Below are positions 1-64,000 of a stretch of 64,000 nucleotides of DNA, piece by piece; the stretch's first letter is position 1; each line of letters begins with the position of its first letter. The DNA comes from Thermoanaerobaculia bacterium (lineage in GTDB: Bacteria; Acidobacteriota; Thermoanaerobaculia; Gp7-AA8), in assembly GCA_035629865.1 (NCBI GenBank), contig DASPHC010000055.1, positions 70,940 through 134,939 of the forward strand, read 5' to 3'. The notes below the pieces were generated by a model. That model saw nothing but the letters and a program-made list of their open reading frames with translations. It did no database searches and had not been told where the DNA came from. The position numbers were made by a program, and so were the translations under genes.

Positions 1-2790
1 CACTGCCGGACCGACCATCGGCAGGACCGTCTTGAGAAGGGTGACCACCAAGTTCGCATACGGCGCCACCTCACGGACCCATTCGCGAGTCAGCTCCAGC
101 TCGTACGAACCGAGTCCTTCGGCGAGCAGCGGATGCTGCGCGTTCTCAGCCTCGCACCAGAGGCGGAGGGTGAATTTCTCCTGGAAGAGGCGGCGCCAAT
201 TGCCGTCTACCGGCTGGAGGTCGAAGAGGCGGGGACCATCCTTCGCCTCGCTGGCCATGGCCTTCATCAGGACCATGACGGAGTTTGCGATCTGGCTTTC
301 GATACCGGCGATACCCTGATCGATCTTTGCTTCGATGCGCGCCAGTTGCGTTCGCGGCTCCTCATCCTCGAATCCGTACAGCAACTCGACGATGTTTTGA
401 CGGCCGCGGCACGGAAGGCACCGAATGGTCTCATCGCCTTTGTCCAGGATGTCGTGCAGCGCCTCGATGTCAAAGCGACCCGGACATGGCTGTCCCCGCA
501 CTGTTCCCCGGCAGGGCACATTGAACGTGTATCGGCCTTCCATGCCGGGCCAGTTGTCGGTGATGAGCTTCTCCACCGTCTGGCGGAGAACGTTCATGAA
601 GTACTCGGGCCACGCCGCCTCGGCATAGAGGTGCAGTTCCCGGTCGCGCAGTTCAACGAGAGCTTCGCCGTGTGGTTTTCTGCGGAGGAACATTCCCTTC
701 TGCCAGTGCAGCCGATGGCCTTCGCTCATGGCGGCGTAGGGATGCGTGCGGACGATCAGCCACGGAACGAGTCCCGGCGGTGCCTCGTCGAGCACGCAGA
801 CCATTGCCAGCCGGCGACGCTCCGGCAGGGGCTCTTCCTCGGGAAGCCACGGGACCGCGGGACGCACCTGCGGGACGTGCTGCGCCACGAGACTGGCTTC
901 GCCGGATTCGAGGCGATACGAGACGTCGTACTTTTCCATGAGTTGGAGGAAGAATGGGTAGAGGTCGATAGGGTACGTAGGCTCGTTCTCGAACCTGTGG
1001 TTGAGCCACACCTCGGTGAGATGATCGTCCGGCAGAATGCCGTCCCGTTCCTGCGTCGCACGGTCCTCCAGCACGAAGCCGATGGCCTTCGTCAGCCATT
1101 CCGGTTGCAGGATCACGTCGTCCTTCAACCGCTCATCGTCGCCGTAGTAGACGATGTAGCCGAGATCGTGCATCAGAACCGCGAGCGTGCGGGTGTCGAT
1201 CGCGTCCAAGCCATGTTTTGCACAGAGCGCCGCGAACGCAGCGTACGCGACGCGCGGCTCCTGCTGACCGAGCACCAGTGCCGCGTCGCGCGCCGCCCTC
1301 CACTGTACGTTGAATGGCATGCCCATGTGCTCGAGGTCCTTCGCCACGCCGGAGATAAGACCCTTGAGCTCCGCGATGCCGAAGTTTTCGAGGCTGTCGA
1401 CCTCGATGAAGTCGACGATCATTGCGCCGTACTCGCGCTGCAATACCGGCTTGTCGATCCGGGCGATGCGTTGCCCGGTTTTGGCGTGCGTGGAAACGAT
1501 GATGACCCGCGCGTCATCGCCGACCCGTACGCGGATCAATTTCAGCCAGTCCTCCACCTGACATTGTTGCACACCCATCCGCGGCTCCCACACGAGGAGA
1601 TAAATGGAGCGCCTGCTGAAGAAGAACTGGTGAGTAGCACGATAAACCTCCTGTCCGCCGAAATCCCAGGTGTTGAATTGAATGTTTGTCTGCGACTTTT
1701 CAGGGTGTGCGAGGTGCATCGATTGAATGTCGATGCTGATACCATGGGTAGTCGGCTCGTCTTTGCGCGGCGCCTCTTTGCCGGAGAGTGCCTTGAGCAA
1801 GGTCGTCTTGCCTACATTGCCTTCGCCGACGAGGACTAGTTTGGCCTCGAAGAGTGGCTCTGCATTGTCGAGGCTGCGAAGGTAGGCTTTGACGGCGTCA
1901 GTGCCTTGGTTGTAGGCGCTCTCGAGAGCGGGGGTGAGGGGATTATAAGCGAGCGTAATTTCTTTCAACTGAGCGAGTCGCCCTATAATCCCGGGTATCG
2001 TCGCGATCTGGTTGGCGGACGCGTCGAGCTTCTCTAGGCGCGCGAGTTGCCCGATGGTCTTAGGCAGCGTAACCAGTTGATTGGTCGAGACATCTAATAC
2101 GACGAGCTGCGTCAGTGCCGAGATCCAATCCGGAATACAGGTGAGCTCGTTGCTAAAAACATCCAATGTTTCTAAACCGGCCAAGCGTGAAATCCAATGC
2201 GGCAAAGATCTCAAACCGTTGGCAAACAGAGCCAGGGAGCGCAGATGGACAAGGTCGCCCAGAACGTTAGGCAATTCCGCGCGCCGATTTATGATCGAAA
2301 GGCTGGTAAGAGATCTGAATTGTGAAATCCAAGGCGGAATTTTTGCATCGCCAGCGAGTCCGAGGTACTGCAGTTGCAAAAGATCCAGAAGCGCCTGTGG
2401 TAGAACGCTATCGTCATCGACGTCAGTACCCAATGAGCGAAGGTTTGATAAGCGACTGATCCCCTCAGGGATCTGAAGTCCAGTATTATTGTAAAGGTAT
2501 AGGGCTTCGAGCCGCTGTAAGTGCAAGATTGACTCGGGGATGGTCTTGAAGGCGTTGTTCGACAGATCCAATATTTTCAGATTCGCCAACTGCGAGATCC
2601 AGATCGGCAGTGACGCTAGACTGTTTTGTCCGAGTTCCAGCGATTCAAGATCCGTCAATTCGCCGATCGTGGTTGGTAAAGAAGTCAGTCCCAATCCGTT
2701 GAGATTGAGGCGTGTTGCTCTTTCCCTATGCGCTCTCTCGACGCGGTCATGCACGTCATCGAGAGGCTTCGCCCGCTTCCGTCTGGCCAT
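1..2790 (-). CDS. Roco-family protein: N-terminal leucine-rich repeats, Roc (Ras-of-complex) small GTPase, COR domain. 3' end lies beyond the window start (partial gene).
   Basis: Manual translation of the minus strand from the ATG at 2790 gives a continuous frame to position 1. It shows ~14 LRR units (LxxLxLxxNxLxxLP), then the P-loop KLVLVGEGNVGKTTLL, DFGGQE (G3) and STHAK (G4-like), followed by a COR-like region. The ORF track omits it because it runs off the window edge. The + strand ORF 133..1839 is its antisense shadow. Confidence 0.75.
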   Translation of the reverse strand, partial: MARRKRAKPLDDVHDRVERAHRERATRLNLNGLGLTSLPTTIGELTDLESLELGQNSLASLPIWISQLANLKILDLSNNAFKTIPESILHLQRLEALYLYNNTGLQIPEGISRLSNLRSLGTDVDDDSVLPQALLDLLQLQYLGLAGDAKIPPWISQFRSLTSLSIINRRAELPNVLGDLVHLRSLALFANGLRSLPHWISRLAGLETLDVFSNELTCIPDWISALTQLVVLDVSTNQLVTLPKTIGQLARLEKLDASANQIATIPGIIGRLAQLKEITLAYNPLTPALESAYNQGTDAVKAYLRSLDNAEPLFEAKLVLVGEGNVGKTTLLKALSGKEAPRKDEPTTHGISIDIQSMHLAHPEKSQTNIQFNTWDFGGQEVYRATHQFFFSRRSIYLLVWEPRMGVQQCQVEDWLKLIRVRVGDDARVIIVSTHAKTGQRIARIDKPVLQREYGAMIVDFIEVDSLENFGIAELKGLISGVAKDLEHMGMPFNVQWRAARDAALVLGQQEPRVAYAAFAALCAKHGLDAIDTRTLAVLMHDLGYIVYYGDDERLKDDVILQPEWLTKAIGFVLEDRATQERDGILPDDHLTEVWLNHRFENEPTYPIDLYPFFLQLMEKYDVSYRLESGEASLVAQHVPQVRPAVPWLPEEEPLPERRRLAMVCVLDEAPPGLVPWLIVRTHPYAAMSEGHRLHWQKGMFLRRKPHGEALVELRDRELHLYAEAAWPEYFMNVLRQTVEKLITDNWPGMEGRYTFNVPCRGTVRGQPCPGRFDIEALHDILDKGDETIRCLPCRGRQNIVELLYGFEDEEPRTQLARIEAKIDQGIAGIESQIANSVMVLMKAMASEAKDGPRLFDLQPVDGNWRRLFQEKFTLRLWCEAENAQHPLLAEGLGSYELELTREWVREVAPYANLVVTLLKTVLPMVGPAV

Positions 2791-2797
2791 GCTCCCC

Positions 2798-5245
2798 TCA
2801 CTTACACAACAACTGATAAACCCCCACCACATCGTCCTGCACGTCATCTAGATCGCTCTTGATCTTCCCCACGATCTCCTGGAACGCAGGATCACCCTGC
2901 AGCCCTTGCAACCATGGATGCTTGATCAGCGCATACCACGAATGGTTCCCGCCCTCGGCCGCACGCCGCAGCCAGGCGATGGCTTCCGCGTTGTCGCCGA
3001 GCTTTGCGTGGACGAGGGCGACGCGGAGGGCGGCCCAGTGGTTGCGGTTGGCGTCGCTCTCGAAGGTGCGGATGCGGGCGAGGGCGCCGGTGCGGTCGCC
3101 GCGGGCGGCGGCGATCTGGGCTTTGAGGCTTTTGCCTAAGTAGTGGCTGGGGACGAGGCGGAGGGCGGCGTCGGCTTCTTTGTCGGCGGCGGGGAGGTTG
3201 CCGTGGATGAGGAAGGCCATGCCGCGGATGTCGTGGCCGGCGAGCTGAGTCTCGCGGGAGGAGAGCGCGACCTGCGCGGTCTTGAGCGCGCCGTCGGGGT
3301 CGACGGCGTTGAGGTTCCAGTAGCCGCGCGTCAGGGCTTCGTTCGACATCGGGTCGACGCGGACCAGGATGTCGCCGACGCATTGCGCTTTCTGCAGGTC
3401 GCCGGTCGAGACGAAGTACGTGACGACGGAGTGCAGGGCCTGGGTGTCGTTCGATTCGAGGCGGAGGGCGGCGAGAACTTCGCGCACCGACTCGCGGAAG
3501 CGTTGCGGGTCGCGGATGAAGACGCGGCCGAGTGCGAGGTGGGCCTGGGGGAGGTTGGGATCGAGGCGGACTGCCTGCCGCGCGTACCACTCCGCTCTCG
3601 CGAAGTCTTCCTGCGAGGCGAGGCTGCGGGCCTGGCCGAGGGAGAGGGTGGCGGCGAGATCGGCGTAGGCGCCGGCGAAGGTGGGGTCGAGGGAGATGGC
3701 GCGCTTGAGGGCGGCGATCTGCTCGGCGAAGCGCTTGGGCTCGAAGCTGCCGTTGAGGGAACGGGCGCGCAGGTACTCCTCGTACGCTTTCGGGCTCGAC
3801 GAGCGGATGGTGGAGCGCGCGAGCTGCGGCTGCTGGATGCCGATGCGCTGGTTCAGGCCGGAGACGGTGCGCGCGGAGACGTCGTCGATGAGCTTCAAGA
3901 GGTCGGTGCGGCGGCCGTCGATGGTGTCGGACCAGACCGAGAAGCCGGTGCGGGCGTCGGTGAGCTGCAGGGTGACGCGCACCAGGTCGCCGGCGGCGAG
4001 GAAGTGGCCTTCGAGGATGCCGTCGACTTTCAGCTTCTCGCTGGCCGCCTTCGCGTCCGGCTTCGTGCCGGCGAATTCGAGGACGGCGGAGGTGGGGCGG
4101 ACCTGCAGGGATGGGATCTGCTGCAGTTCGGTCACGAGGGCATCCGCGAGGCCGACGGAGAGGAACTCGTCGCTGGTGCTGTTGGCGATGTTGCGTAGCG
4201 GCAGGACGGCCATCGACCGGATCGGCGGCGGCGTGGTGCCGGTGGCTTCGGCGTTGGTGTCGGTGCGCTGGGCGATGAAGACGGCGATGAGGACGACCAG
4301 CGCGGCGGCGGCGGTGACGGCGACCTGGACCCAGCGCGGACGGCGGACGGTGCGGCCGAGGCTCGTGCGCGACGTGGCCTGGGTCATCATCCGCACGGTC
4401 GGCGTGTCGATGTCGTCGAGGTCGGTCAGCAGCTCGCGCGCGGTCTGGTAGCGGTCGCCGGGGTCTTTCTGGAGCAGCTTGGCAATGATGCGCGTCGCCG
4501 CCGGCGGGAAGGAGGGGTCGAGCGGCACGAACGGCTCCGGCTCGCCGTCGCGGATCTTCTCCAGCACCATCAGCGGCGCTTCGGCGTTGAAGGGGAGGTG
4601 GCCGGCGGCCATGTGGTAGAGGACGACGCCGACGGAGAAGAGGTCGCTGCGGATGTCGGCGTTCTGGCCGCGGGCCTGTTCGGGGGAGATGAAGTGCAGG
4701 GTCCCGAAGAAGTGGCCAGTGGAGGACTCGAACGTCTTCTCGATGCCGGGGTCGGTGAGCGCGCGGGGGATCGACTTGGCGAGGCCGAAGTCGAGGATCT
4801 TCGCCAGGCCGTTCGGCTCGACGATGATGTTGGCGCTCTTGATGTCGCGGTGGAGGATCCCTTTGTCATGGGCGGCGGCGACGCCGGCCGCGAGCTGGCG
4901 GGCGATGGCGAGGAACTCGCCGGACTCGAGCGGACGGCGGCGAACGCGCTGCGAGAGCGTCTCCCCCTCGCAGTACTCCATGACGATGAACGGGACGCCG
5001 TCGGCGGACTCGTCTACTTCGTAGATGGTGGCGACGTTCTGGTGCCGCACCGCCGCGGCTGACTTCGCCTCCCGCAGGAAACGGGCCCTCCGGTCGTCGT
5101 AAGCCAGCTCGCTGGAGTTCAGGACCTTGATGGCGACCAGCCGCGCAAGCCGTTGATCGCGCGCGAGATACACCGTCCCCATCCCGCCCTTGCCGAGGAC
5201 GCGGACGATCTCGAAGCCGTCGAACGAAGGAAAGTTATCCGACAT
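2798..5245 (-). CDS. Ser/Thr protein kinase with a single transmembrane segment and C-terminal TPR repeats
   Basis: N-terminal Hanks kinase motifs GKGGMGTVYLARD, AIKVL, HRDIKSANIIV, DFGLAK, SPEQ. A hydrophobic stretch follows (VQVAVTAAAALVVLIAVFIA), then TPR-like repeats. The stop lies 8 bp upstream of the Roco start, so the two genes form an apparent operon. Confidence 0.85.
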   Translation of the reverse strand: MSDNFPSFDGFEIVRVLGKGGMGTVYLARDQRLARLVAIKVLNSSELAYDDRRARFLREAKSAAAVRHQNVATIYEVDESADGVPFIVMEYCEGETLSQRVRRRPLESGEFLAIARQLAAGVAAAHDKGILHRDIKSANIIVEPNGLAKILDFGLAKSIPRALTDPGIEKTFESSTGHFFGTLHFISPEQARGQNADIRSDLFSVGVVLYHMAAGHLPFNAEAPLMVLEKIRDGEPEPFVPLDPSFPPAATRIIAKLLQKDPGDRYQTARELLTDLDDIDTPTVRMMTQATSRTSLGRTVRRPRWVQVAVTAAAALVVLIAVFIAQRTDTNAEATGTTPPPIRSMAVLPLRNIANSTSDEFLSVGLADALVTELQQIPSLQVRPTSAVLEFAGTKPDAKAASEKLKVDGILEGHFLAAGDLVRVTLQLTDARTGFSVWSDTIDGRRTDLLKLIDDVSARTVSGLNQRIGIQQPQLARSTIRSSSPKAYEEYLRARSLNGSFEPKRFAEQIAALKRAISLDPTFAGAYADLAATLSLGQARSLASQEDFARAEWYARQAVRLDPNLPQAHLALGRVFIRDPQRFRESVREVLAALRLESNDTQALHSVVTYFVSTGDLQKAQCVGDILVRVDPMSNEALTRGYWNLNAVDPDGALKTAQVALSSRETQLAGHDIRGMAFLIHGNLPAADKEADAALRLVPSHYLGKSLKAQIAAARGDRTGALARIRTFESDANRNHWAALRVALVHAKLGDNAEAIAWLRRAAEGGNHSWYALIKHPWLQGLQGDPAFQEIVGKIKSDLDDVQDDVVGVYQLLCK

Positions 5246-5319
5246 CAGGAGCGGTCGGGGGCATTCTACCCCGGGGAAAGGCAGAGGTCAGAAGGCAGAA
5301 GGCAGAAGGGAAGGCATGC

Positions 5320-5460
5320 CGCGGAGCTGGGGTCAGAGCTTCGTTTCGCGCGGAACAGAAGAACGAAGGTGTGACCCCAAGCGACGGGGCCGGCGGTTCC
5401 TCGGAGGGGTCAGAGCTTCGTTTTTCTCTCAGGAACAGCAGAACGAAGGTCTGACCCCTT
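5320..5460. repeat. REP-like palindromic elements (GGGGTCAGAGCTTCG / CGAAGGTCTGACCCC family), 2-3 copies in a divergent intergenic region
   Basis: Direct reading: ggggtcagagcttcgtttcgcg...cgaaggtgtgacccc and ggggtcagagcttcgtttttctc...cgaaggtctgacccc. Confidence 0.8.
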
Positions 5461-5559
5461 GACAGCCCCACTTCTGCCTTCTGCCCTCTGCCTTTCCCAC
5501 GTGGTCAATTCGCTGACCCTTTAGACACCTTTGGTGGGTTATATTCTCACCCCGCCATC

Positions 5560-8500
5560 ATGACAACGACCATCGAAGGTGTCGCTCCGGACGTCGCTCT
5601 TCCTCCTCGTTATCAGATTCGCCAAGTGCTGAAGCAGACTGCGGAGACTTCCGTGTTCCGGGTCTTCGACGTGCCGGATCGGCGCGATGAGGCGATCAAG
5701 ATCCTCTGTCACGAGGTCACGGATCCGCAACAGCTTCTCCGGTTCAAGACAGAGTTCGCGACGCTCGCCTCGCTCGAGCATGCGAGCGTGATCAAGGTCT
5801 ATGACTTCGGCGTCCTGCAGGACCGGTATCCCTACTTCACGATGGAGTTTTTCGCCGGGAAGCGGATCACGGAGTTTTTTGACGGACAGAATTGGGACGC
5901 GCTGTTCGACGTGATCCTGCAGATCGCCTCGGGGCTGCACCACATCCACCACCTCGGCATCGTGCACCTCGACCTGAAGCCGTCGAACATCCTGGTCTCC
6001 GAAGACGGCAAGGCGAAGATCATGGATTTCGGCCTGGCCATCGAGAGCCGGCGCGTATTCGACCGGAAGATCCGCGGGACGCTGCAGTACATGGCCCCCG
6101 AGGTACTGCGGCAGGACCGCGTCGACTCGCGCGCCGACCTCTACGCCCTCGGCATGACGCTCTACGAGACCGTCACCGGCGCCCTTCCGGGCTACGGCCG
6201 TCCGTCGATCGAAGTGATCCGCATGCACCTCGACGAGGAGATCCGCAGGCCTTCGTCGATCAACCCCCGCGTGCCAGAAGCGCTCGAGCAGATCATCATG
6301 AAGATGCTCGAGAAGGACCCGCGGCATCGCTTTCCCTCGGCCGCGGCGCTCCTGCAGGCGGTCGCCGAGGCGGCGGGGAAGAAGGCGCCGGCGGCGGAGC
6401 TGCTGGTCGGCCGCGGAGAGCTGTTCGCCGCGCCGCTGATCGGGCGGAAGAACGAAGTCGATCAGTTGATGCATCTGATCGTCGAGGCGCGCGACGGCCG
6501 CGGCGACGGGGTCATCCTCGCGGGCGGCGAGGGGATGGGGAAGAGCCGCATCGTGCGCGACGTGACGCTGCGCGCGCAGCTCGACGGCGGCCGCGTCTTC
6601 ACCGGCCGTTGCCCGGTGAACCGCAAGACCATCTACGCGCCGTTCTTCGACATCTTCCAGCAGATGGTGTCGGCGGTGAACCCGGAGGCCGACGTCTCCG
6701 AGGAGATCCGGCGCATCCTCCGTCCGGTGGTCGGCTCGGCGGGACCGGACACCAGCCCGCCGCGGCACGGCCAGAAGTTCCGTCTCTACAACCGGATCGT
6801 GCAGTCGATGCAGGACCTCTACGGATTCCTGAGCGTCGGCAGCGAGACCGGCGGCTCGCCGCTGATCCTGGTGATCGAGGACCTGCAGTGGGCCGATCCG
6901 TCGACCGCGGAGCTCTTCTCGTTCCTGGTGGGCGAGGCGAAGCAGAACAAGCTGCTGGTGATCGGCACGCTGACGCTCGACTCGCACGGCGAGGCGAGCA
7001 TCGAGTCGCCGTCGCCGAGCCTGGCGTTCTGGGAGCTGCGAGCCCGCGAGGCGTCGTTTCCGATCGTGCGGGTGGAGACGCTCACCGAGCCGCTCGTCCG
7101 CGAGCACGTGCAGTCGCTTCTCGGCGACACGAAAGTCTCCGACGAGCTCGTACGCTGGATGCTGTGGGAGTCGGCCGGCACGCCGCTGAACATCCGCCGC
7201 ATCATCGATTACCTCATCACTCACGACTATCTCCAGTGGACGCCGGGCGGCTGGACGGCCGACATGGACCGCATCCGGGTGCTGCGCATCCCCGGCGGCT
7301 TCGCGTCGATTCTGATGGAGAAGGCGGAGGCGCTGACGCCGGAGCAGCGGACGCTGCTCGACATCGCCTCGGTGGTCGGGGAGTCGATGGATCTCGAGCT
7401 GTTGACGCGGCTCTCGGACGCAACGCCGGAGGAGACGTTCGCGTCGCTGCGCGAGCTGACGCGCCTCGGTCTTCTCGACGAGTCGAACGACGGCAACATC
7501 ATCACCTTCCCGCAGATGCATCTGCGTGAGACGGTCTACAACGCCATGCCGGAGCGGCGGCGGACGGAGCTCCACCTGCGCGTCGGCGAGGCGATGGAGC
7601 CGGCGGCGAACGACGGCTCGACGCAGCTGGTCGGCCAGGTCGCGTATCACTTCTCCCGTGCGAACGACATCGAGCGCGGCACGCGCTGCTCGATCGAGGC
7701 GGGCGATCTCGCCTCGCGCACCCTGGCGCACGAGGAAGCGACGGAGTTCTACCGCGTCGCCCTGGAGATGATGGACCTGGGCGGCGTCGAGGAGGCGCGC
7801 AAGGCGGAGGTTCGCGAGAAGCTGGCCGATGCGTATTACCGCCGCGACGACTATCGCAGCGCCATCCATGCGTACCAGTTCCTCCTGAAGTCGATCCAGA
7901 GCCGCCATCCGGACGACGACGCGAACGTGGACGTCGCCCGGGTGATGAAGAAGATCGGCAAGGTGCTGGCGCGGCGCGGCGAGCAGGAAACGGCGATGAC
8001 GTACTACCAGGGCGCTCTGGCGATCTACGAGCGCCTCGGCCAGACCGTCGACGTCGCCGAGATGCTCAACCGCATCGCCTGGATGTACCGGATGCGCGAC
8101 GACTTCACCACCGCCCGCGAAACGGCGGAGCGCGCGCGGGTGATGCTGGAGACGATGGAGCCGACGGTCGTCTACGGCTACGTGAAGAACATCCTCGGCC
8201 TGATCGAGTTCGCCGGCGGCAACTGGCAGCGCTCGCGGGAACTGCTGACCGAATCGCTCGCGATCGGTGAGAAGCTCGGGAGCGAACAGCTCTGCAAGGT
8301 CGCCTCGATGAACCTCGGCAACACGGTCTGGAAGCTCGGCGAGTGGGAGACCGCGCTGCAGTACTTCCGCAAGAACCTGGAGCGCTCCGAGGGCGAAGGG
8401 GACCTGTGGGACCTCGTCACCGCCTACAACAACGTCGGCGTCGTCGAGTACGGCCGCGGAAACTTCCACGCCGCGGCGGAGCTGTTCGAGAAGAGCGTCC

Positions 8501-10866
8501 GCATCGACGAGAAGATCGGCGCGTTCGAGCATGAGGCGCTGGCGCGGGAGAACCTGGCCGACGCGCTGGAGATGCTCGGCAAGTGGAACGAGGCTCTGGA
8601 GCAGTATCGCCGCTGCCTCAGCCTGGAAGGGTTCGACGAGACGCGCGCGTCGCGGCTGTCGGTGTACGTCCCGCTGGCGCGCCTGACGAAGAAGCGCGGC
8701 GACATCAACAAGTCGATCGAGTACGCGCACAAGGCCATGGCCGCCGGCGAGCGCGCCCGCGACGTAGACCTGATTGCCGAGGCGGCGTACGTGCTGGCGT
8801 CGATCGAAGACGAGCGGGGGAACGCGGAGGAGGCGGAGAAGTACCTTCTGCGTGCAATGCAGATCTACGAGGCCAACCACACCCTGCACGGGCTGGCCCG
8901 CTCGCACACCGCGGCGGCCTGCATGGTGCTGACGAAGGGCGACATCGACGGGGCGGTCAAGCACGCGCAGATCGCGGAACAGTACGCGCGGCAGCTCGGC
9001 GACCGCTTCTCGCTGGCGAAGAACGACTGGGCGTGGGCGAAGATCGAGAGCTCGCGCGGCGAGCGCGAGGCGGCGACGGCGAAGTTCGACTCGGTGCGGG
9101 CGGCGTTCGAGGAGCTCGACACGCCGTACGAGCTGGGGCGGCTGATGTTCGACATCGGCCTGCTGCGCGACGAGCCGGAAGAGGCGACCCAGACCATCCG
9201 CAGCGCCATCCGGATCTTCGAGAAGCTCGACGCCACGCATGACCTGGAGCGGGCGCGCGGCGCGCTGTTCCGCATCCGCCCGGCCGGCAAGGCGCCGGAG
9301 CAGGGCGTGGTCGGCCTCTACGAGGTCGTCAAGATCATCAACTCGACGCTGAATCTCGAGGAAGTGCTGAGCCGCGTCCTCGACGTCTGCATCCGCAGGC
9401 TGCGCGCCGAGCGAGGCATGATCCTGCTGCTCGACCCGCTGACCAACGCGCTCCGCACGCGCGTGGTCCGCAACATCAAAGACGGCGCGGAAGGGGAGTC
9501 GAAGCGCTCGCCGCAGTCGATCGTCAAGGAAGTGATCCAGACCGGGCAGTCGGTGATGTCCGCCGACGCGCGGGCCGATCATCGCTTCGTGGAGTCGGAG
9601 TCGGTGATCGCGGAGAACATCATCTCCATCCTCTGCGCGCCGCTCATCATCAAGGAACGGATCTCGGGCGCCATCTACATCGACCACCGCCAGGCGCGGC
9701 ACCTCTTCTCGCAGAAGGACCTCAGCTTCCTGGAGGCGTTCGCCGACCAGGCGGCCATCGCGATCGAGAACGCGCGGCTCTACGAGGAGCTCGAGGAAGC
9801 GCGCACGCGGCTGTCGCTCGAGAACGAGACCCTGCGCCGCGAGGTGCTGGTCGAGAAGCATCTCGACTCGGTGATCGGACAGTCCGAGGTGGTGGCCAAG
9901 ATCCAGTTCGCGGTCCGCAAGGCTTCCGCCGGACACTCGACGGTGCTGGTGCGCGGCGAGTCCGGCACGGGCAAGGGCCTCATCGCCCGGATCATCCACA
10001 ACATCGGACCGCGCCGGAACGGGCCGTTCATCAAGTTCAACTGTGCCGCGCTGCCGGAGACGCTGGCGGAGTCGGAGCTGTTCGGCCACGAAAAAGGCGC
10101 GTTCACCGGCGCGGACCGCCGCAAGCTGGGACGCTTCGAGCTGGCCAACCATGGCACGATCTTCCTCGACGAGATCGGGAAGATGTCGCTGGCCATGCAG
10201 GCCAAGCTGCTGCGCGTGGTGGAGGACAAGGAGTTCGAGCGCGTCGGCGGAACGCAGACCATCAAGACCGACGTGAAGATCGTCACCGCCACGAACCTCG
10301 AGCTGGAGAAGGCGATCGAGGACAACACCTTCCGCGAGGACCTCTTCTACCGGCTGAACATCATCCCGATCATGCTCCCGCCGCTGCGCGACCGGAAGGA
10401 CGACATCCCGCTGCTGGCCGAGCATTTCATCCGCAAGATCTGCAAGGACCTCGGCGTCGACAACAAACGCCTCGAGCCGGGCGTGCTCGATCTCTTCATG
10501 CGCTACGACTGGCCGGGCAACGTCCGCGAGCTGGAGTCGACGCTGCACCGCGCCATCGTCATGTCCAATGGCGACATGATGACCAGGACCGACTTCTACA
10601 CCCTCTACTCGGCCCAGGCCCCGGCGCTGGTTGTCGCCGACGCCGCGTCGACGATGCCGAGCTCCATCACCGGACCGCTGGCCGGGAAGATGGAGATCAC
10701 CAGCGAGGTCTACGACGAGGTGATGTCCGCGGTCGACAAGCAGCTCATCCTCCGCGCCCTGGAAAGCTGCGGCGGCCGGATCCGCGAAGCCGCCCGCCGC
10801 CTCGGCCTGGCCAGGAACACGCTGAAGTCGAAGATCCAGAAGTACAACATCGCCGTGAGAGAGTAG
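5560..10866 (+). CDS. Giant signalling protein (1768 aa): Ser/Thr kinase, STAND/AAA P-loop NTPase, TPR array, GAF domain, sigma54-interaction AAA+ domain and Fis-type HTH. It is a kinase-fused bacterial enhancer-binding protein.
   Basis: Kinase motifs HLDLKPSNILV, DFGLA, APE. Walker A GGEGMGKSR (~aa 320). Many TPR-like repeats (aa ~700-1250). GAF-like segment (ILLLDPLTNALRTR...AIYIDHR). Sigma54 activator motifs GESGTGKGLIARIIH, ELFGHEKGAFTGA (GAFTGA), GTIFLDEIG. C-terminal HTH RIREAARRLGLARNTLKSKIQKYNI. The long minus-strand ORF 5539..11340 is antisense artefact. Confidence 0.85.
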   Translation: MTTTIEGVAPDVALPPRYQIRQVLKQTAETSVFRVFDVPDRRDEAIKILCHEVTDPQQLLRFKTEFATLASLEHASVIKVYDFGVLQDRYPYFTMEFFAGKRITEFFDGQNWDALFDVILQIASGLHHIHHLGIVHLDLKPSNILVSEDGKAKIMDFGLAIESRRVFDRKIRGTLQYMAPEVLRQDRVDSRADLYALGMTLYETVTGALPGYGRPSIEVIRMHLDEEIRRPSSINPRVPEALEQIIMKMLEKDPRHRFPSAAALLQAVAEAAGKKAPAAELLVGRGELFAAPLIGRKNEVDQLMHLIVEARDGRGDGVILAGGEGMGKSRIVRDVTLRAQLDGGRVFTGRCPVNRKTIYAPFFDIFQQMVSAVNPEADVSEEIRRILRPVVGSAGPDTSPPRHGQKFRLYNRIVQSMQDLYGFLSVGSETGGSPLILVIEDLQWADPSTAELFSFLVGEAKQNKLLVIGTLTLDSHGEASIESPSPSLAFWELRAREASFPIVRVETLTEPLVREHVQSLLGDTKVSDELVRWMLWESAGTPLNIRRIIDYLITHDYLQWTPGGWTADMDRIRVLRIPGGFASILMEKAEALTPEQRTLLDIASVVGESMDLELLTRLSDATPEETFASLRELTRLGLLDESNDGNIITFPQMHLRETVYNAMPERRRTELHLRVGEAMEPAANDGSTQLVGQVAYHFSRANDIERGTRCSIEAGDLASRTLAHEEATEFYRVALEMMDLGGVEEARKAEVREKLADAYYRRDDYRSAIHAYQFLLKSIQSRHPDDDANVDVARVMKKIGKVLARRGEQETAMTYYQGALAIYERLGQTVDVAEMLNRIAWMYRMRDDFTTARETAERARVMLETMEPTVVYGYVKNILGLIEFAGGNWQRSRELLTESLAIGEKLGSEQLCKVASMNLGNTVWKLGEWETALQYFRKNLERSEGEGDLWDLVTAYNNVGVVEYGRGNFHAAAELFEKSVRIDEKIGAFEHEALARENLADALEMLGKWNEALEQYRRCLSLEGFDETRASRLSVYVPLARLTKKRGDINKSIEYAHKAMAAGERARDVDLIAEAAYVLASIEDERGNAEEAEKYLLRAMQIYEANHTLHGLARSHTAAACMVLTKGDIDGAVKHAQIAEQYARQLGDRFSLAKNDWAWAKIESSRGEREAATAKFDSVRAAFEELDTPYELGRLMFDIGLLRDEPEEATQTIRSAIRIFEKLDATHDLERARGALFRIRPAGKAPEQGVVGLYEVVKIINSTLNLEEVLSRVLDVCIRRLRAERGMILLLDPLTNALRTRVVRNIKDGAEGESKRSPQSIVKEVIQTGQSVMSADARADHRFVESESVIAENIISILCAPLIIKERISGAIYIDHRQARHLFSQKDLSFLEAFADQAAIAIENARLYEELEEARTRLSLENETLRREVLVEKHLDSVIGQSEVVAKIQFAVRKASAGHSTVLVRGESGTGKGLIARIIHNIGPRRNGPFIKFNCAALPETLAESELFGHEKGAFTGADRRKLGRFELANHGTIFLDEIGKMSLAMQAKLLRVVEDKEFERVGGTQTIKTDVKIVTATNLELEKAIEDNTFREDLFYRLNIIPIMLPPLRDRKDDIPLLAEHFIRKICKDLGVDNKRLEPGVLDLFMRYDWPGNVRELESTLHRAIVMSNGDMMTRTDFYTLYSAQAPALVVADAASTMPSSITGPLAGKMEITSEVYDEVMSAVDKQLILRALESCGGRIREAARRLGLARNTLKSKIQKYNIAVRE

Positions 10867-10935
10867 AGACTGGTTGCTGGTTGTCTGGGCGTTTCGGTTC
10901 TTGCGGGACGTATGCGCGACGTCATCGGGCAAAAT

Positions 10936-11198
10936 CCTTACGGCGAGACGCCGCCGCCGGCGGGACGCCGCCGGACCAGCCGACGAGGACGTCGGCGCTC
11001 CAGGCGCGGACCGCGGTTCTCGCGAATCGGGCCGTCCGCAGTTCTCGCGAATCGGGCCGTCCGCGGTTCTCGCGAATCGAAACGTCGGCATTCCAGCGCA
11101 CGACCGATGCTCGTGAACGGAGGTCCGCGCGTGGAGCGCCGACGTCCTCGTCGGCTGGCCCGGCGGCGTCCCGCCGGCGCACGGCGTCTCGCCGTAAG
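10936..11198. repeat. MITE-like element with ~75-bp near-perfect terminal inverted repeats (CCTTACGGCGAGACGCC...) and three internal tandem 24-bp repeats (GGTTCTCGCGAATCGGGCCGTCCGC)
   Basis: Left arm 10936-11010 is the reverse complement of right arm 11121-11198. Internal direct repeats sit at 11012-11085. A shorter copy occurs at 44645-44830. Confidence 0.8.
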
Positions 11199-11285
11199 GG
11201 TGGTGCCCAATCACCTGGTAGCGCGGTATCCTTGTCCTGGTGAACGCCGGTTCCGCCCGGCGGGTGTGCGAAAAGGGGAGGGCCA

Positions 11286-11482
11286 TGGCTGTCGTCGAAA
11301 CCGCCGTACGGGACCTCGAGAATATCCAGATGAGTCTCATCCGGCTTCACGCTCTTCTCGCGCAGCACACCATGTCGGTCTCCGACCGCCATCGCGTCGA
11401 CAGCTACTTCGACGCGTTCGCGTCCGATCTCGTCGGACTCGAAGAGTTTTTGCGCAGCATGCCCACCACTTCGCGAACGTAA
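11286..11482 (+). CDS. Small hypothetical protein (65 aa)
   Basis: ORF with a good RBS (aggggagggccATG); no recognisable motifs. Start chosen at the internal Met preceded by the RBS. Confidence 0.3.
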
Positions 11483-11488
11483 TCCGGC

Positions 11489-14038
11489 TCACGTTTCCGG
11501 CGGCGGCTCTCCGAGCATCGAGGCCTTGTTGCGGCGGAAGCGGCCCGTGGCGAGCAGCGCCGGCAGGAGCGTGATCGAGGCCAGGCAGCTCAACGCGATT
11601 CCGACGACCGAGGCGAGGCCGATCGACCGGACGCCGGGATAGTGCGAGATGGCGAAGGACGCGAAGCCGAGGATCGACATCAGCGCCGCGAGCACGACCG
11701 CGCGGCCGGTCTCCTGCGCGTTCTCCGGGAAATCGTCGGGCGACTCGTCGTAGCGCTGCAGCATGTACACGGCGTAGTCGGTCGCCGTGCCGACGAGCAT
11801 CAGTCCGACGAAGACGTTCATGAAGTTGAACTCGATCCCGGACGTGGCCATGAACCCGAGCATGCAGGTGCATCCGGCGATGAACGGCACGAAGACGAAG
11901 CATGCCCGCGCGAACGAGCGGAAGCCGCCCCAGACCAGCACGAACACGAGCACGAGACCGAGGAGGCTGGCCCGCGTTGCGTCGGTGCGGGTGATCGTAC
12001 GCAGCGTCTCGGAGATCAGGTTGACGCCGGTGAGCACCCCCTCGGGGTGCTTTCTGCGGAATTCCTGCATCGGCTCGGGAAGGAAGCGCGGCCACTTCCC
12101 GGTGGACGGATAGACGTAGACGATCGACATGTAGCCGGTGGGCGTTTTCTTGAGGAACCGCTGCAGCGATTCGCCGAGGCCGAGGCTCTGGAGCTTCTCG
12201 ACCGTGAGCGGCGCGCGCTGCCCGAGCGCCTGCGCGTACAGCGGCAGCACGTCGTCATACGCGTCGGGACGGAAGCCATTGTCCACGAGCGCCTGGCGGA
12301 ATGTCCGTTCGACGCGCGCGTACGAAAACTCGCCCTGCTCGCCGCGCCGGAGGCGGTCGATGACCAAGCCCTGCTGGCCCTCGCCGGGAAGGAAGGTCGT
12401 GATGGCCTGATAGGTGCCGATCACGTCGTCGGCCACGAGGCGATCGAGATCGGCGATGGCGGCTTCCGTTTTCCGGATGGCCTCACTCGGCGTCGCGCCG
12501 CGGACTCCGTACATCATCGCGTCGAACGACTGTCCGAAGCGGCCGGTCACCTCTTCCTGCATGCGCACGGCGTCGTTGCCGGTCGCGCGAAGCCCCTGCA
12601 GGCTGTCGTTGAAGCGGACGTCCTTGGCCGCGATCCCGGTGATGATGACGACGACGATCCAACCGATGATGATTGCCTTCGGTCTTGCGAGACTGGCCCG
12701 CACGATCCGGCCCGAGCCGAGAGCGTGCACGCGCAGCTTCCGCTTCGCGCCGCGCCGCCGCTCCACGAGGACCAGCACCGCCGGGAAGACGAAGATGACG
12801 CAGAGCAGGAAGATGAGGATGCCGCTGCCGGTGAGGAATCCGAGCTCTGTCATTCCCCGGAACTCGGTCGCGAGAAAGGCGTAGAACGTCGCCGCCGTGG
12901 TCAGCGCCCCGACGATGACGCCGGGGAGGGTATGGCGCATGAGCGTCCGGATCGACGCCTCGACCTCTGCGCCGCGATTGCGTTCGTCCACATAGCGCTC
13001 GTACAGCACGGTCATGAAATCGAGGCCGAGGCCGGCCAGGAGAGCGGCGAAGCCGGTGCTGGCCGCGGAGAGCGTTCCGTACATCATGGCGCCCAGGCCG
13101 AAGGTGATGATGATCGCAGCGACCATCGGTGCCGCCGCGTACAGCATCGCCGAGGGACGGCGGTAGGCGTAGAGATAGAGCAGCAGCACCCCGACCATCG
13201 AGGTGATGCTGTTGATCATCATGTCCTGCTGGATGATCTTCTCGTCCGTCGCCGCGATGGCGTAGCCGCCGGTGTAGCCGATCGTGGGCGGCGGCACTCC
13301 CTGGTTCCCTGCCGTGAACTCCTGCATCGCCTTCGCGGTGATGCCTCGCGTCTCCTGCATGAGGGCGCGGCTGAACGGCAGGTTCTGCGCGGCCTTGTGC
13401 GGCCGGCCGATGATGATGGCCGCCCCATGGTCGGAGGAGACGTAGTAGCCGCTGGAGAAGTCGATCTTCAGTCCGCCGCCGGCGTTCTGCAGCTTCTGCA
13501 TGTAGACCGGCAGGAGGTTGAACGGGTCGACGCGGACGATCTCCTTCATCGCGGTCGACTGCGGGGTCTGCAGGAGGGTCCGGTTGCGGGCGACCGACGC
13601 GCGGATGCCCTCGTCCGACAGCTTCTGCGCGACGGTGTCGAGCTGCGGGGGCGACAGGACGAGCATCGAGTAAGGGACGACCCGGTCGACGATCGCCAGC
13701 ATGTCGGGCAGTTTCCAGGTGACGCTTTCGATCCGGCTGGACTTGCCCAGCTCTTCGCCGATGCGGTCGAGCAGCGGGTAGTACGCGTCTGGCTCGCTTC
13801 CCTTCGGGAACTCGACCACGATGACGTGGAAGTCGAGCGTGCCGGTGTCTTTGAGCAGGTCGCGGAACTCGTTGACCTCTTTATTGCCGCGAGGAATGAG
13901 GTTGAGCACGTCGGGGTCGAGGCGCAGGCGCGTGGCCATCGCGCCCGAAAGCAGGACGATCACCAGCGCGACGACGAGGACGGCGCGCGGCCGGCGCAGG
14001 AGCAGCTCGGTGATGCGGTCCAGGAGGCGTCCGATCAC
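11489..14038 (-). CDS. RND-superfamily / MMPL-type membrane transporter (HpnN-like, 12 TM with two large periplasmic loops)
   Basis: 849 aa. N-terminal TM followed by a large loop, hydrophobic TM bundles, and duplicated TM1-loop-TM2-6 topology typical of RND/MMPL exporters. Confidence 0.75.
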   Translation of the reverse strand: MIGRLLDRITELLLRRPRAVLVVALVIVLLSGAMATRLRLDPDVLNLIPRGNKEVNEFRDLLKDTGTLDFHVIVVEFPKGSEPDAYYPLLDRIGEELGKSSRIESVTWKLPDMLAIVDRVVPYSMLVLSPPQLDTVAQKLSDEGIRASVARNRTLLQTPQSTAMKEIVRVDPFNLLPVYMQKLQNAGGGLKIDFSSGYYVSSDHGAAIIIGRPHKAAQNLPFSRALMQETRGITAKAMQEFTAGNQGVPPPTIGYTGGYAIAATDEKIIQQDMMINSITSMVGVLLLYLYAYRRPSAMLYAAAPMVAAIIITFGLGAMMYGTLSAASTGFAALLAGLGLDFMTVLYERYVDERNRGAEVEASIRTLMRHTLPGVIVGALTTAATFYAFLATEFRGMTELGFLTGSGILIFLLCVIFVFPAVLVLVERRRGAKRKLRVHALGSGRIVRASLARPKAIIIGWIVVVIITGIAAKDVRFNDSLQGLRATGNDAVRMQEEVTGRFGQSFDAMMYGVRGATPSEAIRKTEAAIADLDRLVADDVIGTYQAITTFLPGEGQQGLVIDRLRRGEQGEFSYARVERTFRQALVDNGFRPDAYDDVLPLYAQALGQRAPLTVEKLQSLGLGESLQRFLKKTPTGYMSIVYVYPSTGKWPRFLPEPMQEFRRKHPEGVLTGVNLISETLRTITRTDATRASLLGLVLVFVLVWGGFRSFARACFVFVPFIAGCTCMLGFMATSGIEFNFMNVFVGLMLVGTATDYAVYMLQRYDESPDDFPENAQETGRAVVLAALMSILGFASFAISHYPGVRSIGLASVVGIALSCLASITLLPALLATGRFRRNKASMLGEPPPET

Positions 14039-15735
14039 GCGGCCGTCCCGCTCATCCGCGTCAGTACGTGCTCGGTCATCGCCCTGGCCAGTACGTGCTC
14101 GCCCATGAACACCTCCCCAGCCTTCTCCTGGCGCAGCATCTCCGCCTCTTCATCGCTGTGCGTCCGCAGCACGATCTCGATCTTCGGGTTCAGCTTTCGG
14201 GCCACTTCGATCATCTTCCTCACCCCGATCGTGTCGGGCGTCGCGATCACGAGCATCGCCGCGCGCGCGACGTGCGCCTGGATGAGCACGGCCGGGTCGC
14301 TGGCATCGCCGGAGACGGCGTGGGCTCCCTCCTCGCGCAGCTTTTCGACGACGTCGCGGTTCTGCTCGGCGATGGTGTACGGGATGTTGCGCTCCCGCAG
14401 GGCCGCGGCGATCCGCCTCCCGACCCGGCCGTAGCCGACGATGGCCACGTGCCCGGTGAGCAGCGCGGCGTCGACGCTGGTCGGCAGCGCGGAAAGAGGG
14501 TCGGCCAGCCCTTCGAGCTTGCGCGCGAGCGCCGAGCGCGCGCGAATCCACCGCTGGGCCGGCTCGACGGCCGCGAAGACGGCGGGGTTGAGGGCGATCG
14601 AGATGAGCGCACCGGCGAGAATCAGGCTCCGTCCTTCCTCTGGCAGGAGACCGTACTCCACGCCGAGTCCGGCCAGGATGAACGAGAATTCGCCGATCTG
14701 GGCGAGGCTTGCACCGACGATGAGTGCGGTATTGAGCGGGTAGCGGAACAACAGCACGAGCGCGATCGCCGCCAGGGTCTTGCCGAAGATGATGATGGCC
14801 GCGACCGCCAGGACGGCCTTCGGCTCGCGGACCACCACGGCCGGGTCGAACAGCATCCCGACGGAGACGAAGAAGAGCACCGCGAAGGCGTCGCGCAGCG
14901 GCAGCGACTCGTCCGCCGCGCGGTGGCTGAAGCTCGATTCGCGCATCATCATCCCGGCGAAGAAAGCGCCGAGCGCGAAGGAGACGCCGAACAAGGCCGC
15001 CGCGCCATAGGCGACGCCGACCGCCGCTGCGACGACGCAGAGCGTGAACAGCTCCCGAGACCCGGTCTTCGCCACGAGCCAGAGGATCCGCGGGAAAAGA
15101 CGCCGGCCGACGACCAGCATGAGAACGATGAACGCCCCGACTTTCGCGAACGTCAGCGCCAGCGCCGCTCCGATGCCCGGCCCGCCGGCCGTGCCGTGCG
15201 CGGTGCCGCCGAGCACGCCGGCGAGGGGCGGCAGCAGCACGAGCACGAGGACCATGACCAGGTCTTCGACGATGAGCCAGCCGACCGCGATGCGGCCGTT
15301 GAACGTTTCCAGGGCGCCGCGCGATTCGAGGGCCTTGAGCAGGACTACCGTGCTGGCGACCGAGAGCGCGAGACCGAACACCAGTCCGGCGCCGAAGGTC
15401 CAGCCCCAGAGCATCGCCGTGACCGTGCCCAGCACGGTCGCCACAAGGATCTGCACCACGGCACCGGGGAGGGCAATGGCGCGGACGGAGGCGAGATCTT
15501 CCAGCGAGAAGTGCAACCCGACGCCGAACATCAGCAGCATGACGCCGATCTCGGCGAGCTGTCCGGCGAGGGCCACGTCCGCGACGAAGCCGCGCGTGTG
15601 CGGTCCGATAGCGATGCCGGCGAGGAGATAGCCGACCAGGGGAGGAAGGTTCAGCCGCGCCGCGATGAAGCCCAGGATCATCGCCAGGCCGAGGCCGGCC
15701 GCGATGGTCGTGATCAGGTTGACGTCGTGTGGCAC
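14035..15735 (-). CDS. Monovalent cation:proton antiporter (CPA2, Kef-type) with C-terminal RCK/TrkA-N NAD-binding domain
   Basis: Multi-TM N-terminal region (LPPLVGYLLAGIAIGP), C-terminal GHVAIVGYGRVGRRIA Rossmann motif. 4-bp overlap with the downstream RND gene. Confidence 0.8.
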   Translation of the reverse strand: MPHDVNLITTIAAGLGLAMILGFIAARLNLPPLVGYLLAGIAIGPHTRGFVADVALAGQLAEIGVMLLMFGVGLHFSLEDLASVRAIALPGAVVQILVATVLGTVTAMLWGWTFGAGLVFGLALSVASTVVLLKALESRGALETFNGRIAVGWLIVEDLVMVLVLVLLPPLAGVLGGTAHGTAGGPGIGAALALTFAKVGAFIVLMLVVGRRLFPRILWLVAKTGSRELFTLCVVAAAVGVAYGAAALFGVSFALGAFFAGMMMRESSFSHRAADESLPLRDAFAVLFFVSVGMLFDPAVVVREPKAVLAVAAIIIFGKTLAAIALVLLFRYPLNTALIVGASLAQIGEFSFILAGLGVEYGLLPEEGRSLILAGALISIALNPAVFAAVEPAQRWIRARSALARKLEGLADPLSALPTSVDAALLTGHVAIVGYGRVGRRIAAALRERNIPYTIAEQNRDVVEKLREEGAHAVSGDASDPAVLIQAHVARAAMLVIATPDTIGVRKMIEVARKLNPKIEIVLRTHSDEEAEMLRQEKAGEVFMGEHVLARAMTEHVLTRMSGTAA

Positions 15736-15850
15736 CGGCTTCGTTCTCCCTGGCGCCGTCCCGGTTTCGCTGACTCCGGCGGACGCGTGACGCGCATCTT
15801 AGTCGCGCCGCGCAGGAAGTAGAATCCGCAGGAGAAGCAGGGGAGGCGGA

Positions 15851-17080
15851 ATGCCGGCTGAGCAGGTGACGAAGAGCGAGGCGGAATCGATCGACAGTCT
15901 TGCCGCGGAGGCCCAGCGCCGCAGCCCGCGCGATGCAGCCGCGCTCCTGTCCTCGAGCGCGGACCGGGTGGCCGCGGAGGTGTTGCAGTCGCTCAATCCG
16001 GCCGTCGCGCAGGACATCCTCGACGAGCTGCCGGCGGACCGGCGGGGGGCCGTCCTCAACGCCGCCTCGCCGCAGCAGCGCGCGCAATGGCTGCGCAATG
16101 ACCGCTACCCCGAAGAGACCATCGGGCGTCTCATGGAGCCGCCGGCGGCGGTCTTCCGGCGCACGCAGACGATCGCCGAAACGATCGACGCCGTGCGCGA
16201 GCTCTCCAAGACCTCGCTGGTGACGTACGGATTCATCGTGGACGATGCCGGCCGGCTCTGCGGCATCGTCACCATGCGCGACCTGCTCCTCTCTCCGCAC
16301 GAGCAGCGTCTCGAGTCGGTGATGCTGCGCGATCCGTTCTTCCTGGTCCCGGAGATGGAGCTGCCGGAGGCGATGAAGCAGGTCGTGCGCCGTCACTTTC
16401 CGGTCTACCCGGTCTGCGAGGCGGACGGCACGCTGATCGGCCAGGTGCGCGGGCAGTCGATGTTCGAGGAGCAGGCGTACGAGATCAGCGCCCAGGCCGG
16501 CCGCATGGTCGGTGTCGACAAGGAGGAGCGGCTGACGACGCCGTGGGCGCGCAGCCTCCGTTTCCGGCACCCATGGCTGCAACTGAACCTGCTCACGGCG
16601 TTCATCGCGGCGGCGGTGGTCGGTCTCTTCCAGGACACGATCGACCGCATCGTCATCCTCGCGGCGTTCCTGCCGGTGCTGGCCGGGCAGTCGGGCAACA
16701 CCGGCTGTCAGGCGCTCGCCGTCGCACTGCGCGGCATGACTCTCGGCGAGCTGCAGCCCGGCAAGGAACGGGCGCTCGTGATGAAGGAGGGATTTCTCGG
16801 TCTCCTGAACGGCATGCTGGTCGGCCTCACCGCCGCCCTCGGCATGTACATCGCCGCCCGCGCGCAATCGCACCCGGCAGCGCTGACGCTCGCCGCCATC
16901 GTCTTCTGCGCGATGATCGGCAGTTGCGTCGTCAGCGGCATCGCCGGCGCCCTCATCCCCCTCACCCTCCGCCGCCTCGGCGCTGACCCCGCCACCGCCT
17001 CCAGCATCTTCCTCACCACGGCGACGGACGTGGCGAGCATGGGATTGTTTCTGACTCTGGCGACGCTGCTGGTGCGTTAG
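15851..17080 (+). CDS. mgtE: Magnesium transporter MgtE
   Basis: MgtE N-domain, tandem CBS domains, C-terminal TM region with GNTGCQALAV; RBS gcaggggaggcggaATG. Confidence 0.85.
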   Translation: MPAEQVTKSEAESIDSLAAEAQRRSPRDAAALLSSSADRVAAEVLQSLNPAVAQDILDELPADRRGAVLNAASPQQRAQWLRNDRYPEETIGRLMEPPAAVFRRTQTIAETIDAVRELSKTSLVTYGFIVDDAGRLCGIVTMRDLLLSPHEQRLESVMLRDPFFLVPEMELPEAMKQVVRRHFPVYPVCEADGTLIGQVRGQSMFEEQAYEISAQAGRMVGVDKEERLTTPWARSLRFRHPWLQLNLLTAFIAAAVVGLFQDTIDRIVILAAFLPVLAGQSGNTGCQALAVALRGMTLGELQPGKERALVMKEGFLGLLNGMLVGLTAALGMYIAARAQSHPAALTLAAIVFCAMIGSCVVSGIAGALIPLTLRRLGADPATASSIFLTTATDVASMGLFLTLATLLVR

Positions 17081-17084
17081 GGGC

Positions 17085-17200
17085 CAATGGGAGCTATGGG
17101 ACCTATGGGACAAATATGGGGTGAGCTGCCTCGTTTCATTCGTCCTATCGTCCCATAGGTCCTATTGGTCCCATTCGTCCTATCGGTCCCACATGCGTCC
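17085..17200. repeat. Cluster of short palindromes (GTCCTATAGGAC / GGACCAATAGGAC family) immediately after the mgtE stop
   Basis: Sequence reads ...gggacctatgggacaaatatgggg...gtcctatcgtcccataggtcctattggtcccattcgtcctatcggtccc. The same family recurs at 54175-54265. Confidence 0.7.
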
Positions 17201-18926
17201 GGCGGCATTGCCCGGCTATGATCCGCGGCTCATGCCTCATTACCTCCTGAGCTGGGGAGCTCCGAGCCACCGGCTGTTCGACATCACCATCCGTTTCACG
17301 GCTCCGGCCGACACACCGCGGCTGCTGCTGCCGGCGTGGCGGCCGGGGCGGTATCTGATCCAGAACTATGCGGCGAATGTGCGGGAGTGGTCCGCGGGCG
17401 ACGCGGCGGTCTGGAAGGACGGGCTGACCTCCTGGCGCGTCGATGCGCGGGCCGGGGAGGAGGTGACGTTCCGGTATCGCTATTACGCCGGGGTGCTGGA
17501 CGCGGGCTCGAGTTTTCTGGACGAGGGGGAGGCGTATTTCAACGGGTCGAATCTCTTCATGATGGTCGAGGGGCTGCGCGGGGAGGAGCATCTGCTGACG
17601 ATTGCCGCGCCGATGGACTGGTTGATCGAGACGCAGTTGCCGCGGGAGGACGGGCAGACGTTCCGCGCGCGCGATTTCGACCATCTCATCGACTCGCCCA
17701 CGATCGCTTCGGCGGCTCTGACGCGGCACTCGTTCCGGGAAGGGGACGCGCGGGTGCACCTCGTGTTTCAGGACGCCGGCGGGATCGACGCCGAGGGGTT
17801 CGTGGAGCCGGTGCGGGCGATCGTGAGGACGCAGGGGGAGTTGTTCGGCGGGCTGCCGTTCAGTGACTACCGTTTTCTCTATCACGTGCGCGACCGGTGG
17901 CATGGGGTGGAGCACGAGGATTCCTGCTCGGTCACGCTTCGCCGCGACGAGTTGCTGGGGGCGCGGCCGGGGAGCGACGGGTTCGACCGGTTTTTCTCGA
18001 TCACTGCGCACGAGTTTTTCCATGTCTGGATGGTGAAGCGGATCGTTCCGGCGGCGTTCACGCCGTACGACTACTGGCAGGCCACGCCGACGCGCCTGCT
18101 GTGGGTGATGGAAGGAGTCACGTCGTACTACGGCGAGAGGACGCTCGTGATGGGCGGGCTCTGGACGGTCGAGCGCTATCTGAAGCATCTCGCGACGGAG
18201 ATCCGGACGTTCGAGGGGCTGCCGGCGCGCGAGCATCTGTCGCTGGCGCAGGCGAGCTTCGACGGGTGGCTGAGCGATCCGGCGCAGATGCACGATTACG
18301 GTAATGCCTGGTTCTCGTTCTACAACAAGGGCGAGATCGTGGCGACGCTGCTCGACCTGACCATCCGCCGCGCGACCGAGGGGGCGCGATCGCTCGACGA
18401 CGTCATGCGCCTCCTGTGGGAGGAGTACGGCCAGAGCCGCCGCGGACTCGAGGAGGACGGCTTCGAGCGCGCGGTGTCGCGCGTCGCGGACGTGGGCGAC
18501 TTCTTCGTCCGCTATGTCGAGGGGACGGAGCCGCTGCCGTACGAGGAATTGTTCGCGGCGGCCGGTGTTGCATTCGCGTCCACGCCGCGCGATCCGGAAG
18601 CTTCAGCGCTCGGCGCGAGACTGAAGGCGGATGGCGGCAGGCTGGTGGTCGAAAGCGCCATCCGTGGCGGCGCAGCGATGGACGCCGGGTTGCTGCCGGG
18701 CGACGAGCTGCTGGCGCTCGGCGAGACGCGGACCGGCACCGAGGCGGCGCTGACCGCGGCGTTGCGCGCTTTGAGAATCGGCGAGTCGGTGGGAATGCTG
18801 ATCGCGCGGGCGGGTGTGATCCGGCGGCTGTCGCTGGAAGCCCGGCCCGATCCGCGGCCGGTGGTGTCGCTGCAGTTGACCGGACCGAATGAACTGCGGC
18901 GGGGATGGCTCAGGAGCGAGGAATGA
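17193..18926 (+). CDS. M61 family glycyl aminopeptidase-like zinc metallopeptidase with C-terminal PDZ domain
   Basis: HExxH motif HEFFHVWMVKRI; C-terminal PDZ-like GARLKADGGRLVVESAIRGGAAMDAGLLPGDELLALG. The start is uncertain: 17121, 17193 and 17232 are all possible, and the first lies inside the palindromic repeat. Confidence 0.7.
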   Translation: MRPAALPGYDPRLMPHYLLSWGAPSHRLFDITIRFTAPADTPRLLLPAWRPGRYLIQNYAANVREWSAGDAAVWKDGLTSWRVDARAGEEVTFRYRYYAGVLDAGSSFLDEGEAYFNGSNLFMMVEGLRGEEHLLTIAAPMDWLIETQLPREDGQTFRARDFDHLIDSPTIASAALTRHSFREGDARVHLVFQDAGGIDAEGFVEPVRAIVRTQGELFGGLPFSDYRFLYHVRDRWHGVEHEDSCSVTLRRDELLGARPGSDGFDRFFSITAHEFFHVWMVKRIVPAAFTPYDYWQATPTRLLWVMEGVTSYYGERTLVMGGLWTVERYLKHLATEIRTFEGLPAREHLSLAQASFDGWLSDPAQMHDYGNAWFSFYNKGEIVATLLDLTIRRATEGARSLDDVMRLLWEEYGQSRRGLEEDGFERAVSRVADVGDFFVRYVEGTEPLPYEELFAAAGVAFASTPRDPEASALGARLKADGGRLVVESAIRGGAAMDAGLLPGDELLALGETRTGTEAALTAALRALRIGESVGMLIARAGVIRRLSLEARPDPRPVVSLQLTGPNELRRGWLRSEE

Positions 18927-19390
18927 CAGAGACGCGAGCGGTCGAGATGACCGAGGACCGGATCCCGCTGGAAGGGATCGAAGAAACGATCGAAGAGCTG
19001 GTGGACCTCTTCGGCGGCAACATCACCGCCGAGCGCGATCGCGCCCGCGACTTCATCCTCCCGCTACGCCGCGGCATCGCCACCGGCGGTGGAGTGGAGT
19101 GCACCGTCTCCTGGGCACCCGCCGCCGAAGGCGACGGCACGGTGACCATGACCTGCAACCGCGACGTCGACGCCCCCAAAACCCAGCGCATCCTCCTCCT
19201 CGCCGCCGGTGTCATCGGCGCAGTGATGTTCATGCTCTGGCCCTTCTTCCCCCACGAAAAGGAGTACGGAACCCTGGCCTGGCTCGGCGGCGCAGTCGCC
19301 ATTGCCGTCTACCTCATGACCCTCCGAAAAACCAGCGGCGGCATCGCCCACGACTTCCTCCAGCGCCTGGCGACGCGACAACGCGCGTAA
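18923..19390 (+). CDS. Hypothetical membrane protein (155 aa), translationally coupled (ATGA overlap) to the M61 peptidase gene
   Basis: ORF with two predicted TM helices (ILLLAAGVIGAVMFMLW, LAWLGGAVAIAVYLM); no recognisable catalytic motifs. Confidence 0.4.
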   Translation: MTETRAVEMTEDRIPLEGIEETIEELVDLFGGNITAERDRARDFILPLRRGIATGGGVECTVSWAPAAEGDGTVTMTCNRDVDAPKTQRILLLAAGVIGAVMFMLWPFFPHEKEYGTLAWLGGAVAIAVYLMTLRKTSGGIAHDFLQRLATRQRA

Positions 19391-19700
19391 ACCCTTGGGG
19401 TCAAAGCTTCGCTCTTTCGCATTGCTGAGAAAATAGCGCGTAACGCTTGGGGTCAGAGCTTCGCTCTTTTGCATTCCCAGCTTATTTAGGGTCAGAGCTT
19501 TGTTCTTTCGCATTCCCGAGAAAATGAAAGCTCTGACCCCATTGGGGCCGGACGAGCCTGGGGCGGCAGAGCTTCGTTTTTCGCATTTCTGACGAAAAGC
19601 AACGCTCTGGCCTCCTTGTGTAAGGCCGGAACGGTTGTGGAGAAACGGACGGGCACTCGCTGCGGTGAGCAAAGCGACGCCGATTTACGCCGCCTCGTAC
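19385..19700. repeat. Array of at least four REP-like palindromes (GGGGTCAGAGCTT(C/T)G family) in alternating orientation (REPIN-like doublets), downstream of the RAYT pseudogene
   Basis: ggggtcaaagcttcgctctttcgc..., ggggtcagagcttcgctcttttgc..., gggtcagagctttgttctttcgcattcccgagaaaatgaaagctctgacccc, and others. Confidence 0.85.
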
Positions 19701-19774
19701 GGGCGGGGGCGATGAAGAAGGTTTTCTGCTTCGCGGCGAGACGTTAGGGAGGCCGATTCGTCAAATGGGAGATG

Positions 19775-20832
19775 TCACGCGCGAAAAACGGCTGTTGCGG
19801 CGTCGAGGTGAGCGAGTAGTCCACCGCTGCCGGAGAGCTCGCGCTCGAATCTTCGGATGAGCGTCGAGATGTAGCCTTCACTTCGAAGCCGGAGGCCGGC
19901 GGCGATGCCGCGCAGCGTGAGCAGGCCCTCATGCCAGCCGAGCCACGCCGCGAGCCTGCGAAGCGCTCCACCGTTTCTCGAGCGAAGCGTGTCGGGCGAG
20001 ACTTTCGCGACGTGCGCGACGGCTTCGACAACGGCGGCCATTTTCGGGCGGCCGACTGCTCGCTGCACGACCGGCGTGTCGGTCGAACGCGGTTTGGACT
20101 CAACGATCTCGCGCATGGCGCGGGTCCAGCTTTCCGTACCGAGGTAAATCGCATGGGTGACCTGGTCCCAAAGGCACTCTTCCGACCCGATCCTGGCGTC
20201 CACGAACGAACGATAGGAGGCATACCGGTCGGCTTCGCCGGTGCCAAAAATTGCGAGTGCGGCGGTGAGATCGAACCAGTCGGGAGCCTTCTCGAGTCCG
20301 GCTGTGGCGCGATAGCTCGACCAGCGATAGTTCTCCGGCCGCTCCACCATGTTCGCGCGTACCGGGTTGAGTACGACGTAGCGGAGCACCTCCGCGAAGT
20401 AGAACTCCTTCTCGACCAGGACATTGTGGAAGCGTCCCTGAAAGAGATGCCCCGACCGGCGATGAGCTTTGTTGAACCATGCAGCGTATTTCCCATTCAG
20501 CCATTGCATGCCACGCGAGAGATTCGGCTGCGGTGTCTGGACGACGAGATGGAAGTGATTGGACATCAGCACCCAGGCGGTAACGGACCAGCCGAACCGT
20601 TTTACCGCTTTGCCGAGAACGAGAGGAATGCCTCTCGATCCTTGTTCGAGCGGAAGATGTCTCGCTGCTCGTTGCCGCGGGAGGTGACGTGGTGAAGAGC
20701 GTCTGCGTGATCGATGCGAAGTTGGCGTGCCATAACGCCACCGAGGATCCCTCGGCGCTTTTCGCATTCCGAGGAGTTCTTCGACTCGTAGACGAATGAC
20801 CCGCAGAACTCCTCGGATTGGAAACGGATCAC
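19775..20832 (-). pseudogene. REP-associated tyrosine transposase (RAYT, IS200/IS605-like HuH Y1 transposase) with C-terminal DnaA-C-like HTH extension; frameshifted near 20605-20612
   Basis: The N-terminal part (RIDHADALHHVTSRGNEQRDIFRSNKDREAFL) lies in ORF 20602..20832. The HuH motif LMSNHFHLVV and the catalytic-Tyr region NPVRANMVERPENYRWSSY lie in the other frame (19775..20836). The C-terminal 150 aa resemble a DnaA C-terminal HTH. REP elements flank both sides. Confidence 0.7.
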
Positions 20833-20879
20833 GCACCCATGTCTACGAACGGTAGAACGGCGTTCGCCAGTTCCTCGTC

Positions 20880-21000
20880 GAAGGGGTCAAAGCTTCGCTC
20901 TTTCGTGAGCCGTAAGAAAGCCAAAGCTCTGACCCCATACATACGGGGGTCAGAGCTTCGTTTTTTCGTTGGCTGCCGAAGATCAAAGCTCTGACCCCAG
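20880..21000. repeat. REP-like palindrome doublet (same family) upstream of the RAYT pseudogene
   Basis: ggggtcaaagcttcgctctttcgtgagccgtaagaaagccaaagctctgacccc and ggggtcagagcttcgttttttcgttggctgccgaagatcaaagctctgacccc. Confidence 0.85.
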
Positions 21001-21044
21001 GTGCCGGGGCGCCGGCGTGACCGCCGGCGCCCGTTCTCGGGAAT

Positions 21045-22160
21045 CTAGTTCAGCTCCAGCGTCACTCTTCCGGCGACGCCCATCGGGTCGAGGCCGAGGA
21101 GGCGGGCGTCGAGGAAGAGGTCTTCGGGGCGGGTGGTGCCGAGGTGGGAGAGGGGGATCTCGAGGGAAAGGGACGTTGCGCCGCGGTCGAGGGTGCGGAC
21201 GGCCTCGCCCCAGGCCACGCCGTTGCGGGCGCCGTCGGCGAGGATGACGTCGAAACGGTACGTGCCGGCGATGGCGACGTCGGCGGGGAGGCTGACGCGG
21301 AGGACGTCACCAATCACTTCGGTCGTCACTTTGCCGAGCCGCGCGGAGCCGCGCTCGGCGACCAGCTCGCCCGAGCCGGTACGGAGGAAGCGGGCGCCTT
21401 TGGCGCTCTTTCCGTCCGCTTCGAAACGGATCTGCCACGCGCCGGCAGTCTGCTCCGGCAGGTCGGCCACGGTCGCCGAGTAGACGCCGGGGGCGACCTC
21501 AGCGAGCGGCACGGAGGCGAAGGCCTTGCCGTTCGGCGAGGCGAGGCGGGCGGTGACGGTGGCGCCTTCGATCGCCGTATCGCCGTCGCGCAGCTCGGCG
21601 TGCAGCGTCACCGGCTCACCCGGCTGGCGGGAAAGCGGCGCGGCCCAGGTCGCGAAAGTGACCGGGCTGTCCGGCTCGGCGGCGATCACCGTCACGCCGT
21701 CGATATCCTGCGGCAGGTCGAGCTCGAGCTGGTAGCTGGCCGCGGCCGTGCGCATGACGTGCAACACTTCCTGTGCACCCGGCGCGGTAACGCCGAGCTC
21801 CGAGGTCTCGGCCGGATCGAGCTGGAAACGGCGCAGTCCGCGCTCGACCGAGCCGCGCTCGTTCGGCTGCAGCACGGCCCCGGTCGGGGTGACGAGGCGC
21901 GCCGCGACGGACGACGTGCCGTTGCCGCGATGGGCGGGGATCGTCCAGATGATCATGCCGCTGTCGCCGGCGGCCGGGATCTCGACCTTCGCGTTAGCGG
22001 CAGTGCGGGGAATCGAGCGGGCGAACATCCGCGAGATGTTGGCCGGCGCGTGTGCGGCCGGTTCTTCGTACTTCGTCCCGGCGTCGAACCGGCCCGTCAC
22101 GTCACCGGCGAAAGCGGCCGGCGCGAGGGTGAGGAGCAGTGCCAATGCGTTCTTCTTCAT
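21045..22160 (-). CDS. Secreted hypothetical protein (signal peptide; Ala/Gly-rich beta-rich domains)
   Basis: N-terminal MKKNALALLLTLAPAAFAG signal peptide; no catalytic motif recognised. Confidence 0.5.
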   Translation of the reverse strand: MKKNALALLLTLAPAAFAGDVTGRFDAGTKYEEPAAHAPANISRMFARSIPRTAANAKVEIPAAGDSGMIIWTIPAHRGNGTSSVAARLVTPTGAVLQPNERGSVERGLRRFQLDPAETSELGVTAPGAQEVLHVMRTAAASYQLELDLPQDIDGVTVIAAEPDSPVTFATWAAPLSRQPGEPVTLHAELRDGDTAIEGATVTARLASPNGKAFASVPLAEVAPGVYSATVADLPEQTAGAWQIRFEADGKSAKGARFLRTGSGELVAERGSARLGKVTTEVIGDVLRVSLPADVAIAGTYRFDVILADGARNGVAWGEAVRTLDRGATSLSLEIPLSHLGTTRPEDLFLDARLLGLDPMGVAGRVTLELN

Positions 22161-22170
22161 GGTCGTCTCC

Positions 22171-22995
22171 TCAGAAGTCGGTCGCCAGCGAGTCGCCGAT
22201 CTTGCGATAGTCGTTGCGGCGGTTGTGGTGATGGTTGGCCAGGGTGGTGAACCAGACGACGCCGACGCCCTGGGCGCTGTACTGCGAGACCATCCCGTCG
22301 TCCTCGCCCGGCATGCCGGCGACGCCGGAAAGTGTCGCCAGGCCTGTATCCTCGGCGTGGATGAAGTCGTTCCAGAGGCCGGTCCCGGCGATGTTGTAGA
22401 CCGTCTTCGGAAGTGCGGGACGCCCGGAAGTACCCTTGAGGTAGTAGGTGTTGTAGTAGCTCATCGAGCTGGTGGTGCAGTTCTTCGTCGAGTCGTTGTT
22501 CTGCCCGACGAGGTCGACCAGCCAGCCGGTGAGCCACGAGCCGGAGAGCGTCCCGGCCAGGTTCGCCGCCTCGGAGCCCTTATTGGGAGGGGCGATGGAG
22601 TTCACCCAGCGGATGCGGTTGATGATCGGCTGATAGCGGGTGTCGTAGGTCGGGTTCGACATGATCCAACGGATGACCACGCCGCCGAACGAATGCGTCT
22701 CGATGACGATGTCGTCGATCGCGTTCGCGTTCATCCAGTTGTAGATCTGGCCGGCCACCGTGCCGCCCGCGACCCACATGTACTGCGTGCCGTCGTACGC
22801 GCAGATGAGGTAGGGGATGGTGAATCCCTTCGTCGTCGCCCGAATCATGTCCTCGCCCCAGTACGCCCGGGCGACGCTTTGCTGGGCGAGGTTCGAACCG
22901 CCCTTGCCGTGGATGAAAACGACGCCGGTCTTCGCGTAAGCCGACGTGGTGAGAAGTACGGCGATCGCCGCTGTGAGCAAGCCCCTTCGAATCAT
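22171..22995 (-). CDS. Secreted alpha/beta-hydrolase, lipase/esterase-like
   Basis: Signal peptide (LLTAAIAVLLTTSAYA), oxyanion region VVFIHGKGGS, nucleophile elbow THSFGG (GxSxG). Confidence 0.6.
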   Translation of the reverse strand: MIRRGLLTAAIAVLLTTSAYAKTGVVFIHGKGGSNLAQQSVARAYWGEDMIRATTKGFTIPYLICAYDGTQYMWVAGGTVAGQIYNWMNANAIDDIVIETHSFGGVVIRWIMSNPTYDTRYQPIINRIRWVNSIAPPNKGSEAANLAGTLSGSWLTGWLVDLVGQNNDSTKNCTTSSMSYYNTYYLKGTSGRPALPKTVYNIAGTGLWNDFIHAEDTGLATLSGVAGMPGEDDGMVSQYSAQGVGVVWFTTLANHHHNRRNDYRKIGDSLATDF

Positions 22996-23129
22996 TGCGT
23001 CCTGCCTCCTGATGGCGGAGCACTACTTCAACGAGGATGCCGCACGAGTTTTCAATGAGTTACGTGGTCAGAGGGTCCGCGATTGAACCTATTGACGGAT
23101 GAATGATGGTTCAATGTTGACCGGCGGGT

Positions 23130-25142
23130 CTATTTTTGGTCCGTGTCGCAGCTCGGGACGAAGTAAAGCCGGATGGATTTCCCTACCCGACGTCGCGACG
23201 AGTGATTTTTCAGCCAGGCGAGTGAGCCGTGGTGTTTCTCGATCCAGGACATTTCGCTGATCGCGATCCAGCCAGTGACGCAGCGTGCGGGGATCTTCTC
23301 GGCGTGAGGCAGGCGCTGTTTCCATCCGGTCGAGCCCCAGTAGTCGACGTAGAGCGGCGAGAGGTTTTCGGTTTCGGCAACGGCAGCGAGGCGGAGGAGA
23401 TCCTGCCCCCAGTCGAGATTGCTGTCGGCGGCGACGCGCTCGGGATGTCTGCCCGCGACTTCGTTGAACCAGGCGAGGTAATCGGGGTGGGCGAGCGTCG
23501 TTCCGGCGAAAAACCAGACCAGCAGAGCCGCGACCGTGACTCTCGCCGCCTTGCCTCGATGCCACAGCCAGACCACCGCGACCGCGGCGGCGAGGGCCAG
23601 GAAGGGATAGAGGGGGAGGATGTGCCGGACGCCGATGTTGATCCTGCTGGTCATCGCGACGGCGAGCATGGCCAGAGGGATGAGGGCAAGGGCGAGGTTC
23701 TCGGGAGTACTCCCGGTCTGTAGTTTCTTCGCGGTGCGAGTTGCTGGTTGCTGGTTGCCTGTGATTCCGGGTCTTGGCCGGGCCCCGAGCAGCAGGCCGC
23801 CCACCATCGCCAGCGCCAGGAACGCCAGCGGTGTCTTGTAGAAGAGGATGACCGGAAAGTAATACCACCAGCCGGTATTGCGGGACTCGCCGAAGAGGTA
23901 GGCGGGATGGCCGACGGCGGAGTGGCGGCGGACGTACTCGGCGCCGGCAATGTACGACGGAGCGAGGATCGGGATGTGGGTGGCGATCCACTGGAGGGAG
24001 GCCCGGAACGGCTCGGCGACTCGCTGGCTGAGCGTCGGTTTCGGGACCGGCGGCGCTCCGGCGAGCGTGTTTCCCTTGCGACCGGCGAGAGGCGATGGGT
24101 AACCGGCCGCTTTGGCCCAATCGACGAAGTCGATGCCGGCGATCCCGTGCTTTCGCTCTACCTCGCCGGCGAAGTCGTAGTAGCGGTCGAGCAGGTCGGG
24201 GCGTACCCACTCGTAGCCCGGCTCGCGCGCGTACCTGGCGGCGATGTGCTGGGGAGCTTCGCCGTCGAAGGTATCGAGGCGGACGCTGTTCAGCAAGCCG
24301 GTCTCGCCGCGGTAGGCGAGCCAGATCAAGAGGATAGCCACGATTCCGGCGGCCAGAAAACGAACGACGAAGGGGTCACACCTTCGTTCTTTGATGTCGG
24401 GGTCAGAGCTTCGCTCTTTCGCCCCGATGGGGTCAGAGCTTTGTTTTTCCGCCGGCGAGGAAAGAACGAAGGTGTGACCCCTTCGGAGCAGGAAGAGCGA
24501 AGCTCTGACCCCAAGGAGGACGAGGAAGCCGGCGCCGAAGAAGATCAGGAAGGAGAATTTGCCGAGGAGGCCGGCGCCGAGGGCGAGGCCGAAGAGGAGG
24601 GTGTGCTTCCAGTTGGGCTGCTCCAGCCAAAGGGCGAAGGTGAACAGTGCGGCGGCGGTGCCGGCGGCGGCCGCCATGTCGGTGGTGGTCAGGCCGGCGT
24701 GGGCAAGGACCGGCGGGAGTGCGCCGAAGAGGGCGGCGGCGATGACGCCCGCGAGATCGCCGGCCAGCCTGCGGGTCCAGAGGAAGACGATCGCCAGCGC
24801 CAGGAGGAAGAAGGGGAGGTTGCCGGCGCGGGCGGCGGTGAGGTTGCGGGGATACTCTTCGTTGCGCTCGAGAAGCTGGTTGCCTCGCGCGGCGCGGCTG
24901 AGGCTCCGGTCGATCTCCGCGCCATCGAGCCAGGCGTCGATGGCGAAAAATATCCGGGCCAGCGGCGGATGTTCGCGATCGAGCGTGTACCGCCCCTCAT
25001 CCAGCCATTGGAAGCCGGCGGCAACGTGAATCGGCTCGTCGATGGTCTGGCTGAAGAGCGTCCAGGTCGACGCAATCCGGATTACTGGCACCAGGACCAG
25101 GACCGCGAGCACGATCGCAAGCCGCCGCCTCGTCATCTGCAT
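23130..25142 (-). CDS. Polytopic membrane glycosyltransferase, GT39/PMT_2 (ArnT-like) family, carrying an in-frame insertion of REP elements in a loop
   Basis: About 12 TM helices. TM1 followed by a loop with the DE motif (TIDEPIHVAAGFQWL...EHPPLARIFF). Start chosen at MQMTRRRLAIVLAVLV. Positions 24355-24525 (REP family) translate in-frame as ...SSPAEKQSSDPIGAKERSSDPDIKERRCDP... Confidence 0.5.
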   Translation of the reverse strand: MQMTRRRLAIVLAVLVLVPVIRIASTWTLFSQTIDEPIHVAAGFQWLDEGRYTLDREHPPLARIFFAIDAWLDGAEIDRSLSRAARGNQLLERNEEYPRNLTAARAGNLPFFLLALAIVFLWTRRLAGDLAGVIAAALFGALPPVLAHAGLTTTDMAAAAGTAAALFTFALWLEQPNWKHTLLFGLALGAGLLGKFSFLIFFGAGFLVLLGVRASLFLLRRGHTFVLSSPAEKQSSDPIGAKERSSDPDIKERRCDPFVVRFLAAGIVAILLIWLAYRGETGLLNSVRLDTFDGEAPQHIAARYAREPGYEWVRPDLLDRYYDFAGEVERKHGIAGIDFVDWAKAAGYPSPLAGRKGNTLAGAPPVPKPTLSQRVAEPFRASLQWIATHIPILAPSYIAGAEYVRRHSAVGHPAYLFGESRNTGWWYYFPVILFYKTPLAFLALAMVGGLLLGARPRPGITGNQQPATRTAKKLQTGSTPENLALALIPLAMLAVAMTSRINIGVRHILPLYPFLALAAAVAVVWLWHRGKAARVTVAALLVWFFAGTTLAHPDYLAWFNEVAGRHPERVAADSNLDWGQDLLRLAAVAETENLSPLYVDYWGSTGWKQRLPHAEKIPARCVTGWIAISEMSWIEKHHGSLAWLKNHSSRRRVGKSIRLYFVPSCDTDQK
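24355..24525. repeat. REP-like palindromes embedded in-frame inside the GT39-like gene
   Basis: ggggtcacaccttcgttctttg...ggggtcagagcttcgctctttcgcc...ggggtcagagctttgtttttcc...cgaaggtgtgacccc...agcgaagctctgacccc. Confidence 0.8.
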
Positions 25143-26749
25143 TCCGGAATGGAGTAGAGCCGCAGGGAGGCGCCGATCCGGCGCACCGGCTGGTGCGCGT
25201 CGAGCCATGCATACGCCTGCGGCTCCTCGGCAATCTTCTTCATCTCGCTCAGCACCACCCAGCCGGTCACACACTGGCCGAGCGGCAGCGGCCGGGCGTG
25301 CGGGATGTGCACGCCCGGATCGGCCCAGCCGAAATACGCAAGATGGATCGGGGCGAGGCGCTCCCGTTCGACCACGCCGGCGAGCCGGTAAAGGTCCTGT
25401 CCCCAGTCGAGGTTGCTGTCGGAGGCGATCCGCTCCGGATGCCTGCCGGCCATCTCATTGAAATAGCTAAGGTAATCGGGATGGGCGAGGGCCGTGGCGA
25501 CGAAGAGCCAGCCCGCCAGCGTCACCGAGAGCACCTGTCCGGTACGGCTGCCTTTCCACCCCCAGACCACTGCCACGGCCGCTGCCATCGCCAGGAGCGG
25601 ATAGATCGGGAGCAGGTGCCGGACGCCGATGTTGATCCGGCTCGTCATCGCCATGCCCAGCATCGCCACGGGGATGAGAGCCAGATCCCAACGTCCCAGC
25701 CGCGCGAGTATCACCATCCCCGTCCCGGCGAGCAGCAGGAAGGCGATCGGCGTCTTGAAGAAGAGGATGACCGGAAAGTAATACCACCAGCCCCCCTGCC
25801 GAATCTCGCCGAAGAGGAAGGCCCGGTGATCTCCGCCGGAGTGGTCCGCCAGATACTGCAACCCGCTGAAGTAGCCTGTTACGTTGAACTTATAGAGAGC
25901 GATGACCATCAGGACGGTGGCCGTAGCAGCGACGCCGAGCTGGATGGGGTCACACCTTCGTTCTTTCATCGTGATGGGGTCAGAGCTTCGTTTTTCTGTT
26001 TTGGCGAAAAAAGCAAAGCTCTGACCCCGGCGCGACCGCGAAGAACGAAGGTCTGACCCCAAATCGACCGAAGAACGAAGGTCTGACCCCAAGTCGCCCC
26101 CGGGCGAAGAACGAAGGTGTGACCCCAGGAGAACGAGTGCCCCGACGCCAAAGTAGGCGATGAACGAGAATTTCGACGCCATCCCGACCGTGAGCGCAAG
26201 GCTGAGGACGGCGGCCCGGCTCCACCGCGGCTCGTCGAGCCAGCGGGAGAAGGCGTAGAGCGCGGCTGCGACGGTCGCGGTGGCGGCCATGTCCGTCGTC
26301 GCCAGGCCGGCATGGGCGAGGGTGGGGGGGAGGGCGCCGAAGAGGGCGACGGCGAGAAGGGCCGTGCCGGTCCCGGCCACCCAGCGGGTCCAGAGGAAAA
26401 CGATCGCCATCGCCAGGAGGAACCAGGGGAGGTTCGCCACTCTGGCTGCTGTTACGTTGCGGACGACGTGGGCGTCGCGGTAGACGATCGGCGCGCCCTG
26501 CTGGACCGGCGCGAGGGCCGGGTCGAGCCGCGTTCCCGCCAGCCAGGCATCGAGCGCGAAGCCGATGCGCGCGAGCGGCGGGTGCTCCGGGTCGACGCGA
26601 TACGAGTCCTGCGTCAGCCACTCCAGGCCGGCGGCGATGTGATACGGCTCGTCGGCGGTCAGGCTGAAGACGGGATAGGTCGCCGCAATGCGCGCGATCG
26701 CGACCAGGGTCAGGATCGCGAGCAGTGCGGCGACACGTCCACGGGACAT
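25133..26749 (-). CDS. Paralogous GT39/PMT_2-like membrane glycosyltransferase, also with in-frame REP insertions at the equivalent loop
   Basis: The N-terminus MSRGRVAALLAILTLVAIARIAATYPVFSLTADEPYHIAAGLEWL...EHPPLARIGF parallels the downstream paralogue. Positions 25960-26135 translate in-frame as ...DLRSSRSRRGQSFAFFAKTEKRSSDPITMKERRCDP... The gene overlaps the next by 10 bp. Confidence 0.5.
   Translation of the reverse strand: MSRGRVAALLAILTLVAIARIAATYPVFSLTADEPYHIAAGLEWLTQDSYRVDPEHPPLARIGFALDAWLAGTRLDPALAPVQQGAPIVYRDAHVVRNVTAARVANLPWFLLAMAIVFLWTRWVAGTGTALLAVALFGALPPTLAHAGLATTDMAATATVAAALYAFSRWLDEPRWSRAAVLSLALTVGMASKFSFIAYFGVGALVLLGSHLRSSPGGDLGSDLRSSVDLGSDLRSSRSRRGQSFAFFAKTEKRSSDPITMKERRCDPIQLGVAATATVLMVIALYKFNVTGYFSGLQYLADHSGGDHRAFLFGEIRQGGWWYYFPVILFFKTPIAFLLLAGTGMVILARLGRWDLALIPVAMLGMAMTSRINIGVRHLLPIYPLLAMAAAVAVVWGWKGSRTGQVLSVTLAGWLFVATALAHPDYLSYFNEMAGRHPERIASDSNLDWGQDLYRLAGVVERERLAPIHLAYFGWADPGVHIPHARPLPLGQCVTGWVVLSEMKKIAEEPQAYAWLDAHQPVRRIGASLRLYSIPECR
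25960..26135. repeat. REP-like palindromes (4-5 copies) embedded in-frame inside the second GT39-like gene
   Basis: ggggtcacaccttcg..., ggggtcagagcttcgtttttctg...caaagctctgacccc, cgaaggtctgacccc x2, cgaaggtgtgacccc. Confidence 0.8.
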
Positions 26750-26759
26750 CGCCAGCGGA

Positions 26760-27938
26760 TCAGAGCCGGTCCGTCAGGATGGTCTTGGCGATGGTGGCGA
26801 GCTGCATGTTGCTCGTCCCCTCGTAGATCTGGCCGACCTTCGAATCGCGCCAGAACTTCTCGACCGGGTACTCCTTCGTATAGCCGTTGCCGCCGTAGAG
26901 CTGCACCGACAGCGACGTCACCTTCTCGGCCACCTGCGAGGAGAAGAGCTTGGCCATGGCCGCCTCGCGGAGGAACGGCCTGCCGGCGTCCTTGAGGCGC
27001 GCCGCGTTGTAGACCATCAGGCGGGCCGCCTCGAGCTCGGTCGCGGCCTGGGCGATCTGGAACTGCACGCCCTGGAAGTCGGCGATCCGCTGGCCGAACT
27101 GCTTCCGCTCTTTCGTGTACGCGATCGCGTACTCGAGGGCGCCGCGGGCGACGCCGAGCATCTGCGCGCCGATGCCGATCCGCCCCTCGTTGAGCGTCTC
27201 GATCGCGATCTTGTAGCCCTTGCCGGCCTCGCCGAGGACATTCTCCTTCGGCACGCGGCAATCCTCGAGGATCAGCTCGCAGGTCGACGAGGCGCGGATG
27301 CCGGTCTTGTCTTCCTTCTTGCCGACCTCGAAGCCGGGAAAGTCGCGCTCGATGATGAAGGCGGTGATGCCTTTGTAGCCGGCGTCAGGATTGGCGTTCG
27401 CGAAGACGATGAAGATCCCCGCCTCGGCGGCATTGGTGATCCAGAGCTTCCGTCCGTTGAGGACCCAGTGGTCTTCCTTGTCCTCGGCCTTGGCGGCCAG
27501 GGCGAACGCATCGGATCCCGATCCTCCCTCGGAGAGCGCATACGCGCCGACCGTGTCGGAGGCCAGCATTTTCAGGTACTTGGAGCGCTGGTCTTCGTTC
27601 CCCCAGCGGACGATGGCGTTGTTGACGAGGGTGTTCTGGACGTCGACCAGGACGCCGCAGGAGGCGTCGACGTGCGACAGCTCCTCGACGATCAGGACGG
27701 CGTTGAAGAAGGTCGAGCCGGCGCCGCCGTACTGGTCGGGAATCTCGACGCCCATGATGCCGAGCTCGAAGAAGCTCTGGATCAGCTCTTTCGACATCGC
27801 CGCGTCATGGTCCATCTGGTGGACGAGCGGGCGAATCCGCTCGATGGCGAAATCGCGCACGCTCTGCTGGAACATCTGTTCTTCTTCGGAAAGCACCGTC
27901 AGCGGCGCGCCGGGAGTCAGCTCGAGTGTGGTGGTCAT
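26760..27938 (-). CDS. Acyl-CoA dehydrogenase (short/branched-chain type)
   Basis: 392 aa, typical ACAD motifs (GGSGSDAFALAAKAE, YEGTSNMQLATIAK, C-terminal catalytic Glu region). Confidence 0.85.
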   Translation of the reverse strand: MTTTLELTPGAPLTVLSEEEQMFQQSVRDFAIERIRPLVHQMDHDAAMSKELIQSFFELGIMGVEIPDQYGGAGSTFFNAVLIVEELSHVDASCGVLVDVQNTLVNNAIVRWGNEDQRSKYLKMLASDTVGAYALSEGGSGSDAFALAAKAEDKEDHWVLNGRKLWITNAAEAGIFIVFANANPDAGYKGITAFIIERDFPGFEVGKKEDKTGIRASSTCELILEDCRVPKENVLGEAGKGYKIAIETLNEGRIGIGAQMLGVARGALEYAIAYTKERKQFGQRIADFQGVQFQIAQAATELEAARLMVYNAARLKDAGRPFLREAAMAKLFSSQVAEKVTSLSVQLYGGNGYTKEYPVEKFWRDSKVGQIYEGTSNMQLATIAKTILTDRL

Positions 27939-28053
27939 GGTGAAGCCTCCGGTGGGGAGTGAAGTTCGGCGCGCATCATAGCTGAACGAGGGCAGAGGGC
28001 CGAGGGGGGAGGGCCGAGGGAAAGGAAATTACGAGAGTGAAACTGGAAACCGA

Positions 28054-28143
28054 TGGTGCCCCGGGCCGGACTCGAACCGGCACGCCCCTCACGAGGCAGC
28101 GGATTTTAAGTCCGCAGCGTCTACCAAATTCCGCCACCGGGGC
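28054..28143 (-). tRNA. tRNA-Leu (anticodon UAA), class II with long variable arm
   Basis: Minus-strand transcript GCCCCGGTGGCGGAATTTGGTAGACGCTGCGGACTTAAAATCCGCTGCCTCGTGAGGGGCGTGCCGGTTCGAGTCCGGCCCGGGGCACCA. 7-bp acceptor stem, D-arm, anticodon stem GCGGA/TCCGC with loop CTTAAAA (anticodon TAA), long variable arm, T-arm GGTTCGAGTCC, encoded CCA. Confidence 0.9.
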
Positions 28144-28149
28144 CGCTAT

Positions 28150-28262
28150 GTGAATGATAGAGGGCAGAGCGCCGAGAGGCCAAGGGCCGAGGAGCCGAAG
28201 CCGTGGTCATGCTCTGCGACGATTCCCTTGGCCCTCGGCCCTTGGCCCTCTGCCCTCCGGAA
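28150..28262. repeat. Long hairpin of the GGCCGAGGGC family (GAGGGCAGAGCGCCGAGAGGCCAAGGGCCGAGG ... inverted partner) adjacent to tRNA-Leu. A related direct copy lies at 27985-28020 on the other side of the tRNA.
   Basis: gagggcagagcgccgagaggccaagggccgaggagccgaagccgtggtcatgctctgcgacgattcccttggccctcggcccttggccctctgccctc. Confidence 0.75.
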
Positions 28263-28417
28263 GTCAACCTGTTGACGATGTGCACAGGCTCCGCTACAGT
28301 GCGTTCATCAACGTTTCCGTTTGCCGCGGGTTGAATGCCGCGGGGGACCCACGTGGTTTTGCGGATTGCGGAATGGGAGCGTTGATCAACGGATTTCCGG
28401 GTGTGCGGAGGCGTGTG

Positions 28418-28681
28418 ATGGGGACCTGCTCCTATTGCGGTACTAGATTTCCGAAGACGCGGAAGACGCGCAAGTACTGCACGAACCGCTGTAAGACCAA
28501 TGCCTGCCTCGACAAGAAGCCGCGCCTGCGCGCCGCCGACGTCGAGGCCATCCAGGAGATCCTGCACAGCGACTTCCCGTCGGTCGACGCCATGCGCGAA
28601 CGGCTGCGCGCGATCGTCGCCCCCGACCTCCCCCCCATCCCGCTCGTCGACGGCCGCATCACCATCCCGCGGCTGGACTAG
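28418..28681 (+). CDS. Small Cys-rich (zinc-ribbon-like) hypothetical protein
   Basis: MGTCSYCGTRFPKTRKTRKYCTNRCKTNAC... (CxxC...CxxxC). Start chosen at the internal Met, because the upstream part of ORF 28154 runs through the hairpin repeat. Confidence 0.3.
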   Translation: MGTCSYCGTRFPKTRKTRKYCTNRCKTNACLDKKPRLRAADVEAIQEILHSDFPSVDAMRERLRAIVAPDLPPIPLVDGRITIPRLD

Positions 28682-28705
28682 CGGCATGGTGGTCGCTCTC
28701 GGCAC

Positions 28706-29013
28706 GTGGCACGGCCCCTCACCCCGCCCGGCACCTGGTCTTCCAAGAGGAGGTGTCGTGAGCCGGCACCTTTTCGACCCTGCCGCGCGCAGGTGCCGAG
28801 CATCCCTCTCCCCGGCCCCGCGGGGAGAGGGGCAACGAAGCGTCGGTTGGGCAAGCCTGTCACGCTGCCCGGGCCTTTGTGTTGCCCCTCTCCCCGCCGG
28901 GCCGGGGAGAGGGATGTCCGGCACCTGCGTGGGGCGGTGCCAGCGCCCGGGCGATGCTGAGGGAACGGGATTAGAAGACCAGGTGCCGGACGGGGTGAGG
29001 GGCCGTGCCACTT
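28706..29013. repeat. Nested palindromic element (~310 bp): 38-bp outer inverted repeats and 45-bp inner inverted repeats, each containing CTCTCCCCGGCCCCGCGGGGAGAG hairpins. It lies immediately upstream of wzm.
   Basis: Outer arm gtggcacggcccctcaccccgcccggcacctggtcttc is the reverse complement of gaagaccaggtgccggacggggtgaggggccgtgccac. Inner arm caggtgccgagcatccctctccccggccccgcggggagaggggcaac matches gttgcccctctccccgccgggccggggagagggatgtccggcacctg. Confidence 0.75.
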
Positions 29014-29045
29014 GGGGAACCGTCTCCCGAGGGATGATGTAATCC

Positions 29046-29873
29046 ATGGACCCTACCCGCACCCTCGTCATCGAGCCGACCCGCGGGTGGCGGGCCATCG
29101 ACCTGCGCGAAGTCTGGGCCTATCGCGACCTGCTGCGCGTCTTTGCGTGGCGCGACGTCAAGGTGCGGTACCGGCAGACGGTCCTCGGCGCGGTGTGGGT
29201 GATGGGGCAGCCGCTGGTCTCGATGATCATTTTCTCGCTCCTCTTCACCCGGGTGGCGAAGCTGCGGGCGGAGACCGGCGTGCCGTATCCGCTGTTCGTC
29301 CTGAGCGGCGTCCTGATCTGGAACTTCGTGGCCGGGGCCATCCAGCGGAGCGGCAACAGCCTGCTCGGCGCCGCACATCTCATCTCCAAGGTCTACTTTC
29401 CCCGGCTGGTCGTGCCGCTGTCGAACGTCGCCACTGACCTGGTCGACTTCGCCATCGCCGCGCTGCTGCTCCTGCCGATGATGCTGTACTACGGCATCGC
29501 GCCGTCTGCGTCGATGCTACTGGCTCCGCTGCTCGTCGCGCTCGCGGGGATCTTCGCCCTCGGCGCCGGCCTCTGGATCGCCGCCCTGAACGTCGAGTAT
29601 CGCGACGTGCGGGTCGTGCTCCCGTGGGTCCTGCAGATCGCTATGTACGCCACGCCGGTCGTTTACCCGCTGTCGGCGCTGCCGGAGCGCTATCGCTGGA
29701 TCGCCGTCGTCAACCCGATGACCGGCATCGTCGAAGGGCTGCGGGCCGCGCTGTTCGGCGGAGTCATGCCGGCCGAGGCGCTGCTCTGGTCGCTCGTCGC
29801 CTCGGTGCTGCTGCTCGTAAGCGGCGCGTACTACTTCCGGAGGATGGAGCGGCTGTTTGCCGACGTGCTCTGA
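29046..29873 (+). CDS. wzm: ABC-2 type polysaccharide export permease (Wzm/KpsM/TagG-like)
   Basis: 275 aa, six TM helices, ABC-2 signature region. Its stop overlaps the start of the ATPase gene. Confidence 0.75.
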   Translation: MDPTRTLVIEPTRGWRAIDLREVWAYRDLLRVFAWRDVKVRYRQTVLGAVWVMGQPLVSMIIFSLLFTRVAKLRAETGVPYPLFVLSGVLIWNFVAGAIQRSGNSLLGAAHLISKVYFPRLVVPLSNVATDLVDFAIAALLLLPMMLYYGIAPSASMLLAPLLVALAGIFALGAGLWIAALNVEYRDVRVVLPWVLQIAMYATPVVYPLSALPERYRWIAVVNPMTGIVEGLRAALFGGVMPAEALLWSLVASVLLLVSGAYYFRRMERLFADVL

Positions 29874-31141
29874 TGACGGCGCCCGGCAAAAGCAGCGTAC
29901 AGATCGAGAATCTGGCGAAGCGCTACCGCCTCGGCGCCGTCCGCACCGATTACACCACGCTCCGCGACCGCATCGCCGGCATGTTCCGGCGGCGCCAGGC
30001 GACGCCGGAGTCGCGGGAGATCTGGGCGCTGCGCGACATCACCTTCGACATCGGCCAGGGGGAAGCCCTCGGACTGATCGGTCATAACGGCGCCGGGAAG
30101 TCGACGCTGCTCAAGATCCTGAGCCGCATCACCGAGCCGACCGAGGGACGGGCCGTCCTGCACGGCCGCGTCGCGTCGCTGCTCGAGGTCGGCACCGGCT
30201 TCCACCCCGAGCTCACCGGCCGCGAGAATATCTTCCTCAACGGCGCCATCCTCGGCATGACCCGCGACGAGATCCGCCGCAACTTCGACGCGATCGTCGC
30301 CTTCGCCGAAATCGAACGCTTCCTGGATACACCCGTCAAACGCTACTCCAGCGGCATGTACGTCCGCCTCGCCTTCGCCGTGGCGGCCCACCTGACGCCG
30401 GAGATCCTCCTGATCGACGAAGTCCTGGCGGTGGGCGACGTCGAGTTCCAGCGCCGCTGCCTCGGCAGGATGCGCGAGGTGGCCAGCAGCGGCCGCACGG
30501 TCGTCTTCGTCAGCCACAACCTCGACTCGATTGAACGCCTCTGCAGCCGCGCCGTCCTCCTCAGCCGCGGGAGCGTCGAGCGCATCGGTCCGTCCAGCGA
30601 AGTCATCGCCCACTACCTGTCCCGCCGCGGAAAGGGAGCGGTCGTCGACCTGACCGCGGTCGACCGGATCGGCGAGGGCCGGGCACGCATCACCGGCTTC
30701 GAAGTTCTCGACGTGACGGCCGACGAGCCGCTCGATGCCCTCGAGCTCCGCCAGCCGTTCCGCGTCCGCATCCATTACGAGGTCCATGACCCGATTCCGG
30801 GCGCTTCGTTCGGCTTCGGCTTCCTGACGGCGATGGGGGACCGGATCTTCCTCACCGAGACCTTCGAGACCGGCAAGACCTTCGACCTCGAGCCGGGGCC
30901 GGGCCGGATCGACTGCATCATCCGGACGCCGAACGTCCTCCCGGGGACGTATCGCTTCGAGCTCTGGATCAGCGACATCCCGGGCGTCCGCGCCACGGAC
31001 CATCTGCAGGCGGTCGGCGAGATCGAGGTGACGGTGGGGATGGGGACCGACGGCAATTCGGTCGCCACGCTGACCAGCGGCGTGCGGGGGATCATCCACG
31101 TCGACGCCGACTGGTCGCCGCTATACTCCGGGGCCCGATGA
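29873..31141 (+). CDS. wzt: ABC transporter ATP-binding protein for polysaccharide export (Wzt-like) with C-terminal beta-rich (carbohydrate-binding-like) extension
   Basis: Walker A GHNGAGKST, ABC signature YSSGM, Walker B LLIDEVLAVGD, H-loop; ~170-aa C-terminal extension. Start chosen at MTAPGKSSVQIENL overlapping the wzm stop. Confidence 0.8.
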   Translation: MTAPGKSSVQIENLAKRYRLGAVRTDYTTLRDRIAGMFRRRQATPESREIWALRDITFDIGQGEALGLIGHNGAGKSTLLKILSRITEPTEGRAVLHGRVASLLEVGTGFHPELTGRENIFLNGAILGMTRDEIRRNFDAIVAFAEIERFLDTPVKRYSSGMYVRLAFAVAAHLTPEILLIDEVLAVGDVEFQRRCLGRMREVASSGRTVVFVSHNLDSIERLCSRAVLLSRGSVERIGPSSEVIAHYLSRRGKGAVVDLTAVDRIGEGRARITGFEVLDVTADEPLDALELRQPFRVRIHYEVHDPIPGASFGFGFLTAMGDRIFLTETFETGKTFDLEPGPGRIDCIIRTPNVLPGTYRFELWISDIPGVRATDHLQAVGEIEVTVGMGTDGNSVATLTSGVRGIIHVDADWSPLYSGAR

Positions 31142-32304
31142 GCGACGCGCCGAAGATCCCGATCGCCAGGCCGCTTTTCGGCGCCGAGGAGATCGCCGCC
31201 GCGGCTAAACCGCTCGAGAGCGGCTGGATCGTCCAGGGGCCATTCGTCGCCGAGTTCGAGAGCCGTTTTGCCGCCTTCACCGGCACCCGCCACGCGGTGG
31301 CCTGCTCGAACGGCACGACCGCGCTCCATCTCGCGAACGCCGCCCTACGCCTCGGCGAAGGCGACGAAGTGATCGTCCCCGCCTTCACCTGGATCGCCAC
31401 CCCGAACTCGGTCGTCTATTGCGGCGCGACCCCGGTCTTCGTCGACATCGACCTCGCCAGCTACAACATCGACACCGCCGCCGTCGAAGCGCGCATCACC
31501 TCCCGCACGAAAGGCATCCTCCCGGTCCACCTCTTCGGGCTCTGCGCCGAGATGGACCCGATTCTCGACCTGGCCCGCCGGCACAGTCTCTGGACCGTCG
31601 AAGACGCCGCCTGCGCGTTCGGCGCGTCGTACCGCGGCCGCTCGGCCGGGACGATCGGCGACGCGGCGACGTTCAGCTTCCACCCCCGCAAGTCGATCAC
31701 CACCGGCGAGGGGGGGATGGTCACGACCGCGAACGACGAGATCGCCCGGCTGGTGCGCTCGATGCGCGACCACGGGGTCGGCGCCCGCGCGGACGAGCCG
31801 CCGTTTCTGCTGGCCGACTACGACGAGGTCGGCTTCAACTACCGCCTCACCGACCTGCAGGCCGCCGTCGGCTGCGCGCAGATGGACCGCGCCGCCTTCA
31901 TCCTCGGCGAGCGCCGCCGACGCGCGCGGATTTACGACGAGCGGCTCGCGGAGCTCGAATGGCTGCGGACGCCGCACGTGCCGGCGCACATGGAGCACGG
32001 CTACCAGGCGTACGTCGTCCTCTTCGCGCCGGAGGAGCCATCCATGGCGAACATCAACGCACTGGAGCGGAGGCGCAACGCGCTCATGGCCACCCTCGAC
32101 GACCGCGGCATCATCACCCGGCAGGGGACGCATGCCCCGGTACTGCGCGCCGTCTACCGGCAGCGCTTCGGGATCGACCCGGCGGACTACCCGAACGCGG
32201 TGATGGCGGAGAAGCTCACCCTGGCGCTGCCGCTCTATCCGCAGATGACCGACGAAGAGCAGGAGCGCGTCATCGGCGCGCTGCGGGAGATCGGACCTTG
32301 CTGA
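31138..32304 (+). CDS. DegT/DnrJ/EryC1/StrS family PLP-dependent sugar aminotransferase
   Basis: Typical N-terminal [12 protein letters not shown]...GWIVQGP. Conserved region [15 protein letters not shown] with the likely PLP-Lys (FHPRK). Confidence 0.85.
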
Positions 32305-33257
32305 CCGGAAAGACGATATTTCTCACCGGGGGCGCCGGCTTCATCGGCTCGACGCTCGCCGGGAAGCTGCACGAGGCGAATCGCATCGTCATCTATGACA
32401 ACCTGAGCCGCGACTCGCTGAAAGACAAACCGTGGGCTGCGCACCCGAACGTCTCCGTCGTCCGCGGCGACGTCACCGACGCCCCGGCCCTCCTGCGCGC
32501 GGTCGAGGAAGCGCAGCCGCAGGTGTTCGTCCACCTGGCCGCCATCGCCGGGATCGACACCGTCATCCGAAGCCCGACCACGACCATGCGCGTGAACCTC
32601 GTCGGAACCGTCAACGCCCTCGACGCCGCCTCGCGCCTGAAGAACCTGGAGCGCTTCGTCGACTTTTCGACCAGCGAAGTCTTCGGCTCGCACGCCTTCC
32701 GGGCGGACGAGGCGCAGCGGACCTCGGTCGGCGCGGTCGGCGAGGCGCGCTGGATCTACGCGGTCAGCAAGCTCGCCGGCGAGCATCTGGTCCACGCCTA
32801 CCACCGCGAGTTCGCCATGCCGACCGTTACCCTCCGCCCGTTCAACGTCTACGGGCCGGGGCAGATCGGGGAGGGGGCCATCCATCGTTTCGTCGTCTCC
32901 GCCCTGCGTGGCGACGACCTCGAGATCCACGGCGACGGGACCCAGATCCGCGCCTGGTGCTACGTCGACGACATGGTCGAGGGAGTGCTCGCGGCGATGG
33001 AGCATCCGAACGCCATCGGCCACTCGTTCAACATCGGCAACGCCCGGGCGGTGGTGACGATCTACGGCCTGGCCAGCACGATCGTGCGGGTCCTCGAGTC
33101 CAAGTCGCAGATCCGCTTCATCCGGAAGGACTACGCCGACGTCGAGCTCCGGGTCCCGAACGTCGACAAGGCCCGCGACCTGATCGGCTTCGAGGCGAAG
33201 GTCGATCTCGAAGAAGGGCTGCGCCGGACCGGCGAGCATTACCGCACCGCGGATTGA
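32298..33257 (+). CDS. NAD-dependent sugar epimerase/dehydratase (extended SDR)
   Basis: Rossmann motif TGGAGFIGS, catalytic YAVSK (YxxxK). Start uncertain: TTG at 32298 or CTG at 32301 overlapping the upstream stop; no nearby ATG. Confidence 0.75.
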
Positions 33258-33261
33258 CGCA

Positions 33262-34291
33262 GATGGATCTCGTCGAGCTGACTCCGGCGCTGGGCGAGTC
33301 GATCGCGCGCAACGCGCCGCCGGAGTTGCTGCCGGTGCACCATCCGGTCTGGCTCGACGTCCTGTCCTCCCTCGGCGAGGACGCCCGCGGGCTCGTCGCG
33401 CTCGATGCCGGCGAGGTGCGCGGCTGGCTGCTCTACACCGTGACGCGCCGTGATGACGTGACGGTCGTCAATTCGCTCCCTTACATCGCGTATGGCGGTC
33501 CGCACGCCCGCGATGCCGAAACCACGGACTTACTGTTACTTGGCCTGCGTGAGATTGCCCAATCCCTCGGTGCCGACGTCCTGAGCGTCGGTACATCGCC
33601 GCTACTGACCGAGGAGGAGGAGCTGGCGTACGTCGCCGCGATCGCCCCCACGCACATATTCGAGAATGGCGTCCAGCTCCAGCCGCTCGACCCCCATCCG
33701 CTGGAGCAGCTGTCGAAGAAGCGGCGCGACGCCATCGAGTCCGAGATCCGCCGCGGCGAGCGCGCCGGGTTGGTGGCCATCGACCGGCTGGACGACGCGC
33801 AGCTCGAGGAGTGGCTCGACATCTACCGTGCGCGATACGCCGAGATCGGCGCGGCGCCGTATCCGGATGAGTTTCATCGGCAACTCCACCGCCGCACCGT
33901 TCCGGCCGGCATCGCCGAGCTCCGCGGCCTCGTCGACGCCACCGGCCGTCTGCTGGGCGGCATCGCCTTCCTCGTCTCGCAACGCGAGGCGACCTACTTC
34001 TCCTCCGCCTTCGTCTCAGACGTCCGTCACCTCTATCCGACGACGTTCCTCCTCAACCACGCCTTCCACGCGTTCCGCGCCCGCGGCATCCGGACGTTCA
34101 ACTGGCACTCCAGCCCCTCGCAGGGCGGCGTGCACGCGTATAAGCAGCGATGGGGAGCGGCGGATCATCGGCATTTTTACCTCGCCGCTTTGCTTCGCCC
34201 CGACACCCGGCTGTTCGAGCTCTCGGCGGACGAGATCCGGATGCTCTTCCCGTTCCGGTTCGTTCTCCCGTTCTCCGCCTGGAAGCGTTGA
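33262..34291 (+). CDS. FemAB-like / GNAT-fold acyltransferase (peptidoglycan-bridge FemAB family-like)
   Basis: ~343 aa, two-lobed acyltransferase-like architecture with a C-terminal AYKQRWGA-type motif. Family assignment made by eye only. Confidence 0.5.
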
Positions 34292-34307
34292 GTACAATCG
34301 GCCACTC

Positions 34308-34838
34308 ATGACGGACGAGCTCCCGAGTCAGATCGTACCGCGTCTTCTCTTCGATTACGCGCAGCTCTCGCACCAGGAGATGCGCGCACTCGCGGAACGT
34401 TTGCCGCGGAAGCTCGTCCGGTGGATCGCCATTCACCACCCCGACAACCGCTCCCGCCTGCTGTTCTATGAGATGACGAACGTGGCAATCGGCGAGGGAA
34501 CGGTCCTGAACGCCGGCCTGACCATTTACGACGAGTACGAACCGCGCGTCACCTTCGGTAAACGGGTGGCAGTTGCCGCGAACGTCACCATCGTGGCGTC
34601 GTCGAATCCGAACAACTCCGAGTTGCAGAACATCGAGTATGTCCGCGATCACCTGATCCGGCTGGAACGTGTGGTCATCGGCGATGACGCCTGGCTCGGC
34701 TCGGGGGTGACGATCCTCCCTGGCGTGGCGATCGGGGAGGGGGCGATCGTTGGCGCGGGCGCCGTGGTCACTGAAGATGTGGAGCCGTACTCGGTCGTGG
34801 CCGGCGTCCCGGCGCGTCTGGTGCGGAGGCTGAGATGA
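34308..34838 (+). CDS. Left-handed beta-helix (hexapeptide-repeat) sugar O-/N-acetyltransferase
   Basis: Hexapeptide repeats IGEGTVLNAGLTIY..., IGDDAWLGSGVTILPGVAIGEGAIVGAGAVV. Confidence 0.7.
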   Translation: MTDELPSQIVPRLLFDYAQLSHQEMRALAERLPRKLVRWIAIHHPDNRSRLLFYEMTNVAIGEGTVLNAGLTIYDEYEPRVTFGKRVAVAANVTIVASSNPNNSELQNIEYVRDHLIRLERVVIGDDAWLGSGVTILPGVAIGEGAIVGAGAVVTEDVEPYSVVAGVPARLVRRLR

Positions 34839-35989
34839 CGCCGCCCTGCGCCGTCTGCATGCACGGCGGAGCGTTCGAGGTGCTCTCGTATCCTTCCTAC
34901 CCGGCGTTTCTCGTGCCGCTTCCAATGGACCTCGCACGCGACGTCGTGCGTGCTCCGCTGACCCTGGTGGCGTGCGAGCGGTGCGGACACCTGCAGGTTC
35001 CTGACGTCGATCCCGAGGTGCAGCGGGTGCTGTACGAGGTTTACTACACCCATTACGAGGTCGACACACTGGAGACGATGGTTCCGGCTTACCGCGATCC
35101 CTTCAACCGGCTCGTGCAGTCGCTCGGGGGCGATGGACTGTTGCCCGGCGGGCGCCTCCTCGAGATCGGATGTTCTTCGGGAGCGATGATTCCGTTCCTG
35201 ACACAGTTCTGCAGTGACTACACCGGTGTCGATCCTTCCGACCGGATCGAGGCAGCGCGCGCGCGGTATCCCTCGCATACGTTCCTTCGCTCCTACTTTC
35301 CGTCTCCCGATGTGAGCGGACCCTTCGACGTGGCGGTGACGCAGTTCAATCTCGAGCACGTGCAGGACGTATCGGGCTTCATGGAGGCACTCGCGTCCGC
35401 GGTGCGGGAAGGGGGCATGCTCCTCGTGCAGGTCCCGGACGCCGGCTACTTCCTGCGGACAGGGCAGCCGAACTTCGTTGCCCACGAGCATGTGCACTAC
35501 TTCCGGCGCGCCCAGCTCGAGTCGCTGCTGTCGCGGCACGGTTTCCGCGTCGAGCGCTGGGGAGAGGAGGGAGCGAGTCTGCTGTGTGCCGCCCGCCGCG
35601 GCGCTCCGGGTACGGGAGCGCCCGCGCCCGGCGATCCGCTTGCGGATGCCGTCGCGTTGCGCGACCTGTTCCTGGCCGTGCCCGCGCTTCCGCGCCGCCC
35701 GGTACTGTACGGCGTCGGTCTCACGCTGCACTGGCTGCTCGCGCGCGATCGCGACCTCGCCGGCGAAGCGGTGGTCGTCGACGACAATCCGGGATATCTC
35801 GGAAAAGGCGTCCCCGGCTATGACCTTCCGATCGAGAAGCCGTCGGCGGAGCGGCTCGCCGGACGCGACGTGGTGTTGACGCTGAACGCGATCTATCACG
35901 ACCGGGTGCTGGAGCGCCTGCGGGCGATGGACGCCCCGATGCGGGTGCATCGCATCACCGGCAGCGGGTGGACGGTGGCGCAGCCGTGA
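34835..35989 (+). CDS. Class I SAM-dependent methyltransferase with N-terminal Cys4 zinc-ribbon (sugar C-methyltransferase-like architecture)
   Basis: CAVCMHGG...CERCGHLQ zinc ribbon, SAM motif LLEIGCSSG, C-terminal C-methyltransferase-like domain. Confidence 0.6.
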   Translation: MTPPCAVCMHGGAFEVLSYPSYPAFLVPLPMDLARDVVRAPLTLVACERCGHLQVPDVDPEVQRVLYEVYYTHYEVDTLETMVPAYRDPFNRLVQSLGGDGLLPGGRLLEIGCSSGAMIPFLTQFCSDYTGVDPSDRIEAARARYPSHTFLRSYFPSPDVSGPFDVAVTQFNLEHVQDVSGFMEALASAVREGGMLLVQVPDAGYFLRTGQPNFVAHEHVHYFRRAQLESLLSRHGFRVERWGEEGASLLCAARRGAPGTGAPAPGDPLADAVALRDLFLAVPALPRRPVLYGVGLTLHWLLARDRDLAGEAVVVDDNPGYLGKGVPGYDLPIEKPSAERLAGRDVVLTLNAIYHDRVLERLRAMDAPMRVHRITGSGWTVAQP

Positions 35990-36005
35990 GAAGGATGACT
36001 CAGCC

Positions 36006-36812
36006 ATGAGTACGATCGCGTCCATCGACATGGCTGCCGCGGACGCCGTAGCGGCTGCAGCGGCGGAGGTCGGCGAGAACGGTGCGGTCGTGCTGCGCGG
36101 GATCGTGCCTGCCGGCCTCGTCCTCCGCATGCAGGACGAACTGGCCCGGGCGATGTCGGAGGATCTCCAGCGCTTCGGAGCGGCGCATCCATTTCCCGGG
36201 ATGGTTCATGCGCTCATGCTTCGCGGAGCCTCGTTTCTCGACCTGCTGTGCGTCGACGCGGTACGCGCGGTGAGTCGCGCGATGCTCGGCCACGGTGCGA
36301 TCGTCCATGCCTTCAATTCTTCGTCGCTGCCGCCGGAGGGGACGAACTACGCCGGACGCATTCACGTCGATAGCCCGCGCTATATTCCCGGCTATGTCAC
36401 GAACGTCGGTCTGGCGTTTCCTCTCGACGCGTTCACCCTCGAGAACGGAGCCATGGAGATCTGGCCGCGGTCGTTCCGTTTTGCGACGGCACCCCCAGCC
36501 GAGGAGTTCAACGCGAACAAGGTCATCCTCGCAGGGCTGCAGCCGGGCGACGCGGTCTGCTTCAACTCACGCTGCTGGCACCAGAGCGGTGTCAATTCGA
36601 CTCCGGCGTGGCGGCATGCCGTGACGCTCAACGTCTGTCGCGCCTACATGCGGCAGCAACTCGACTTCCCACGCATGATCTCCGGAGAGGTGGCGTCCCG
36701 GTTAGCGGAGGACGTCCGCCAGTTCCTCGGGTACCACGTCCGGATGCCGGCTTCGATGGACGAGTTCCTGGCGCCACCCGAGCAGCGAGCGTACCGCCCG
36801 GGACAGGAATAA
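36006..36812 (+). CDS. Phytanoyl-CoA dioxygenase (PhyH) family Fe(II)/2-oxoglutarate-dependent oxygenase
   Basis: Facial-triad HxD in RIHVDSP, distal His in CWHQSG, double-stranded beta-helix-like spacing. Confidence 0.6.
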   Translation: MSTIASIDMAAADAVAAAAAEVGENGAVVLRGIVPAGLVLRMQDELARAMSEDLQRFGAAHPFPGMVHALMLRGASFLDLLCVDAVRAVSRAMLGHGAIVHAFNSSSLPPEGTNYAGRIHVDSPRYIPGYVTNVGLAFPLDAFTLENGAMEIWPRSFRFATAPPAEEFNANKVILAGLQPGDAVCFNSRCWHQSGVNSTPAWRHAVTLNVCRAYMRQQLDFPRMISGEVASRLAEDVRQFLGYHVRMPASMDEFLAPPEQRAYRPGQE

Positions 36813-36816
36813 TCAC

Positions 36817-38127
36817 TTGATGCTCCGGCAGATCCGCTGGCTGACACGTGTCGCAGGTGCGTTTCTCGCCGGCGCGGTGGTGCGCCTGAGCAGGCGGCTG
36901 CTGCGCCGGCCGCCGCGGATCTGGCACGGCTTCTCGCCTTTGCACGCCACATCCTGGATGGTCCAGGCGGAGCGGGCAGCGGGGTTTCCGAGCGCGTCGG
37001 TCACGATGAACACGCGCGCCGCCCGCTACGCGCTCGTTCGCCGCGAAGACTTCGACGTCGTCTTCGAGAACGAGACCGGACGTTGGGACGACATCCACTG
37101 GCTCACGCTTCTCCACCTGCTTCGCCACGGCGATATCTGGAACGCCTACTTCGACTGCCTCTTCTTCCCCACCCACGAACGGTGGAAGAACACCGCCGCG
37201 TTCCGGCTCATCCGGCTGGCTGGAATCCGGATCGTGGTCCAGCCTCACGGCAGCGACCTGCTGTACACCGGCAACGACCGGAGCCGGTATCACTGGACCG
37301 GACGGGCGCAGCTCGATTACCCCTCCTGGGATCTCGCCGCGCAACGAAAAGTAGTCGAAGCGCGGGTCGCGCTGTTCGGCCGTCATGCGGACTTCGTCCT
37401 CGCAGGGGACAGTCTGTACGAACAGTGGCTGCCGCGCTTCGACCTCACGTTCCATACCGTGCCGGTCGACACGAAGCTGCTCGTGCCGGCCGAAGCGCCG
37501 GCGCGCGCGCGGCCGGTGATCATTCACGCGCCCAACCACCGGCATACGAAGGGAACCAACGAACTGCTCGCGACCCTCGACCTGCTCGAGCGGCACGGCT
37601 TCCCATTCGAGCTGCGGCTGATCGAAGGCGTGCCACGTCACGAGGCGCTGATGTTGTACCGCGAGGCCGACATCATCGCCGATCAGTTCATCATGGGAGC
37701 GTTCGGCGTCTTTGCGCTGGAAGGGATGGCTCTCGGCAAGCCGGTACTGACCTATCTGGACGAGGAGCATCTGCGGCGTCCGGCGTTCCAGCATCCCCTG
37801 GTGAACACGACGCTGGAAAACATGGCCCAGGTGCTCGCGGCTCTGCACGCCGTGCCGGAGCTGCGGCGGCGGATCGGCGCCGCGGGTCGAGCCAGCGTCG
37901 AGCGCTATCAGTCCTTCGACGCGATCGGGAGTGTCTGGATGCGCATCTACCGGTACGTCTGGTGGAACGAACCGCTGCGTCTCGACGACCTGCCGATCTT
38001 CAGCAGCGACCGCAACCCTCGCTCGCTCTCCGAGAATCCTCGGGATGAGGGCTTCTGGCCGGTCGAAGTGGGGGACTTGATCGCTGAGATCCGTGAGGCG
38101 GCAGGCCGGCTCGACGGGGCCCGTTAG
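36817..38127 (+). CDS. GT-B fold glycosyltransferase (GT4-like)
   Basis: C-terminal donor-binding motif READIIADQFIMGAFGVFALEGMALGKPVL (EX7E-like). Confidence 0.6.
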   Translation: MMLRQIRWLTRVAGAFLAGAVVRLSRRLLRRPPRIWHGFSPLHATSWMVQAERAAGFPSASVTMNTRAARYALVRREDFDVVFENETGRWDDIHWLTLLHLLRHGDIWNAYFDCLFFPTHERWKNTAAFRLIRLAGIRIVVQPHGSDLLYTGNDRSRYHWTGRAQLDYPSWDLAAQRKVVEARVALFGRHADFVLAGDSLYEQWLPRFDLTFHTVPVDTKLLVPAEAPARARPVIIHAPNHRHTKGTNELLATLDLLERHGFPFELRLIEGVPRHEALMLYREADIIADQFIMGAFGVFALEGMALGKPVLTYLDEEHLRRPAFQHPLVNTTLENMAQVLAALHAVPELRRRIGAAGRASVERYQSFDAIGSVWMRIYRYVWWNEPLRLDDLPIFSSDRNPRSLSENPRDEGFWPVEVGDLIAEIREAAGRLDGAR

Positions 38128-38167
38128 TCCTGCAGGCCGGTCAGTCCGATCAGTCTTGGGTTCCGGG

Positions 38168-38212
38168 AGAAAAAGAAAAAGGGCGCCGTTTCACGGGCGC
38201 CCTTCCGGGGTG
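38168..38212 (+). terminator. Putative hairpin terminator after the glycan cluster
   Basis: AAGGGCGCC-GTTTCACG-GGCGCCCTT perfect 9-bp stem; weak U-tract, so intrinsic termination efficiency is uncertain. Confidence 0.35.
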
Positions 38213-38595
38213 GAGCATCACCTCGCAGTTTTCAGCTACGAAGCAACCCCCTCAGGTGTATTGGAACAATGCATGTGGAATCTAGTACCTCCTCCCCATG
38301 AATTTCCGGCGGACCCACAACCAGCGTCACCTCACGTGCGATGACCCACCTCGCCATGCTGCGGACCGGATCGACCGCTCACACACCCCGCGGTGGAGGG
38401 GAGGAGCGGGAACCTTTAACTTTTTAAAAGAGCATGCGACCAAATGCCGCACTCACTCGTAGTGGTTAGGAAAACAGCTCACGCCGGGTTTTCTTCCCCC
38501 GCGCCCGTCCCCTTCCACTCCGTTGCATGGCGAACATGATACGGTTTCCACAGGTAATCGCAATCAAAAATTCGCACGATATTCCTGCTTCAATC

Positions 38596-38632
38596 GACAT
38601 GCCGGACGCACACGTTCGTGTGCTAAACTCAT
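38596..38632 (+). promoter_or_regulatory. Possible sigma70-type promoter for the cupredoxin / sensor-kinase genes
   Basis: TCGACA - 17 bp - TGcTAAACT (extended -10 like), ~20 bp upstream of RBS GGAGA and the ATG at 38653. Confidence 0.25.
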
Positions 38633-38652
38633 CGTCCCCCGGAGACCCTCTC

Positions 38653-39315
38653 ATGAAACGTTTCCTCCTCGTTGCAGGTGTCTGCGCGCTGCTCGCCCCG
38701 GCCCTCGATGCGGCCGTAGTCAACGGTAAGGTGATGTTCCTCACCAAGCGCGGTCAGAAGCCGGTCGCCAACGAGACCCTGGTGTGGCTCGACACCGCCG
38801 GCAAGGCCCCGAAGAAGCCGGCCGCGACGTTCACCATGACCACCCGCAGCAAGACCCTCCTCCCGCACGTCCTCGCCGTCCCCGCCGGCTCGACCGTCAC
38901 CTTTCCGAACGACGACCCCATCACCCACAACCTCTTCTCCCTCACCCCCGGCAATACCTTCGACCTCGGCCTCTACCGCAAAGGGTCCGGCAAGACCCAC
39001 AAGTTCGAAGCTCCCGGCATCGTCAGCGTCTACTGCAATATCCACCCGAACATGTCGGCGCTGGTGCACGTGATGGCGACCCCCTACTATGGTTTTGCCG
39101 ACGCGAACGGCAATTACTCGTTCGACGTCCCCGCGGGGAAGTATCGTGTCACCGCCTGGAACGAGCAGGGAGGGACGGCCACCTCGGAGATCGACGTGCA
39201 GGGGGACGGGAAGGTGGCCGGCGTCACGCTGCTCACCATCGACGGACGGAACTTCCGGGCCGTGCAGCACAAGAACAAGACCGGCCAGGCCTACAAGCCG
39301 CCGCGCGACTACTGA
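38653..39315 (+). CDS. Secreted type-1 (blue) copper cupredoxin-like protein with C-terminal carboxypeptidase-regulatory-like beta-sandwich
   Basis: Signal peptide MKRFLLVAGVCALLAPALDA. Candidate Cu ligands H (ITHNLFS) and C-x2-H-x2-M (VYCNIHPNM). C-terminal YYGFADANGNYSFDVPAGKYRVTAWN. Confidence 0.55.
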   Translation: MKRFLLVAGVCALLAPALDAAVVNGKVMFLTKRGQKPVANETLVWLDTAGKAPKKPAATFTMTTRSKTLLPHVLAVPAGSTVTFPNDDPITHNLFSLTPGNTFDLGLYRKGSGKTHKFEAPGIVSVYCNIHPNMSALVHVMATPYYGFADANGNYSFDVPAGKYRVTAWNEQGGTATSEIDVQGDGKVAGVTLLTIDGRNFRAVQHKNKTGQAYKPPRDY

Positions 39316-39367
39316 ACCGGACAGGCCCGAGGGCTGAGAGTCGCGGCTACGAGGAGTTGGAGCACAC

Positions 39368-42163
39368 ATGACTGCGCAGACGCTCGACAGGGCGACGGTC
39401 TCGGATCAGGAGCTTCCGCAGAAGAAGGAGTACACCGTCGAGCGAGCCCGCGTGCCGCTCGTCCTCAAACTGTTCGGCCTCACGGCGCTCCTGATCGCCG
39501 CCGTCGTCGCCACCGCCGTCGGGATCACCCTCCGGCGCGCGAACACGATTGCCGGCGAGACCGTCAACGCCTCGATCACCAGCGCGGCCAAGCTGTTCCA
39601 CGAACTGGAAGAGCAGCGGCTGAAACGCCTCGAGCTCCCGGCCGCGCTCCTCGGCAATGACCCCTACTTCACGGCTGCCATCGAAGAGAGTCTCACCGGC
39701 GGGGCCGCCGCCGCGCCGGTCACCGATCCCGCAGCGCCTCCCATTGCCGTAACCGACCCGGCGGCAGCGCCCGTGACGCCGCCCGCCCCCGTGGCGATCG
39801 ATTTCGCCAGCATCACCGACCAGCTCGAGCAGCGGCGCGACGCCTTCGGCACCGACCTGCTCATGCTGCTCGACGACCAGGGGCGGCTCATCCACCGCAC
39901 CGACAAGCCGGCCACCGCGACGCCCGCGATGACCGACTTCTACGAGCAGTCGGTCATCGTCAAGCGCCTCATCGAAGAGAGCCTGTCGACGTCGTCGGGA
40001 GTATTCCTGCTCGATGGACAGCTCTATCACGCAGCGGTCGCGCCGATCGGAATCGGCACGCCGCGCAAGATCGTGGGCCATCTCGTCAACGCCGTCGCGA
40101 TCGACGAGGCCTTTGCCAACAGCATCGCCGAGTCGACCAAGGCGGGGGTCATGTTCACCGGGGCCGGCGCGCAGGCCGTCCGCTCCGCCAACGCCCCCAG
40201 CGTCATGCCGAAGGCGGTCACGCCGGGGCGCACCGAGACCGCCACGGTCGACAACAGCCGCTACATCCTCACCGGCGAGCCGCTCCGGGCGGGTACCCAG
40301 ACCCTCGGCACGGCCATCTTCCTCCGTTCCCTCGACCGCGAGCTTGCGCCGTTCCGCCAGATCAACAACACCCTTCTCATGGGCGGCGGCCTGGCCCTGC
40401 TGCTGGCGTTCCTCCTCTCCTGGCTCATCGCCAAACGCCTCACCCGTCCGATCGAGCAGCTGGCCGTAGTGGCGCAGGCGGTGACGAACGGCGACTACAG
40501 CGTCAGTCCCGACGTCACCCGCAACGATGAGGTGGGGATTCTCGGCCGGTCGTTCGGCAAGATGATCACCTCACTCCGCGACAAGGTGGAGCTCGAGGAG
40601 CTCTACTCCCAGATGGCCGACCGTGCCGACGAAGCGCCCGCCGCGGCGACCCGCGTCGTCGAGCCGGCGAAGCTGGACGAGGGGACCGTGCTCGTCACCG
40701 ACCTCCGCGGCCTTCCCGCCACCGTCGGCGAGGGCGACGCCGCCTCGGTGATCGCGATCGTCGAGCGGGCCATGCAGATGCAGCAGCGCGAAGTGGCGCG
40801 GCAGGACGGCGAGGTCCGCGAGATCAACGGCCATCGCCTCGTCTCTGTCTTCCGAGGAGAGCGCGGGATCATCCACGCCATCCGGGCCGCGCGGGCCATC
40901 AACGAAGAACTGGCGACGCAGACCGGCGGCGGGACGCCGATGGCCCTCGCCGTCGGCATCGCCACCGGCGAGTTCGTCACCGGCTCCGTCACCGTCGAAG
41001 GGGAGAGCGGCGTCGCCATCGTCGGCAACGCCCCGCTCCTGGCACTGCTCTTCGCCTGGCACGCACCGACCGGCTACGCCTACGTCTCCTACGAGACCGC
41101 GCAGGCGGCCGGCGGCGAGATCCTCAGCTCCTCCCAGCGCGAAGAAGTGCGGCTCAAGTGGCTGCCGAATCCGCTCCCTGTGGCCTCGCTCCCTCTCGTG
41201 AGCGTGACCACCGGCATGATGCGCTCCATCGGGGCGAACACGGCGTCGATGGCGACGCTGCGGATGGACAGCAGCACCGCCGCCGGGATCACCGCCCCCG
41301 GCTCGCCGCACCAGGACCTGATCCTCGGCCATTTCTTCGCCAACCGCTACCGGATCGAGCAGATCCTCGGCCGCGGCGGCATGGGGGTGGTCTACAAGGC
41401 CACCGACACGCAGCTCGACGAGATCGTGGCCATCAAGACCCTCCCGGGCGACGTCATGACGCGCTCCCCTGAGGACCTGGAACGGTTCAAACGGGAGATC
41501 CGCCTGGCGCGCAAGATCACCCACCGCAACGTCCTCCGGACGTACGACTACGGCGAGGCCGAAGGGGTGTACTTCATCAGCATGGAGTTCGTGCGCGGCT
41601 ACACCCTCTCCGAGCTCCTCGACGAGGCGCCGCAGCGCCAGATGGCCGCCCGCCCGTCCGCCGGCGTCACCCGCCAGATCTGCCGCGGCCTCCAGGCCGC
41701 CCACGAGCAGGGGATCATCCACCGCGACATCAAGCCGCAGAATGTCCTCATCGACGCCAAGGGCGAGGTCAAGCTGATGGACTTCGGCATCGCCCGCATG
41801 GCCGAGACGCCCGAGAACATGACCCAGGCGGGCCTCATCATCGGCACCCCGCACTACATGAGCCCCGAGCAGGTCCAGGGCAAACAGCTCGACGCCCGCA
41901 GCGACGTCTACTCGATGGGCGTGATGATCTACGAAATGCTCGTCGGCCAACGCCCGTTCGAATCGACCTCCCTCATGGGAGTCCTCACCGCCCACGTGAC
42001 CGAAAAGCCGAAGCCGGCCATCGAGCTCCGGCCGGACATCGGCAAAGAGGTGAACACGATCGTCATGCGCTGCCTGGCCAAGGACCCGGCGGCAAGGTAC
42101 GCGAACGCCGGGGAGTTGCTCGCGGAACTGGAGAGCGTGCAGGTCCTGAGCGCAGCGGCGTAG
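39368..42163 (+). CDS. Membrane sensor: periplasmic sensor domain, HAMP, degenerate class-III nucleotidyl cyclase homology domain, C-terminal Ser/Thr protein kinase
   Basis: TM at aa ~30-55, second TM then HAMP (IAKRLTRPIEQLAVVAQAVTNGDYS). CHD-like GTVLVTDLRGLPATV...LAVGIATGEFVTGSV lacks the second metal-binding Asp (INGHRL instead of IGDAxM). Kinase motifs LGRGGMGVVYKA, AIKTL, HRDIKPQNVLI, DFGIA, SPEQ. Confidence 0.8.
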   Translation: MTAQTLDRATVSDQELPQKKEYTVERARVPLVLKLFGLTALLIAAVVATAVGITLRRANTIAGETVNASITSAAKLFHELEEQRLKRLELPAALLGNDPYFTAAIEESLTGGAAAAPVTDPAAPPIAVTDPAAAPVTPPAPVAIDFASITDQLEQRRDAFGTDLLMLLDDQGRLIHRTDKPATATPAMTDFYEQSVIVKRLIEESLSTSSGVFLLDGQLYHAAVAPIGIGTPRKIVGHLVNAVAIDEAFANSIAESTKAGVMFTGAGAQAVRSANAPSVMPKAVTPGRTETATVDNSRYILTGEPLRAGTQTLGTAIFLRSLDRELAPFRQINNTLLMGGGLALLLAFLLSWLIAKRLTRPIEQLAVVAQAVTNGDYSVSPDVTRNDEVGILGRSFGKMITSLRDKVELEELYSQMADRADEAPAAATRVVEPAKLDEGTVLVTDLRGLPATVGEGDAASVIAIVERAMQMQQREVARQDGEVREINGHRLVSVFRGERGIIHAIRAARAINEELATQTGGGTPMALAVGIATGEFVTGSVTVEGESGVAIVGNAPLLALLFAWHAPTGYAYVSYETAQAAGGEILSSSQREEVRLKWLPNPLPVASLPLVSVTTGMMRSIGANTASMATLRMDSSTAAGITAPGSPHQDLILGHFFANRYRIEQILGRGGMGVVYKATDTQLDEIVAIKTLPGDVMTRSPEDLERFKREIRLARKITHRNVLRTYDYGEAEGVYFISMEFVRGYTLSELLDEAPQRQMAARPSAGVTRQICRGLQAAHEQGIIHRDIKPQNVLIDAKGEVKLMDFGIARMAETPENMTQAGLIIGTPHYMSPEQVQGKQLDARSDVYSMGVMIYEMLVGQRPFESTSLMGVLTAHVTEKPKPAIELRPDIGKEVNTIVMRCLAKDPAARYANAGELLAELESVQVLSAAA

Positions 42164-42174
42164 CGCGTCAACGC

Positions 42175-42335
42175 ACAGGGGACGACCGGGAGGCCTCCGG
42201 CGGGCGGGCACGGCCCGCGGCGTTTGTTTTCGCATGGACCGCGTTTCGTGCGAGACGCGTGCGTTCAGCCTTGGGCGACAAACGCCGCGGGCCGTGCCCG
42301 CCCGCCGGAGGCCCCCGTCGTCTCCTGTGCCGGTG
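42175..42335. repeat. ~150-bp imperfect palindrome (GACGACCGGGAGGCCTCCGGCGGGCGGGCACGGCCCGCGGCGTTTGT ... inverted partner) between convergent gene ends; possible bidirectional terminator / MITE. Second copy at 55055-55205.
   Basis: Arm 42178-42225 is the reverse complement of 42283-42330; the same element recurs at 55058-55200. Confidence 0.75.
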
Positions 42336-42340
42336 ACGCG

Positions 42341-43024
42341 TCAGTCCCAGAGGTTCTCGAGGACGCTCGCGCGCACGTACAGCCGGCCGAGCGTCAACGC
42401 ATCCTCTTCATCATCCGCGGCAAACGTGAGCTTCTTTAGCTTCACGATCGCCACTTTCCGGAAACGGCGGAAGTTCACCTCGACGTAGATCGGGGTGCCG
42501 GGAAGCTTGTCCGCCACCGCGGCAGTCCCGGGAGCGACGCCGCCGATGACGCGGTTGACGAGCGTCCGGAGCTGCTGGTTCTGTGGGATGACGTCGGTCG
42601 TCCAGACATCGATCCAGGCCGTCTTGCCATACAGGAGCCGGTGCCGCGTCGCCGCGATACCCTTGACCGTCCCCTTCATCGTCGGCCCGAGACGCGGGCG
42701 CGTGCGCCGCTCGGCCGTCGTCTTGCCGCCCGACAGCTTCGTCAGGATCGACGGAATCTCCGCCGTCTGCACGTCCACGTACATCCGGCCGAGCGGATTC
42801 ACCACCGTCACCGCCGGAGCGCCGGTGCGGCTGAAACCGTGCAGCCAGAGCGCCTCGCCGCGGACCCCGCCGGCGTAGACGTGCAGGTCCACCGTCCCGA
42901 ACCGGCCGAGATAGGGGAACACCGCCTGCGGCGTCGCCTCCAGCTCGAGGTGATACGGACGGGCGGGAGCGGCAAAGAGAGGAAGCGCAACCAGCAACAC
43001 TGCAAGGAAAACCAGACGGATCAT
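42341..43024 (-). CDS. Secreted hypothetical protein
   Basis: Signal peptide MIRLVFLAVLLVALPLFAAPA; no known motif recognised. Confidence 0.45.
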   Translation of the reverse strand: MIRLVFLAVLLVALPLFAAPARPYHLELEATPQAVFPYLGRFGTVDLHVYAGGVRGEALWLHGFSRTGAPAVTVVNPLGRMYVDVQTAEIPSILTKLSGGKTTAERRTRPRLGPTMKGTVKGIAATRHRLLYGKTAWIDVWTTDVIPQNQQLRTLVNRVIGGVAPGTAAVADKLPGTPIYVEVNFRRFRKVAIVKLKKLTFAADDEEDALTLGRLYVRASVLENLWD

Positions 43025-43054
43025 CGAGCCCGGAAAACGAGCATCCGCCGCACC

Positions 43055-44479
43055 TTAATTTCCCGGCGCCTTCGGCGGTCCCGGCGGGATGTACGGCTTG
43101 TACGCGATCCCCTCGGTGCTCTTCGCAAACTCCTGCCGGATTGCATCCACCAGCTTCGGATCGCGGTACAGATCCACCATCGTCGCCGCCAGCGCCTTCG
43201 ACGCCCAGACCATCCCCTTGTGCCCGATCGACATCCCGCCGCAGGCGACCACCGGCCAGCCATGCCACGGCGCGCCGAGAGGAGCGGTCGTGACCGAAAG
43301 ATGGATCGTCGGGATGTTCCAGCTCACATCCGCGACATCCGTCGAGCCCCCCTCCGGCGGCCCCGGCTTCGCCTCGAACTCCTTCACATTCGCCATCAGC
43401 CCCTTCGGATCGACCCCGGTCTCCTTCTGGATCGTCTTCGCGAACTCCTGCTCCTCCGCCGTGAACGCCAGCGGCCCAAGCCAGTTCATGTTCTCCCACG
43501 CCGCCCGCTGGCCGGTCATGTTGACCAGCATGTTCCAGTCGCCCCCCTGCACCGTCAGCGTCGCTTCCACGTCCGCCGCCAGCCCGGCCCCCTGCGTAAT
43601 CTGCCGCATCCGCCCCAGCAGCCGGTCCACCTCCGCGCGCTCATTGTCGCGAAGCCAGATCCAGACCTTCGCATAATCGGGAACGACATTCGGCACATTG
43701 CCCGCCTCGAGAATCGCGTAGTGCATGCGCGACGTGGGACGGATGTGCTCCCGCATCAGATTCACCGCGTGCGTAAACACCTCCAGCCCATCCACCGCGC
43801 TCTTCCCGTTCCACGGATCGAACGCCGCATGGGCCGACCGCCCCCGGAACTCGACGACTAGGTCCACCAGCGCCTGCGAGCTCTTCGTATCCGACTGCGT
43901 CTCATCGCTCGGATGCCACGCCAGCATCACATCCACCCCGTCGAAGACGCCGTCGCGCATCATGTAAATCTTCCCGCCCACCGCCTCCTCCGCCGGCGTC
44001 CCGAAAAACTTGACCGTCCCCTTCAGCTTTCCTGCCGCGATCAGATCCTTCACCGCCATCGCCGCGCCGAGGGAACCGACGCCGAATAGATTGTGCCCGC
44101 AGCCGTGGCCTGGAGCCCCGGCGAGAAGTGGATCCTTCGTCGGCTGCGCTTTCTGCGAGATGCCGGGAAGAGCGTCGTACTCACCCATGATCCCGATCAC
44201 CGGCTTGCCGGTGCCGAACTCCGCGACGAAGGCCGTCGGCATGTTTGCTACGCCGCGAGTGACCTTGAAGCCCTGCTTCTCCGCGTAATCCGCGAGTGCC
44301 TTGGAGGACTGCGTCTCCTTGAGCGCCGTCTCGGCGTAGCGCCAGACTTCGTCGGAGAGCATCGTCATCTCCGACGCATGGCTCTCGATGGTGGCCGCGG
44401 CAGCTTTCTTGTCGTCCGCGAACTTGACGTCGGCGAGGAGGGGAGTGGTGAGCAGGAGGAGGCAAAGCAGCTTGCGCAT
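43055..44479 (-). CDS. M20 family peptidase / amidohydrolase (AbgB-like aminobenzoyl-glutamate hydrolase family), secreted
   Basis: Signal peptide MRKLLCLLLLTTPLLA. M20 metal-binding regions GHGCGHNLFG, FFGTPAEE, and the dimerisation domain. Start chosen at the internal Met preceding the signal peptide. Confidence 0.75.
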   Translation of the reverse strand: MRKLLCLLLLTTPLLADVKFADDKKAAAATIESHASEMTMLSDEVWRYAETALKETQSSKALADYAEKQGFKVTRGVANMPTAFVAEFGTGKPVIGIMGEYDALPGISQKAQPTKDPLLAGAPGHGCGHNLFGVGSLGAAMAVKDLIAAGKLKGTVKFFGTPAEEAVGGKIYMMRDGVFDGVDVMLAWHPSDETQSDTKSSQALVDLVVEFRGRSAHAAFDPWNGKSAVDGLEVFTHAVNLMREHIRPTSRMHYAILEAGNVPNVVPDYAKVWIWLRDNERAEVDRLLGRMRQITQGAGLAADVEATLTVQGGDWNMLVNMTGQRAAWENMNWLGPLAFTAEEQEFAKTIQKETGVDPKGLMANVKEFEAKPGPPEGGSTDVADVSWNIPTIHLSVTTAPLGAPWHGWPVVACGGMSIGHKGMVWASKALAATMVDLYRDPKLVDAIRQEFAKSTEGIAYKPYIPPGPPKAPGN

Positions 44480-44644
44480 GAGCGTGGGATGGTAGCAAAG
44501 GGGCCTTGTGGAGGGCCGACCGAAGGTCGGCGCTCCGTCACGCGTCCCTTCGGGACGACACGCCTCCCGTACCACCCCCGCGTCGGCCAATCCGGCGACC
44601 TCCAGGTCAGCCGCGGAGCGGCGAAAGAACGTGCGTCCGAGGAT

Positions 44645-44830
44645 TCCTCCCCACCCTTACGGCGAGACGCCGTCCGCCGGCGAGACGCCGCCGGACCAGC
44701 CCGCGCGACGCGGGCGCTCCCGGCGCGGACGCACCATTCGCGCTGACGGTCGTCCATGCGTGGAGCGCCGACGTCGCGTCGGCTGGCCCGACGGCGTCCC
44801 GCCGGCGGACGGCGTCTCGCCGTAAGGGGA
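44645..44830. repeat. Second, shorter copy of the CCTTACGGCGAGACGCC-TIR MITE-like element
   Basis: ccttacggcgagacgccgtccgccggc ... gccggcggacggcgtctcgccgtaagg. It is followed by a GGTTAAGGTTA x3 microsatellite at 44840-44875. Confidence 0.75.
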
Positions 44831-44982
44831 GGGGCCTTCGCCCGTTAGGTTAAGGTTAGGTTAAGGTTAGCGCCGCTCCTCAGCATCCCGATCAGGCTGT
44901 CCTTCCGGCCGCCCATTTTCGCGCGCGGAGTAGAGCGCGACCAAGTAGTGTGGTTACGCGTCCCTTCGGGACGCGCCACGGG

Positions 44983-45016
44983 CAAACAAAAAAGGCGACC
45001 CTTGCGGGTCGCCTTT
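44983..45016 (-). terminator. Rho-independent terminator of rpoD
   Basis: Minus-strand GGCGACCC-GCAA-GGGTCGCC followed by TTTTTTGTTTG, 25 bp downstream of the rpoD stop. Confidence 0.8.
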
Positions 45017-45039
45017 TCACGGTTGCAGAGAGTTAAGTC

Positions 45040-46878
<1,839 letters not shown>

Positions 46879-47033
46879 GTCTTTGCTCCTCGCAATGGGC
46901 AGCTTCGTAGAGTCGCCCTGTCGGCACTTGGGGCCCCCGAACGAGGCCTTGGCGGGAGCGTCAAACTTTCAGGTTGACAAACCGGCCAAAGTATCGTCCT
47001 CAGGACGCACGTGTAATCTAATGGGGACGATTA

Positions 47034-48776
47034 TTATTTCAGGCTGTTCAGGATGCGCGAGAGCTCCATCTTCTCCATGACGAGGCTGTCGAGACGGGCC
47101 GAGTCTCCGTTGCGCTCGGCATCCACGATCTCCCGCTGAATGAGTTGTTTGCGACGGTCGAGATATCCGCGCTCCATCGGCCGGAGGTTTTCGTCGATAC
47201 GGTCGAGAGCGCGATCGTCAATGTCCTCGGTGAGACTCAGCTCGCTCAGCAACAGCAGCTCGGCCTCGCCCTTAAGATGGGTCGCGACCTCTCCGAAATC
47301 AATAGGCTGGCCGGATAAAAGGTCACTTTTTATGATAGAAAACAGGGTTTTGCAGGCCGGGTCCTCGAAAAACTCCGCCTGAAGCCGGTCCACCTGCTGG
47401 TTTGTCAGCCTTCCCTGAATGGCCGCGGTGAGCACGAACTTCTCTCCCGTGGGGATTGGCGCCCTGGTCTGACGCTCGGCCGACGCGCCGGTGCTGGCCT
47501 TGCCACGGACCCGCGACCAGACCGTCTCGAACTCGAGCCGGAAGGCGTCGGCGATCCTCTGGGCGGCCTCGTTCCGCACGACCGGGTCGGTGACAGCCGA
47601 GAGGAGTGGCATGAAGCGCTCGACCCGCTCCGATTTGTCGCGGCCTGAGAGCTGGGCGGCGTCGGCCGCCCACTCGCGCAGGCCGAATTCGAAGATGTCG
47701 AGGGCGGTGGAGAGGACTTCCAGGAACTTGTCGGCTCCGTATTTCTGGACCAGCGCGTCGGGGTCTTTCTCTCCCTGGAGGTCGAGGGCGGAGACGTTGA
47801 TGCCGGCCGCGAGCAGGACCTGGGCGGCGCGCAGGGTGGCGTTGCGGCCCGCGTCGTCGCCGTCGTAGGCGATGACGACGTTGCGGGTGTAGCGGCGGAT
47901 GACGGACGCCTGGCCCGCGGTCAGCGAGGTGCCCATCGAGGCGACCACGCCCGGCACGCCGGCGAAGTCGATGGCGATGGCGTCGAAGTAGCCTTCGACG
48001 AGGATGGCCCTGTCATAGCGCCGCATGGCGTCTTTGCTGCGGTGGAGGTTGTACAGGAGGCGCGATTTGTTGAAGAGCTCCGACTCGGGAGAGTTGAGGT
48101 ACTTCGGCTCGCTGCCATCGAGCGAGCGCCCGCCGAAGCCGACCAGCGCCCCGGTGTCGGAGTGGATGGGGATCATGAGGCGGTTGCGGAAGCGGTCGTA
48201 GAAGCCGCTCTTTTCCTTGCGCGGCATGACGAGGCCGGTCAGCTCGAGCTTTTTGTCGCCGTGTTTCTGTCCGAGGCGGCGGAGGATGTAGTCCCAGGAG
48301 TCGGGAGCGAAGCCGAAGCCGTATCGGGTGACGATGTCTTTGGAGACGCCGCGTTTCTGCAGGTAGTCGTCGGCGGCATTCGGGGTCCAGTGGAGCGCCT
48401 GGTGGAAGGCCTCGGAGGCGTCGTCGATGACTTCGAAGAGATCGTCCTTCCCGCTCTCGCGCTGGCTCTTCCGCTTTTTCGGCAGTTCGATCCCGACGCG
48501 CCCGGCCACATGTTCGACGGCTTCGGGAAAGGTGAAGCGTTCGGTGAGGGTGAGGAACTTGAAGACGTCGCCCCCGGTGCCGCAGCCGAAGCAGTAGAAG
48601 AGTCCCTTGTCGCGGTCGACGTGGAAGGAGGGGGACTTTTCGCGGTGGAAGGGGCAGAGGCCCTTGTAGCTTTTGCCCGCGAGCTTCAGGGGCGTGACCT
48701 GCTGCACGAACTCGACGATGTCGGCCGCGGAGCGCACCTGCGCGATGATCGAGTCGTTCAGGTCAACGAAGGCCAT
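47034..48776 (-). CDS. dnaG: DNA primase DnaG
   Basis: N-terminal zinc-ribbon CPFHREKSPSFHVDRDKGLFYCFGCGTGGD, TOPRIM domain (LVEGYFDAIA), C-terminal helicase-interaction domain. Confidence 0.9.
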   Translation of the reverse strand: MAFVDLNDSIIAQVRSAADIVEFVQQVTPLKLAGKSYKGLCPFHREKSPSFHVDRDKGLFYCFGCGTGGDVFKFLTLTERFTFPEAVEHVAGRVGIELPKKRKSQRESGKDDLFEVIDDASEAFHQALHWTPNAADDYLQKRGVSKDIVTRYGFGFAPDSWDYILRRLGQKHGDKKLELTGLVMPRKEKSGFYDRFRNRLMIPIHSDTGALVGFGGRSLDGSEPKYLNSPESELFNKSRLLYNLHRSKDAMRRYDRAILVEGYFDAIAIDFAGVPGVVASMGTSLTAGQASVIRRYTRNVVIAYDGDDAGRNATLRAAQVLLAAGINVSALDLQGEKDPDALVQKYGADKFLEVLSTALDIFEFGLREWAADAAQLSGRDKSERVERFMPLLSAVTDPVVRNEAAQRIADAFRLEFETVWSRVRGKASTGASAERQTRAPIPTGEKFVLTAAIQGRLTNQQVDRLQAEFFEDPACKTLFSIIKSDLLSGQPIDFGEVATHLKGEAELLLLSELSLTEDIDDRALDRIDENLRPMERGYLDRRKQLIQREIVDAERNGDSARLDSLVMEKMELSRILNSLK

Positions 48777-48779
48777 GGG

Positions 48780-49145
48780 TGGGGGGAGGGCCGAGGGCCC
48801 CGGAGACAGGGCCGAGGGCCGAGGGCCGAGGGCCGAGGGGAAGCAAGATAGCCGCCGGAGGCGGCGATAGATCTGTAGGCCCGCCCTTCAGGGCGGGTTT
48901 GCGCGGATCGGGGAGCGGCGAGTCCGCGTAGCGGGCGACAGAACAGGGACTCGCGTGAATCCTATCCTGTCGCCCGCTTCGCGGGCTTGCCTTGGCGGGC
49001 CGCGTGGTGCCCGGCCTGAAGGCCGGGCCTACAGATCTTTCGCCGCCTTCGGCGGCTGGGGCACGATCGCACCATCCGATCTGGCGTCGATGGCGATCCT
49101 CGTTTCCGGCCCTCAGCCCTCGGCCCTCGGCCCTCGGCCCTGTCT
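48780..49145. repeat. Composite element between dnaG and mutS2: flanking GGGCCGAGGGCCGAGGGCCGAGG / inverted arrays enclosing a ~230-bp MITE-like core with ~45-bp TIRs (GCCGCCGGAGGCGGCGATAGATCTGTAGGCCCGCCCTTCAGGGCGGG ... CCCGGCCTGAAGGCCGGGCCTACAGATCTTTCGCCGCCTTCGGCGGC)
   Basis: Direct reading. The core contains internal inverted repeats (CGGGCGACAGAACAGGGACTCGCG ... GTCGCCCGCTTCGCGGGC). A second core copy lies at 60550-60740. Confidence 0.8.
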
Positions 49146-49147
49146 CC

Positions 49148-51538
49148 CTACTCATCCAACACCGCAATCGTCGCCCCATCTCCGCCTTCATTCTCCGCGC
49201 CTGGCCGCCACGACTTTACGGCGGGGTGTTTCTTGAGGTGCTGGCGGATGGCTTTGCGCAGGGTGCCGGTGCCGAAGCCGTGGATGATGCGGACGGCCTG
49301 CTTTCCTTCGAGTAATGCGCGGTCGAGGAATTTGTCGGATTCGTCGAGGGCGTCGTCGACGCGCTGGCCGATCAGGTTGAGCTCCGCGGCTATCATAGGG
49401 CCGAGGGCCGAGGGCTGAGGGCCGAGGGCGAAGCCTGAAGGAGCGGAGCCCCTCGGCCCTTTGCCCTCGGCCCTCGGCCCTGCATCTTTCGGGATGAGGT
49501 CGCGCAGCTCGACCGTCACTTTGCGGCCGCTGACGGTCATGATGGCTTTGGCGCCTTCGATCGAGATCACTTCGCCGACGACTTTGAACTTGCGGTGCTC
49601 GGCTTTGTCGCCGACGCGCACTTCGCGCTGTTCGGCGGGGATGAACTCCATTGCCTTATCAAGCGGCTTGGTGACCGTCCGCAAGACCTCGGTCGCGTTC
49701 AGGGAGGCGCGGGCGGTGCGGTCCATGTCGCGGAGGTTCTTGATCTCGTTCGTCACCTGGCGGGCGACATCGTCGCGCAGGCGCTCGAGTTCTTCACGGT
49801 AGGTCGTGCCGAGGCGGGTGCGCTCTTTCTCCAGCGCCTCGGATTTCTGCTGCATCGTGGTCCGCTCGCGCTCGAGGTCTTTGCGCAGGCTCAGCACCTC
49901 GTCCTGCTGCGCGACGATCTCGGACATCTTCTTCTGCAGCGTGGCCAGCAGATGGTCGGTCTCGCCGTAACGCTCGCCGAGGCGCTCCTTCGCCGAGGCG
50001 ATGATCGGGGCAGGGAGGCCGATGATCTTGGCGACCTCGATGGCGCGCGAGCGGCCCGGGATGCCACTGATCAGCCGGTAGGTCGGCTGGCCGGTCGCGG
50101 AGTCGAACTCCATCGAGGCGTTGACGATGCGGGTGTCGTTGACGGCGAAGCTCTTGAGCGCGGAGAGGTGGGTGGTGACGACGAGCAGCGCGCCGGTCTC
50201 GAGCAGGTGCTCGATCACCGCCGCGGCGATGGCGGCCCCTTCTTCCGGATCGGTTCCGGAGCCGAGCTCGTCGAGCAGCACCAGCGATTTGGGGGTGGCG
50301 CGGGCGAGGATGCGCTTGAGGCGCATCAGGTACGCCGAGAAGGTCGAGAGGTGTTCGAGGACGCTCTGGTCGTCGCCGATCAGAACGTGCAGCGCGTCGA
50401 CGACCGGCAGTACGGTCCCTTCGGCGGCGGGGACGGGAAGGCCGCTCATCCCCATGGCCACCAGGAGGCCGGCGGTCTTGAGTGAGACGGTCTTGCCGCC
50501 GGCGTTCGGTCCGGAGACGACGAGCGCGGATTTCTCGCCGGTGAGGTCGATCGTCAGGGGGATGACTTTCCGGCCGCTCGGCTCTTCACCAAAGGCGGTC
50601 TCGCGCGCGTCGGCGAGGCGCTCGTCGAGCAGCGGATGGCGTCCTTCGACGATGTGCAGCGTGCGGTCGCTCGAGAACGACGGGCGCGCGGCGCGGATGG
50701 CGTCGTGGAAGACGGCGCACGCCTGCAGGGCGTCGAGCTCGCCGGCGACGGCGGTGGCCTCGAGGATGCCGAGGCGATGCTCGAAGACGGTCTGGGAGAC
50801 GAAGCGGGTGATGCGGGCGATCTCTTCGCGCTCCTGGATGAGGAGGTCGGCGAGGTCGTTGTTCAATTCGATGGCCTGCATCGGCTCGATGAAGAACGAC
50901 GCGCCGGAGCCGGAGCGCTCGTGGAGGATGCCGGGGACGGCGTTGCGGTTGTCGCTGCGGATGGGGATGCAGTAACGGTCGCCGCGCATGACGATCAGCG
51001 GCTCCTGAACCGCGTCTTCATTGCGGTTCATGATGTCGTTGAGGGTCTTCTGGATGGCGGAGCGTTTCTGGTGGACGCGGGTGCGGATGGCGCGCAGCTC
51101 GGCCGACGCTTCTTCGCGCAGCTTGCCTTCGCGGGTGAAGTATTTGTTGGTCTTGGTCAGCAGCTCGCCGAGGTCGGGGATGGCCGCGGACATGGCCAGC
51201 AGGCGTGGGAAGCCGCTGGTGCGCTGGAGGGTCTCGCGGATGGCCTGGGTGGCGCGGACGGCCCGGACGACGTGCCACGATTCTTCGATCTCGAGGACGG
51301 TCTCGCGGTCGAATAGCGGCCGCAGGTCGTCGAGGCCGGCCAGCGGCAGGAGTCCCTCGGTGTGGAAGAAACGGACCATCTCGGCGAGGTCGGCCTGCGC
51401 GCTCTCGCACTCGGCCGCCGTCCGCAACGGCCGCCGCCGAGCGACGGCTTCCTTGCCGGGGACGCTCTTGGCTTCCATCGCGACCAGCGTGAGGACGCGG
51501 TCGAATTCGAGGGTGGTCAGGGATTCAGGGTTGGTCAT
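49148..51538 (-). CDS. mutS2: Endonuclease MutS2 (MutS domain III/ATPase plus C-terminal Smr domain), with an in-frame GGCCGAGGGC-palindrome insertion in the linker before Smr
   Basis: Walker A GPNAGGKT, MutS signature region, C-terminal Smr (ELNLIGQRVDDAL...VRIIHGFGTGTLR). The linker ...DAGPRAEGKGPRGSAPSGFALGPQPSALGP... is encoded by the repeat at 49380-49480. Confidence 0.85.
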   Translation of the reverse strand: MTNPESLTTLEFDRVLTLVAMEAKSVPGKEAVARRRPLRTAAECESAQADLAEMVRFFHTEGLLPLAGLDDLRPLFDRETVLEIEESWHVVRAVRATQAIRETLQRTSGFPRLLAMSAAIPDLGELLTKTNKYFTREGKLREEASAELRAIRTRVHQKRSAIQKTLNDIMNRNEDAVQEPLIVMRGDRYCIPIRSDNRNAVPGILHERSGSGASFFIEPMQAIELNNDLADLLIQEREEIARITRFVSQTVFEHRLGILEATAVAGELDALQACAVFHDAIRAARPSFSSDRTLHIVEGRHPLLDERLADARETAFGEEPSGRKVIPLTIDLTGEKSALVVSGPNAGGKTVSLKTAGLLVAMGMSGLPVPAAEGTVLPVVDALHVLIGDDQSVLEHLSTFSAYLMRLKRILARATPKSLVLLDELGSGTDPEEGAAIAAAVIEHLLETGALLVVTTHLSALKSFAVNDTRIVNASMEFDSATGQPTYRLISGIPGRSRAIEVAKIIGLPAPIIASAKERLGERYGETDHLLATLQKKMSEIVAQQDEVLSLRKDLERERTTMQQKSEALEKERTRLGTTYREELERLRDDVARQVTNEIKNLRDMDRTARASLNATEVLRTVTKPLDKAMEFIPAEQREVRVGDKAEHRKFKVVGEVISIEGAKAIMTVSGRKVTVELRDLIPKDAGPRAEGKGPRGSAPSGFALGPQPSALGPMIAAELNLIGQRVDDALDESDKFLDRALLEGKQAVRIIHGFGTGTLRKAIRQHLKKHPAVKSWRPGAENEGGDGATIAVLDE

Positions 51539-51619
51539 TTTTCAGAAGCTCGCAGTTGGCAGCTCGCAGCTCGCAGCAGAACCTGGGGCGGGTGGGCCTG
51601 CAAGCTTAGAGCTGCGAGC

Positions 51620-51668
51620 TAAAAAGAAAAGCGGCCCGCGATCGCTCGCGAGCCGCTCAGGAAAACGT
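51620..51668 (-). terminator. Probable attenuator/terminator hairpin downstream of rpsU
   Basis: Minus-strand GAGCGGCUCGCGAGCGAUCGCGGGCCGC followed by UUUUCUUUUU. A second inverted repeat (AGCTCGCAGCTCGCAG / GAGCTGCGAGCT) lies at 51550-51625. Confidence 0.5.
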
Positions 51669-51678
51669 GATCAGAAGA

Positions 51679-51885
51679 TTAGTAGCCGGTGCGACGCTCT
51701 TCGGCGAGCTTGCGCAACACTTTCTTCCGGGCCGCGATCGCTTTACGCTTCCGCTTGGTGCTCGGCTTTTCGAAGTGCTGACGCTTCTTCAGCTCGGAGA
51801 GAATCCCCGACTTCTCACATTTCCGCTTGAAGCGGCGAAGCGCATTCTCGAAAGACTCGTCTTCTTTGACGTGTACGAGAGGCAT
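51679..51885 (-). CDS. rpsU: 30S ribosomal protein S21
   Basis: [55 protein letters not shown]... matches canonical S21. Confidence 0.9.
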
Positions 51886-52091
51886 TTCCCGATTCCCCCC
51901 CTTCGGCTTGAGCTGTGGTATTGGCGGCAGGCCCCTGCGGCCCTGCCTATTTTAGGTTCGGCTCCGGACCCGGTCAATCGGGCGGCTGGAACGACCTTGT
52001 TTCAACCGCGTCTCAACGCCTGCTCGGGGCCGCTGATTCCGGAATCGCTGTGAACTGTTGTAACTTGCACAGCCGCAAAGGAAATCTCCTG

Positions 52092-54179
52092 ATGAAAATG
52101 TTGAAAATAACAATGCTGGCGCTGCTCCTCGCCTCCTGTGCGACGCAGCCGGCCCCTCGAACGGCCTCGGTAGCGACCCCTGCGGTTCCGGTCACGGAGG
52201 CCCGTCCGGCGCGAGAAGTTCTCCATGGTGTAGAGATCTCCGATCCGTACCAGTGGCTCGAGGATCAGGAGGCTCCGGCCACCCGCGAATGGATCAGCCG
52301 GCAGAATGCCTACACGGACGCGATCCTCGGTCCGCGCCCGGAGCCGGGCATCTTCGCGGCCCGGCTCGAGCAGCTCATGACCACCGACAAGATCTCCGCC
52401 CCGCACTACCGCAACGGGCGTTTCTTCTTCCTGCGCCGCGCCATCGGGGAGGACCAGGCCTCCCTCTATCTGCGCGACCGGAAAGGGAAGGAGGAGCGGC
52501 TGATCGACCCCGCGCCGATGAGCCCGGACCATACCGTCAGCGTCGGCATCTACGACATCACGCCGGACGGGAAGTTGCTGGCCTACTCGGTGCGCAAGGG
52601 GGGAGCGGACGAAGTCGAGATCCGTTTCTACGACACCGATGCCCGCCGCGACATCGGCGAGCCTCTGGCACGCGAACGTTTCTACACGGTCAACATCGCC
52701 CCGAACAACGACGTCTATTACACACGCCGGACGGCGGCCGGTCCTCGCACGTTCCGCCGTCCGCTCACCGGCGGGCGGGAGCACGAGCTGTTCGGCAGCG
52801 GCTACGGTCCGGAGAAGCTCATCTACAGCGCGCTGTCGGAGGACGGACGCTATCTGCTGGTCAACGTCCTCCACGGATCGGCGCCGAAGAAGACGGAGAT
52901 CTACGTCGACGACCTGCGCGATGCCGCTCCGCCGCAGACGGTGGTGAACGACCTCGATTTCCGCACGTTCGGCGAGATGGCCGGCGACTCGATCGTCCTC
53001 CACACGAACTGGAACGCGCCGAACGACCGGGTGATGGTCGCCAGCGCGGCCGCGCCGGGACGCGGGCAGTGGAGGGAGATCGTGCCGGAGAATCCGAAGG
53101 CGGCGATCCAGTCGACGTCACTCGCCGGGGGCCGCGTCTATGTGAAGTATCTCGAGGAGGTGAAGCCGCGCCTGATCGGCTACGACCTCGAGGGCAACCG
53201 GAAGGACGACGTGGCGTTTCCGACCCTCGGCAACCTCAGCGACATGTCGGGGACGTGGACCTCGCCGGTGGCCTTCTTCGGCTTCAGCTCCTTCCACGTG
53301 CCGAACACCATCTATCAATATGACGTCGCGACCGGCGGCCGGTCGGTCTTCACGGTCGAGAACGCGCCGGTGAAGCCGGACGACTTCACGGTCGAGCAGG
53401 TGTGGTACCCGTCCAAGGACGGGACGCGCGTTCCGATGTTCCTGTTGTCCCGCAAGGGCGTGCAGCGCAACGGTGCGAATCCGGTCTTCCTGACCGGTTA
53501 CGGCGGCTTCACCTCCAGCATGACACCGTCGTTCTCGGCGAAAGCCATCGCCTGGGTCGAGCAGGGAGGGATCTATGCGGTCCCGAACCTCCGCGGCGGC
53601 GGGGAGTTCGGCGAGGCGTGGCATCGGGCCGGGATGCAGGACACGAAGCAGAACACGTTCGACGACTTCATCGCGGCGGCCGAGTATCTGGTGCGCGAGC
53701 GCTATACGTCGCCGCGGCACATCGCCATCGCCGGCGGCAGCAACGGCGGCCTGCTGGTGATGGCCGCGGCGATGCAGCGGCCGGATCTCTTCGGCGCCGT
53801 GGTCTGCCGCTATCCGTTGATCGACATGCTTCGCTATCACAAGTTCCTCGTCGGCAGCTTCTGGGTGCCGGAGTACGGCGACCCCGCGAAAGCCGAGGAG
53901 TTCCAGTGGGTGTATGCGTACTCGCCGTATCACAAGGTGAAGCAGGGGACGAAGTATCCGGCCACGCTCTTCATCACCGGCGACGCCGACACGCGCGTGG
54001 CTCCGCTGCACGCCCGGAAGATGACGGCGCTGATGCAGGCCCAGGCCGGGAACGGTCCGGAAGACCCGATCCTGCTGCGCTATCACATCGCCGGAGGGCA
54101 CGCGGGCGGAGAGCCGCTCGCCGTGCAGGTGAAGAACGCGGCCGAGGAGTTGGGGTTTGTGTGGTGGCAGGTGAAATAG
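52092..54179 (+). CDS. Prolyl oligopeptidase (S9A family) lipoprotein
   Basis: Lipobox LLASCAT; N-terminal beta-propeller; catalytic domain with GGSNGGLL (Ser nucleophile), plus catalytic Asp/His regions (GDADTRV, GGHAG). Start chosen at MKMLKIT with RBS AAGGAAA. Confidence 0.85.
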   Translation: MKMLKITMLALLLASCATQPAPRTASVATPAVPVTEARPAREVLHGVEISDPYQWLEDQEAPATREWISRQNAYTDAILGPRPEPGIFAARLEQLMTTDKISAPHYRNGRFFFLRRAIGEDQASLYLRDRKGKEERLIDPAPMSPDHTVSVGIYDITPDGKLLAYSVRKGGADEVEIRFYDTDARRDIGEPLARERFYTVNIAPNNDVYYTRRTAAGPRTFRRPLTGGREHELFGSGYGPEKLIYSALSEDGRYLLVNVLHGSAPKKTEIYVDDLRDAAPPQTVVNDLDFRTFGEMAGDSIVLHTNWNAPNDRVMVASAAAPGRGQWREIVPENPKAAIQSTSLAGGRVYVKYLEEVKPRLIGYDLEGNRKDDVAFPTLGNLSDMSGTWTSPVAFFGFSSFHVPNTIYQYDVATGGRSVFTVENAPVKPDDFTVEQVWYPSKDGTRVPMFLLSRKGVQRNGANPVFLTGYGGFTSSMTPSFSAKAIAWVEQGGIYAVPNLRGGGEFGEAWHRAGMQDTKQNTFDDFIAAAEYLVRERYTSPRHIAIAGGSNGGLLVMAAAMQRPDLFGAVVCRYPLIDMLRYHKFLVGSFWVPEYGDPAKAEEFQWVYAYSPYHKVKQGTKYPATLFITGDADTRVAPLHARKMTALMQAQAGNGPEDPILLRYHIAGGHAGGEPLAVQVKNAAEELGFVWWQVK

Positions 54180-54265
54180 GACCTATAGGACGAATGGGAC
54201 CAATAGGACGGCGTCATTCGTCCTATTGGTCCTATGAGTCCCATAGGTCCTATTTTGGATCACGC
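54175..54265. repeat. Second copy of the GGACCTATAGGAC / GGACCAATAGGACG palindrome cluster, between convergent 3' ends of the prolyl oligopeptidase and udk genes
   Basis: ggacctataggacgaatgggaccaataggacggcgtcattcgtcctattggtcctatgagtcccataggtcctat, including the perfect hairpin GGACCAATAGGACG / CGTCCTATTGGTCC. Confidence 0.75.
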
Positions 54266-54874
54266 GAGTAACCCTTCCACCCTGGCGATGATCGCGTTGA
54301 TGGCCACGAGGTTCTCTCCCCCCTCGGGGATGATCAGGTCGGCGTAGCGTTTCGACGGCTCGACGAACTCTTCGTGCATGGGGCGAACGGTGGTGACGTA
54401 CTGCTCGATCACCGACTCGACGCTCCGGCCGCGGCTTTTGATGTCGCGGACGAGGCGGCGCATGAAGCGGATGTCGGAGGGGGTGTCGACGAACAGCTTG
54501 ATGTCGATGCGTTTGCGGAGCTCGGGCTCGGCGAGGACGAGAATGCCTTCGACGATGATGACTTTCCGCGGCTCGACGCGCTGGGTCTCGGTCTTGCGCG
54601 AGTGGGTGGCGAAGTCGTAGCGCGGGACTTCGACAGCCGCTCCTTTGGTGAGGACGTCGAGGTGGCGCACCAGCAGCTCGGTCTCGAGGGAGTCGGGGTG
54701 GTCGAAGTTGATGTGGTGGCGTTCTTCGGGGGTCAGGGCCTCGAAGTTCCGGTAGTAGGAGTCGTGCGAGATCCATTCGATGCGGTCGCTGCCGACCCGG
54801 TCGTAGATGGAGCGCGCCACGGTGGTCTTGCCCGACCCGGTGCCGCCTGCGATGCCGACGATGACTGATTTCAT
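54260..54874 (-). CDS. udk: Uridine kinase
   Basis: P-loop GIAGGTGSGKTT, conserved uridine-kinase regions (IIPEGGEN, VEPSKRYADLIIP-like). Confidence 0.9.
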   Translation of the reverse strand: MKSVIVGIAGGTGSGKTTVARSIYDRVGSDRIEWISHDSYYRNFEALTPEERHHINFDHPDSLETELLVRHLDVLTKGAAVEVPRYDFATHSRKTETQRVEPRKVIIVEGILVLAEPELRKRIDIKLFVDTPSDIRFMRRLVRDIKSRGRSVESVIEQYVTTVRPMHEEFVEPSKRYADLIIPEGGENLVAINAIIARVEGLLA

Positions 54875-55029
54875 GCGAGGTCGTCGTAGTCGCTCTGGGT
54901 CAGGAATTCGGTGACGTCGTCACTCCCGCAGGTCGTGCATGTGATCGCGATCAGTTTTTCACCCTGCATCTCGAATTCGTACGTCGGCATCTCGCACTGA
55001 AGGCAAATGAAGTATTCCGGCTCGTCCAT
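54871..55029 (-). CDS. Small zinc-ribbon protein (52 aa), translationally coupled to udk
   Basis: MDEPEYFICLQCEMPTYEFEMQGEKLIAITCTTCGSDDVTEF (CxxC...CxxC); ATGA overlap with the udk start. Start chosen at the internal Met. Confidence 0.4.
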   Translation of the reverse strand: MDEPEYFICLQCEMPTYEFEMQGEKLIAITCTTCGSDDVTEFLTQSDYDDLA

Positions 55030-55057
55030 CGCGGCGAAGGATAACGGATTCCGGTGG

Positions 55058-55200
55058 CACGAGGGGACGACGGGAGGCCTCCGGCGGGCGGGCCCGGCCC
55101 GCGGCGTTGGTTGCCATAAGCTGAACGCACGCTCTCGAACGAAACGCGGTTTGCGCGAAAACAAACGCCGCGGGCCGGGCCCGCCCGCCGGAGGCCCCTC
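55058..55200. repeat. Second copy of the GACGAC(C)GGGAGGCCTCCGGCGGGCGGGC...palindrome family
   Basis: gacgacgggaggcctccggcgggcgggcccggcccgcggcgttgg...ccaacgccgcgggccgggcccgcccgccggaggcccctcgtcgt. Confidence 0.75.
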
Positions 55201-55214
55201 GTCGTTCCCTCGTG

Positions 55215-55949
55215 TCACCGGTTGCCGATTCTCGGCACGATGAACTTTCCGGAGTTGGTCGCGTTCTCGACGACCGAGGCGTAGACGTGGGTGTCGCGGG
55301 AAGACGTCTCGATTACCACGGAGAACCCTTCCCCTTTGGTGATCATCGGAAAGAGCGACTGGACGGCCATGTGGACGAGCGAGCCGGCGTCGACGCTGAT
55401 GTTGGTCACGGCGACGCTGCGGCCGGGGATGCGCTGCAGGGCGAGGAGGAACTCGGCGGGGCGCTCGCCGGTGTTGACCAGGCCGAGGTTCGTCCGGAAA
55501 TCGTCACTGAAGGCGAGGCCGTCGAGGACGCGCACCGGAAAGTAGGTGTCGGGGCCGTAGGTGGCGATCGTCTGCGGCGGCGAGATCTCGGCTCCGCGGA
55601 CCGCGTAGGCCTGGGCGCGCACGGTGAGGCCGCGGCGGCCGGCGGTGGTGATGCGCAGCGGGGAGAGGGCGGAATCGAGACCGAAGGCCTGGCCGACGAT
55701 GTCGGTGAAGCGCTGCGACTGGCCGGGCGAGAGGGTGAAGGCGACCATCGGCGAGCCGGAGCCGGCGGGGAGCTCGAGGGCGACGTCGACTTCGAGGCCG
55801 GTCTCGTTCACCAGCTCGACGTCGGTCAGCCAGCGAATCATCGTCGGGCCGAAGACGCTGCCGACCACCGGGACGATCGTGGTGGCGGTGCTCTGCGCGC
55901 GAGCCGTCGCGGCAAACAGCAGTAATCCAATCAGAAGTCGAAACTTCAT
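55215..55949 (-). CDS. Secreted hypothetical protein
   Basis: Signal peptide MKFRLLIGLLLFAATARA; beta-rich, no recognised motif. Confidence 0.45.
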   Translation of the reverse strand: MKFRLLIGLLLFAATARAQSTATTIVPVVGSVFGPTMIRWLTDVELVNETGLEVDVALELPAGSGSPMVAFTLSPGQSQRFTDIVGQAFGLDSALSPLRITTAGRRGLTVRAQAYAVRGAEISPPQTIATYGPDTYFPVRVLDGLAFSDDFRTNLGLVNTGERPAEFLLALQRIPGRSVAVTNISVDAGSLVHMAVQSLFPMITKGEGFSVVIETSSRDTHVYASVVENATNSGKFIVPRIGNR

Positions 55950-55983
55950 CCCGACCTACGACGCTCCTGATTATCTCGGAGTT

Positions 55984-56925
55984 TCAAATGAAATGCGGGC
56001 GAAGCACGCGCGTGCCGACGACGAGGAGCTTCCGGGCGGTCGAGAGACGGATGCGCTGGCGCACGGCGGCCAGCGGGTCTTTGCGCAGCTTGCCGAGCAC
56101 GGTCGCGTAGACGCCGCCCATCAGCAGGGTTGGGAAACGGGCGTCGAAATCGAGCTCGCGGAGGAGCGGCTCGGCATCCTGGAAGTAGCGCTCGGCGCGC
56201 GCGATCTGGAACTCGACCAGGCTCCGCACACGGTCGTTCTCGACACGCTCGAGCAGCTCCCGCTCGCTCACCCCGAACCGCCGCAGCTCCTCGGCCGGGA
56301 CGTAGATGCGGTCGCGGGTGACGTCGTCGCCGATGTCGCGGGTGACGTTAGTGAGCTGCAGCGCCGTCGACAGGCTGCGCCCGTAGACCAGCGCCTTTTC
56401 GCTCTTGTAGCCGAAGATGGAGAGGGAGATGTCGGAGATCGACGTGGCCACGTAGTCACAGTACTGCAGCAGCTCGTCGAACGTCTCGTAGCGCGTCTTC
56501 ACGATGTCCTGCCGGCAGCCGTCCAGCAGCGCCACGAAGGCGCTCTTCGGGATCCGGAAATGCTGCAGCGCGTCGGCGAGGGCGATCGTGACCGGGTGGG
56601 AGGGCTTGCCGGCGTAGCAGGCGTCGAGCTCCTGCTGCCACTCGTCCAGCCGCGTCGTCCGGAGCTGATCGGAGGGGGAGGGATCGCCGTCGAGCGGCTC
56701 GTCGGAGAGATCGTCGGCAACGCGGCAATACGCATACGCGGCATACACCGCCCGCCGCTTCACCTTCGGCAGGAAGCGGAAGCCGACCGAGAAGTTCGCG
56801 CCGTGTTTGTGGGCGATGGCGCGACAGTGGTCGTACGCCTCATCCACAGTCAGCGGCTGCTTCGTCAAGGCTGCACCTCGCCGAGTGGGGGGACCTTCAT
56901 CTCCGTATCGCGGGCGCGGCACCAA
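55984..56925 (-). CDS. Squalene/phytoene synthase family protein (CrtB/HpnD-like)
   Basis: Asp-rich motifs YCRVADDLSDE and DIGDDVTRDRIY typical of trans-isoprenyl diphosphate synthases (head-to-head type). Confidence 0.75.
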   Translation of the reverse strand: MVPRPRYGDEGPPTRRGAALTKQPLTVDEAYDHCRAIAHKHGANFSVGFRFLPKVKRRAVYAAYAYCRVADDLSDEPLDGDPSPSDQLRTTRLDEWQQELDACYAGKPSHPVTIALADALQHFRIPKSAFVALLDGCRQDIVKTRYETFDELLQYCDYVATSISDISLSIFGYKSEKALVYGRSLSTALQLTNVTRDIGDDVTRDRIYVPAEELRRFGVSERELLERVENDRVRSLVEFQIARAERYFQDAEPLLRELDFDARFPTLLMGGVYATVLGKLRKDPLAAVRQRIRLSTARKLLVVGTRVLRPHFI

Positions 56926-58004
56926 TGCACGCCAGGCTTATGCAGGCAACGCCCGCGGTGCCGCCAGAAACGCTGGACGACCGGGGCGAGCAGCGCCTTC
57001 CACCAGGTATTCGCGTGCCACCCGCTGAGGTAGCGGTAGAAGTCCTTTGCGCGCGCGGCCTGGCGGACGAAAATCGAGAGGCCGGTGTTGCCGCCGGCCT
57101 CGTAGAGGAAGCGGTTGACGAGGCTCGTCTGCTGCTTCGCTCCGAGCTCGCGTTTCCAGAGCTCGTCGAAGTCTTTCCCCTCGAGGATGCTCTGCGCGGC
57201 GAGCCAGCCGCTGGTCAGCGCGTAGCGGATGCCGAGGCCGAAGAGGTAATCCTGAAAACCGGCCGCTTCCCCGACGTAGCGCGCAGAGTCCTTCGTGGCG
57301 CGCTGCTTCAGGTGGAAGTTCATGTACGAGTAGCCGGTGCGCGTCTCGGAGGGGATCGCGAACGGGTTGGCCCGCTGCGCCGAGGCGAGGGAGTGGTCGA
57401 AATAGGTATCGATCTTCTTGAAGTCCGCCACGATCGCGCAGCCGAAGGTCGCCACCCCGTCGAGGATGAAGAAATACGAATAGCCGCCGGGGGAGAGTAG
57501 GTGGTTGAAGAAGACCTCCACCCGCTCCGGGTCGGCGGTGTGCCAGGTCATCTCCCGCGCCAGGCCGTCCGGCGATGCGGGACCGGTGGCGACGATGTCG
57601 GCCTCCTCCGCTTTCAGACGGCTGTTGAAGATCACGTTCACCCCCGCGCGCTGCGCCTGCGCGAGAAGGCCGCGGTCGAGCGTTCCTTCCTCGGGGCCGC
57701 GGCGGATGAAGAAGCCGTACGGCTGGCTGCTGCGGATCGTGCCGGCCCTGTTTCGTGCGTCGTAGAACGTCGCGTGGGTGACGGGGCGGAAGTAGAAGTT
57801 GGGCTCGACGCCGATGCGGTCGAGAAAGTCGGGCACCGGCTCGCGCTCGGAGGCTGCCTCGATGACCTGCAGGTCGCCGATGAAGCGGGTGCCTACATCG
57901 CGCTTCGCCTCATGAACCTCCACGGCGCGGCCGGCGCGCGCGAGTGCGATCGCCGCGGCCAGGCCGGATGGTCCCGCACCTGCAATGCGGATGGGATTTG
58001 TCAT
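56865..58004 (-). CDS. FAD-dependent oxidoreductase (geranylgeranyl-reductase-like / amine-oxidase-like), overlapping the synthase gene by 61 bp
   Basis: N-terminal dinucleotide-binding motif IRIAGAGPSGLAAAIALARAG. Confidence 0.55.
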   Translation of the reverse strand: MTNPIRIAGAGPSGLAAAIALARAGRAVEVHEAKRDVGTRFIGDLQVIEAASEREPVPDFLDRIGVEPNFYFRPVTHATFYDARNRAGTIRSSQPYGFFIRRGPEEGTLDRGLLAQAQRAGVNVIFNSRLKAEEADIVATGPASPDGLAREMTWHTADPERVEVFFNHLLSPGGYSYFFILDGVATFGCAIVADFKKIDTYFDHSLASAQRANPFAIPSETRTGYSYMNFHLKQRATKDSARYVGEAAGFQDYLFGLGIRYALTSGWLAAQSILEGKDFDELWKRELGAKQQTSLVNRFLYEAGGNTGLSIFVRQAARAKDFYRYLSGWHANTWWKALLAPVVQRFWRHRGRCLHKPGVHWCRARDTEMKVPPLGEVQP

Positions 58005-58055
58005 GGGCTGTGGTTGGCGTGCGAACGCCGGTCAGTCGGCGTATGGTATCGCGTC

Positions 58056-59750
58056 GCTTTACGTATGAATTCCGAAACGCCTGAAGAATCCGAGCTTGCA
58101 CCGCCACCGCCCAAGCCGCCCGGCCCGTCGAAGTTCGGCGGGTATGCGATGTTCGTGGCTGCCGGAATTCTGCTGAGCCGCGTGGCGGGGCTGATCCGCA
58201 CCAGCGTCTTCGCCCATTACCTCGGCGCGTCCGCCGCGGCCGACGCGTTCAACGTGGCGCTCAAGGTCCCGAACTTCCTGCAGAACCTCCTCGGCGAGGG
58301 GGTGCTCTCGGCGTCCTTCATCCCGGTCTACTCGCGGCTGGTCTCGCGCGGCGAACAAAAGGAGGCCGACCGCGTCGCCGGCGTCTTCGTGTCGTACCTG
58401 GCGCTGATCGTCATCGCCATCGTCGCGGTGGGCGTGCTGGCCACGCCGCTGATCCTCGGCATCACCGCGGCGGGTCTCGACCCGCCCGTGATGGCGATGG
58501 CCATCAAGTACACCCGCATCATCTTTCCCGGCGTCGGCCTGCTCGTCCTCTACGCCTGGGCGCTCGGCATCCTGAACACGCACCGCCAGTTCTTCATCGG
58601 CTACGTCGCCCCGGTGCTCTGGAGCGCGGCGATGATCGCCACGCTGGTCATCTTCGGGATGACCATGAGCGGCGCCCGGCTGGCCCACGCGCTGGCGTGG
58701 GGAACGCTGGTCGGGTGCGTGCTGCAGTTCGCCATCGAGATCCCGTTCGTGCTCCGCCATGCGAAGCATCTGTCGTTCGGTTTCGACCGGACCCTGGAGC
58801 CGGTGAAGACCATCTTCCGGAACATCGTCCCGGTGGTCGGGGGACGCGGCGTGGTCCAGATCAGCGGCTACGTCGACACCTTCATCGCGTCATTTCTCCC
58901 GACCGGCGCGGTGACGAGCCTCTTCTACGCGCAGACGATCTACATGCTGCCGATCTCGGTGTTCGGCATGTCCGTCGCGGCAGCGGAGCTGCCGCAGATG
59001 GCCGGCGAAAAGGGCTCGGAAGAGGAAATCAGCCGCGCCCTGCGGCGCCGGCTCGACCGAGGAATCCGGCAGGTCGCCTTCTTCGTCGTGCCGACGACCG
59101 TGGCGTTCATCCTCATCGGCCGCGTGCTCATCGCAGCGCTGTACCAGCGCGGCAAGTTCTCCGCAGATACGACCTTGCTGGTCTGGTACATCCTGATCGG
59201 CTCGTCGATCGGCCTGCTGGTGGCAACGTTCGGGCGGCTCTACTCCTCGGCGTTCTACGCTCTGCACGACACGAAGACGCCGTTCCGGATCGCCCTGGCG
59301 CGCGTCTTCGGCGGCGCCGGACTGGCGCTGCTGTTCGCCTTCCCGCTCCGCCCGATGTTTGCCGCGGGGGCCGACGCGCTCGGCCTGCCGATTCCGCACA
59401 CTGCGGGAGGGGCTGCGGCACTCGGCGTGGTCGGCATCACCGCCGCGTCGGGCATCGCCACCTGGATCGAGTTCCTTCTGCTGCGCCGCGGCATCCGGCG
59501 CCGGCTGGGAGCAGGGGAGGCGCAGGGCGGCTATCTCGCGAAGCTCTGGTTTTCGGCGGTCCTCGCCGGACTGGCGTCGCTCGCCGCCGACATCTACTTC
59601 GCGCGCGATCTCGCCGCCCGCCTCCCGCTCTCCCGGATCGCCGAGGCCCTGCTGGCGTGCGGAATCTTCGGCGTCGTCTACTTCGCCGTCGCCTTCGCGT
59701 TGCGGGTCCCCGAGGTCACTGCGACGCTCAGCCGGTTGACGAGGCGGTAG
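58056..59750 (+). CDS. murJ: Lipid II flippase MurJ (MviN)
   Basis: ~14 TM helices; conserved MurJ N-terminal region LLSRVAGLIRTSVFAHYLGASAAADAFNVALKVPNFLQNLLGEGVLSASFIPVY. Start chosen at MNSETPEE; the upstream in-frame extension to 57501 is non-coding-like. Confidence 0.85.
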   Translation, partial: ALRMNSETPEESELAPPPPKPPGPSKFGGYAMFVAAGILLSRVAGLIRTSVFAHYLGASAAADAFNVALKVPNFLQNLLGEGVLSASFIPVYSRLVSRGEQKEADRVAGVFVSYLALIVIAIVAVGVLATPLILGITAAGLDPPVMAMAIKYTRIIFPGVGLLVLYAWALGILNTHRQFFIGYVAPVLWSAAMIATLVIFGMTMSGARLAHALAWGTLVGCVLQFAIEIPFVLRHAKHLSFGFDRTLEPVKTIFRNIVPVVGGRGVVQISGYVDTFIASFLPTGAVTSLFYAQTIYMLPISVFGMSVAAAELPQMAGEKGSEEEISRALRRRLDRGIRQVAFFVVPTTVAFILIGRVLIAALYQRGKFSADTTLLVWYILIGSSIGLLVATFGRLYSSAFYALHDTKTPFRIALARVFGGAGLALLFAFPLRPMFAAGADALGLPIPHTAGGAAALGVVGITAASGIATWIEFLLLRRGIRRRLGAGEAQGGYLAKLWFSAVLAGLASLAADIYFARDLAARLPLSRIAEALLACGIFGVVYFAVAFALRVPEVTATLSRLTRR

Positions 59751-59807
59751 TTCCAGTAGAAACCGCGGACGGCGTATCGCGCCGCCGTAGGCGGCGGAAG
59801 ATCTGTT

Positions 59808-60546
59808 AGGGGTAGGAGGAGGCCTCCCGGCCTCCCCCTCCCTCCGAACCGGACTGGCGGATCTCCCGCATCCGGCTCTCCAGGGGTGGATGCGATGGCA
59901 GATGTGTACACGTGGGACTTGCGTCACGGTGAAAGAAGTCTGACGTGCTGACTCACTGCTGAGTCACTCTGTCACCAGAGCCCATCTACATCGGTCGATC
60001 AGCGCCCCGGCGGGTGCGAGCACGAATTCGCCTGCTCGCAGCTCTCGCGTTTCTAGCCTTTCGGCAATTGGCGATTCCCCGTCTTGACGTTGCCTTCCGA
60101 TTCCACCTCCCTGCCTCCCTTTGCTCCACGCCCGTTACAGCGCTTCTCAGCTCCTATGGAGGCTCAGTCACCCGTCTGCCTTTCACTTGCGCAGCTGCGG
60201 GGATCCCCGATTCACGTCACCTGAATCTTCCTGTCGTTCTGTCTCCAACCACCCCGTGCCTTCCCATGTCCGCTTTCTCCATGCTCGGTTAACTTTCGCG
60301 TTCTGGGTTCGTCACCGTAGAGCCGTTTCCCGTCAGCGCTCATCGGTTTCCAAGGCTTCGCCTCTGCCTAGCAGGCTCGCCAAGACACAAGGCCGAATCG
60401 AGTTTCTAGTCGTACGGACCGACAGGCTCGCCTTCCGTTGCTCTCCACCCCGTCTTACGACGACGCAGTTTCGGTCGGCTTTCAACCAGTCGAGCATTTG
60501 GTTGAGAGTGTTCTCACCTCCTCTTTCAGGTGCGCTTTCGAGCGCA
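59808..60546 (-). ncRNA. ORF-less group II intron (~740 nt), inserted into the left terminal inverted repeat of a MITE copy
   Basis: Minus-strand 5' end GUGCGCUCGAAAGCGCACC (GUGYG) begins immediately after MITE sequence (+ strand 60541-60546 gcgcac). Domain V at 59846-59878 reads GAGCCGGAUGCGGGAGAUCCGCCAGUCCGGUUC (consensus GAGCCGUAUGCGAUGAAAGUCGCACGUACGGUUC), with the AGC triad and a GNRA loop. Domain VI-like hairpin GGAGGCC-GGGA-GGCCUCC with a bulged A follows. The region has lower GC (~55%) and no protein-like ORFs. MITE TIR halves flank it at 59785-59807 and 60547-60570. Confidence 0.65.
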
Positions 60547-60740
60547 CTAAGCCCGCCCTTCAGGGCGGGTATCGTGCGGCCCCCATGAAGGCGAGTCCGC
60601 GAAGCGGGCGACAGAACAGGGACACGCGAAAACCTACGCTGTCGCCCGCTTCGCGGACTTGCCTCGTCTCCTCGACCTTTACCCGGCCTGAAGGCCGGGC
60701 CTACAGATCTTTTGCCGCCTACGGCGGCGGCGGATCGTTC
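60547..60740. repeat. Second copy of the ~230-bp MITE-like core, whose left TIR is interrupted by the group II intron (the outer TIR half lies at 59785-59807)
   Basis: taagcccgcccttcagggcggg...gagtccgcgaagcgggcgacagaacagggacacgcg...gtcgcccgcttcgcggacttgcc...ccggcctgaaggccgggcctacagatcttttgccgcctacggcggc. Compare 48853-49085. Confidence 0.75.
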
Positions 60741-60835
60741 CTGCGAGGCCTCCAGGCGATTTCTTCACAGCTTCTGAGACATCGTCCCCCGGGCTTGCGC
60801 TGCTGCCGGGCCGGCTTCTTGCTACCATCCGCGCC

Positions 60836-61900
60836 GTGACGGAAATCCCGGTTCAACAGCCGGTGGGGATGACAGGAGCGCAGGTGGCGGATGTCGACGT
60901 CAACCCTGCCGAGGCGCTGCTCGAGGTGAAGAACCTCCGCACGTCGTTCGGCTCGGTGCATGCGGTCGACAACGTGTCGTTCAACGTGCGGCGCGGCGAA
61001 GCGGTGGCCCTGGTCGGCGAGTCGGGCTGCGGCAAGAGCGTGACCGCGATGTCGATCATGCGGCTGATCGCGCCGCCCGGAAAGATCACCGCGGGGCAGG
61101 TCAGTTTCAAGGGAAGGGACCTGGCCAGTATCTCCGAGCGGGACATGCGCAACGTGCGCGGCAACGACATCGCCATGGTCTTCCAGGAGCCGATGACGTC
61201 GCTCAACCCGGTCTTCAAGATCGGCGCGCAGGTGGCCGAGGCGATCCGTATCCACCGGAAAGTCGGCAAGAAGGAAGCGTGGAAGCAGGCGGGGGAGATG
61301 CTGGAGCTCGTCTCGATCCCCGATCCGGTCAAGCGGCTGGACGACTATCCGCACCAGCTCTCCGGCGGCATGCGCCAGAGGGTGATGATTGCCATCGCCC
61401 TCTCGTGCGACCCGGAGCTGCTGATCGCCGACGAGCCGACGACCGCGCTCGACGTGACCATTCAGGCGCAGATCATGGAGCTGCTGGCGTCGCTGCAGAA
61501 GAAGCTCGGCCTGGCCGTGCTGCTCATCACCCACGATCTCGGCGTGGTGGCGGAGTTCTGCGAGCGGGTCATCGTGATGTACACCGGCCGCGTGGTCGAA
61601 GACGCGCCGGTGGAGCAGCTCTTCGCCAACCCTTCCCATCCATACACGCGCGGCCTGCTCAAGTCGCTCCCCGGCGCCGCACTCGTCGCCGGCACGCCGA
61701 TCGGCCGCCTCCCGACCATCGCCGGCATGGTCCCGTCGATCACGAATCTGCCGAAGGGCTGCAAGTTCAACCCCCGTTGCCCCGACGTGATGGATATCTG
61801 CCTCGGCAACGAGCCGGCGCTCATGCCGGTCGGGCCGGGACAATCCGCTCGGTGCTATTTGCATGGGGATGCGGCGGACCCGGAACGGATTGAGAATTGA
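60836..61900 (+). CDS. Oligopeptide/dipeptide ABC transporter ATP-binding protein (OppD/DppD-like)
   Basis: Walker A GESGCGKS, signature LSGGMRQR, Walker [14 protein letters not shown]-terminal oligopeptide-ABC extension with [10 protein letters not shown] (Cys cluster). Confidence 0.8.
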
Positions 61901-61904
61901 GGAT

Positions 61905-61990
61905 TGAGGATTAGGAAGAACGAGAGATGACCGCCCGGACACCGAATCCTCAATCCTCAATTCTCAATCCTCAATCCGGGTCTTGCGAGG
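61905..61990. repeat. Inverted array of TTGAGGA heptamers between the two ATPase genes
   Basis: gaattgaggattgaggattagg...ccgaatcctcaatcctcaattctcaatcctcaatccgg. Confidence 0.7.
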
Positions 61991-61996
61991 CACCGC

Positions 61997-63190
<1,194 letters not shown>

Positions 63191-63204
63191 GCCAAAGGGT
63201 AGTG

Positions 63205-63290
63205 ATTGGTTATCGGTTGTCAGTTGTCAGTTGTCGGCCATTTCTCGCGCTGAATGGCCATTGACTGACAACTGATAACCGACAACAACC
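63205..63290. repeat. Imperfect long hairpin with AGTTGTC x3 heptads after oppF (terminator-like)
   Basis: ggttatcggttgtcagttgtcagttgtcggccatttctcgcgctgaatggccattgactgacaactgataaccgacaac. Confidence 0.6.
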
Positions 63291-63305
63291 TCCACAACGC
63301 CTTCC

Positions 63306-64000
63306 ATGCTCGGACATCTCTTTCAATGTGACCCCGACATCCGTCTGGCGGGGAGCGAGATCTATCTCGACCCGGCAGAGCCGCGGAAGATCGGGATCAT
63401 TTCGCACGGCCACTCCGACCATATCGGCCGGCACGAGCACTTCATCGCCACGCCTGCCACGGCGGCGTTCCTGCGCGTGCGCAGCGGCGACGACCTGAAG
63501 GGGACGGAGCTGGCGTACCGGCAACCGCACGGGGTCGGCGACTGGACGGTCGAGCTCTTCCCGGCCGGCCACGTCCTCGGCTCTTCGATGATCCGCGTGA
63601 GCAGCGCACACGGCTCGCTCGCGTACACCGGCGACTTCCGGCTGAAACCGTCGTACACCGCCGAGCCGGCCGAGGTGCCGGAAGCCGACGCCGTGATCAT
63701 GGAATCGACGTATGGCGGCGGGCCGGAGTGGACGTTCCCCTCTCGCGAAGAGCTGCGGGAGCGCCTGGCCGCGCTCGTCCGGAACATCCTCGGCCGCGAC
63801 AAGACCGCGGTGCTGCTGGCCTACTCGCTCGGCAAGGCCCAGGAAGCGGCGGCCATGCTCCGCGGCGAGAACCTGCCGCTGGTCGTGCATCCGGTCGTGG
63901 CCCGGATCTGCGGCATCTACGAGCGCCACGGCATCGACCTCGGCGCGTACGAAGTCTGGGCGAAGCAGGCCTCGCTCTTCTCCCGGCGCACGACGGCCGA
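63306..64000 (+). CDS. MBL-fold metallo-hydrolase (beta-CASP/RNA-processing-like); partial, continues beyond the window end
   Basis: HxHxDH motif ISHGHSDHIG, followed by further metallo-beta-lactamase fold motifs. Confidence 0.7.
   Translation, partial: MLGHLFQCDPDIRLAGSEIYLDPAEPRKIGIISHGHSDHIGRHEHFIATPATAAFLRVRSGDDLKGTELAYRQPHGVGDWTVELFPAGHVLGSSMIRVSSAHGSLAYTGDFRLKPSYTAEPAEVPEADAVIMESTYGGGPEWTFPSREELRERLAALVRNILGRDKTAVLLAYSLGKAQEAAAMLRGENLPLVVHPVVARICGIYERHGIDLGAYEVWAKQASLFSRRTTA

Follow-up and report, generated by a model that had tools for sequence, protein, structure and literature searches.

A 64-kb stretch of a Thermoanaerobaculia genome (hereafter the window) contains an open reading frame that a first-pass annotation had described as a 1768-residue fusion of a Ser/Thr kinase, a STAND NTPase, a TPR array, a GAF domain, a GAFTGA-containing sigma54 AAA+ domain and a Fis-type helix-turn-helix (HTH). 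Such a description raises the questions of whether the reading frame represents one genuine protein, and of how its kinase and NTPase modules could be connected to sigma54-dependent transcription. We examined the gene (here called the activator gene), its orthologues, its domains and its surroundings. Table 1 lists the features that were located.

Table 1. Positions in the window of the activator gene, its domains and neighbouring elements
Feature	Position	Strand	Basis or remark
Partner kinase gene, divergent; encodes an 815-aa transmembrane receptor Ser/Thr kinase whose TPR domain is extracytoplasmic	2798..5245	-	Pkinase, TPRs, orthologues
Sigma70-type promoter-like site for partner kinase, CTGACC-17-TAGAAT	5263..5291	-	Promoter scan
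Inserted spacer repeat element, 28-nt terminal inverted repeats around two REP-like hairpins	5274..5498		Inverted-repeat search, dispersed copies
Spacer motif block 1, TGGTCAAnTTTCTGACCC, imperfect palindrome GGTCA-N6-TGACC	5502..5519	+	Orthologous spacer alignment
Spacer motif block 2, GGGTTATATTCTCACCC	5536..5552	+	7 nt before ATG; spacer alignment
Kinase-STAND-TPR-GAF-sigma54 activator gene	5560..10866, stop codon included	+	ORF, GC3, domain HMMs, colinear orthologues
Hanks-type Ser/Thr kinase domain, residues 15-280	5602..6399	+	Catalytic loop non-RD (HLD); no glycine in the Gly-rich loop
STAND NTPase module, residues 292-752, a NOD made up of P-loop, helical and winged-helix domains	6433..7815	+	AAA_16, motifs, AF2 model
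TPR array, residues about 754-1245	7819..9294	+	TPR_12 x6, TPR_MalT
GAF domain, residues 1264-1403	9349..9768	+	GAF and GAF_2, E 1e-16
Sigma54-interaction AAA+ domain and lid, residues 1438-1687	9871..10620	+	Sigma54_activat, AAA_lid_14
Fis-type helix-turn-helix, residues 1724-1762	10729..10845	+	HTH_8, E 1.2e-10
Palindromic repeat after activator stop (earlier 'MITE'), 3 x 25-bp tandem repeats between long inverted arms	10921..11214		Inverted-repeat search
Homologue of 163-aa two-transmembrane-helix protein	18905..19390	+	68% identity; displaced 8 kb by inserted genes

Integrity and domains of the activator

The ORF call returned a protein of 1768 amino acids with an ATG start, exactly as described earlier. 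The GC contents at its three codon positions (0.66/0.41/0.93) were like those of genuine genes of the same window. An even longer antisense ORF (5539..11340), rich in Arg, Ala and Asp, was rejected as a shadow ORF. Members of at least 120 database clusters, 1736 to 1789 residues long, aligned over 98-100% of the activator with 71-87% identity, and colinear orthologues were found at 63 loci in species-representative MAGs of Thermoanaerobaculia (Acidobacteriota). The same colinear protein was present in independent assemblies of many studies, including long-read complete chromosomes (5.9 and 6.6 Mb); complete Thermoanaerobaculia chromosomes carrying the gene include OY970380.1 and OY970284.1. 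Conservation was uniform across the orthologues, with the domain junctions as conserved as the rest. A hidden frameshift, with the ORF being two or more genes, had been named beforehand as what would overturn the fusion. Very long multi-domain ORFs in MAGs can indeed be chimeric, but beyond this prior no support for such an artefact was found, and the full-length clusters together with the 63 loci exclude it. The activator is therefore one conserved polypeptide, and all six domain calls were correct, each with a significant HMM match. It contains no transmembrane segment and is thus soluble and cytoplasmic. An identical protein was already in NCBI (P0001, 1746 aa), with its start annotated 22 codons downstream; alignments with the orthologues begin at residues 1-3, which supports the ATG at 5560.

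The C-terminal part gave the strongest Pfam match. Sigma54_activat (PF00158) aligned with residues 1438-1604 over model positions 1-167 of 168 (E 1.5e-67; 226.9 bits against a cutoff of 20.2), and AAA_lid_14 with residues 1610-1687 (E 4e-23). The GAFTGA loop, at residues 1513-1518, reads GAFTGA in 94 of 120 orthologues and GSFTGA in the remaining 26. Across the same 120 orthologues the AAA+ motifs GESGTGKG, GAFTGA, IFLDEIG (with the Walker B DE), FREDLFYRLN and WPGNVRELE were invariant or nearly so, the arginine fingers and sensor II were conserved, and the HTH region was well conserved. Residues 1255-1767 matched the solved structure of NifA (9qq6_C) from end to end (E 2e-88). Judged by its PF00158 match, GAFTGA loop, ATPase motifs and Fis-type C-terminal HTH, the protein classifies as a bacterial enhancer-binding protein, and its last 520 residues form a complete one of NifA type, with GAFTGA loop and ATPase motifs intact. 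The order of GAF, GAFTGA AAA+ and Fis-type HTH is shared with NifA (9qq6), NorR and FhlA, and the same logic, with GAF controlling AAA+, is expected; the activator differs by 1250 additional N-terminal residues that comprise the kinase, STAND and TPR parts. We know of no characterised NifA-type activator with such an extension. The score against the NifA equivalog (TIGR01817) was 453 bits, below the cutoff of 528.85, and no nif or nitrogenase genes were found nearby in the 64-kb window. The JGI name 'Nif-specific regulatory protein' is therefore a mis-annotation; hundreds of database entries of the family carry this name, which the present evidence does not support.

Upstream of the GAF domain, AAA_16 matched residues 292-468 (E 4e-31; 109 bits against a cutoff of 32.6), and residues 290-752 aligned with the STAND region of the TOMM kinase/cyclase fusion TIGR03903. 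Walker A (GxxGxGKS, residues 322-329, with G322, K328 and S329), Walker B (LILVIEDLQWAD, residues 435-446) and the GxP motif of the helical domain (G540/P542) were invariant or nearly so in the orthologues. AF2 models of the activator parts had pLDDT values of 85-87; for the NOD, residues 286-760, these were a pLDDT of 87.2 and a pTM of 0.86. The top Foldseek matches of the NOD model were the STAND-TPR protein PH0952 (6mfv_A, E 5e-11), MalT, Apaf-1 and CED-4, and the comparison with MalT 8bob_C gave E 1e-10 and TMq 0.56; a search of the NOD sequence against PDB returned no match. TPR matches cover residues from about 750 to 1175 (TPR_12 six times, E 2e-38; TPR_MalT at 926-1175), and the PDB sequence matches of the array were consensus TPR proteins, LGN/Pins and kinesin light chain. 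A P-loop with Walker A and B, a GxP motif and a predicted NOD fold followed by a TPR sensor identify this part as a STAND NTPase.

The kinase domain was recognised by the Pkinase model at residues 30-264 (E 5e-42). A fold search with the AF2 model of residues 1-760 was dominated by kinase matches (for this reason the NOD was modelled separately), and the kinase part showed a regular PknB-like fold; it is thus of Hanks type by both HMM and fold. The N-terminal 750 residues accordingly begin with a kinase fold resembling that of PknB and continue into a STAND module of MalT/Apaf-1 type, whose P-loop is intact. K47, E65, D138, K140, N143, the DFG motif (D156) and the APE motif (E181) were invariant in 120 orthologues. 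The glycine-rich loop, however, reads LKQTAETSVFRV instead of GxGxxG. Only 2 of 120 orthologues have a glycine there, at position 29, and the replacement loop is conserved in its own right. All loop glycines have gone in the Thermoanaerobaculia orthologues and their nearest relatives, whereas distant family members retain LGxGGxGxVY. The HRD arginine is also missing; the motif is HLD, as in most of the wider family, so the kinase is non-RD. Three nucleotide-binding sites are thus intact in one chain, that of the kinase without its loop glycines, and the glycine-free loop makes the activity of this kinase uncertain.

Neighbouring genes and the intergenic spacer

The activator gene had been regarded as isolated, which proved wrong, since its neighbours are conserved. 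In about 50 activator loci, orthologues of the partner kinase (62-85% identity) occupy the same divergent position, and these loci span 60-87% identity and include both paralogous copies in one MAG (L007 and L023). The partner has a Pkinase match at residues 11-272 (E 3e-48) plus TPRs, and one transmembrane helix at about 303-326. Its motifs are canonical (LGKGGMGTVY, HRDIKSAN and DFG), and it is an RD kinase. The pairing is absent from distant family members, whose glycine-rich loop is canonical. The idea that loss of the loop glycines and presence of the partner kinase go strictly together was rejected, because L057 (60% identity) has a glycine-free loop and yet no adjacent partner; the correlation is imperfect and only suggestive. 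On the other side, a gene for a 163-aa membrane protein follows the activator stop by 7-107 nt on the same strand in 20 loci, and this is the ancestral arrangement. The Thermoanaerobaculia activator therefore lies in a conserved cluster, with the receptor kinase gene divergently upstream and the small membrane protein gene downstream; the surrounding region, with rpoD and dnaG close by, is syntenic and of housekeeping character.

The spacer between the two kinase-bearing genes is roughly 100 bp in the orthologous loci and 314 bp here, owing to the inserted repeat element. Block 1 of the conserved spacer motif retains TGG and TGACC in all 38 parsable loci, with a variable left palindrome half. 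It has no second occurrence in the window, and across about 700 kb of loci its remaining occurrences are scattered and attributable to chance. Block 2 follows 14-17 nt later and ends 0-31 nt before the estimated start in 37 of the 38 parsed loci (99 nt in the other); it is possibly the -10 region of a short-leader or leaderless transcript. The palindrome would be a candidate autoregulatory site for the HTH of the activator, though with its variable left half it may be bound by another factor. For the partner kinase the promoter scan found one sigma70-type promoter-like site against 0.0 expected, and its TAGAAT hexamer (the G.ATTCTA block) is conserved in the orthologous spacers.

A search for sigma54 promoters that covered the window plus 704 kb of orthologous loci revealed neither a convincing promoter nor a target gene. 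TGGCAC-N5-TTGCW with up to two mismatches gave 4 weak matches in the 64-kb window against 17.6 expected by chance, and GG-N10-GC scoring over the window and the 704 kb yielded no site that was conserved or suitably positioned. The spacer motif, considered as a sigma54 promoter in both orientations, was rejected, since it reads GG-N10-GA. The rpoN gene was not among the larger predicted genes of the window that were scanned.

Repeat elements lie on both sides of the gene. The spacer element had 25 matches against 0.23 expected; one, at 3327 inside the partner kinase gene, is probably a chance match, and the rest form five clusters. The element after the activator stop is 294 bp long; one pair of arms measures 76 nt (91% complementary), another 33 nt. 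It has a second copy at 44651-44828 and fragments in loci L031, L048, L008 and L035, in the last two after the orthologous activator gene. Its earlier designation as a MITE agrees with its being short, non-coding, bounded by terminal inverted repeats and dispersed in multiple copies. The dispersed inverted repeat thus stands; the label is less secure, in that the element could equally be a REP-type palindrome.

Distribution and known relatives

The proposal that the protein would define a distinct class of large enhancer-binding proteins was not borne out. The kinase-STAND-TPR-GAF-sigma54 architecture is already public in thousands of database copies from several phyla, with at least 91 distinct 50%-identity clusters having the kinase plus GAF-AAA+ layout, besides the identical deposited protein. 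Named members come from Planctomycetota, Myxococcota, TA06, Eisenbacteria and Calditrichota, and the family is abundant in uncultured soil Acidobacteriota, in Myxococcota and in Planctomycetota. Pipelines call them 'sigma 54-interacting transcriptional regulator' or 'transcriptional regulator with GAF, ATPase, and Fis domain/serine/threonine protein kinase/TPR', and JGI names some of them PknK. The gene in the window is an ordinary, vertically inherited family member and no unique invention. Sister proteins with the order kinase-STAND-TPR-GAF-(PAS)-histidine kinase or -GGDEF align over about 80% of the length with the distant family profile (P0335, P0371, P0380, P0342, P0385; P0377, P0379, P0383). 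Their output is a histidine kinase or diguanylate cyclase, whereas that of the activator is a sigma54 activator; the kinase-STAND-TPR-GAF part is a modular chassis, and the architecture of the activator represents one of its output variants. A full-text literature search found no paper on a kinase-sigma54 activator fusion and no functional study of the family. The survey of the myxobacterial kinome by Perez et al. in PNAS in 2008 reportedly may list such architectures. A paper on ambruticin AskABC, considered as a precedent, concerns hybrid histidine kinases and was rejected.

Three characterised systems resemble parts of the activator. MalT of E. coli is activated by multimerisation that depends on inducer and ATP. 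Like the activator, it has a STAND NOD and a helical-repeat sensor controlling a DNA-binding output; it differs in acting at sigma70 promoters through a LuxR-type HTH, with no known kinase or second ATPase, whereas the output of the activator is an AAA+ motor that must itself oligomerise. PknK has, in this order, a Hanks kinase, a MalT-like STAND NTPase and TPR repeats, and the activator shares this N-terminal arrangement with it and with the TOMM kinase/cyclase TIGR03903. PknK is not known to have a GAF, sigma54 AAA+ or HTH domain, so that it regulates transcription by phosphorylating separate regulators; the activator, in contrast, carries the transcription module on the same chain and a kinase loop without glycines. 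In M. tuberculosis PknK phosphorylates transcription regulators (PMC9045387). In Myxococcus xanthus, as summarised in PMC12288465 from Jelsbak, Givskov and Kaiser (2005), FHA enhancer-binding proteins link Ser/Thr phosphorylation to sigma54 transcription. As that summary presents them, these activators carry a fused phospho-threonine reader (FHA), and their kinase is a separate protein. In the protein studied here a kinase domain forms part of the chain, and the adjacent gene encodes a second kinase, the receptor. That the fusion shortens the connection from Ser/Thr kinase to sigma54, as had been suggested, is plausible, and none of the results contradicts it.

A proposed model for multi-input control of sigma54 transcription

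We propose, by analogy with characterised proteins, that the activator is a cytoplasmic, multi-input sigma54-dependent transcriptional activator, whose AAA+ assembly would be gated by the STAND and GAF modules and by Ser/Thr phosphorylation from the partner kinase. We give this reading a probability of roughly 55%. Like that of MalT, the STAND module would serve as an ADP/ATP oligomerisation switch, which a ligand of the TPR sensor would drive, and the AAA+ domain would be held off until the GAF ligand arrives, as in NifA and NorR. Together, STAND and GAF would decide whether the AAA+ hexamer assembles, and at promoters in other parts of the genome this hexamer would remodel sigma54 RNA polymerase. 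The receptor kinase would relay an extracytoplasmic signal, either by phosphorylating the activator or by pairing with its atypical kinase domain, so that the gene pair would be akin to a two-component system made from Ser/Thr kinases. For oligomerisation, phosphotransfer and the GAF ligand alike, we infer the step from characterised relatives. A more specific form of this proposal is tentative. The pair in soil Thermoanaerobaculia might be a dedicated transmembrane cassette, a Ser/Thr counterpart of NtrB/NtrC, in which the receptor kinase, on an extracytoplasmic signal, phosphorylates or heterodimerises with a receiver kinase domain lacking the loop glycines, and thereby frees the STAND oligomerisation switch to nucleate the sigma54 AAA+ hexamer.

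The kinase domain could be given another role. It is possible, though we think it unlikely, that the fused kinase is a catalytically silent pseudokinase that serves as a docking or allosteric element for the receptor kinase or the STAND switch, and that the two ATPases are the only enzymatic outputs. The complete loss of loop glycines in the Thermoanaerobaculia clade, set beside the LGxGGxGxVY of distant members, points this way, as do the non-RD catalytic loop and the conserved canonical kinase neighbour that the clade acquired. Pseudokinases, however, typically lack at least one of the catalytic residues (K47, E65, D138, K140, N143, DFG and APE) that are invariant in the 120 orthologues. The conservation of the replacement loop and the regular PknB-like predicted fold also argue for a working enzyme.

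It is more doubtful that phosphorylation is the principal output, in the manner of M. tuberculosis PknK, with STAND clustering driving trans-phosphorylation of other proteins and the C-terminal part mainly autoregulating or repressing at sigma70 instead of sigma54 promoters. The lack of a nearby sigma54 promoter in the searches would fit, as would the conserved palindrome over the gene's own promoter region, sigma70-type or leaderless in look, the PknK names given by JGI and the phosphorylation of transcription regulators by PknK (PMC9045387). Against it, GAFTGA or GSFTGA and all AAA+ catalytic motifs are conserved in 120 orthologues, and a pure sigma70 repressor would not retain this signature of sigma54 contact. 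Moreover, target promoters of sigma54 activators are often distant from the activator gene, which weakens the argument from their apparent absence. Least probable of these functional alternatives, by a wide margin, is an anti-phage or conflict STAND system of Avs-like or NLR-like type, with the TPR sensor detecting a phage protein. Defence systems often contain STAND NTPases that have TPR sensors, the activator's kinase domain matched the PADLOC kinase models PD-T4-6 and mad6, and repeats flank the gene. PADLOC nevertheless matched at domain level only, through its kinase and RtcR-type AAA+ models; none of its Avs or STAND defence models recognised the activator, and the locus did not qualify as a defence island. 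Its syntenic housekeeping setting near rpoD and dnaG, vertical conservation at species level in 63 loci, and an output that is a transcription activator and not a nuclease, protease or other cell-killing effector all speak against defence.

We therefore favour the multi-input sigma54 activator. Activators of this kind are the textbook case of ATP-driven transcription initiation, and their inputs known to us are receiver, GAF, PAS, V4R, FHA and CARF modules. A Ser/Thr kinase and STAND input would add a different control logic, in which a single chain unites a kinase with two nucleotide switches. The Thermoanaerobaculia pair offers a compact, testable system composed of a receptor kinase, an activator and a conserved spacer motif. 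If the NtrB/NtrC-like cassette holds true, a signalosome-like assembly, related to apoptosomes and NLRs, would directly drive bacterial transcription initiation.

Domain architecture and integrity of the fused protein

The first-pass annotation had described one protein, here called the activator, that joins a Ser/Thr kinase, a STAND NTPase (NOD), a TPR array, a GAF domain, a sigma54 AAA+ domain and a Fis-type HTH, and each of these domain calls was matched by Pfam far above threshold. GC contents of 0.66/0.41/0.93 by codon position give the pattern of a real gene in sequence of about 67% GC. The longer opposite-strand ORF (5539-11340) is a shadow ORF, its translation being Arg/Ala/Asp-rich nonsense. 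The activator has no transmembrane segment. Residues 290-752 matched the STAND region of the TOMM kinase/cyclase fusion (NCBIfam), and a Foldseek search with an AF2 model of residues 286-760 matched the STAND-TPR protein PH0952 (6mfv_A, E 5e-11), MalT (8bob_C, E 1e-10) and, further, Apaf-1, CED-4 and plant NLRs. Likeness to NifA was seen over residues 1248-1767, which span the whole NCBIfam NifA model at 453 bits, below the equivalog cutoff of 528.85 bits; the last 521 residues and the solved chain 9qq6_C align end to end (E 2e-88).

Coordinates of features in the window and, where stated, in the activator or in locus L001
Feature	Position	Strand	Remarks
Partner receptor kinase gene	2798-5245	-	815 aa; divergent, upstream of activator gene
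Spacer motif block 1, TGGTCAAnTTTCTGACCC	5502-5519		imperfect palindrome GGTCA-N6-TGACC
Spacer motif block 2, GGGTTATATTCTCACCC	5536-5552		ends 0-31 nt upstream of start codon in every parsed locus except one
Activator gene	5560-10866	+	uninterrupted ORF, ATG start, 1768 aa
Pkinase	residues 30-264		Pfam E 5e-42
AAA_16	residues 292-468		Pfam E 4e-31
TPR_12 (six stretches), TPR_MalT	residues ~750 to 1175		Pfam
GAF	residues 1264-1403		Pfam E 1e-16
Sigma54_activat	residues 1438-1604		Pfam E 1.5e-67
AAA_lid_14	residues 1610-1687		Pfam
HTH_8	residues 1724-1762		Pfam E 1e-10
Palindromic repeat	10921-11214		after activator gene; three 25-bp tandem repeats at centre
Palindromic repeat, second copy	44651-44828		just downstream of rpoD stop codon (rpoD 45040-46878, -)
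163-aa homologue	18905-19390	+	68% identity; displaced from activator
163-aa and 130-aa genes in L001	15358-16238		
REP/BIME-like clusters	5329-5458, 19397-19578, 20883-20998, 24372-24512, 25946-26126		
CHASE4-HAMP-Pkinase gene	39368-42163	+	931 aa
MurJ-like gene	57501-59750		
Group II intron domain V/VI	59805-59880	-	Rfam, 53.6 bits vs gathering score 40

Among 5.8 billion proteins searched there is an identical one (P0001, 'sigma 54-interacting transcriptional regulator [Thermoanaerobaculia bacterium]', with 22 codons fewer in its annotation), and clusters of proteins 1736-1789 aa long, at least 120 in number, matched with 98-100% query coverage and 71-87% identity. When one genome per GTDB species was scanned, colinear orthologues (60-90% identity) were found at 63 loci, exclusively in Thermoanaerobaculia/Acidobacteriota MAGs and including complete chromosomes of 5.9 and 6.6 Mb. 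Together with conservation that is even over the domain junctions, these near-full-length clusters and colinear loci exclude a hidden frameshift, which had been named as the refutation of the one-polypeptide claim; the reading of the ORF as an assembly artefact is refuted. The source organism is an uncultured soil acidobacterium.

Active-site motifs were checked over 120 orthologues. In the sigma54 AAA+ domain, Walker A (GESGTGKG), Walker B (DE), the arginine-finger region and sensor II were invariant, and the GAFTGA loop read GAFTGA in 94 and GSFTGA in 26. Conservation of this loop and of the ATPase motifs argues that the C-terminal module is a genuine sigma54 activator. In the STAND module, Walker A (GxxGxGKS), Walker B (hhhhEDLQWAD) and the GxP motif (G540, P542) are all intact. 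The fused kinase, which is non-RD (motif HLD), has K47, E65, D138, K140, N143, DFG and APE in all 120, and its nucleotide-binding loop, LK[EQ]T[PA][AE]T[CAS]V[YF]RV, is essentially without glycine. Since distant relatives keep a canonical LGxGGxGxVY loop, the glycine-free loop is a derived trait of the activator's clade and its nearest relatives.

The divergent receptor kinase and the spacer

The activator gene had been called isolated. In fact, a receptor Ser/Thr kinase gene, the partner, adjoins it divergently, and an orthologue of the partner (62-85% identity) does so in about 50 orthologous loci, all those with upstream sequence except the most distant one, L057. Both paralogous activator copies in one MAG (L007, L023) have it. 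The partner kinase carries canonical LGKGGMGTVY, HRDIKSAN and DFG motifs, crosses the membrane with a single helix near residues 303-326, and has an extracytoplasmic part with TPRs. No receptor kinase adjoins three distant family members (in a TA06-like bacterium, a Myxococcales MAG and another genome), and the pairing is therefore specific to the Thermoanaerobaculia lineage, where it is strongly conserved.

The spacer between the two genes is usually 80-125 bp in orthologous loci; it reaches 314 bp in the window because of an inserted 225-bp repeat element with REP-like hairpins. It holds a conserved motif, found nowhere else in the window, whose two blocks lie 14-17 nt apart. As a sigma54 promoter the motif was rejected, for it reads GG-N10-GA; a conserved TAGAAT hexamer beside the partner gene belongs to a sigma70-like promoter. 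Arranged like a dimer site for a Fis-type HTH, the palindrome may serve as an operator for autoregulation.

Neighbouring genes and repeats

A gene for a 163-aa protein, which belongs to no Pfam family and has two transmembrane helices at its C-terminus, lies 7-107 nt past the activator gene on the same strand in 20 loci, L057 included, and 0.4-3.6 kb further off in 13; a 130-aa gene comes next in 17 loci. In most orthologous loci the two stand immediately behind the activator gene, and they are probably co-transcribed. In the window, the 163-aa homologue is set apart from the activator gene by the palindromic element and by genes that encode an MMPL transporter, a Na+/H+ exchanger, MgtE and an M61 peptidase.

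A minus-strand gene starting at 2790 runs off the window's left edge and encodes a bacterial Roco protein of at least 930 aa (LRR, Roc GTPase, COR-A, COR-B; LRRK2-like). The '133..1839 + 568 aa' ORF is a shadow of it within 1-2790. As it starts only 8 nt past the stop of the partner gene, the two genes may share an operon. GC is lower in this segment (0.54-0.62), and only the closest species (L029) has a homologue (46% identity) at the corresponding place. The CHASE4-HAMP-Pkinase gene encodes a second receptor-type kinase in the same syntenic region near rpoD, a region with many Ser/Thr kinases; L001 too has a homologous HAMP-Pkinase gene near its activator gene.

The REP/BIME-like family consists of hairpins of about 50 nt, built of the 17-nt motif GGGGTCAGAGCTTCGTT and its complement, with 25 matches (at most 3 mismatches) against 0.23 expected, all but one in the five clusters; a match at 3327, inside the partner gene, is probably chance. 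Two clusters fall within ORFs called PMT_2 glycosyltransferase genes, which suggests that these calls are too long. The palindromic repeat has inverted arms of 76 nt (91% complementarity), and L008 and L035 have fragments of it after their orthologous activator genes. The group II intron match directly follows the MurJ-like gene.

Family membership and proposed function

When residues 569-1768 were compared by phmmer with 1.84 billion representatives clustered at 50% identity, 91 of the 150 best matches (1487-2180 aa) carried both an N-terminal kinase domain and a C-terminal GAF-AAA+ module. A profile of 20 distant members recovered 5026 proteins at E <= 1e-50. Named members with Pkinase, AAA_16, TPR, GAF, Sigma54_activat and HTH_8 come from candidate division TA06, Eisenbacteria, Planctomycetota, Myxococcota/Deltaproteobacteria, Calditrichota and Polarisedimenticolaceae, and JGI uses the composite name 'transcriptional regulator with GAF, ATPase, and Fis domain/serine/threonine protein kinase/TPR', or 'PknK'. 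The proposal of a distinct class of mega-bEBP thus does not hold: with the architecture so widespread and already named, the gene is an ordinary member of a large family that databases have catalogued. Sister proteins share the kinase-STAND-TPR-GAF chassis but have a histidine-kinase or GGDEF output instead of the sigma54 activator. Most activator orthologues are named 'Nif-specific regulatory protein' by JGI; this name is wrong and looks like a systematic mis-annotation, since the NifA score is under its cutoff and the surroundings hold no nif genes. Literature searches found the kinase-STAND-TPR-GAF-sigma54 family described neither functionally nor comparatively; a myxobacterial kinome paper (PNAS 2008) reportedly may list such architectures. 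In a TA06-like relative (L066, 1-5915), the family member P0133 directly follows two NtrC-type response-regulator sigma54 activators and a GAF histidine kinase, which may be a local sigma54 regulatory cluster.

MalT-type STAND switches multimerise upon binding inducer and ATP, the GAF domains of NifA and NorR keep the AAA+ domain off, and AAA+ activators work only as hexamers. By analogy with these relatives, the TPR/STAND and GAF modules would together control whether the AAA+ ring can form. The conserved receptor kinase, the shared spacer and a fused kinase that is intact apart from its glycine-free loop suggest that an extracytoplasmic signal would reach the activator by Ser/Thr phosphorylation or by pairing of kinase domains, with the spacer palindrome as candidate operator for the activator itself.

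Three other readings compete with this signal route. The fused kinase, glycine-free in its loop and complete in the residues checked, may be a pseudokinase acting as a docking module. The protein may also have a PknK-like kinase output, its activator part working at sigma70 promoters; no sigma54 promoter was found in the window, where four weak matches stand against 17.6 expected by chance, or in 704 kb of orthologous loci, and the conserved GAFTGA loop and ATPase motifs speak for sigma54 activation. A defence STAND system has also been considered, but its PADLOC matches are at the domain level only.

Overall, the first-pass observation is confirmed and its interpretation is supported in part. 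The fusion is genuine and mechanistically interesting. It is not unique, nor is it something that the window newly brings to light. The activator gene belongs to a catalogued but uncharacterised family. The most useful new points are that a receptor kinase is paired with it in a lineage-specific, strongly conserved way, that the spacer holds a conserved motif, and that the glycine loop has been lost; together these make a testable system.

Follow-up and report, generated by a model that had tools for sequence, protein, structure and literature searches.

A 64-kb stretch of DNA (henceforth referred to as the window) from the Thermoanaerobaculia, to our knowledge an uncultured class of Acidobacteria known from metagenome-assembled genomes only, in all likelihood contains a TIRtron, namely a gene for an HUH/Y1 transposase homologue bracketed by its cognate inverted repeats of the GGGGWSAS type. 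Judged by architecture and repeat consensus, the locus would belong to the class variously called TIRYT, TnpA-Y1 subclass 2.1 or Group 1 RAYT; it is a single-strand DNA transposase gene of a known type with a domesticated look and represents a clear example from a little-studied class of Acidobacteria rather than a new kind of system. The original prediction of a RAYT holds insofar as the gene encodes an HUH/Y1 homologue with flanking repeat doublets, but the repeats are TIR-type and the class is here sharpened to TIRtron/TIRYT.

A probable TIRYT gene with a frameshift

The gene occupies positions 19775..20733 on the minus strand (assigned by tblastn, Pfam, NCBIfam and Foldseek) and encodes 319 amino acids after repair of one nucleotide: the open reading frames 19775-20836(-) and 20602-20832(-) merge into one protein once a single base is restored. 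When the repaired protein was aligned to the window by tblastn, residues 1-37 were found at 20733-20623 and residues 38-319 at 20623-19778, followed by the TGA stop codon at 19775-19777. The gene starts at the ATG at 20733 with the N-terminus MARQLRI, which is common to all homologues, and the 319-aa homologues align with the repaired protein without gaps. A search for a second TIRYT copy within the 64-kb window found none. The repaired protein scored 45.7 bits against Pfam Y1_Tnp (cutoff 23), 79 bits against NCBIfam REP_Tyr_transpos (NF047646; the curated equivalog cutoff of 80 is missed by 1 bit) and 16 bits against transpos_IS200 (NF033573; cutoff 55) and, by sequence, is clearly nearer to RAYTs than to IS200 transposases. 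Its nearest solved relative, by both sequence and fold, is E. coli TnpA-REP (PDB 4er8; top Foldseek match 4er8_A, E 2.5e-6), which the N-terminal half resembles most, and homologues carry the JGI label ‘REP element-mobilizing transposase RayT’. The Y1_Tnp score and the relationship to 4er8 bear out the prediction of a transposase homologue of the REP-associated HUH/Y1 type. An IS200/IS605 insertion sequence was also considered and rejected, on the grounds that the protein has 319 aa and Y---NP rather than Y---Q, that the flanks leave no room for tnpB and that the paralogues are only 56-69% identical to the window protein.

A frameshift had been predicted near 20605-20612; it exists, but takes the form of a 1-nt deletion in TCGTT(C/T)CTCGGC at ~20617-20623 (minus strand), with one base missing in codon 38/39, as established by alignment with locus L002, tblastn and the Logan assembly of SRR6958552. 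At codons 38/39 the window reads TCG TT- CTC GGC and L002 reads AGG TTT CTC GAG. The N-terminal frame ends at 20602-20604, where the stop codon is a mere consequence of the deletion. Counted from the genuine ATG at 20733, 37 codons precede the frameshift and not the 76 originally proposed. The frameshift region is identical in the Logan assembly (locus L001; 7366 bp at 100% identity), although both assemblies were built from one read set and a systematic read error at this site could therefore have been carried into each. Unbroken 319-aa ORFs are present in the nearest relatives, at 82% and 79% identity, as well as in >100 further homologues, and the family-invariant residues are all kept in the repaired protein. 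Since the shift recurs in a second, independent assembly of the same run and the 319-aa homologues are unshifted, recent pseudogenisation is the likeliest explanation, and the window copy, with its 1-nt deletion after codon 37, has most likely lost its function recently.

Two other explanations of the frameshift were weighed against recent inactivation. It seems unlikely that the shift is a sequencing or assembly artefact and that the organism in fact possesses an intact, active gene: although the lesion is single, the invariant residues are intact, the repaired length is exactly 319 aa and the source is a metagenome-assembled genome, the Logan assembly agrees over its 7366 bp, the site has no long homopolymer, and the additional frameshift in locus L054 and the truncation of several members indicate that decay is common in the TIRYT family. 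A GC3 phase-switch scan for a frameshift-prone assembly could not distinguish gene boundaries from frameshifts. A programmed -1 ribosomal frameshift or transcriptional slippage, an option raised in the original prediction, is extremely improbable, since a -1 shift at CUC-UCG would give back the full protein but the site contains neither an X XXY YYZ slippery heptamer nor a homopolymer, and the ORFs of the 82% and 79% identical relatives and of the >100 further homologues are uninterrupted.

The HUH motif, H60-F-H62 in MSNHFHLVV (20549..20557, minus strand), occupies invariant columns aligned to the HMH of TnpA-REP, as predicted. The predicted catalytic tyrosine is Y119 in RYVVLNPVR (20378..20380, minus strand). 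Both NHFHL (H60, H62) and Y119-VVL-NP are invariant across the homologue alignment, and H60/H62 and Y119 align with H59/H61 and Y115 of 4er8, Y115 being the tyrosine of E. coli TnpA-REP (PMC3479197). The protein has the HUH motif and the tyrosine in Y---NP of class 2 RAYT/TnpA-REP-like Y1 proteins, Y---NP being described as the class 2 signature of TnpA-Y1 proteins in the portion consulted of PMC6006769. The YRWSSY sequence, formerly taken for the catalytic-tyrosine region, is a conserved extension motif downstream of Y119.

Overall, the protein appears to be built of three parts: a TnpA-REP-like ssDNA nuclease/ligase core, a helical linker and a C-terminal HTH domain resembling DnaA domain IV (residues 225-319; 19778..20062, minus strand). 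These 95 residues were modelled by AF2 with a pLDDT of 85, and the top 9 Foldseek matches of the model were all DnaA DNA-binding domains (3pvp, 1j1v, 8btg, 1l8q, 3r8f, 2hcb). Three isolated domain-IV chains matched with TM 0.80-0.82 and rmsd 2.2-2.4 Å and full-length DnaA chains with TMq 0.65-0.74, while the next-best folds had TM <0.4; the modelled match to DnaA domain IV is thus specific. None of 17 members (the repaired protein and 16 homologues) matched Pfam Bac_DnaA_C (PF08299) at E <= 10, and hhalign of the C-terminal alignment against an approximate E. coli DnaA domain IV sequence returned a probability of 0.5%, so the similarity to DnaA is one of fold; the DnaA-C-like HTH of the original prediction accordingly stands as a modelled fold (TM ~0.8) but failed the Bac_DnaA_C HMM check. 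No DnaA-box-like motif (TTATNCACA) is conserved in the flanks of the genes, where the conserved motifs are GGGGTCA and CCGAGG.

Inverted repeats beside the gene and across genomes

Arrays of GGGGTCASASCTTCG repeats lie on either side of the gene, and the window contains 25 matches to the repeat against 0.28 expected. This number was obtained by scanning the 64 kb with GGGGTCAGAGCTTCG at <=2 mismatches, and none of 100 shuffles reached 25. The solitary match at 54729, with 2 mismatches, is probably due to chance; without it there are 24 repeat copies in 64 kb. The claim that the family occurs in at least six places therefore stands as regards its dispersal, but the real clusters number five and the sixth is this lone match. 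The flanking units are ~20 nt long (GGGGTCASASCTTCGYTYTT) and begin with GGGGTCA; the motif is GGGGTCAG / GGGGTCAC. Contrary to the earlier description as palindromes, units are not self-complementary singly; in the flanking ones a 5' GTAG is absent, and only pairs in inverted orientation fold. These pairs, with a start-to-start spacing of ~38 nt (modes of forward-to-reverse spacing, 38-40 and 30 nt), form 50-57-nt hairpins, and, when folded as ssDNA, the doublets gave hairpins whose z-scores ranged from -3.2 to -7.1, none of them trailed by a T-run. The repeats are REPIN-like in that inverted units with a short spacer form one long hairpin and are present in many copies (24 in 64 kb), and the predicted inverted-doublet organisation was confirmed.

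Motif scanning and folding located doublet arrays on both sides of the gene, as originally described. The upstream array (20883..20998) consists of two doublets that form hairpins (20883-20936 and 20946-20998) and belong entirely to the AGAGC/AAAGC subtype, and the downstream array (19397..19614) of direct copies at 19397, 19449 and 19488, an inverted partner at 19526 and a degenerate doublet at 19562-19614. A dispersed intergenic array at 5329..5458, found in the same way, contains two doublets, each with an AGAGC arm and an ACACC or AGACC arm. Two of the five clusters are not extragenic, and both lie in frame within GT39 glycosyltransferase genes: a nested five-copy array (24372..24512; motif scan and folding) in ORF 23130-25142(-) and a nested six-copy array (25946..26126; motif scan) in the paralogous ORF 25133-26749(-), which is annotated as one 538-aa protein (P0121). 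The two arrays are at the same protein loop of these tandem paralogues. The window also contains a separate REPIN-like element tagged with GTAG, which occurs at 48875-49032 and 60547-60704 and has no cognate gene in its vicinity.

Related genomes have 2-5 diverged TIRYT paralogues each; those of Thermoanaerobaculia genomes all share one repeat and leader layout. The single RAYT locus envisaged by the original prediction is thus true of the 64-kb window but not of related genomes. Identity to the window protein is 56-69% for paralogues within genomes, none of which are near-identical, so that recent transposition of the gene itself is not established. The repeat motif was present at ~55 of 60 Thermoanaerobaculia/Acidobacteriota loci (L004-L063), most often as a forward copy ~130-190 nt (maximum ~380 nt) upstream and a reverse copy ~170-290 nt (maximum ~450 nt) downstream. 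In ~26 of the 34 loci tested this motif was the best flanking inverted repeat, with gaps of ~130-380 nt upstream and ~170-450 nt downstream; the genes are therefore accompanied by inverted GGGGWSAS repeats at similar distances, as in TIRtrons. Across 33 loci the motif density was 5.1/kb beside the genes compared to 0.8/kb farther away (6-fold), in agreement with the supposed enrichment near the gene. The repeat subtype follows the protein clade, whole units lie within or beside truncated TIRYT genes at three loci (L014, L019 and L040), and three relatives with the same neighbouring genes have neither gene nor repeats. An exact 15-mer scan of metagenome contigs gave mostly single occurrences among the matches listed and was uninformative on copy number.

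The repeats are of the GGGGWSAS TIR type without GTAG and form hairpins only as inverted pairs, and the locus therefore fits the TIRtron/TIRYT class. Some features would equally be expected of a classical domesticated REPIN-RAYT system, in which a single-copy, vertically inherited RAYT sustains REPINs derived from GTAG-type REPs: inverted doublets lie on both sides of the gene and elsewhere, TnpA-REP is the closest solved structure and the JGI name of the homologues invokes RayT. We nevertheless consider such a system improbable, because the repeats have neither a 5' GTAG nor, as single units, any self-complementarity, each related genome has 2-5 diverged paralogues, the long C-terminal HTH is typical of subclass 2.1 and not of 2.2 or 2.5, and the GTAG-tagged element of the window is a separate one whose cognate gene is absent nearby. 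Even less probable, and in our judgement hardly tenable, is that the repeats are regulatory or structural elements of the host (terminators, mRNA stabilisers or protein-binding sites) that lie close to the Y1 gene by coincidence. Several arrays are intergenic and all form strong hairpins, but the motif flanks homologous genes at most of the 60 loci in broadly alike positions, is enriched 6-fold near them and co-varies in subtype with the protein clade, whereas the hairpins are not followed by a T-run and two arrays are within coding sequence. The preferred reading thus remains that of a TIRtron with cognate repeats.

The leader and a possible mechanism

The 5' leader contains nearly invariant CCGAGG palindromes. 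The palindrome CCGAGGGATCCTCGG (20742..20756, minus strand), 8 nt upstream of the ATG, is nearly invariant in paralogues, as is the 5' arm TTTCCATTCCGAGGAG of a leader hairpin (20765..20820, minus strand; inverted repeat I7) composed of TTCCAATCCGAGGAGTTC, a loop and GAACTCCTCGGA. A conserved mini-palindrome, TCTAC-N5-GTAGA (20842..20856, minus strand), identified by paralogue comparison like the first, lies in the interval between upstream repeat and leader. The leader sites can be written CCGAGGGATCCTCGG / CCGAGGAG. RNAalifold predicted stems in 32 leaders with no compensatory changes; as the stems are nearly invariant, covariation is absent as support for an RNA structure. An Rfam scan of 19300-21100 matched no known RNA family. 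By analogy with the occlusion seen in IS200, the hairpins and CCGAGG palindromes may hold expression low by masking the GAGG just before the start; alternatively, the leader may serve as an operator for the HTH domain. One or other role is probable, if speculative.

Homology with TnpA-REP and IS200/IS605 suggests that the Y1 enzyme would recognise the hairpins on single-stranded (lagging-strand template) DNA and then cut and rejoin beside them. Such cutting and rejoining would mobilise doublets in trans and, at least historically, might also have mobilised the whole unit of gene plus repeats; the hairpins have become dispersed in the genome both as doublets and in nested arrays, two of which lie in frame in GT39 genes. 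We tentatively propose, as a possibility that we rate below even, that Thermoanaerobaculia Group 1 RAYTs/TIRYTs drive REPIN-like high-copy doublets, which would integrate within one another and even, in frame, within protein loops, and that the DnaA-domain-IV-like tail and CCGAGG leader form an autoregulatory circuit keeping the nuclease low. If true, such REPIN-like doublets would conflict with published accounts, in which subclass 2.1 is without REP-like partners. We know of no biochemistry for any TIRYT; the defined hairpin doublets and conserved leader are candidate substrates for a first in-vitro test, for which the two repeat subtypes, distinguished by an exchange of G and C at two positions of the stem, are also usable.

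Comparison with known systems

The locus leaves the general picture of REP/RAYT biology unchanged, but extends a poorly studied RAYT branch (TIRYT/Group 1) in which amplified repeats were believed to be scarce or absent. In the present Acidobacteria class their amplification is evident, and two arrays are translated within membrane glycosyltransferases. The new details are Thermoanaerobaculia paralogues with a shared repeat and leader layout, the CCGAGG leader palindromes and the in-frame GT39 arrays.

TnpA proteins of IS200/IS605 elements have ~130-150 aa and a Y---Q motif, often accompany tnpB and occur as near-identical copies. The window protein shares their HUH/Y1 fold, and hairpin ends on ssDNA and a structured leader possibly limiting translation, as in IS200, may be further parallels, but it differs in having Y---NP, no tnpB and no near-identical copies seen. 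The second comparison is with E. coli TnpA-REP (YafM) and its REP/BIME REPtron (PDB 4er8; PMC3479197, PMC3333891). The positions of the HUH motif and tyrosine are equivalent and both genes are bracketed by repeats in inverted orientation; however, TnpA-REP is a single-copy protein of 165 aa without an HTH domain, and each E. coli REP is in itself an imperfect palindrome, with a GTAG guide on its 5' side.

Subclass 2.1, as presented in the consulted portion of Quentin et al. (2018, BMC Genomics 19:475, PMC6006769), has a Bac_DnaA_C-like C-terminus and corresponds to Group 1 of the RAYT classes of Bertels et al. (2017, PMC5581495). As far as the consulted portions of these papers go, the window protein resembles subclass 2.1(.2)/Group 1 in its Y---NP motif, its length, its C-terminal HTH with Bac_DnaA_C similarity and its wide, patchy distribution with a few diverged copies per genome. 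It differs in that its DnaA_C similarity is visible by fold and not by Pfam HMM, and in that its flanking repeats are clearly amplified, whereas those portions describe no REP-like sequences adjacent to subclass 2.1 genes (PMC6006769) and only ~12 genome-wide copies of Group 1 flanking 16-mers (PMC5581495).

The closest counterpart is the TIRtron/TIRYT system of Di Nocera, De Gregorio and Rocco (2013, BMC Genomics 14:522, PMC3733652), which, in the portion consulted, is characterised by the TIR consensus GGGGWSAS, constant gene-to-TIR distances, a distinct Acidobacteria TIRYT group, several diverged TIRYT genes per genome (e.g. Koribacter) and further TIRs, arranged as dimers and clusters, at other genomic sites. 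With TIRYTs in Acidobacteria on record since 2013 and a Bac_DnaA_C-like C-terminus since 2018, the novelty originally claimed for a RAYT with a DnaA-type HTH in such a lineage does not hold. The window shares with TIRtrons a RAYT-like Y1 gene with GGGGWSAS TIRs at a roughly constant distance from the coding sequence, and the protein, with 319 aa and a modelled C-terminal HTH (TM ~0.8), has the length and Bac_DnaA_C/HTH_23/HTH_28-like HTH of a TIRYT. The portions of the literature consulted make no mention of a conserved CCGAGG leader in TIRtrons. Compared with the systems described there, the window is distinguished by its Thermoanaerobaculia host, a much higher local repeat density (24 copies in 64 kb), nested arrays of which two are translated in frame, and a frameshifted gene copy.

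A frameshifted transposase gene of the TIRYT type

The transposase gene (window 19775-20733, minus strand) is present as two overlapping minus-strand ORFs, 19775-20836 and 20602-20832, which are two halves of one gene and rejoin as a 319-aa protein (residue numbers below refer to this repaired form), bearing out the frameshift claimed in the original prediction. The N-terminal frame reads MARQLRIDHADALHHVTSRGNEQRDIFRSNKDREAFLSFSAKR* and the second frame carries on as ...LVLGKAVKRFGWSVTAWVLMSNHFHLVV...; by tblastn with the joined protein, residues 1-37 map to 20733-20623 and residues 38-319 to 20623-19778, and the piece split off thus has 37 codons rather than the 76 first proposed. The joined protein aligns without gaps with its homologues, nearly all of exactly 319 aa, which begin MAR(P/Q)LRI and in which FLxFLG spans the junction position. 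At the junction the window reads TCG TT- CTC GGC versus AGG TTT CTC GAG in locus L002, the nearest intact relative (79% amino acid identity). Because the joined protein, the homologue alignment and the codon comparison agree, the lesion is, judged from sequence, a 1-nt deletion at about 20617-20623, and the stop at 20602-20604 follows from the frame shifted by this upstream deletion.

We considered whether the frameshift could be artefactual or programmed. Over its 7366 bp, contig L001 of the Logan assembly of SRR6958552 matches window 16504-23869 at 100% identity and carries the same deletion, so the frameshift is no quirk of a single assembler, yet both assemblies were built from the same reads. 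Programmed frameshifting, an option in the original prediction, is very unlikely, since inspection of the site revealed neither slippery heptamer nor homopolymer and no homologue in the alignment is shifted at this position. Every family-invariant residue is kept in the window protein, and therefore any inactivation would be recent. Because it begins at M57, the annotated 263-aa remnant P0001 is missing strands 12-19 and 50-56 as well as helix 30-47 from the core in the AlphaFold model, and is on that model unlikely to be active. Decay is also seen in other family members, with a frameshift at about residue 213 in locus L054 (L054:3635-3642) and truncated TIRYT copies in loci L014, L019 and L040.

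As predicted, the window protein matched Pfam Y1_Tnp (45.7 bits versus a cutoff of 23); it scored 79 bits with NCBIfam REP_Tyr_transpos (cutoff 80) and 16 bits with transpos_IS200 (cutoff 55). E. coli TnpA-REP (4er8) was the best PDB match by profile search, and a structure search with the AlphaFold model (pLDDT 82) ranked 4er8_A (E 2.5e-6, TM 0.75 on target) above the IS200, IS608 and ISDra2 transposases. The catalytic tyrosine of TnpA-REP is Y115, and its HUH motif consists of H59/H61 (PMC3479197). Y119, in RYVVLNPVR, pairs with Y115 in the HMMER alignment, and PMC6006769 gives Y---NP as the class 2 signature; YRWSSY, previously taken for the catalytic-tyrosine region, is instead a conserved extension that follows the core. 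By phmmer the family is large, with 43,845 representative clusters reaching E <= 1e-3 and 2,570 reaching E <= 1e-30, and a word-indexed search returned at least 6,750 proteins at E <= 1e-3 among 8,000 candidates scored.

For residues 225-319 modelled alone (pLDDT 85), the top nine Foldseek matches in the PDB were all DnaA DNA-binding domains (3pvp, 1j1v, 8btg, 1l8q, 3r8f, 2hcb), with TM 0.80-0.82 and rmsd 2.2-2.4 Å over 93-94 columns for three isolated domain-IV chains and TMq 0.65-0.74 for full-length DnaA chains; no non-DnaA fold exceeded TM 0.4. The DnaA-C-like HTH proposed for the C-terminus therefore holds by fold, but the likeness is undetectable at the sequence level.

Repeats in the window

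With up to two mismatches, GGGGTCAGAGCTTCG occurs 25 times in the window versus 0.28 expected. We judged five clusters real (5329-5458, 19397-19614, 20883-20998, 24372-24512 and 25946-26126), and a solitary match at 54729 is probably due to chance, leaving five of the at least six places originally claimed. The unit of about 20 nt, GGGGTCASASCTTCGYTYTT, has AGAGC/AAAGC and ACACC/AGACC subtypes in the window, and the nine or ten copies that flank the gene all belong to the former. Lone units of this type are not palindromic. When paired in inverted orientation, with starts 38-40 nt apart (a second mode lies at 30 nt), they fold as hairpins of 54-58 nt (z-scores -3.2 to -7.1), in line with the proposed inverted-doublet organisation; the array at 24372-24512 forms one compound hairpin (-50.8 kcal/mol, z -9.4). 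The intergenic array at 5329-5458 is bracketed by short inverted simple repeats, GGCAGAAGGCAGAAGG / CTTCTGCCTTCTGCC, at 5280-5310 and 5465-5495.

Two arrays lie in frame within tandem paralogous GT39/PMT_2 glycosyltransferase genes on the minus strand (24372-24512 in ORF 23130-25142; 25946-26126 in ORF 25133-26749). Each has 5 or 6 units at a common loop position directly after KFSF..FG.G.LVLLG and is crossed with GC3 phase unchanged and zero stop codons; peptides encoded by the two arrays include GSDLRSS, EKRSSDP and KERRCDP. One of the two genes carries an NCBI annotation as a single 538-aa protein, and homologues are without the segment. Another repeat, unrelated to the first and about 200 nt long (48850-49070 and 60548-60778; also L002:9368-9629), forms a compound palindrome: a long hairpin occupies the centre, and the outer arms, GTAG-GCCCGCCC-TTCA-GGGCGGGT and GTAG-GCCCGGCC-TTCA-GGCCGGGC, are inverted canonical GTAG-tagged REP hairpins. 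This is an element of the classical REPIN-like kind, for which the 64-kb window contains no cognate RAYT gene, and one copy adjoins an Rfam hit to a group II intron (domain V/VI) at 59805-59880 (minus strand, 53.6 bits).

Repeats and a conserved leader across related loci

A genome scan yielded 80 loci, 60 of them (L004-L063) mainly from Thermoanaerobaculia or other Acidobacteriota, and in most of these 60 the motif flanks the TIRYT gene, with a forward copy commonly about 130-190 nt upstream (up to about 380 nt) and a reverse copy commonly about 170-290 nt downstream (up to about 450 nt). The predicted tie between repeats and transposase gene is evident in the 33 loci with full 3-kb flanks, where motif density is 5.1/kb beside the genes versus 0.8/kb in outer flanks. 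Repeat subtype tracks protein clade: TGCCAGGCC in L004/L010/L011/L045, GGCCAGACC in L020/L055, GGTCACATC in L046/L053 and GGTCAGAGC in the window gene with L002/L007. Several diverged paralogues occur per genome (five in one MAG, two in OY970284, a complete chromosome of 6.6 Mb). At L019:3001-3300 and L040:3001-3330 a full unit of repeat, leader and gene lies against a truncated TIRYT gene, and at L014:4185-4367 the downstream repeat is followed by a fragment from the 3' end of a gene, which suggests that whole units moved in the past; in L014 the break is located at the W-H/N-EGLVT codons, where local DNA (GAAGGTCTGGTCAC) resembles the repeat itself. Three relatives with orthologues of the window neighbours (MG2-like protein, M61 peptidase) are without the TIRYT gene and have no repeats within 8-13 kb. 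At the 'empty' intergenic site of one relative (L085:7101-7206) lies a distinct palindrome rich in G+C, CCCTCACCCTAACCCTCTCCCCGC...GGGGAGAGGGCTAGGGTGAGGG, which suggests that other hairpin families occupy the same convergent-gene spacer.

The leader (window 20742-20856, minus strand; equivalents in L002-L063) comprises, in the 110 nt that precede the ATG in 32 paralogues or orthologues, the ordered motifs CTCTAC-N5-6-GTAG, TTTCCATTCCGAGGAG, (GA)TTCCTCGG and CCGAGGGATCCTCGG, the ATG lying 5-9 nt after the last. Among paralogues that share 54-80% identity with the window protein, these motifs vary less than much of the protein does. The leader of the window gene has a good predicted fold (z -4.4), and no Rfam family matches the leader/gene region. 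Since the stems are nearly invariant, with no compensatory changes among the 32 leaders, the alignment does not discriminate between structure in RNA, structure in ssDNA and a site bound by protein.

Comparison with known systems

Di Nocera et al. (PMC3733652) defined TIRtrons and TIRYTs, the latter being RAYT-like genes with flanking TIRs that share GGGGWSAS at similar distances and in some cases have multiplied into dimers and clusters. Among the TIRYTs is a sharply delimited group from Acidobacteria, and a genome can have several of the genes. In Quentin et al. (PMC6006769) TIRYTs are equated with subclass 2.1, a Bac_DnaA_C-like C-terminus is noted, and no REP-like sequences are reported near these genes. 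Bertels et al. (PMC5581495) describe the class as Group 1, which is the largest RAYT group and the one most like IS elements, and whose flanking 16-mers occur only about 12 times per replicon. The locus is a frameshifted member of this known class, and therefore the novelty claimed for it fails; the original observation stands and its interpretation was partly right. Locally new are the degree of repeat amplification beside a subclass 2.1 gene, the conserved leader upstream of TIRYT genes and the in-frame arrays in GT39 genes. Overall, the locus falls outside the GTAG-REP definition of classical RAYT systems, whereas it agrees with TIRYT / subclass 2.1 / Group 1 in every feature tested.

Follow-up and report, generated by a model that had tools for sequence, protein, structure and literature searches.

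REP palindromes inserted in frame into the same predicted cytoplasmic loop of two tandem glycosyltransferase genes of a Thermoanaerobaculia bacterium

Two adjacent genes for GT39/PMT_2-like glycosyltransferases, located in a 64,000-nt stretch of a contig of a soil Thermoanaerobaculia bacterium (DASPHC010000055.1; the whole stretch is hereafter called the window), each contain a cluster of REP palindromes that is read in frame and lies at the homologous position of both proteins, between transmembrane helices TM6 and TM7. The best explanation, which we regard as probable, is that selfish REP insertions survive only where they fall into permissive cytoplasmic loops.

Results

The palindromes belong to a REP family tied to a RAYT-like gene

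The REP core GGGGTCASASCTTCG, with at most two mismatches allowed, has 25 copies in the window, where 0.74 would be expected, and none of 100 shuffled sequences reached this number. Five REP clusters are present, two of them inside the GT39 genes and three intergenic. The intergenic clusters and the transposase gene that lies between two of them are as follows:

5329..5458: intergenic REP cluster of two hairpins, between a Ser/Thr kinase gene (2798..5245, minus strand) and an ORF (5539..11340, minus strand)
19397..19612: intergenic REP cluster on the 3' side of the RAYT-like gene
19778..20733, minus strand: RAYT-like Y1 (HUH) transposase gene (Pfam Y1_Tnp, E = 2e-9)
20883..20998: intergenic REP cluster of two 53-54-nt hairpins on the 5' side of the RAYT-like gene

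The RAYT-like gene is 2.3 kb away from the GT39 genes. With the NCBIfam model REP_Tyr_transpos it scored 69.4 bits in its present form and, once the frame had been repaired, 79.3 bits, just below the cut-off of 80. A search of soil metagenome loci, retrieved solely by the REP 15-mer, revealed full-length RAYT-like homologues adjoining the identical 15-mer in L149 (75% identity), L108 (58%), L147 (49%) and L102 (44%), as well as a fragment in L143 (58% identity over 130 aa). The palindromes, which a sequence-only reading of this DNA had taken for REPs, are a real REP/REPIN family, as shown by their high copy number, their mainly intergenic location and their association with a RAYT-like gene. 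This family carries neither the GTAG nor the CGTC tag of the described super-families (PMC3733652). In comparison with its intact homologues in L149 and L108, the RAYT-like gene of the window is broken by a 1-nt deletion near 20617/20618, so that present mobility would need a further copy elsewhere in the genome, or else the events are old.

Both GT39 genes are open across the REP clusters

The two host genes, referred to as gene1 and gene2, are arranged in tandem:

23130..25142, minus strand: gene1, GT39/PMT_2-like GT-C glycosyltransferase, 670 aa (identical to NCBI HYI09606.1)
25133..26749, minus strand: gene2, GT39/PMT_2-like GT-C glycosyltransferase, 538 aa (NCBI HYI09607.1)
25133..25142, minus strand: the gene2 stop overlaps the start region of gene1 (coding-strand sequence ATGCAGATGA)

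Gene1 is enclosed in an ORF (23130..25274, minus strand), with 25142 as its annotated start; the start codons chosen by NCBI and JGI differ by two residues. If the second ATG is the start, the overlap is of the ATGA type, which suggests that the two genes are translationally coupled. Both proteins match Pfam PF13231 (PMT_2) above the gathering score, gene1 being of a long class with an additional periplasmic subdomain of ~100 aa and gene2 of a short class. Their identity by BLASTP is 47-48% in the N-terminal and C-terminal parts alike, and it amounts to 55-56% for the conserved parts in a global alignment. All 40 invariant columns of a 120-sequence alignment are retained in gene1 and gene2, 30 of the 40 being downstream of the insert, and judging by these residues both enzymes appear to remain intact.

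The REP clusters within the two genes have the following composition:

24368..24513, minus strand: REP cluster in gene1, five units at 24372(+), 24399(+), 24429(+), 24481(-) and 24512(-)
24429..24481: inner REPIN-like hairpin of the gene1 cluster, 53 nt, equal in length and 77-83% identical to the intergenic hairpins of the window
25945..26127, minus strand: REP cluster in gene2, six units at 25946(+), 25976(+), 26028(-), 26060(-), 26090(-) and 26126(-)
25976..26028: inner REPIN-like hairpin of the gene2 cluster, 53 nt, 81-85% identical to the other hairpins
26039..26098, minus strand: 30-nt REP unit duplicated in tandem and in frame in gene2 (copies 93% identical, read as LGSDLRSSVD and LGSDLRSSRS)

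These boundaries are within ~15 nt of those proposed earlier (24355-24525 and 25960-26135). On the coding strand, the gene1 cluster comprises two forward and three reverse units, and that of gene2 four forward and two reverse ones. Neither cluster has a stop codon in the frame used, and the translations, GVRASLFLLRRGHTFVLSSPAEKQSSDPIGAKERSSDPDIKERRCDP in gene1 (residues 211-257) and GSHLRSSPGGDLGSDLRSSVDLGSDLRSSRSRRGQSFAFFAKTEKRSSDPITMKERRCDP in gene2 (residues ~209-268), exactly match the loop peptides quoted in the sequence-only reading, whose statement that both ORFs run through the REPs is borne out. Since two of the three coding-strand frames are open across the cluster in gene1 and one of three in gene2, stop-free read-through alone is weak evidence. 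When a length that is a multiple of three is also required, the chance of both genes being in frame and free of stops is, by our own arithmetic, 0.22 x 0.11 = ~0.025. Among the forward units, three different reading frames are used. As 53 is not divisible by three, a single insertion of a 53-nt hairpin would shift the frame.

The palindromes had been described as imperfect, and some arm pairs are indeed only 79-88% complementary, though others reach 100% over 20-25 nt. The idea of REP turnover is likewise in agreement with our data, as the two genes differ in how many units they have and in how these are ordered, and gene2 contains the 30-nt duplication. Furthermore, GC3 is lower in the inserts than elsewhere in the genes (0.64 versus 0.84 in gene1 and 0.56 versus 0.86 in gene2), which indicates that the inserts are of foreign origin and non-coding-like in composition.

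The inserts occupy a predicted cytoplasmic loop

The two clusters occupy homologous sites of the proteins, between 'KFSF..LVLLG' (TM6) and TM7, as expected from the earlier claim that REPs stand in the same loop of the two paralogues. The distance from the end of KFSF to the end of TM7 is 77 residues in gene1 and ~92 in gene2, compared with 33-61 residues in those of the 118 homologues in which TM7 could be located. The AF2 models had a pLDDT of 91.2 and a pTM of 0.91 for gene1, and a pLDDT of 88.7 and a pTM of 0.87 for gene2; a Foldseek search of the PDB with the gene2 model gave ArnT (5F15/5EZM) as the best matches, the fold being ArnT-like GT-C. Low confidence was limited to the inserts (pLDDT 52-63 in gene1 versus >90 in its flanks; <50 at residues 224-255 of gene2), TM7 of gene2 and one further loop of gene1. 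In our own reading of the helix order, the N-terminus is in, the DEP loop out, the insert loop in and the C-terminal domain out, and all loops that this prediction places on the inside contain Arg or Lys. That the TM6-TM7 loop is cytoplasmic and permissive, as the sequence-only reading had suggested, is supported by the helix order in the AF2 models, the ArnT-like GT-C fold, helix parity and the positive-inside rule. According to the models, the REP-coded peptide would form essentially the whole of this loop, replacing a short one.

The insertions are probably derived and recur in related genes

The REP family of the window was found in none of the 118 other homologues, including the syntenic orthologues in L201 (P0019), L202 (P0026) and L205 (P0010); the slot of the gene1 orthologues is ACAD - GT39 - 274-aa gene. 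The coding flanks of gene1 and gene2 share 64-66% of their nucleotides (52-57% at third positions), but complementarity reaches 85-100% in several of the REP arm pairs. With 81% identity, the gene1 and gene2 inner hairpins resemble each other no more than they resemble the intergenic copies (76-87%). Based on the absence of this REP family from the syntenic orthologues, the diverged flanks compared with near-perfect arms, the hairpin identities and the three frames of the forward units, we infer that the insertions are derived and probably arose independently in gene1 and gene2.

A second, GTAG-tagged REP family is present in frame in six GT39 genes, namely four tandem paralogues in L030, P0072 (L204) and P0010 (L205), with L030 and L204 belonging to one genome. 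Its sites are TM6-7 in four genes, TM4-5 in one and TM10-11 in one, all of them cytoplasmic by parity. Together with the two genes of the window, this makes eight DNA-verified REP-bearing GT39 genes, and neither helices nor periplasmic loops are hit in any of the eight. At the TM6-7 position, peptide signatures resembling those of REPs were also noted in P0048, P0054 and P0066. The gene1 orthologues have other palindromes at the same loop: a degenerate GTAG-type REP in P0010, GGCGGGCTTTAGCCCGCC in P0026 and five copies of CCTATAGGN in P0019. Their presence is explained equally well by targeting or inheritance of the site and by survivorship alone.

Discussion

In the scenario that we favor, the palindromes would be genome-specific copies of REP/REPIN, non-autonomous single-strand hairpins of the kind mobilized by RAYT (HUH/Y1). 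The copies would have entered the DNA for the short TM6-TM7 cytoplasmic loop of two adjacent GT-C (GT39/ArnT-like) genes and then multiplied in it through nested insertion and the 30-nt tandem duplication. They may have persisted because their summed length preserves the reading frame, the frame used is stop-free, the Arg/Ser/Asp/Pro-rich peptide of 47-60 residues would be hydrophilic and unstructured, and an inter-helix cytoplasmic loop would accept added length and favor positive charge (positive-inside rule). Insertions elsewhere in the two proteins would be purged by selection, and hence both paralogues would carry REPs at the same loop. We infer that the inserts themselves are neutral.

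It is also possible, albeit doubtful, that a palindrome in the TM6-TM7 loop predates both the gene1/gene2 duplication and the species split, and that resident REP families repeatedly overwrite it or nest in it, hairpins attracting hairpins, in which case ancestry or targeting, and not selection among independent hits, would account for the shared position. Palindromic DNA does occur at this loop in every syntenic gene1 orthologue (the window, L205/P0010, L202/P0026 and L201/P0019), the sister paralogues A and B of L030 both have a REP at TM6-7, and each window cluster has a nested appearance, its inner 53-nt hairpin being enclosed by a perfect outer pair of arms. However, in most homologues the loop is short, rich in Arg and devoid of palindromes, perfect stems of >=7 bp show no enrichment in the loop region over the remainder of the genes (1.32 versus 1.07 per kb), and the gene1 and gene2 inner hairpins are not most closely related to one another. 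Moreover, the REPINs of paralogues C and D of L030 lie in different cytoplasmic loops, a finding in favor of filtering by loop type over one inherited site.

We consider it unlikely that the hairpins or the encoded peptide were retained as useful. Candidate functions would include ribosome pausing between TM6 and TM7 that aids membrane insertion, protection of the operon mRNA from 3'-5' decay in a setting in which coupling of the genes leaves no room between them, on/off or length variation of surface-glycan enzymes via gain and loss of units, and recombination sites between paralogues. For the hairpin role in mRNA stability or translational pausing that the sequence-only reading had proposed, the one support is the high predicted stability of the folded mRNA strand (-103.9 kcal/mol, z = -8.1 for the gene1 cluster; -114.8 kcal/mol, z = -7.3 for that of gene2). 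Several arm pairs are still 100% complementary within coding DNA. All five reverse units are in one 'SSDP/RCDP' frame, and same-orientation spacings are a multiple of three in five of seven cases (p ~0.05, our own binomial estimate). In addition, two of the five REP clusters of the window are in GT39 genes, as are five of the nine REP sites in L030 and L204 (41.6 kb), where GT39 accounts for ~19% of the sequence; this concentration is, however, partly an ascertainment effect because the loci were selected for their GT39 content. On the other side, nearly all homologues work without an insert, the genes differ freely in the number, order and family of their units and in the frame in which these are read, and the paralogues show no sign of being mosaics of N-terminal and C-terminal parts. 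Finally, HMMER detected no conserved REP-coded peptide among 1.84 billion representative proteins, its only two matches both being spurious and of low complexity.

It seems very improbable that the insertions killed the enzymes and that the frames are open merely for want of time. Although the perfect arm pairs suggest recent events and the related P0026 seems to have no TM7, meaning that the region can decay, this would have to be reconciled with the ~0.025 chance calculated above and with the retention of all invariant residues. Furthermore, cytoplasmic sites in eight of eight DNA-verified genes, in loops that by our own estimate make up <1/10 of the protein, would be expected only under continuing selection. 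Least credible of all is that short-read metagenome assembly joined or collapsed repeated palindromes, for although the source is a short-read MAG (with k141-style names in related records) and REPs are repeated sequence, identical proteins are found on a 240,988-nt NCBI contig and in JGI records (one of 89,746 nt), the two clusters are distinct in sequence from one another as well as from the intergenic copies, their repeats are far below the 141-nt k-mer, the two halves of each gene match one orthologue class, and the analogous REPIN-bearing P0072 is present on three contigs.

Glycosyltransferase genes of Neisseria, Haemophilus and Campylobacter undergo phase variation by simple sequence repeats. 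The GT39 genes resemble these in having repeats within genes for surface-glycan enzymes, and a change in copy number could shift the frame; their units are palindromes of 27-36 nt rather than homopolymers or tetramers, and the comparison serves only as a lead. Closer parallels are provided by selfish palindromes. Rickettsia RPE are inserted in frame in unrelated genes and translated at fold-compatible positions (Ogata et al. 2000, 2002; PMC10969869). They are, however, units of ~150 bp with a conserved peptide, found in reduced intracellular genomes and with no known RAYT (PMC10969869), whereas here units of ~22 nt and hairpins of ~53 nt are translated in several frames, with a RAYT-like gene close by. 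The inverted REP doublets of REPIN-RAYT systems and E. coli BIMEs, with hairpins of ~50 nt and alternating or tandem units, are described as extragenic (PMC3116915, PMC2817692, PMC8266576); the window shares with them such hairpins and a REP-flanked, single Y1/HUH transposase gene, but this gene encodes ~319 aa with a C-terminal extension and is frameshifted.

The nearest precedent is the report by Di Nocera et al. (2013) of RAYT-linked, normally extragenic GTAG/CGTC REPs that occur as singles, dimers and clusters inside genes (PMC3733652). The clusters in such 'REP-decorated' ORFs code for 43-82 aa; affected genes include the two uvrA paralogues of Opitutus terrae and recB, which in two Xanthomonas species has the insertion at approximately the same site, and the authors propose neutrality because the inserts are in flexible loops (PMC3733652). 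Intragenic clusters, affected paralogue pairs and the RAYT link are common to both cases. What differs here is the REP family (TGGGGTCAGAGCTTCG...), which has neither tag, the hosts, which are multi-pass membrane GT-C enzymes, the verified sites, which are all in cytoplasmic inter-helix loops, the occupation of one loop by different families in orthologues and paralogues, and the lineage, Thermoanaerobaculia (Acidobacteriota). The earlier statement that REP insertions in coding sequence are rare holds within a genome, but the phenomenon itself has already been documented (PMC3733652, PMC10969869). In-frame REP insertion is known from other bacteria, and in the present case it recurs at one loop across several related genes and genomes.

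A family of REP elements and its candidate transposase

The core of the repeated palindromes (GGGGTCASASCTTCG, up to two mismatches) was matched 25 times in the 64 kb of the window, as against 0.74 matches expected from shuffles. Each basic unit spans about 22 nt (TGGGGTCA[G/C]A[G/C]CTTCGYTYTT), and inverted pairs of units form hairpins of 50-54 nt (TGGGGTCAGAGCTTCG hairpins) that are 76-87% identical among themselves. In the intragenic clusters, complementarity is perfect over 20-25 nt in some arm pairs. The units begin with TGGGGTCAG and carry at the stem end neither GTAG nor CGTC, the tetranucleotide tags that mark REP super-families (PMC3733652). Three of the five clusters in the window are intergenic, so the majority is extragenic, and these short, imperfect, multicopy palindromes were also found in soil metagenome contigs.

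REP clusters of the window
5329-5458, intergenic
19397-19612, intergenic
20883-20998, intergenic
24368-24513, inside gene1
25945-26127, inside gene2

Between the second and third of these clusters lies a RAYT-like gene:

19778-20733, within ORF 19775..20836, minus strand, matching Pfam Y1_Tnp and the NCBIfam model 'REP-associated tyrosine transposase'

HUH-like 'HFH' and 'YRWSSY' motifs are visible in its product. A 1-nt deletion near 20617/20618 (TT-CTC versus TTCCTC in homologues) splits the gene into two frames, leaving its N-terminus in a different one; once frame-repaired, it aligned with profile positions 4-146 of 146 of NF047646 at 79.3 bits (cut-off 80). The frameshifted gene may be a dead copy or result from a sequencing error or a programmed shift, and its homologues in the metagenome loci L149 and L108 are intact. 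A metagenome scan with the bare REP 15-mer revealed transposase homologues directly adjoining REP copies in five loci; those in L149, L108, L147 and L102 are full-length (75, 58, 49 and 44% identity, respectively), while the fifth, in L143, is a fragment (58% over 130 aa). A REP with an adjoining transposase gene is the REPtron arrangement of REP/RAYT systems (PMC2817692, PMC3116915, PMC3733652), and we regard the window palindromes, on sequence grounds, as true REPs.

No copy of the REP core was found in 80 GT39 loci taken from GTDB species representatives, a set that does not include the source genome. Two candidate in-ORF REP copies in the metagenome, in a beta-lactamase gene (L121) and an M16 peptidase gene (L145), lie upstream of the recognised domain, hence probably before the true start codon, and were not counted. 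Elsewhere in the window, an ORF of 1933 aa (5539-11340, minus strand) matched no Pfam or NCBIfam family and is overlapped on the opposite strand by an ORF of 1768 aa.

Two GT39 paralogues with REP clusters in the same loop

The two intragenic clusters are located in tandem genes:

25133..26749, minus strand, gene2, 538 aa, HYI09607.1
annotated start 25142, within ORF 23130..25274, minus strand, gene1, 670 aa, HYI09606.1

Both were deposited as 'glycosyltransferase family 39 protein' from a Thermoanaerobaculia MAG and share a contig 240,988 nt in length. The two proteins matched the PF13231 PMT_2 model at 31.9 and 31.0 bits, above its gathering score of 26.1, and no NCBIfam equivalog matched either protein. 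Their BLASTP identity of 47-48%, alike in the N- and C-terminal parts, identifies them as paralogues. The stop of gene2 overlaps the start region of gene1 (ATGCAGATGA), which suggests that the two are translationally coupled. The 3' part of gene2 contains, within conserved coding sequence, a palindrome with a perfect 10-bp stem (CCGGGCGTGC-ACATCCC-GCACGCCCGG on the coding strand, about 25292-25318), which precedes the gene1 start by about 150-185 nt.

The sequence-only reading had claimed that both genes read through REP clusters in the same loop without stop codons, with units differing in number and orientation, and this observation was confirmed. In each gene, conserved parts of the host ORF flank an in-frame, stop-free insert on either side, the cluster comprising, on the coding strand, two forward and three reverse units in gene1 and four forward and two reverse units in gene2. 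An assembly error is unlikely, since the proteins recur in separate records, JGI records among them. In an alignment of 118 homologues, the helix following the invariant KFSF motif is joined to the next by a short Arg-rich link. From the end of KFSF to the end of the next helix, the homologues in which this segment could be delimited have 33-61 residues, compared with 77 in gene1 and about 92 in gene2; the surplus residues are exactly the REP-coded ones, and these peptides are missing from all 118 homologues.

The predicted structures place the inserts in the TM6-TM7 loop. AlphaFold2 models of gene1 (pLDDT 91.2, pTM 0.91) and gene2 (pLDDT 88.7, pTM 0.87) show each insert as a low-confidence loop joining two confidently placed helices; confidence was also low for TM7 of gene2 and for a second lineage-specific loop of gene1. 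The closest solved folds found by Foldseek (ArnT, Pmt4, ALG12 and OST/PglB) are all GT-C enzymes. The gene2 model comprises 11 membrane helices followed by a C-terminal domain, and the acidic motif of the first outer loop (D33, E34, P35) is nearly invariant among the homologues; the models thus have the GT-C architecture of a multi-pass N-terminal module, an acidic outer-loop motif and a C-terminal soluble domain. The predicted helix order runs from an inside N-terminus (MSRGR) through the outside DEP loop and TM2-TM6 to the insert, and ends with the C-terminal domain outside, as in ArnT. By helix parity, this order places the TM6-TM7 loop in the cytoplasm, which supports the earlier proposal of a permissive cytoplasmic loop. 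Every loop predicted to be inside contains Arg or Lys, and Arg, Lys, Ser, Asp and Pro are abundant in the insert peptides.

The second low-confidence loop of gene1 (residues 454-479, 23706-23783, PRPGITGNQQPATRTAKKLQTGSTPEN) is a lineage-specific insert of the cytoplasmic loop between TM8 and TM9. The DNA encoding it includes a short GTTGCTG repeat, borders on the palindrome TCGGGAGTACTCCCGG (23701-23716) and is not a REP of the main window family. An unrelated insert occupies the same loop in the homologue P0025.

Coding state and age of the inserts

The 120-sequence alignment has 40 invariant columns, 30 of them downstream of the insert, and both genes keep every one. Of the three coding-strand frames, two are open across the gene1 cluster and one across the gene2 cluster, and the chance of both genes staying intact, considering open frames and lengths divisible by three, is about 0.025. 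Pseudogenisation is unlikely in view of this low chance, the retained invariant residues and the confinement of REP sites to cytoplasmic loops. GC3 is 0.64 and 0.56 in the inserts, as against 0.84 and 0.86 in the remainder of the genes, so the inserts keep a non-coding composition. Forward units are read in three frames, and all five reverse units read (K)ERSSDP or ERRCDP.

A word-indexed protein search with the REP-coded peptide returned no candidates and missed the source protein as well, while HMMER against 1.84 billion representative proteins gave two unrelated low-complexity, eukaryote-like matches, single units and dimers being undetectable. At that sensitivity of HMMER, there is no conserved 'REP peptide' family.

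Within the gene2 cluster, one unit has undergone a 30-nt tandem duplication (copies 93% identical) that adds exactly 10 codons. The coding flanks of the paralogues share 64-66% of nucleotides overall and 52-57% of those at third positions. Among the REP arm pairs, several reach 85-100% complementarity. The inner hairpins of gene1 and gene2 are 81% identical, which does not exceed the identity of either to intergenic copies. Most simply, each gene would have acquired its cluster separately.

The syntenic loci L201, L202 and L205 have a single GT39 gene (encoding P0019, P0026 and P0010, respectively) between the acyl-CoA dehydrogenase gene and a gene for a 274-aa protein, where the window (21045-27938) has two. 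In L202, a methyltransferase and a GT1 gene stand in place of the REP - RAYT-like gene - REP segment. Since the window REP family was absent from all three loci, we consider its clusters to be derived in the window lineage. A chimera or unequal crossover, with the single GT39 of the relatives joining a gene2 N-terminus to a gene1 C-terminus, was hinted at by blastn and refuted by segment identities. By these, P0026 and P0019 are gene1 orthologues throughout, bar a weak signal in the first 47 residues (for P0026, 70% to gene2 vs. 62% to gene1 over about that length). The idea that REPs mediate an exchange of N- and C-terminal modules between paralogues was likewise rejected, the identity matrices of both parts being concordant. 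Between syntenic orthologues the GT39 genes are 56-70% identical, whereas the C-terminal fragment of the acyl-CoA dehydrogenase differs at 3 of 123 positions and the remaining locus has about 78% nucleotide identity. This fast divergence relative to the neighbours suggests relaxed constraint on the GT39 genes.

REPs and palindromes in other GT39 genes

A second, GTAG-tagged REP family (ACGTAGGGCGGGCTTCAGCCCGCC; ACGTAGG-GCGGGCTTCAGCCCGC-C) is translated inside GT39 genes of the loci L030 and L204. L030 (DASPMO010000043.1, Thermoanaerobaculia MAG SMAG_U12094) contains at 7655-13701 four tandem GT39 paralogues with ATGA overlaps, each bearing a REP; tandem GT39 arrays were counted with an HMM. 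All eight REP units in the 19.8 kb of this locus lie within or just upstream of the array.

GTAG-tagged REPs in the four L030 paralogues (loop, arrangement, encoded peptide)
Gene A, TM6-7, single unit, GGLKPA
Gene B, TM6-7, doublet, TGFSPSRDGLKPV
Gene C, TM10-11, doublet, RASARLSRGWRAEAR
Gene D, TM4-5, doublet, TGFSPSWGGLKPA

In a fifth GT39 gene of the same genome, unlinked to the array (P0072, in L204), a doublet occupies TM6-7, and three more GTAG doublets occur elsewhere in that locus. A GTAG doublet at L204 14227-14261 (DASPMO010000092.1) lies inside a called gene of 237 aa (14019-14732, minus strand) with no Pfam match, which may represent a further in-frame insertion in an unrelated protein or a spurious gene call. 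A degenerate unit (AGLKPAA) is present in TM6-7 of P0010, the gene1 orthologue of L205, and the homologues P0048, P0054 and P0066 have matching peptide signatures at TM6-7. Each of the eight DNA-verified REP sites falls in a loop that parity places in the cytoplasm, and none in a helix or a periplasmic loop.

The two other syntenic orthologues carry palindromes of a different kind. The TM6-TM7 loop of P0019 (L201, about 1030-1080) consists in part of five tandem 9-nt palindromic repeats (CCTATAGGN, translated PIGPIGPISPIGPIGP), AT-rich in a genome of 66% GC. P0026 (L202, 258-1937), the closest gene1 orthologue (70% identity), apparently lacks TM7 together with the beginning of the periplasmic subdomain; the replacement stretch 'RERRALARRATTTATTSGAAAF' includes the palindrome GGCGGGCTTTAGCCCGCC (892-909). 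As the loss of one helix would invert the remaining topology, P0026 may be a decaying gene or reflect a local rearrangement. Across all homologues, small palindromes showed no enrichment in the loop region over the rest of the genes (1.32 vs. 1.07 per kb), and only long stems stand out there. At the 3' ends of the GT39 genes of L028 and L003, a palindrome with a perfect 13-14-bp stem (TACAGGCGGATCG...CGATCCGCCTGTA) encodes the conserved C-terminal motif YRRIGK(S/T)IRLY, being either a coincidental coding palindrome or a terminator that lies within the final codons.

Origin of the insertions

We propose that a RAYT-type enzyme spreads the REP/REPIN elements, which would occasionally land in coding DNA and survive only at sites where an added in-frame stretch, hydrophilic and positively charged, is harmless; in these enzymes such sites would be the cytoplasmic loops between helices. 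The clusters would then enlarge in situ by nesting and tandem duplication, a behaviour known from intragenic REPs (PMC3733652) and from Rickettsia RPEs (PMC10969869).

It is plausible, and compatible with this account, that the site itself was an inherited or targeted one, given that the syntenic orthologues have palindromes in the same loop; however, the loop is REP-free in most homologues, and genes C and D of L030 carry their REPINs in other loops.

We consider it very improbable that loop occupancy in the GT-C arrays was selected, whether for hairpins acting on mRNA stability or ribosome pausing, or for RAYT-driven gain and loss of units that would vary or switch fast-evolving surface-glycan enzymes. 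The grounds for a hairpin function are the predicted stability of the RNA folds (-103.9 kcal/mol, z = -8.1 for the gene1 cluster; -114.8 kcal/mol, z = -7.3 for the gene2 cluster) and the concentration of REPs in GT39 arrays, but the latter is partly an ascertainment effect. Searched against Rfam, both clusters matched no family, all hits being to generic models of hairpins (miRNA precursors) and below threshold, and a terminator scan flagged merely the small internal stems of REP units, so a terminator reading was rejected. In operons whose genes are coupled without intergenic space, the hairpins might serve as internal elements for mRNA stability or ribosome pausing. If true, selection would explain why REPs occur in both window paralogues, in all four L030 paralogues and in the unlinked P0072, and why orthologues have the same loop filled by different REP families.

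Spread by a RAYT-type enzyme with retention in harmless loops is thus the account we prefer, and the interpretation of the sequence-only reading is largely supported. The phenomenon is already known in kind; new are the REP family and its host context, i.e. GT-C membrane enzymes of Thermoanaerobaculia, and RAYT-like/REP pairs are now extended to this group of Acidobacteriota. Unusually clear is how the insertions recur at cytoplasmic loops, in paralogues and orthologues and with more than one REP family. The case shows that REP/REPIN elements can persist in genes for multi-pass membrane proteins, where the REP-coded Arg-rich peptide ends up as the loop itself, and it provides a natural experiment on which parts of GT-C enzymes tolerate insertions. 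Annotators of high-GC genomes should bear in mind that an odd loop of low GC3 and low complexity may be a translated repeat. Should REPs prove to be concentrated in GT39 arrays beyond the effect of ascertainment, this would suggest that REP dynamics are linked to how surface-glycan enzymes evolve.
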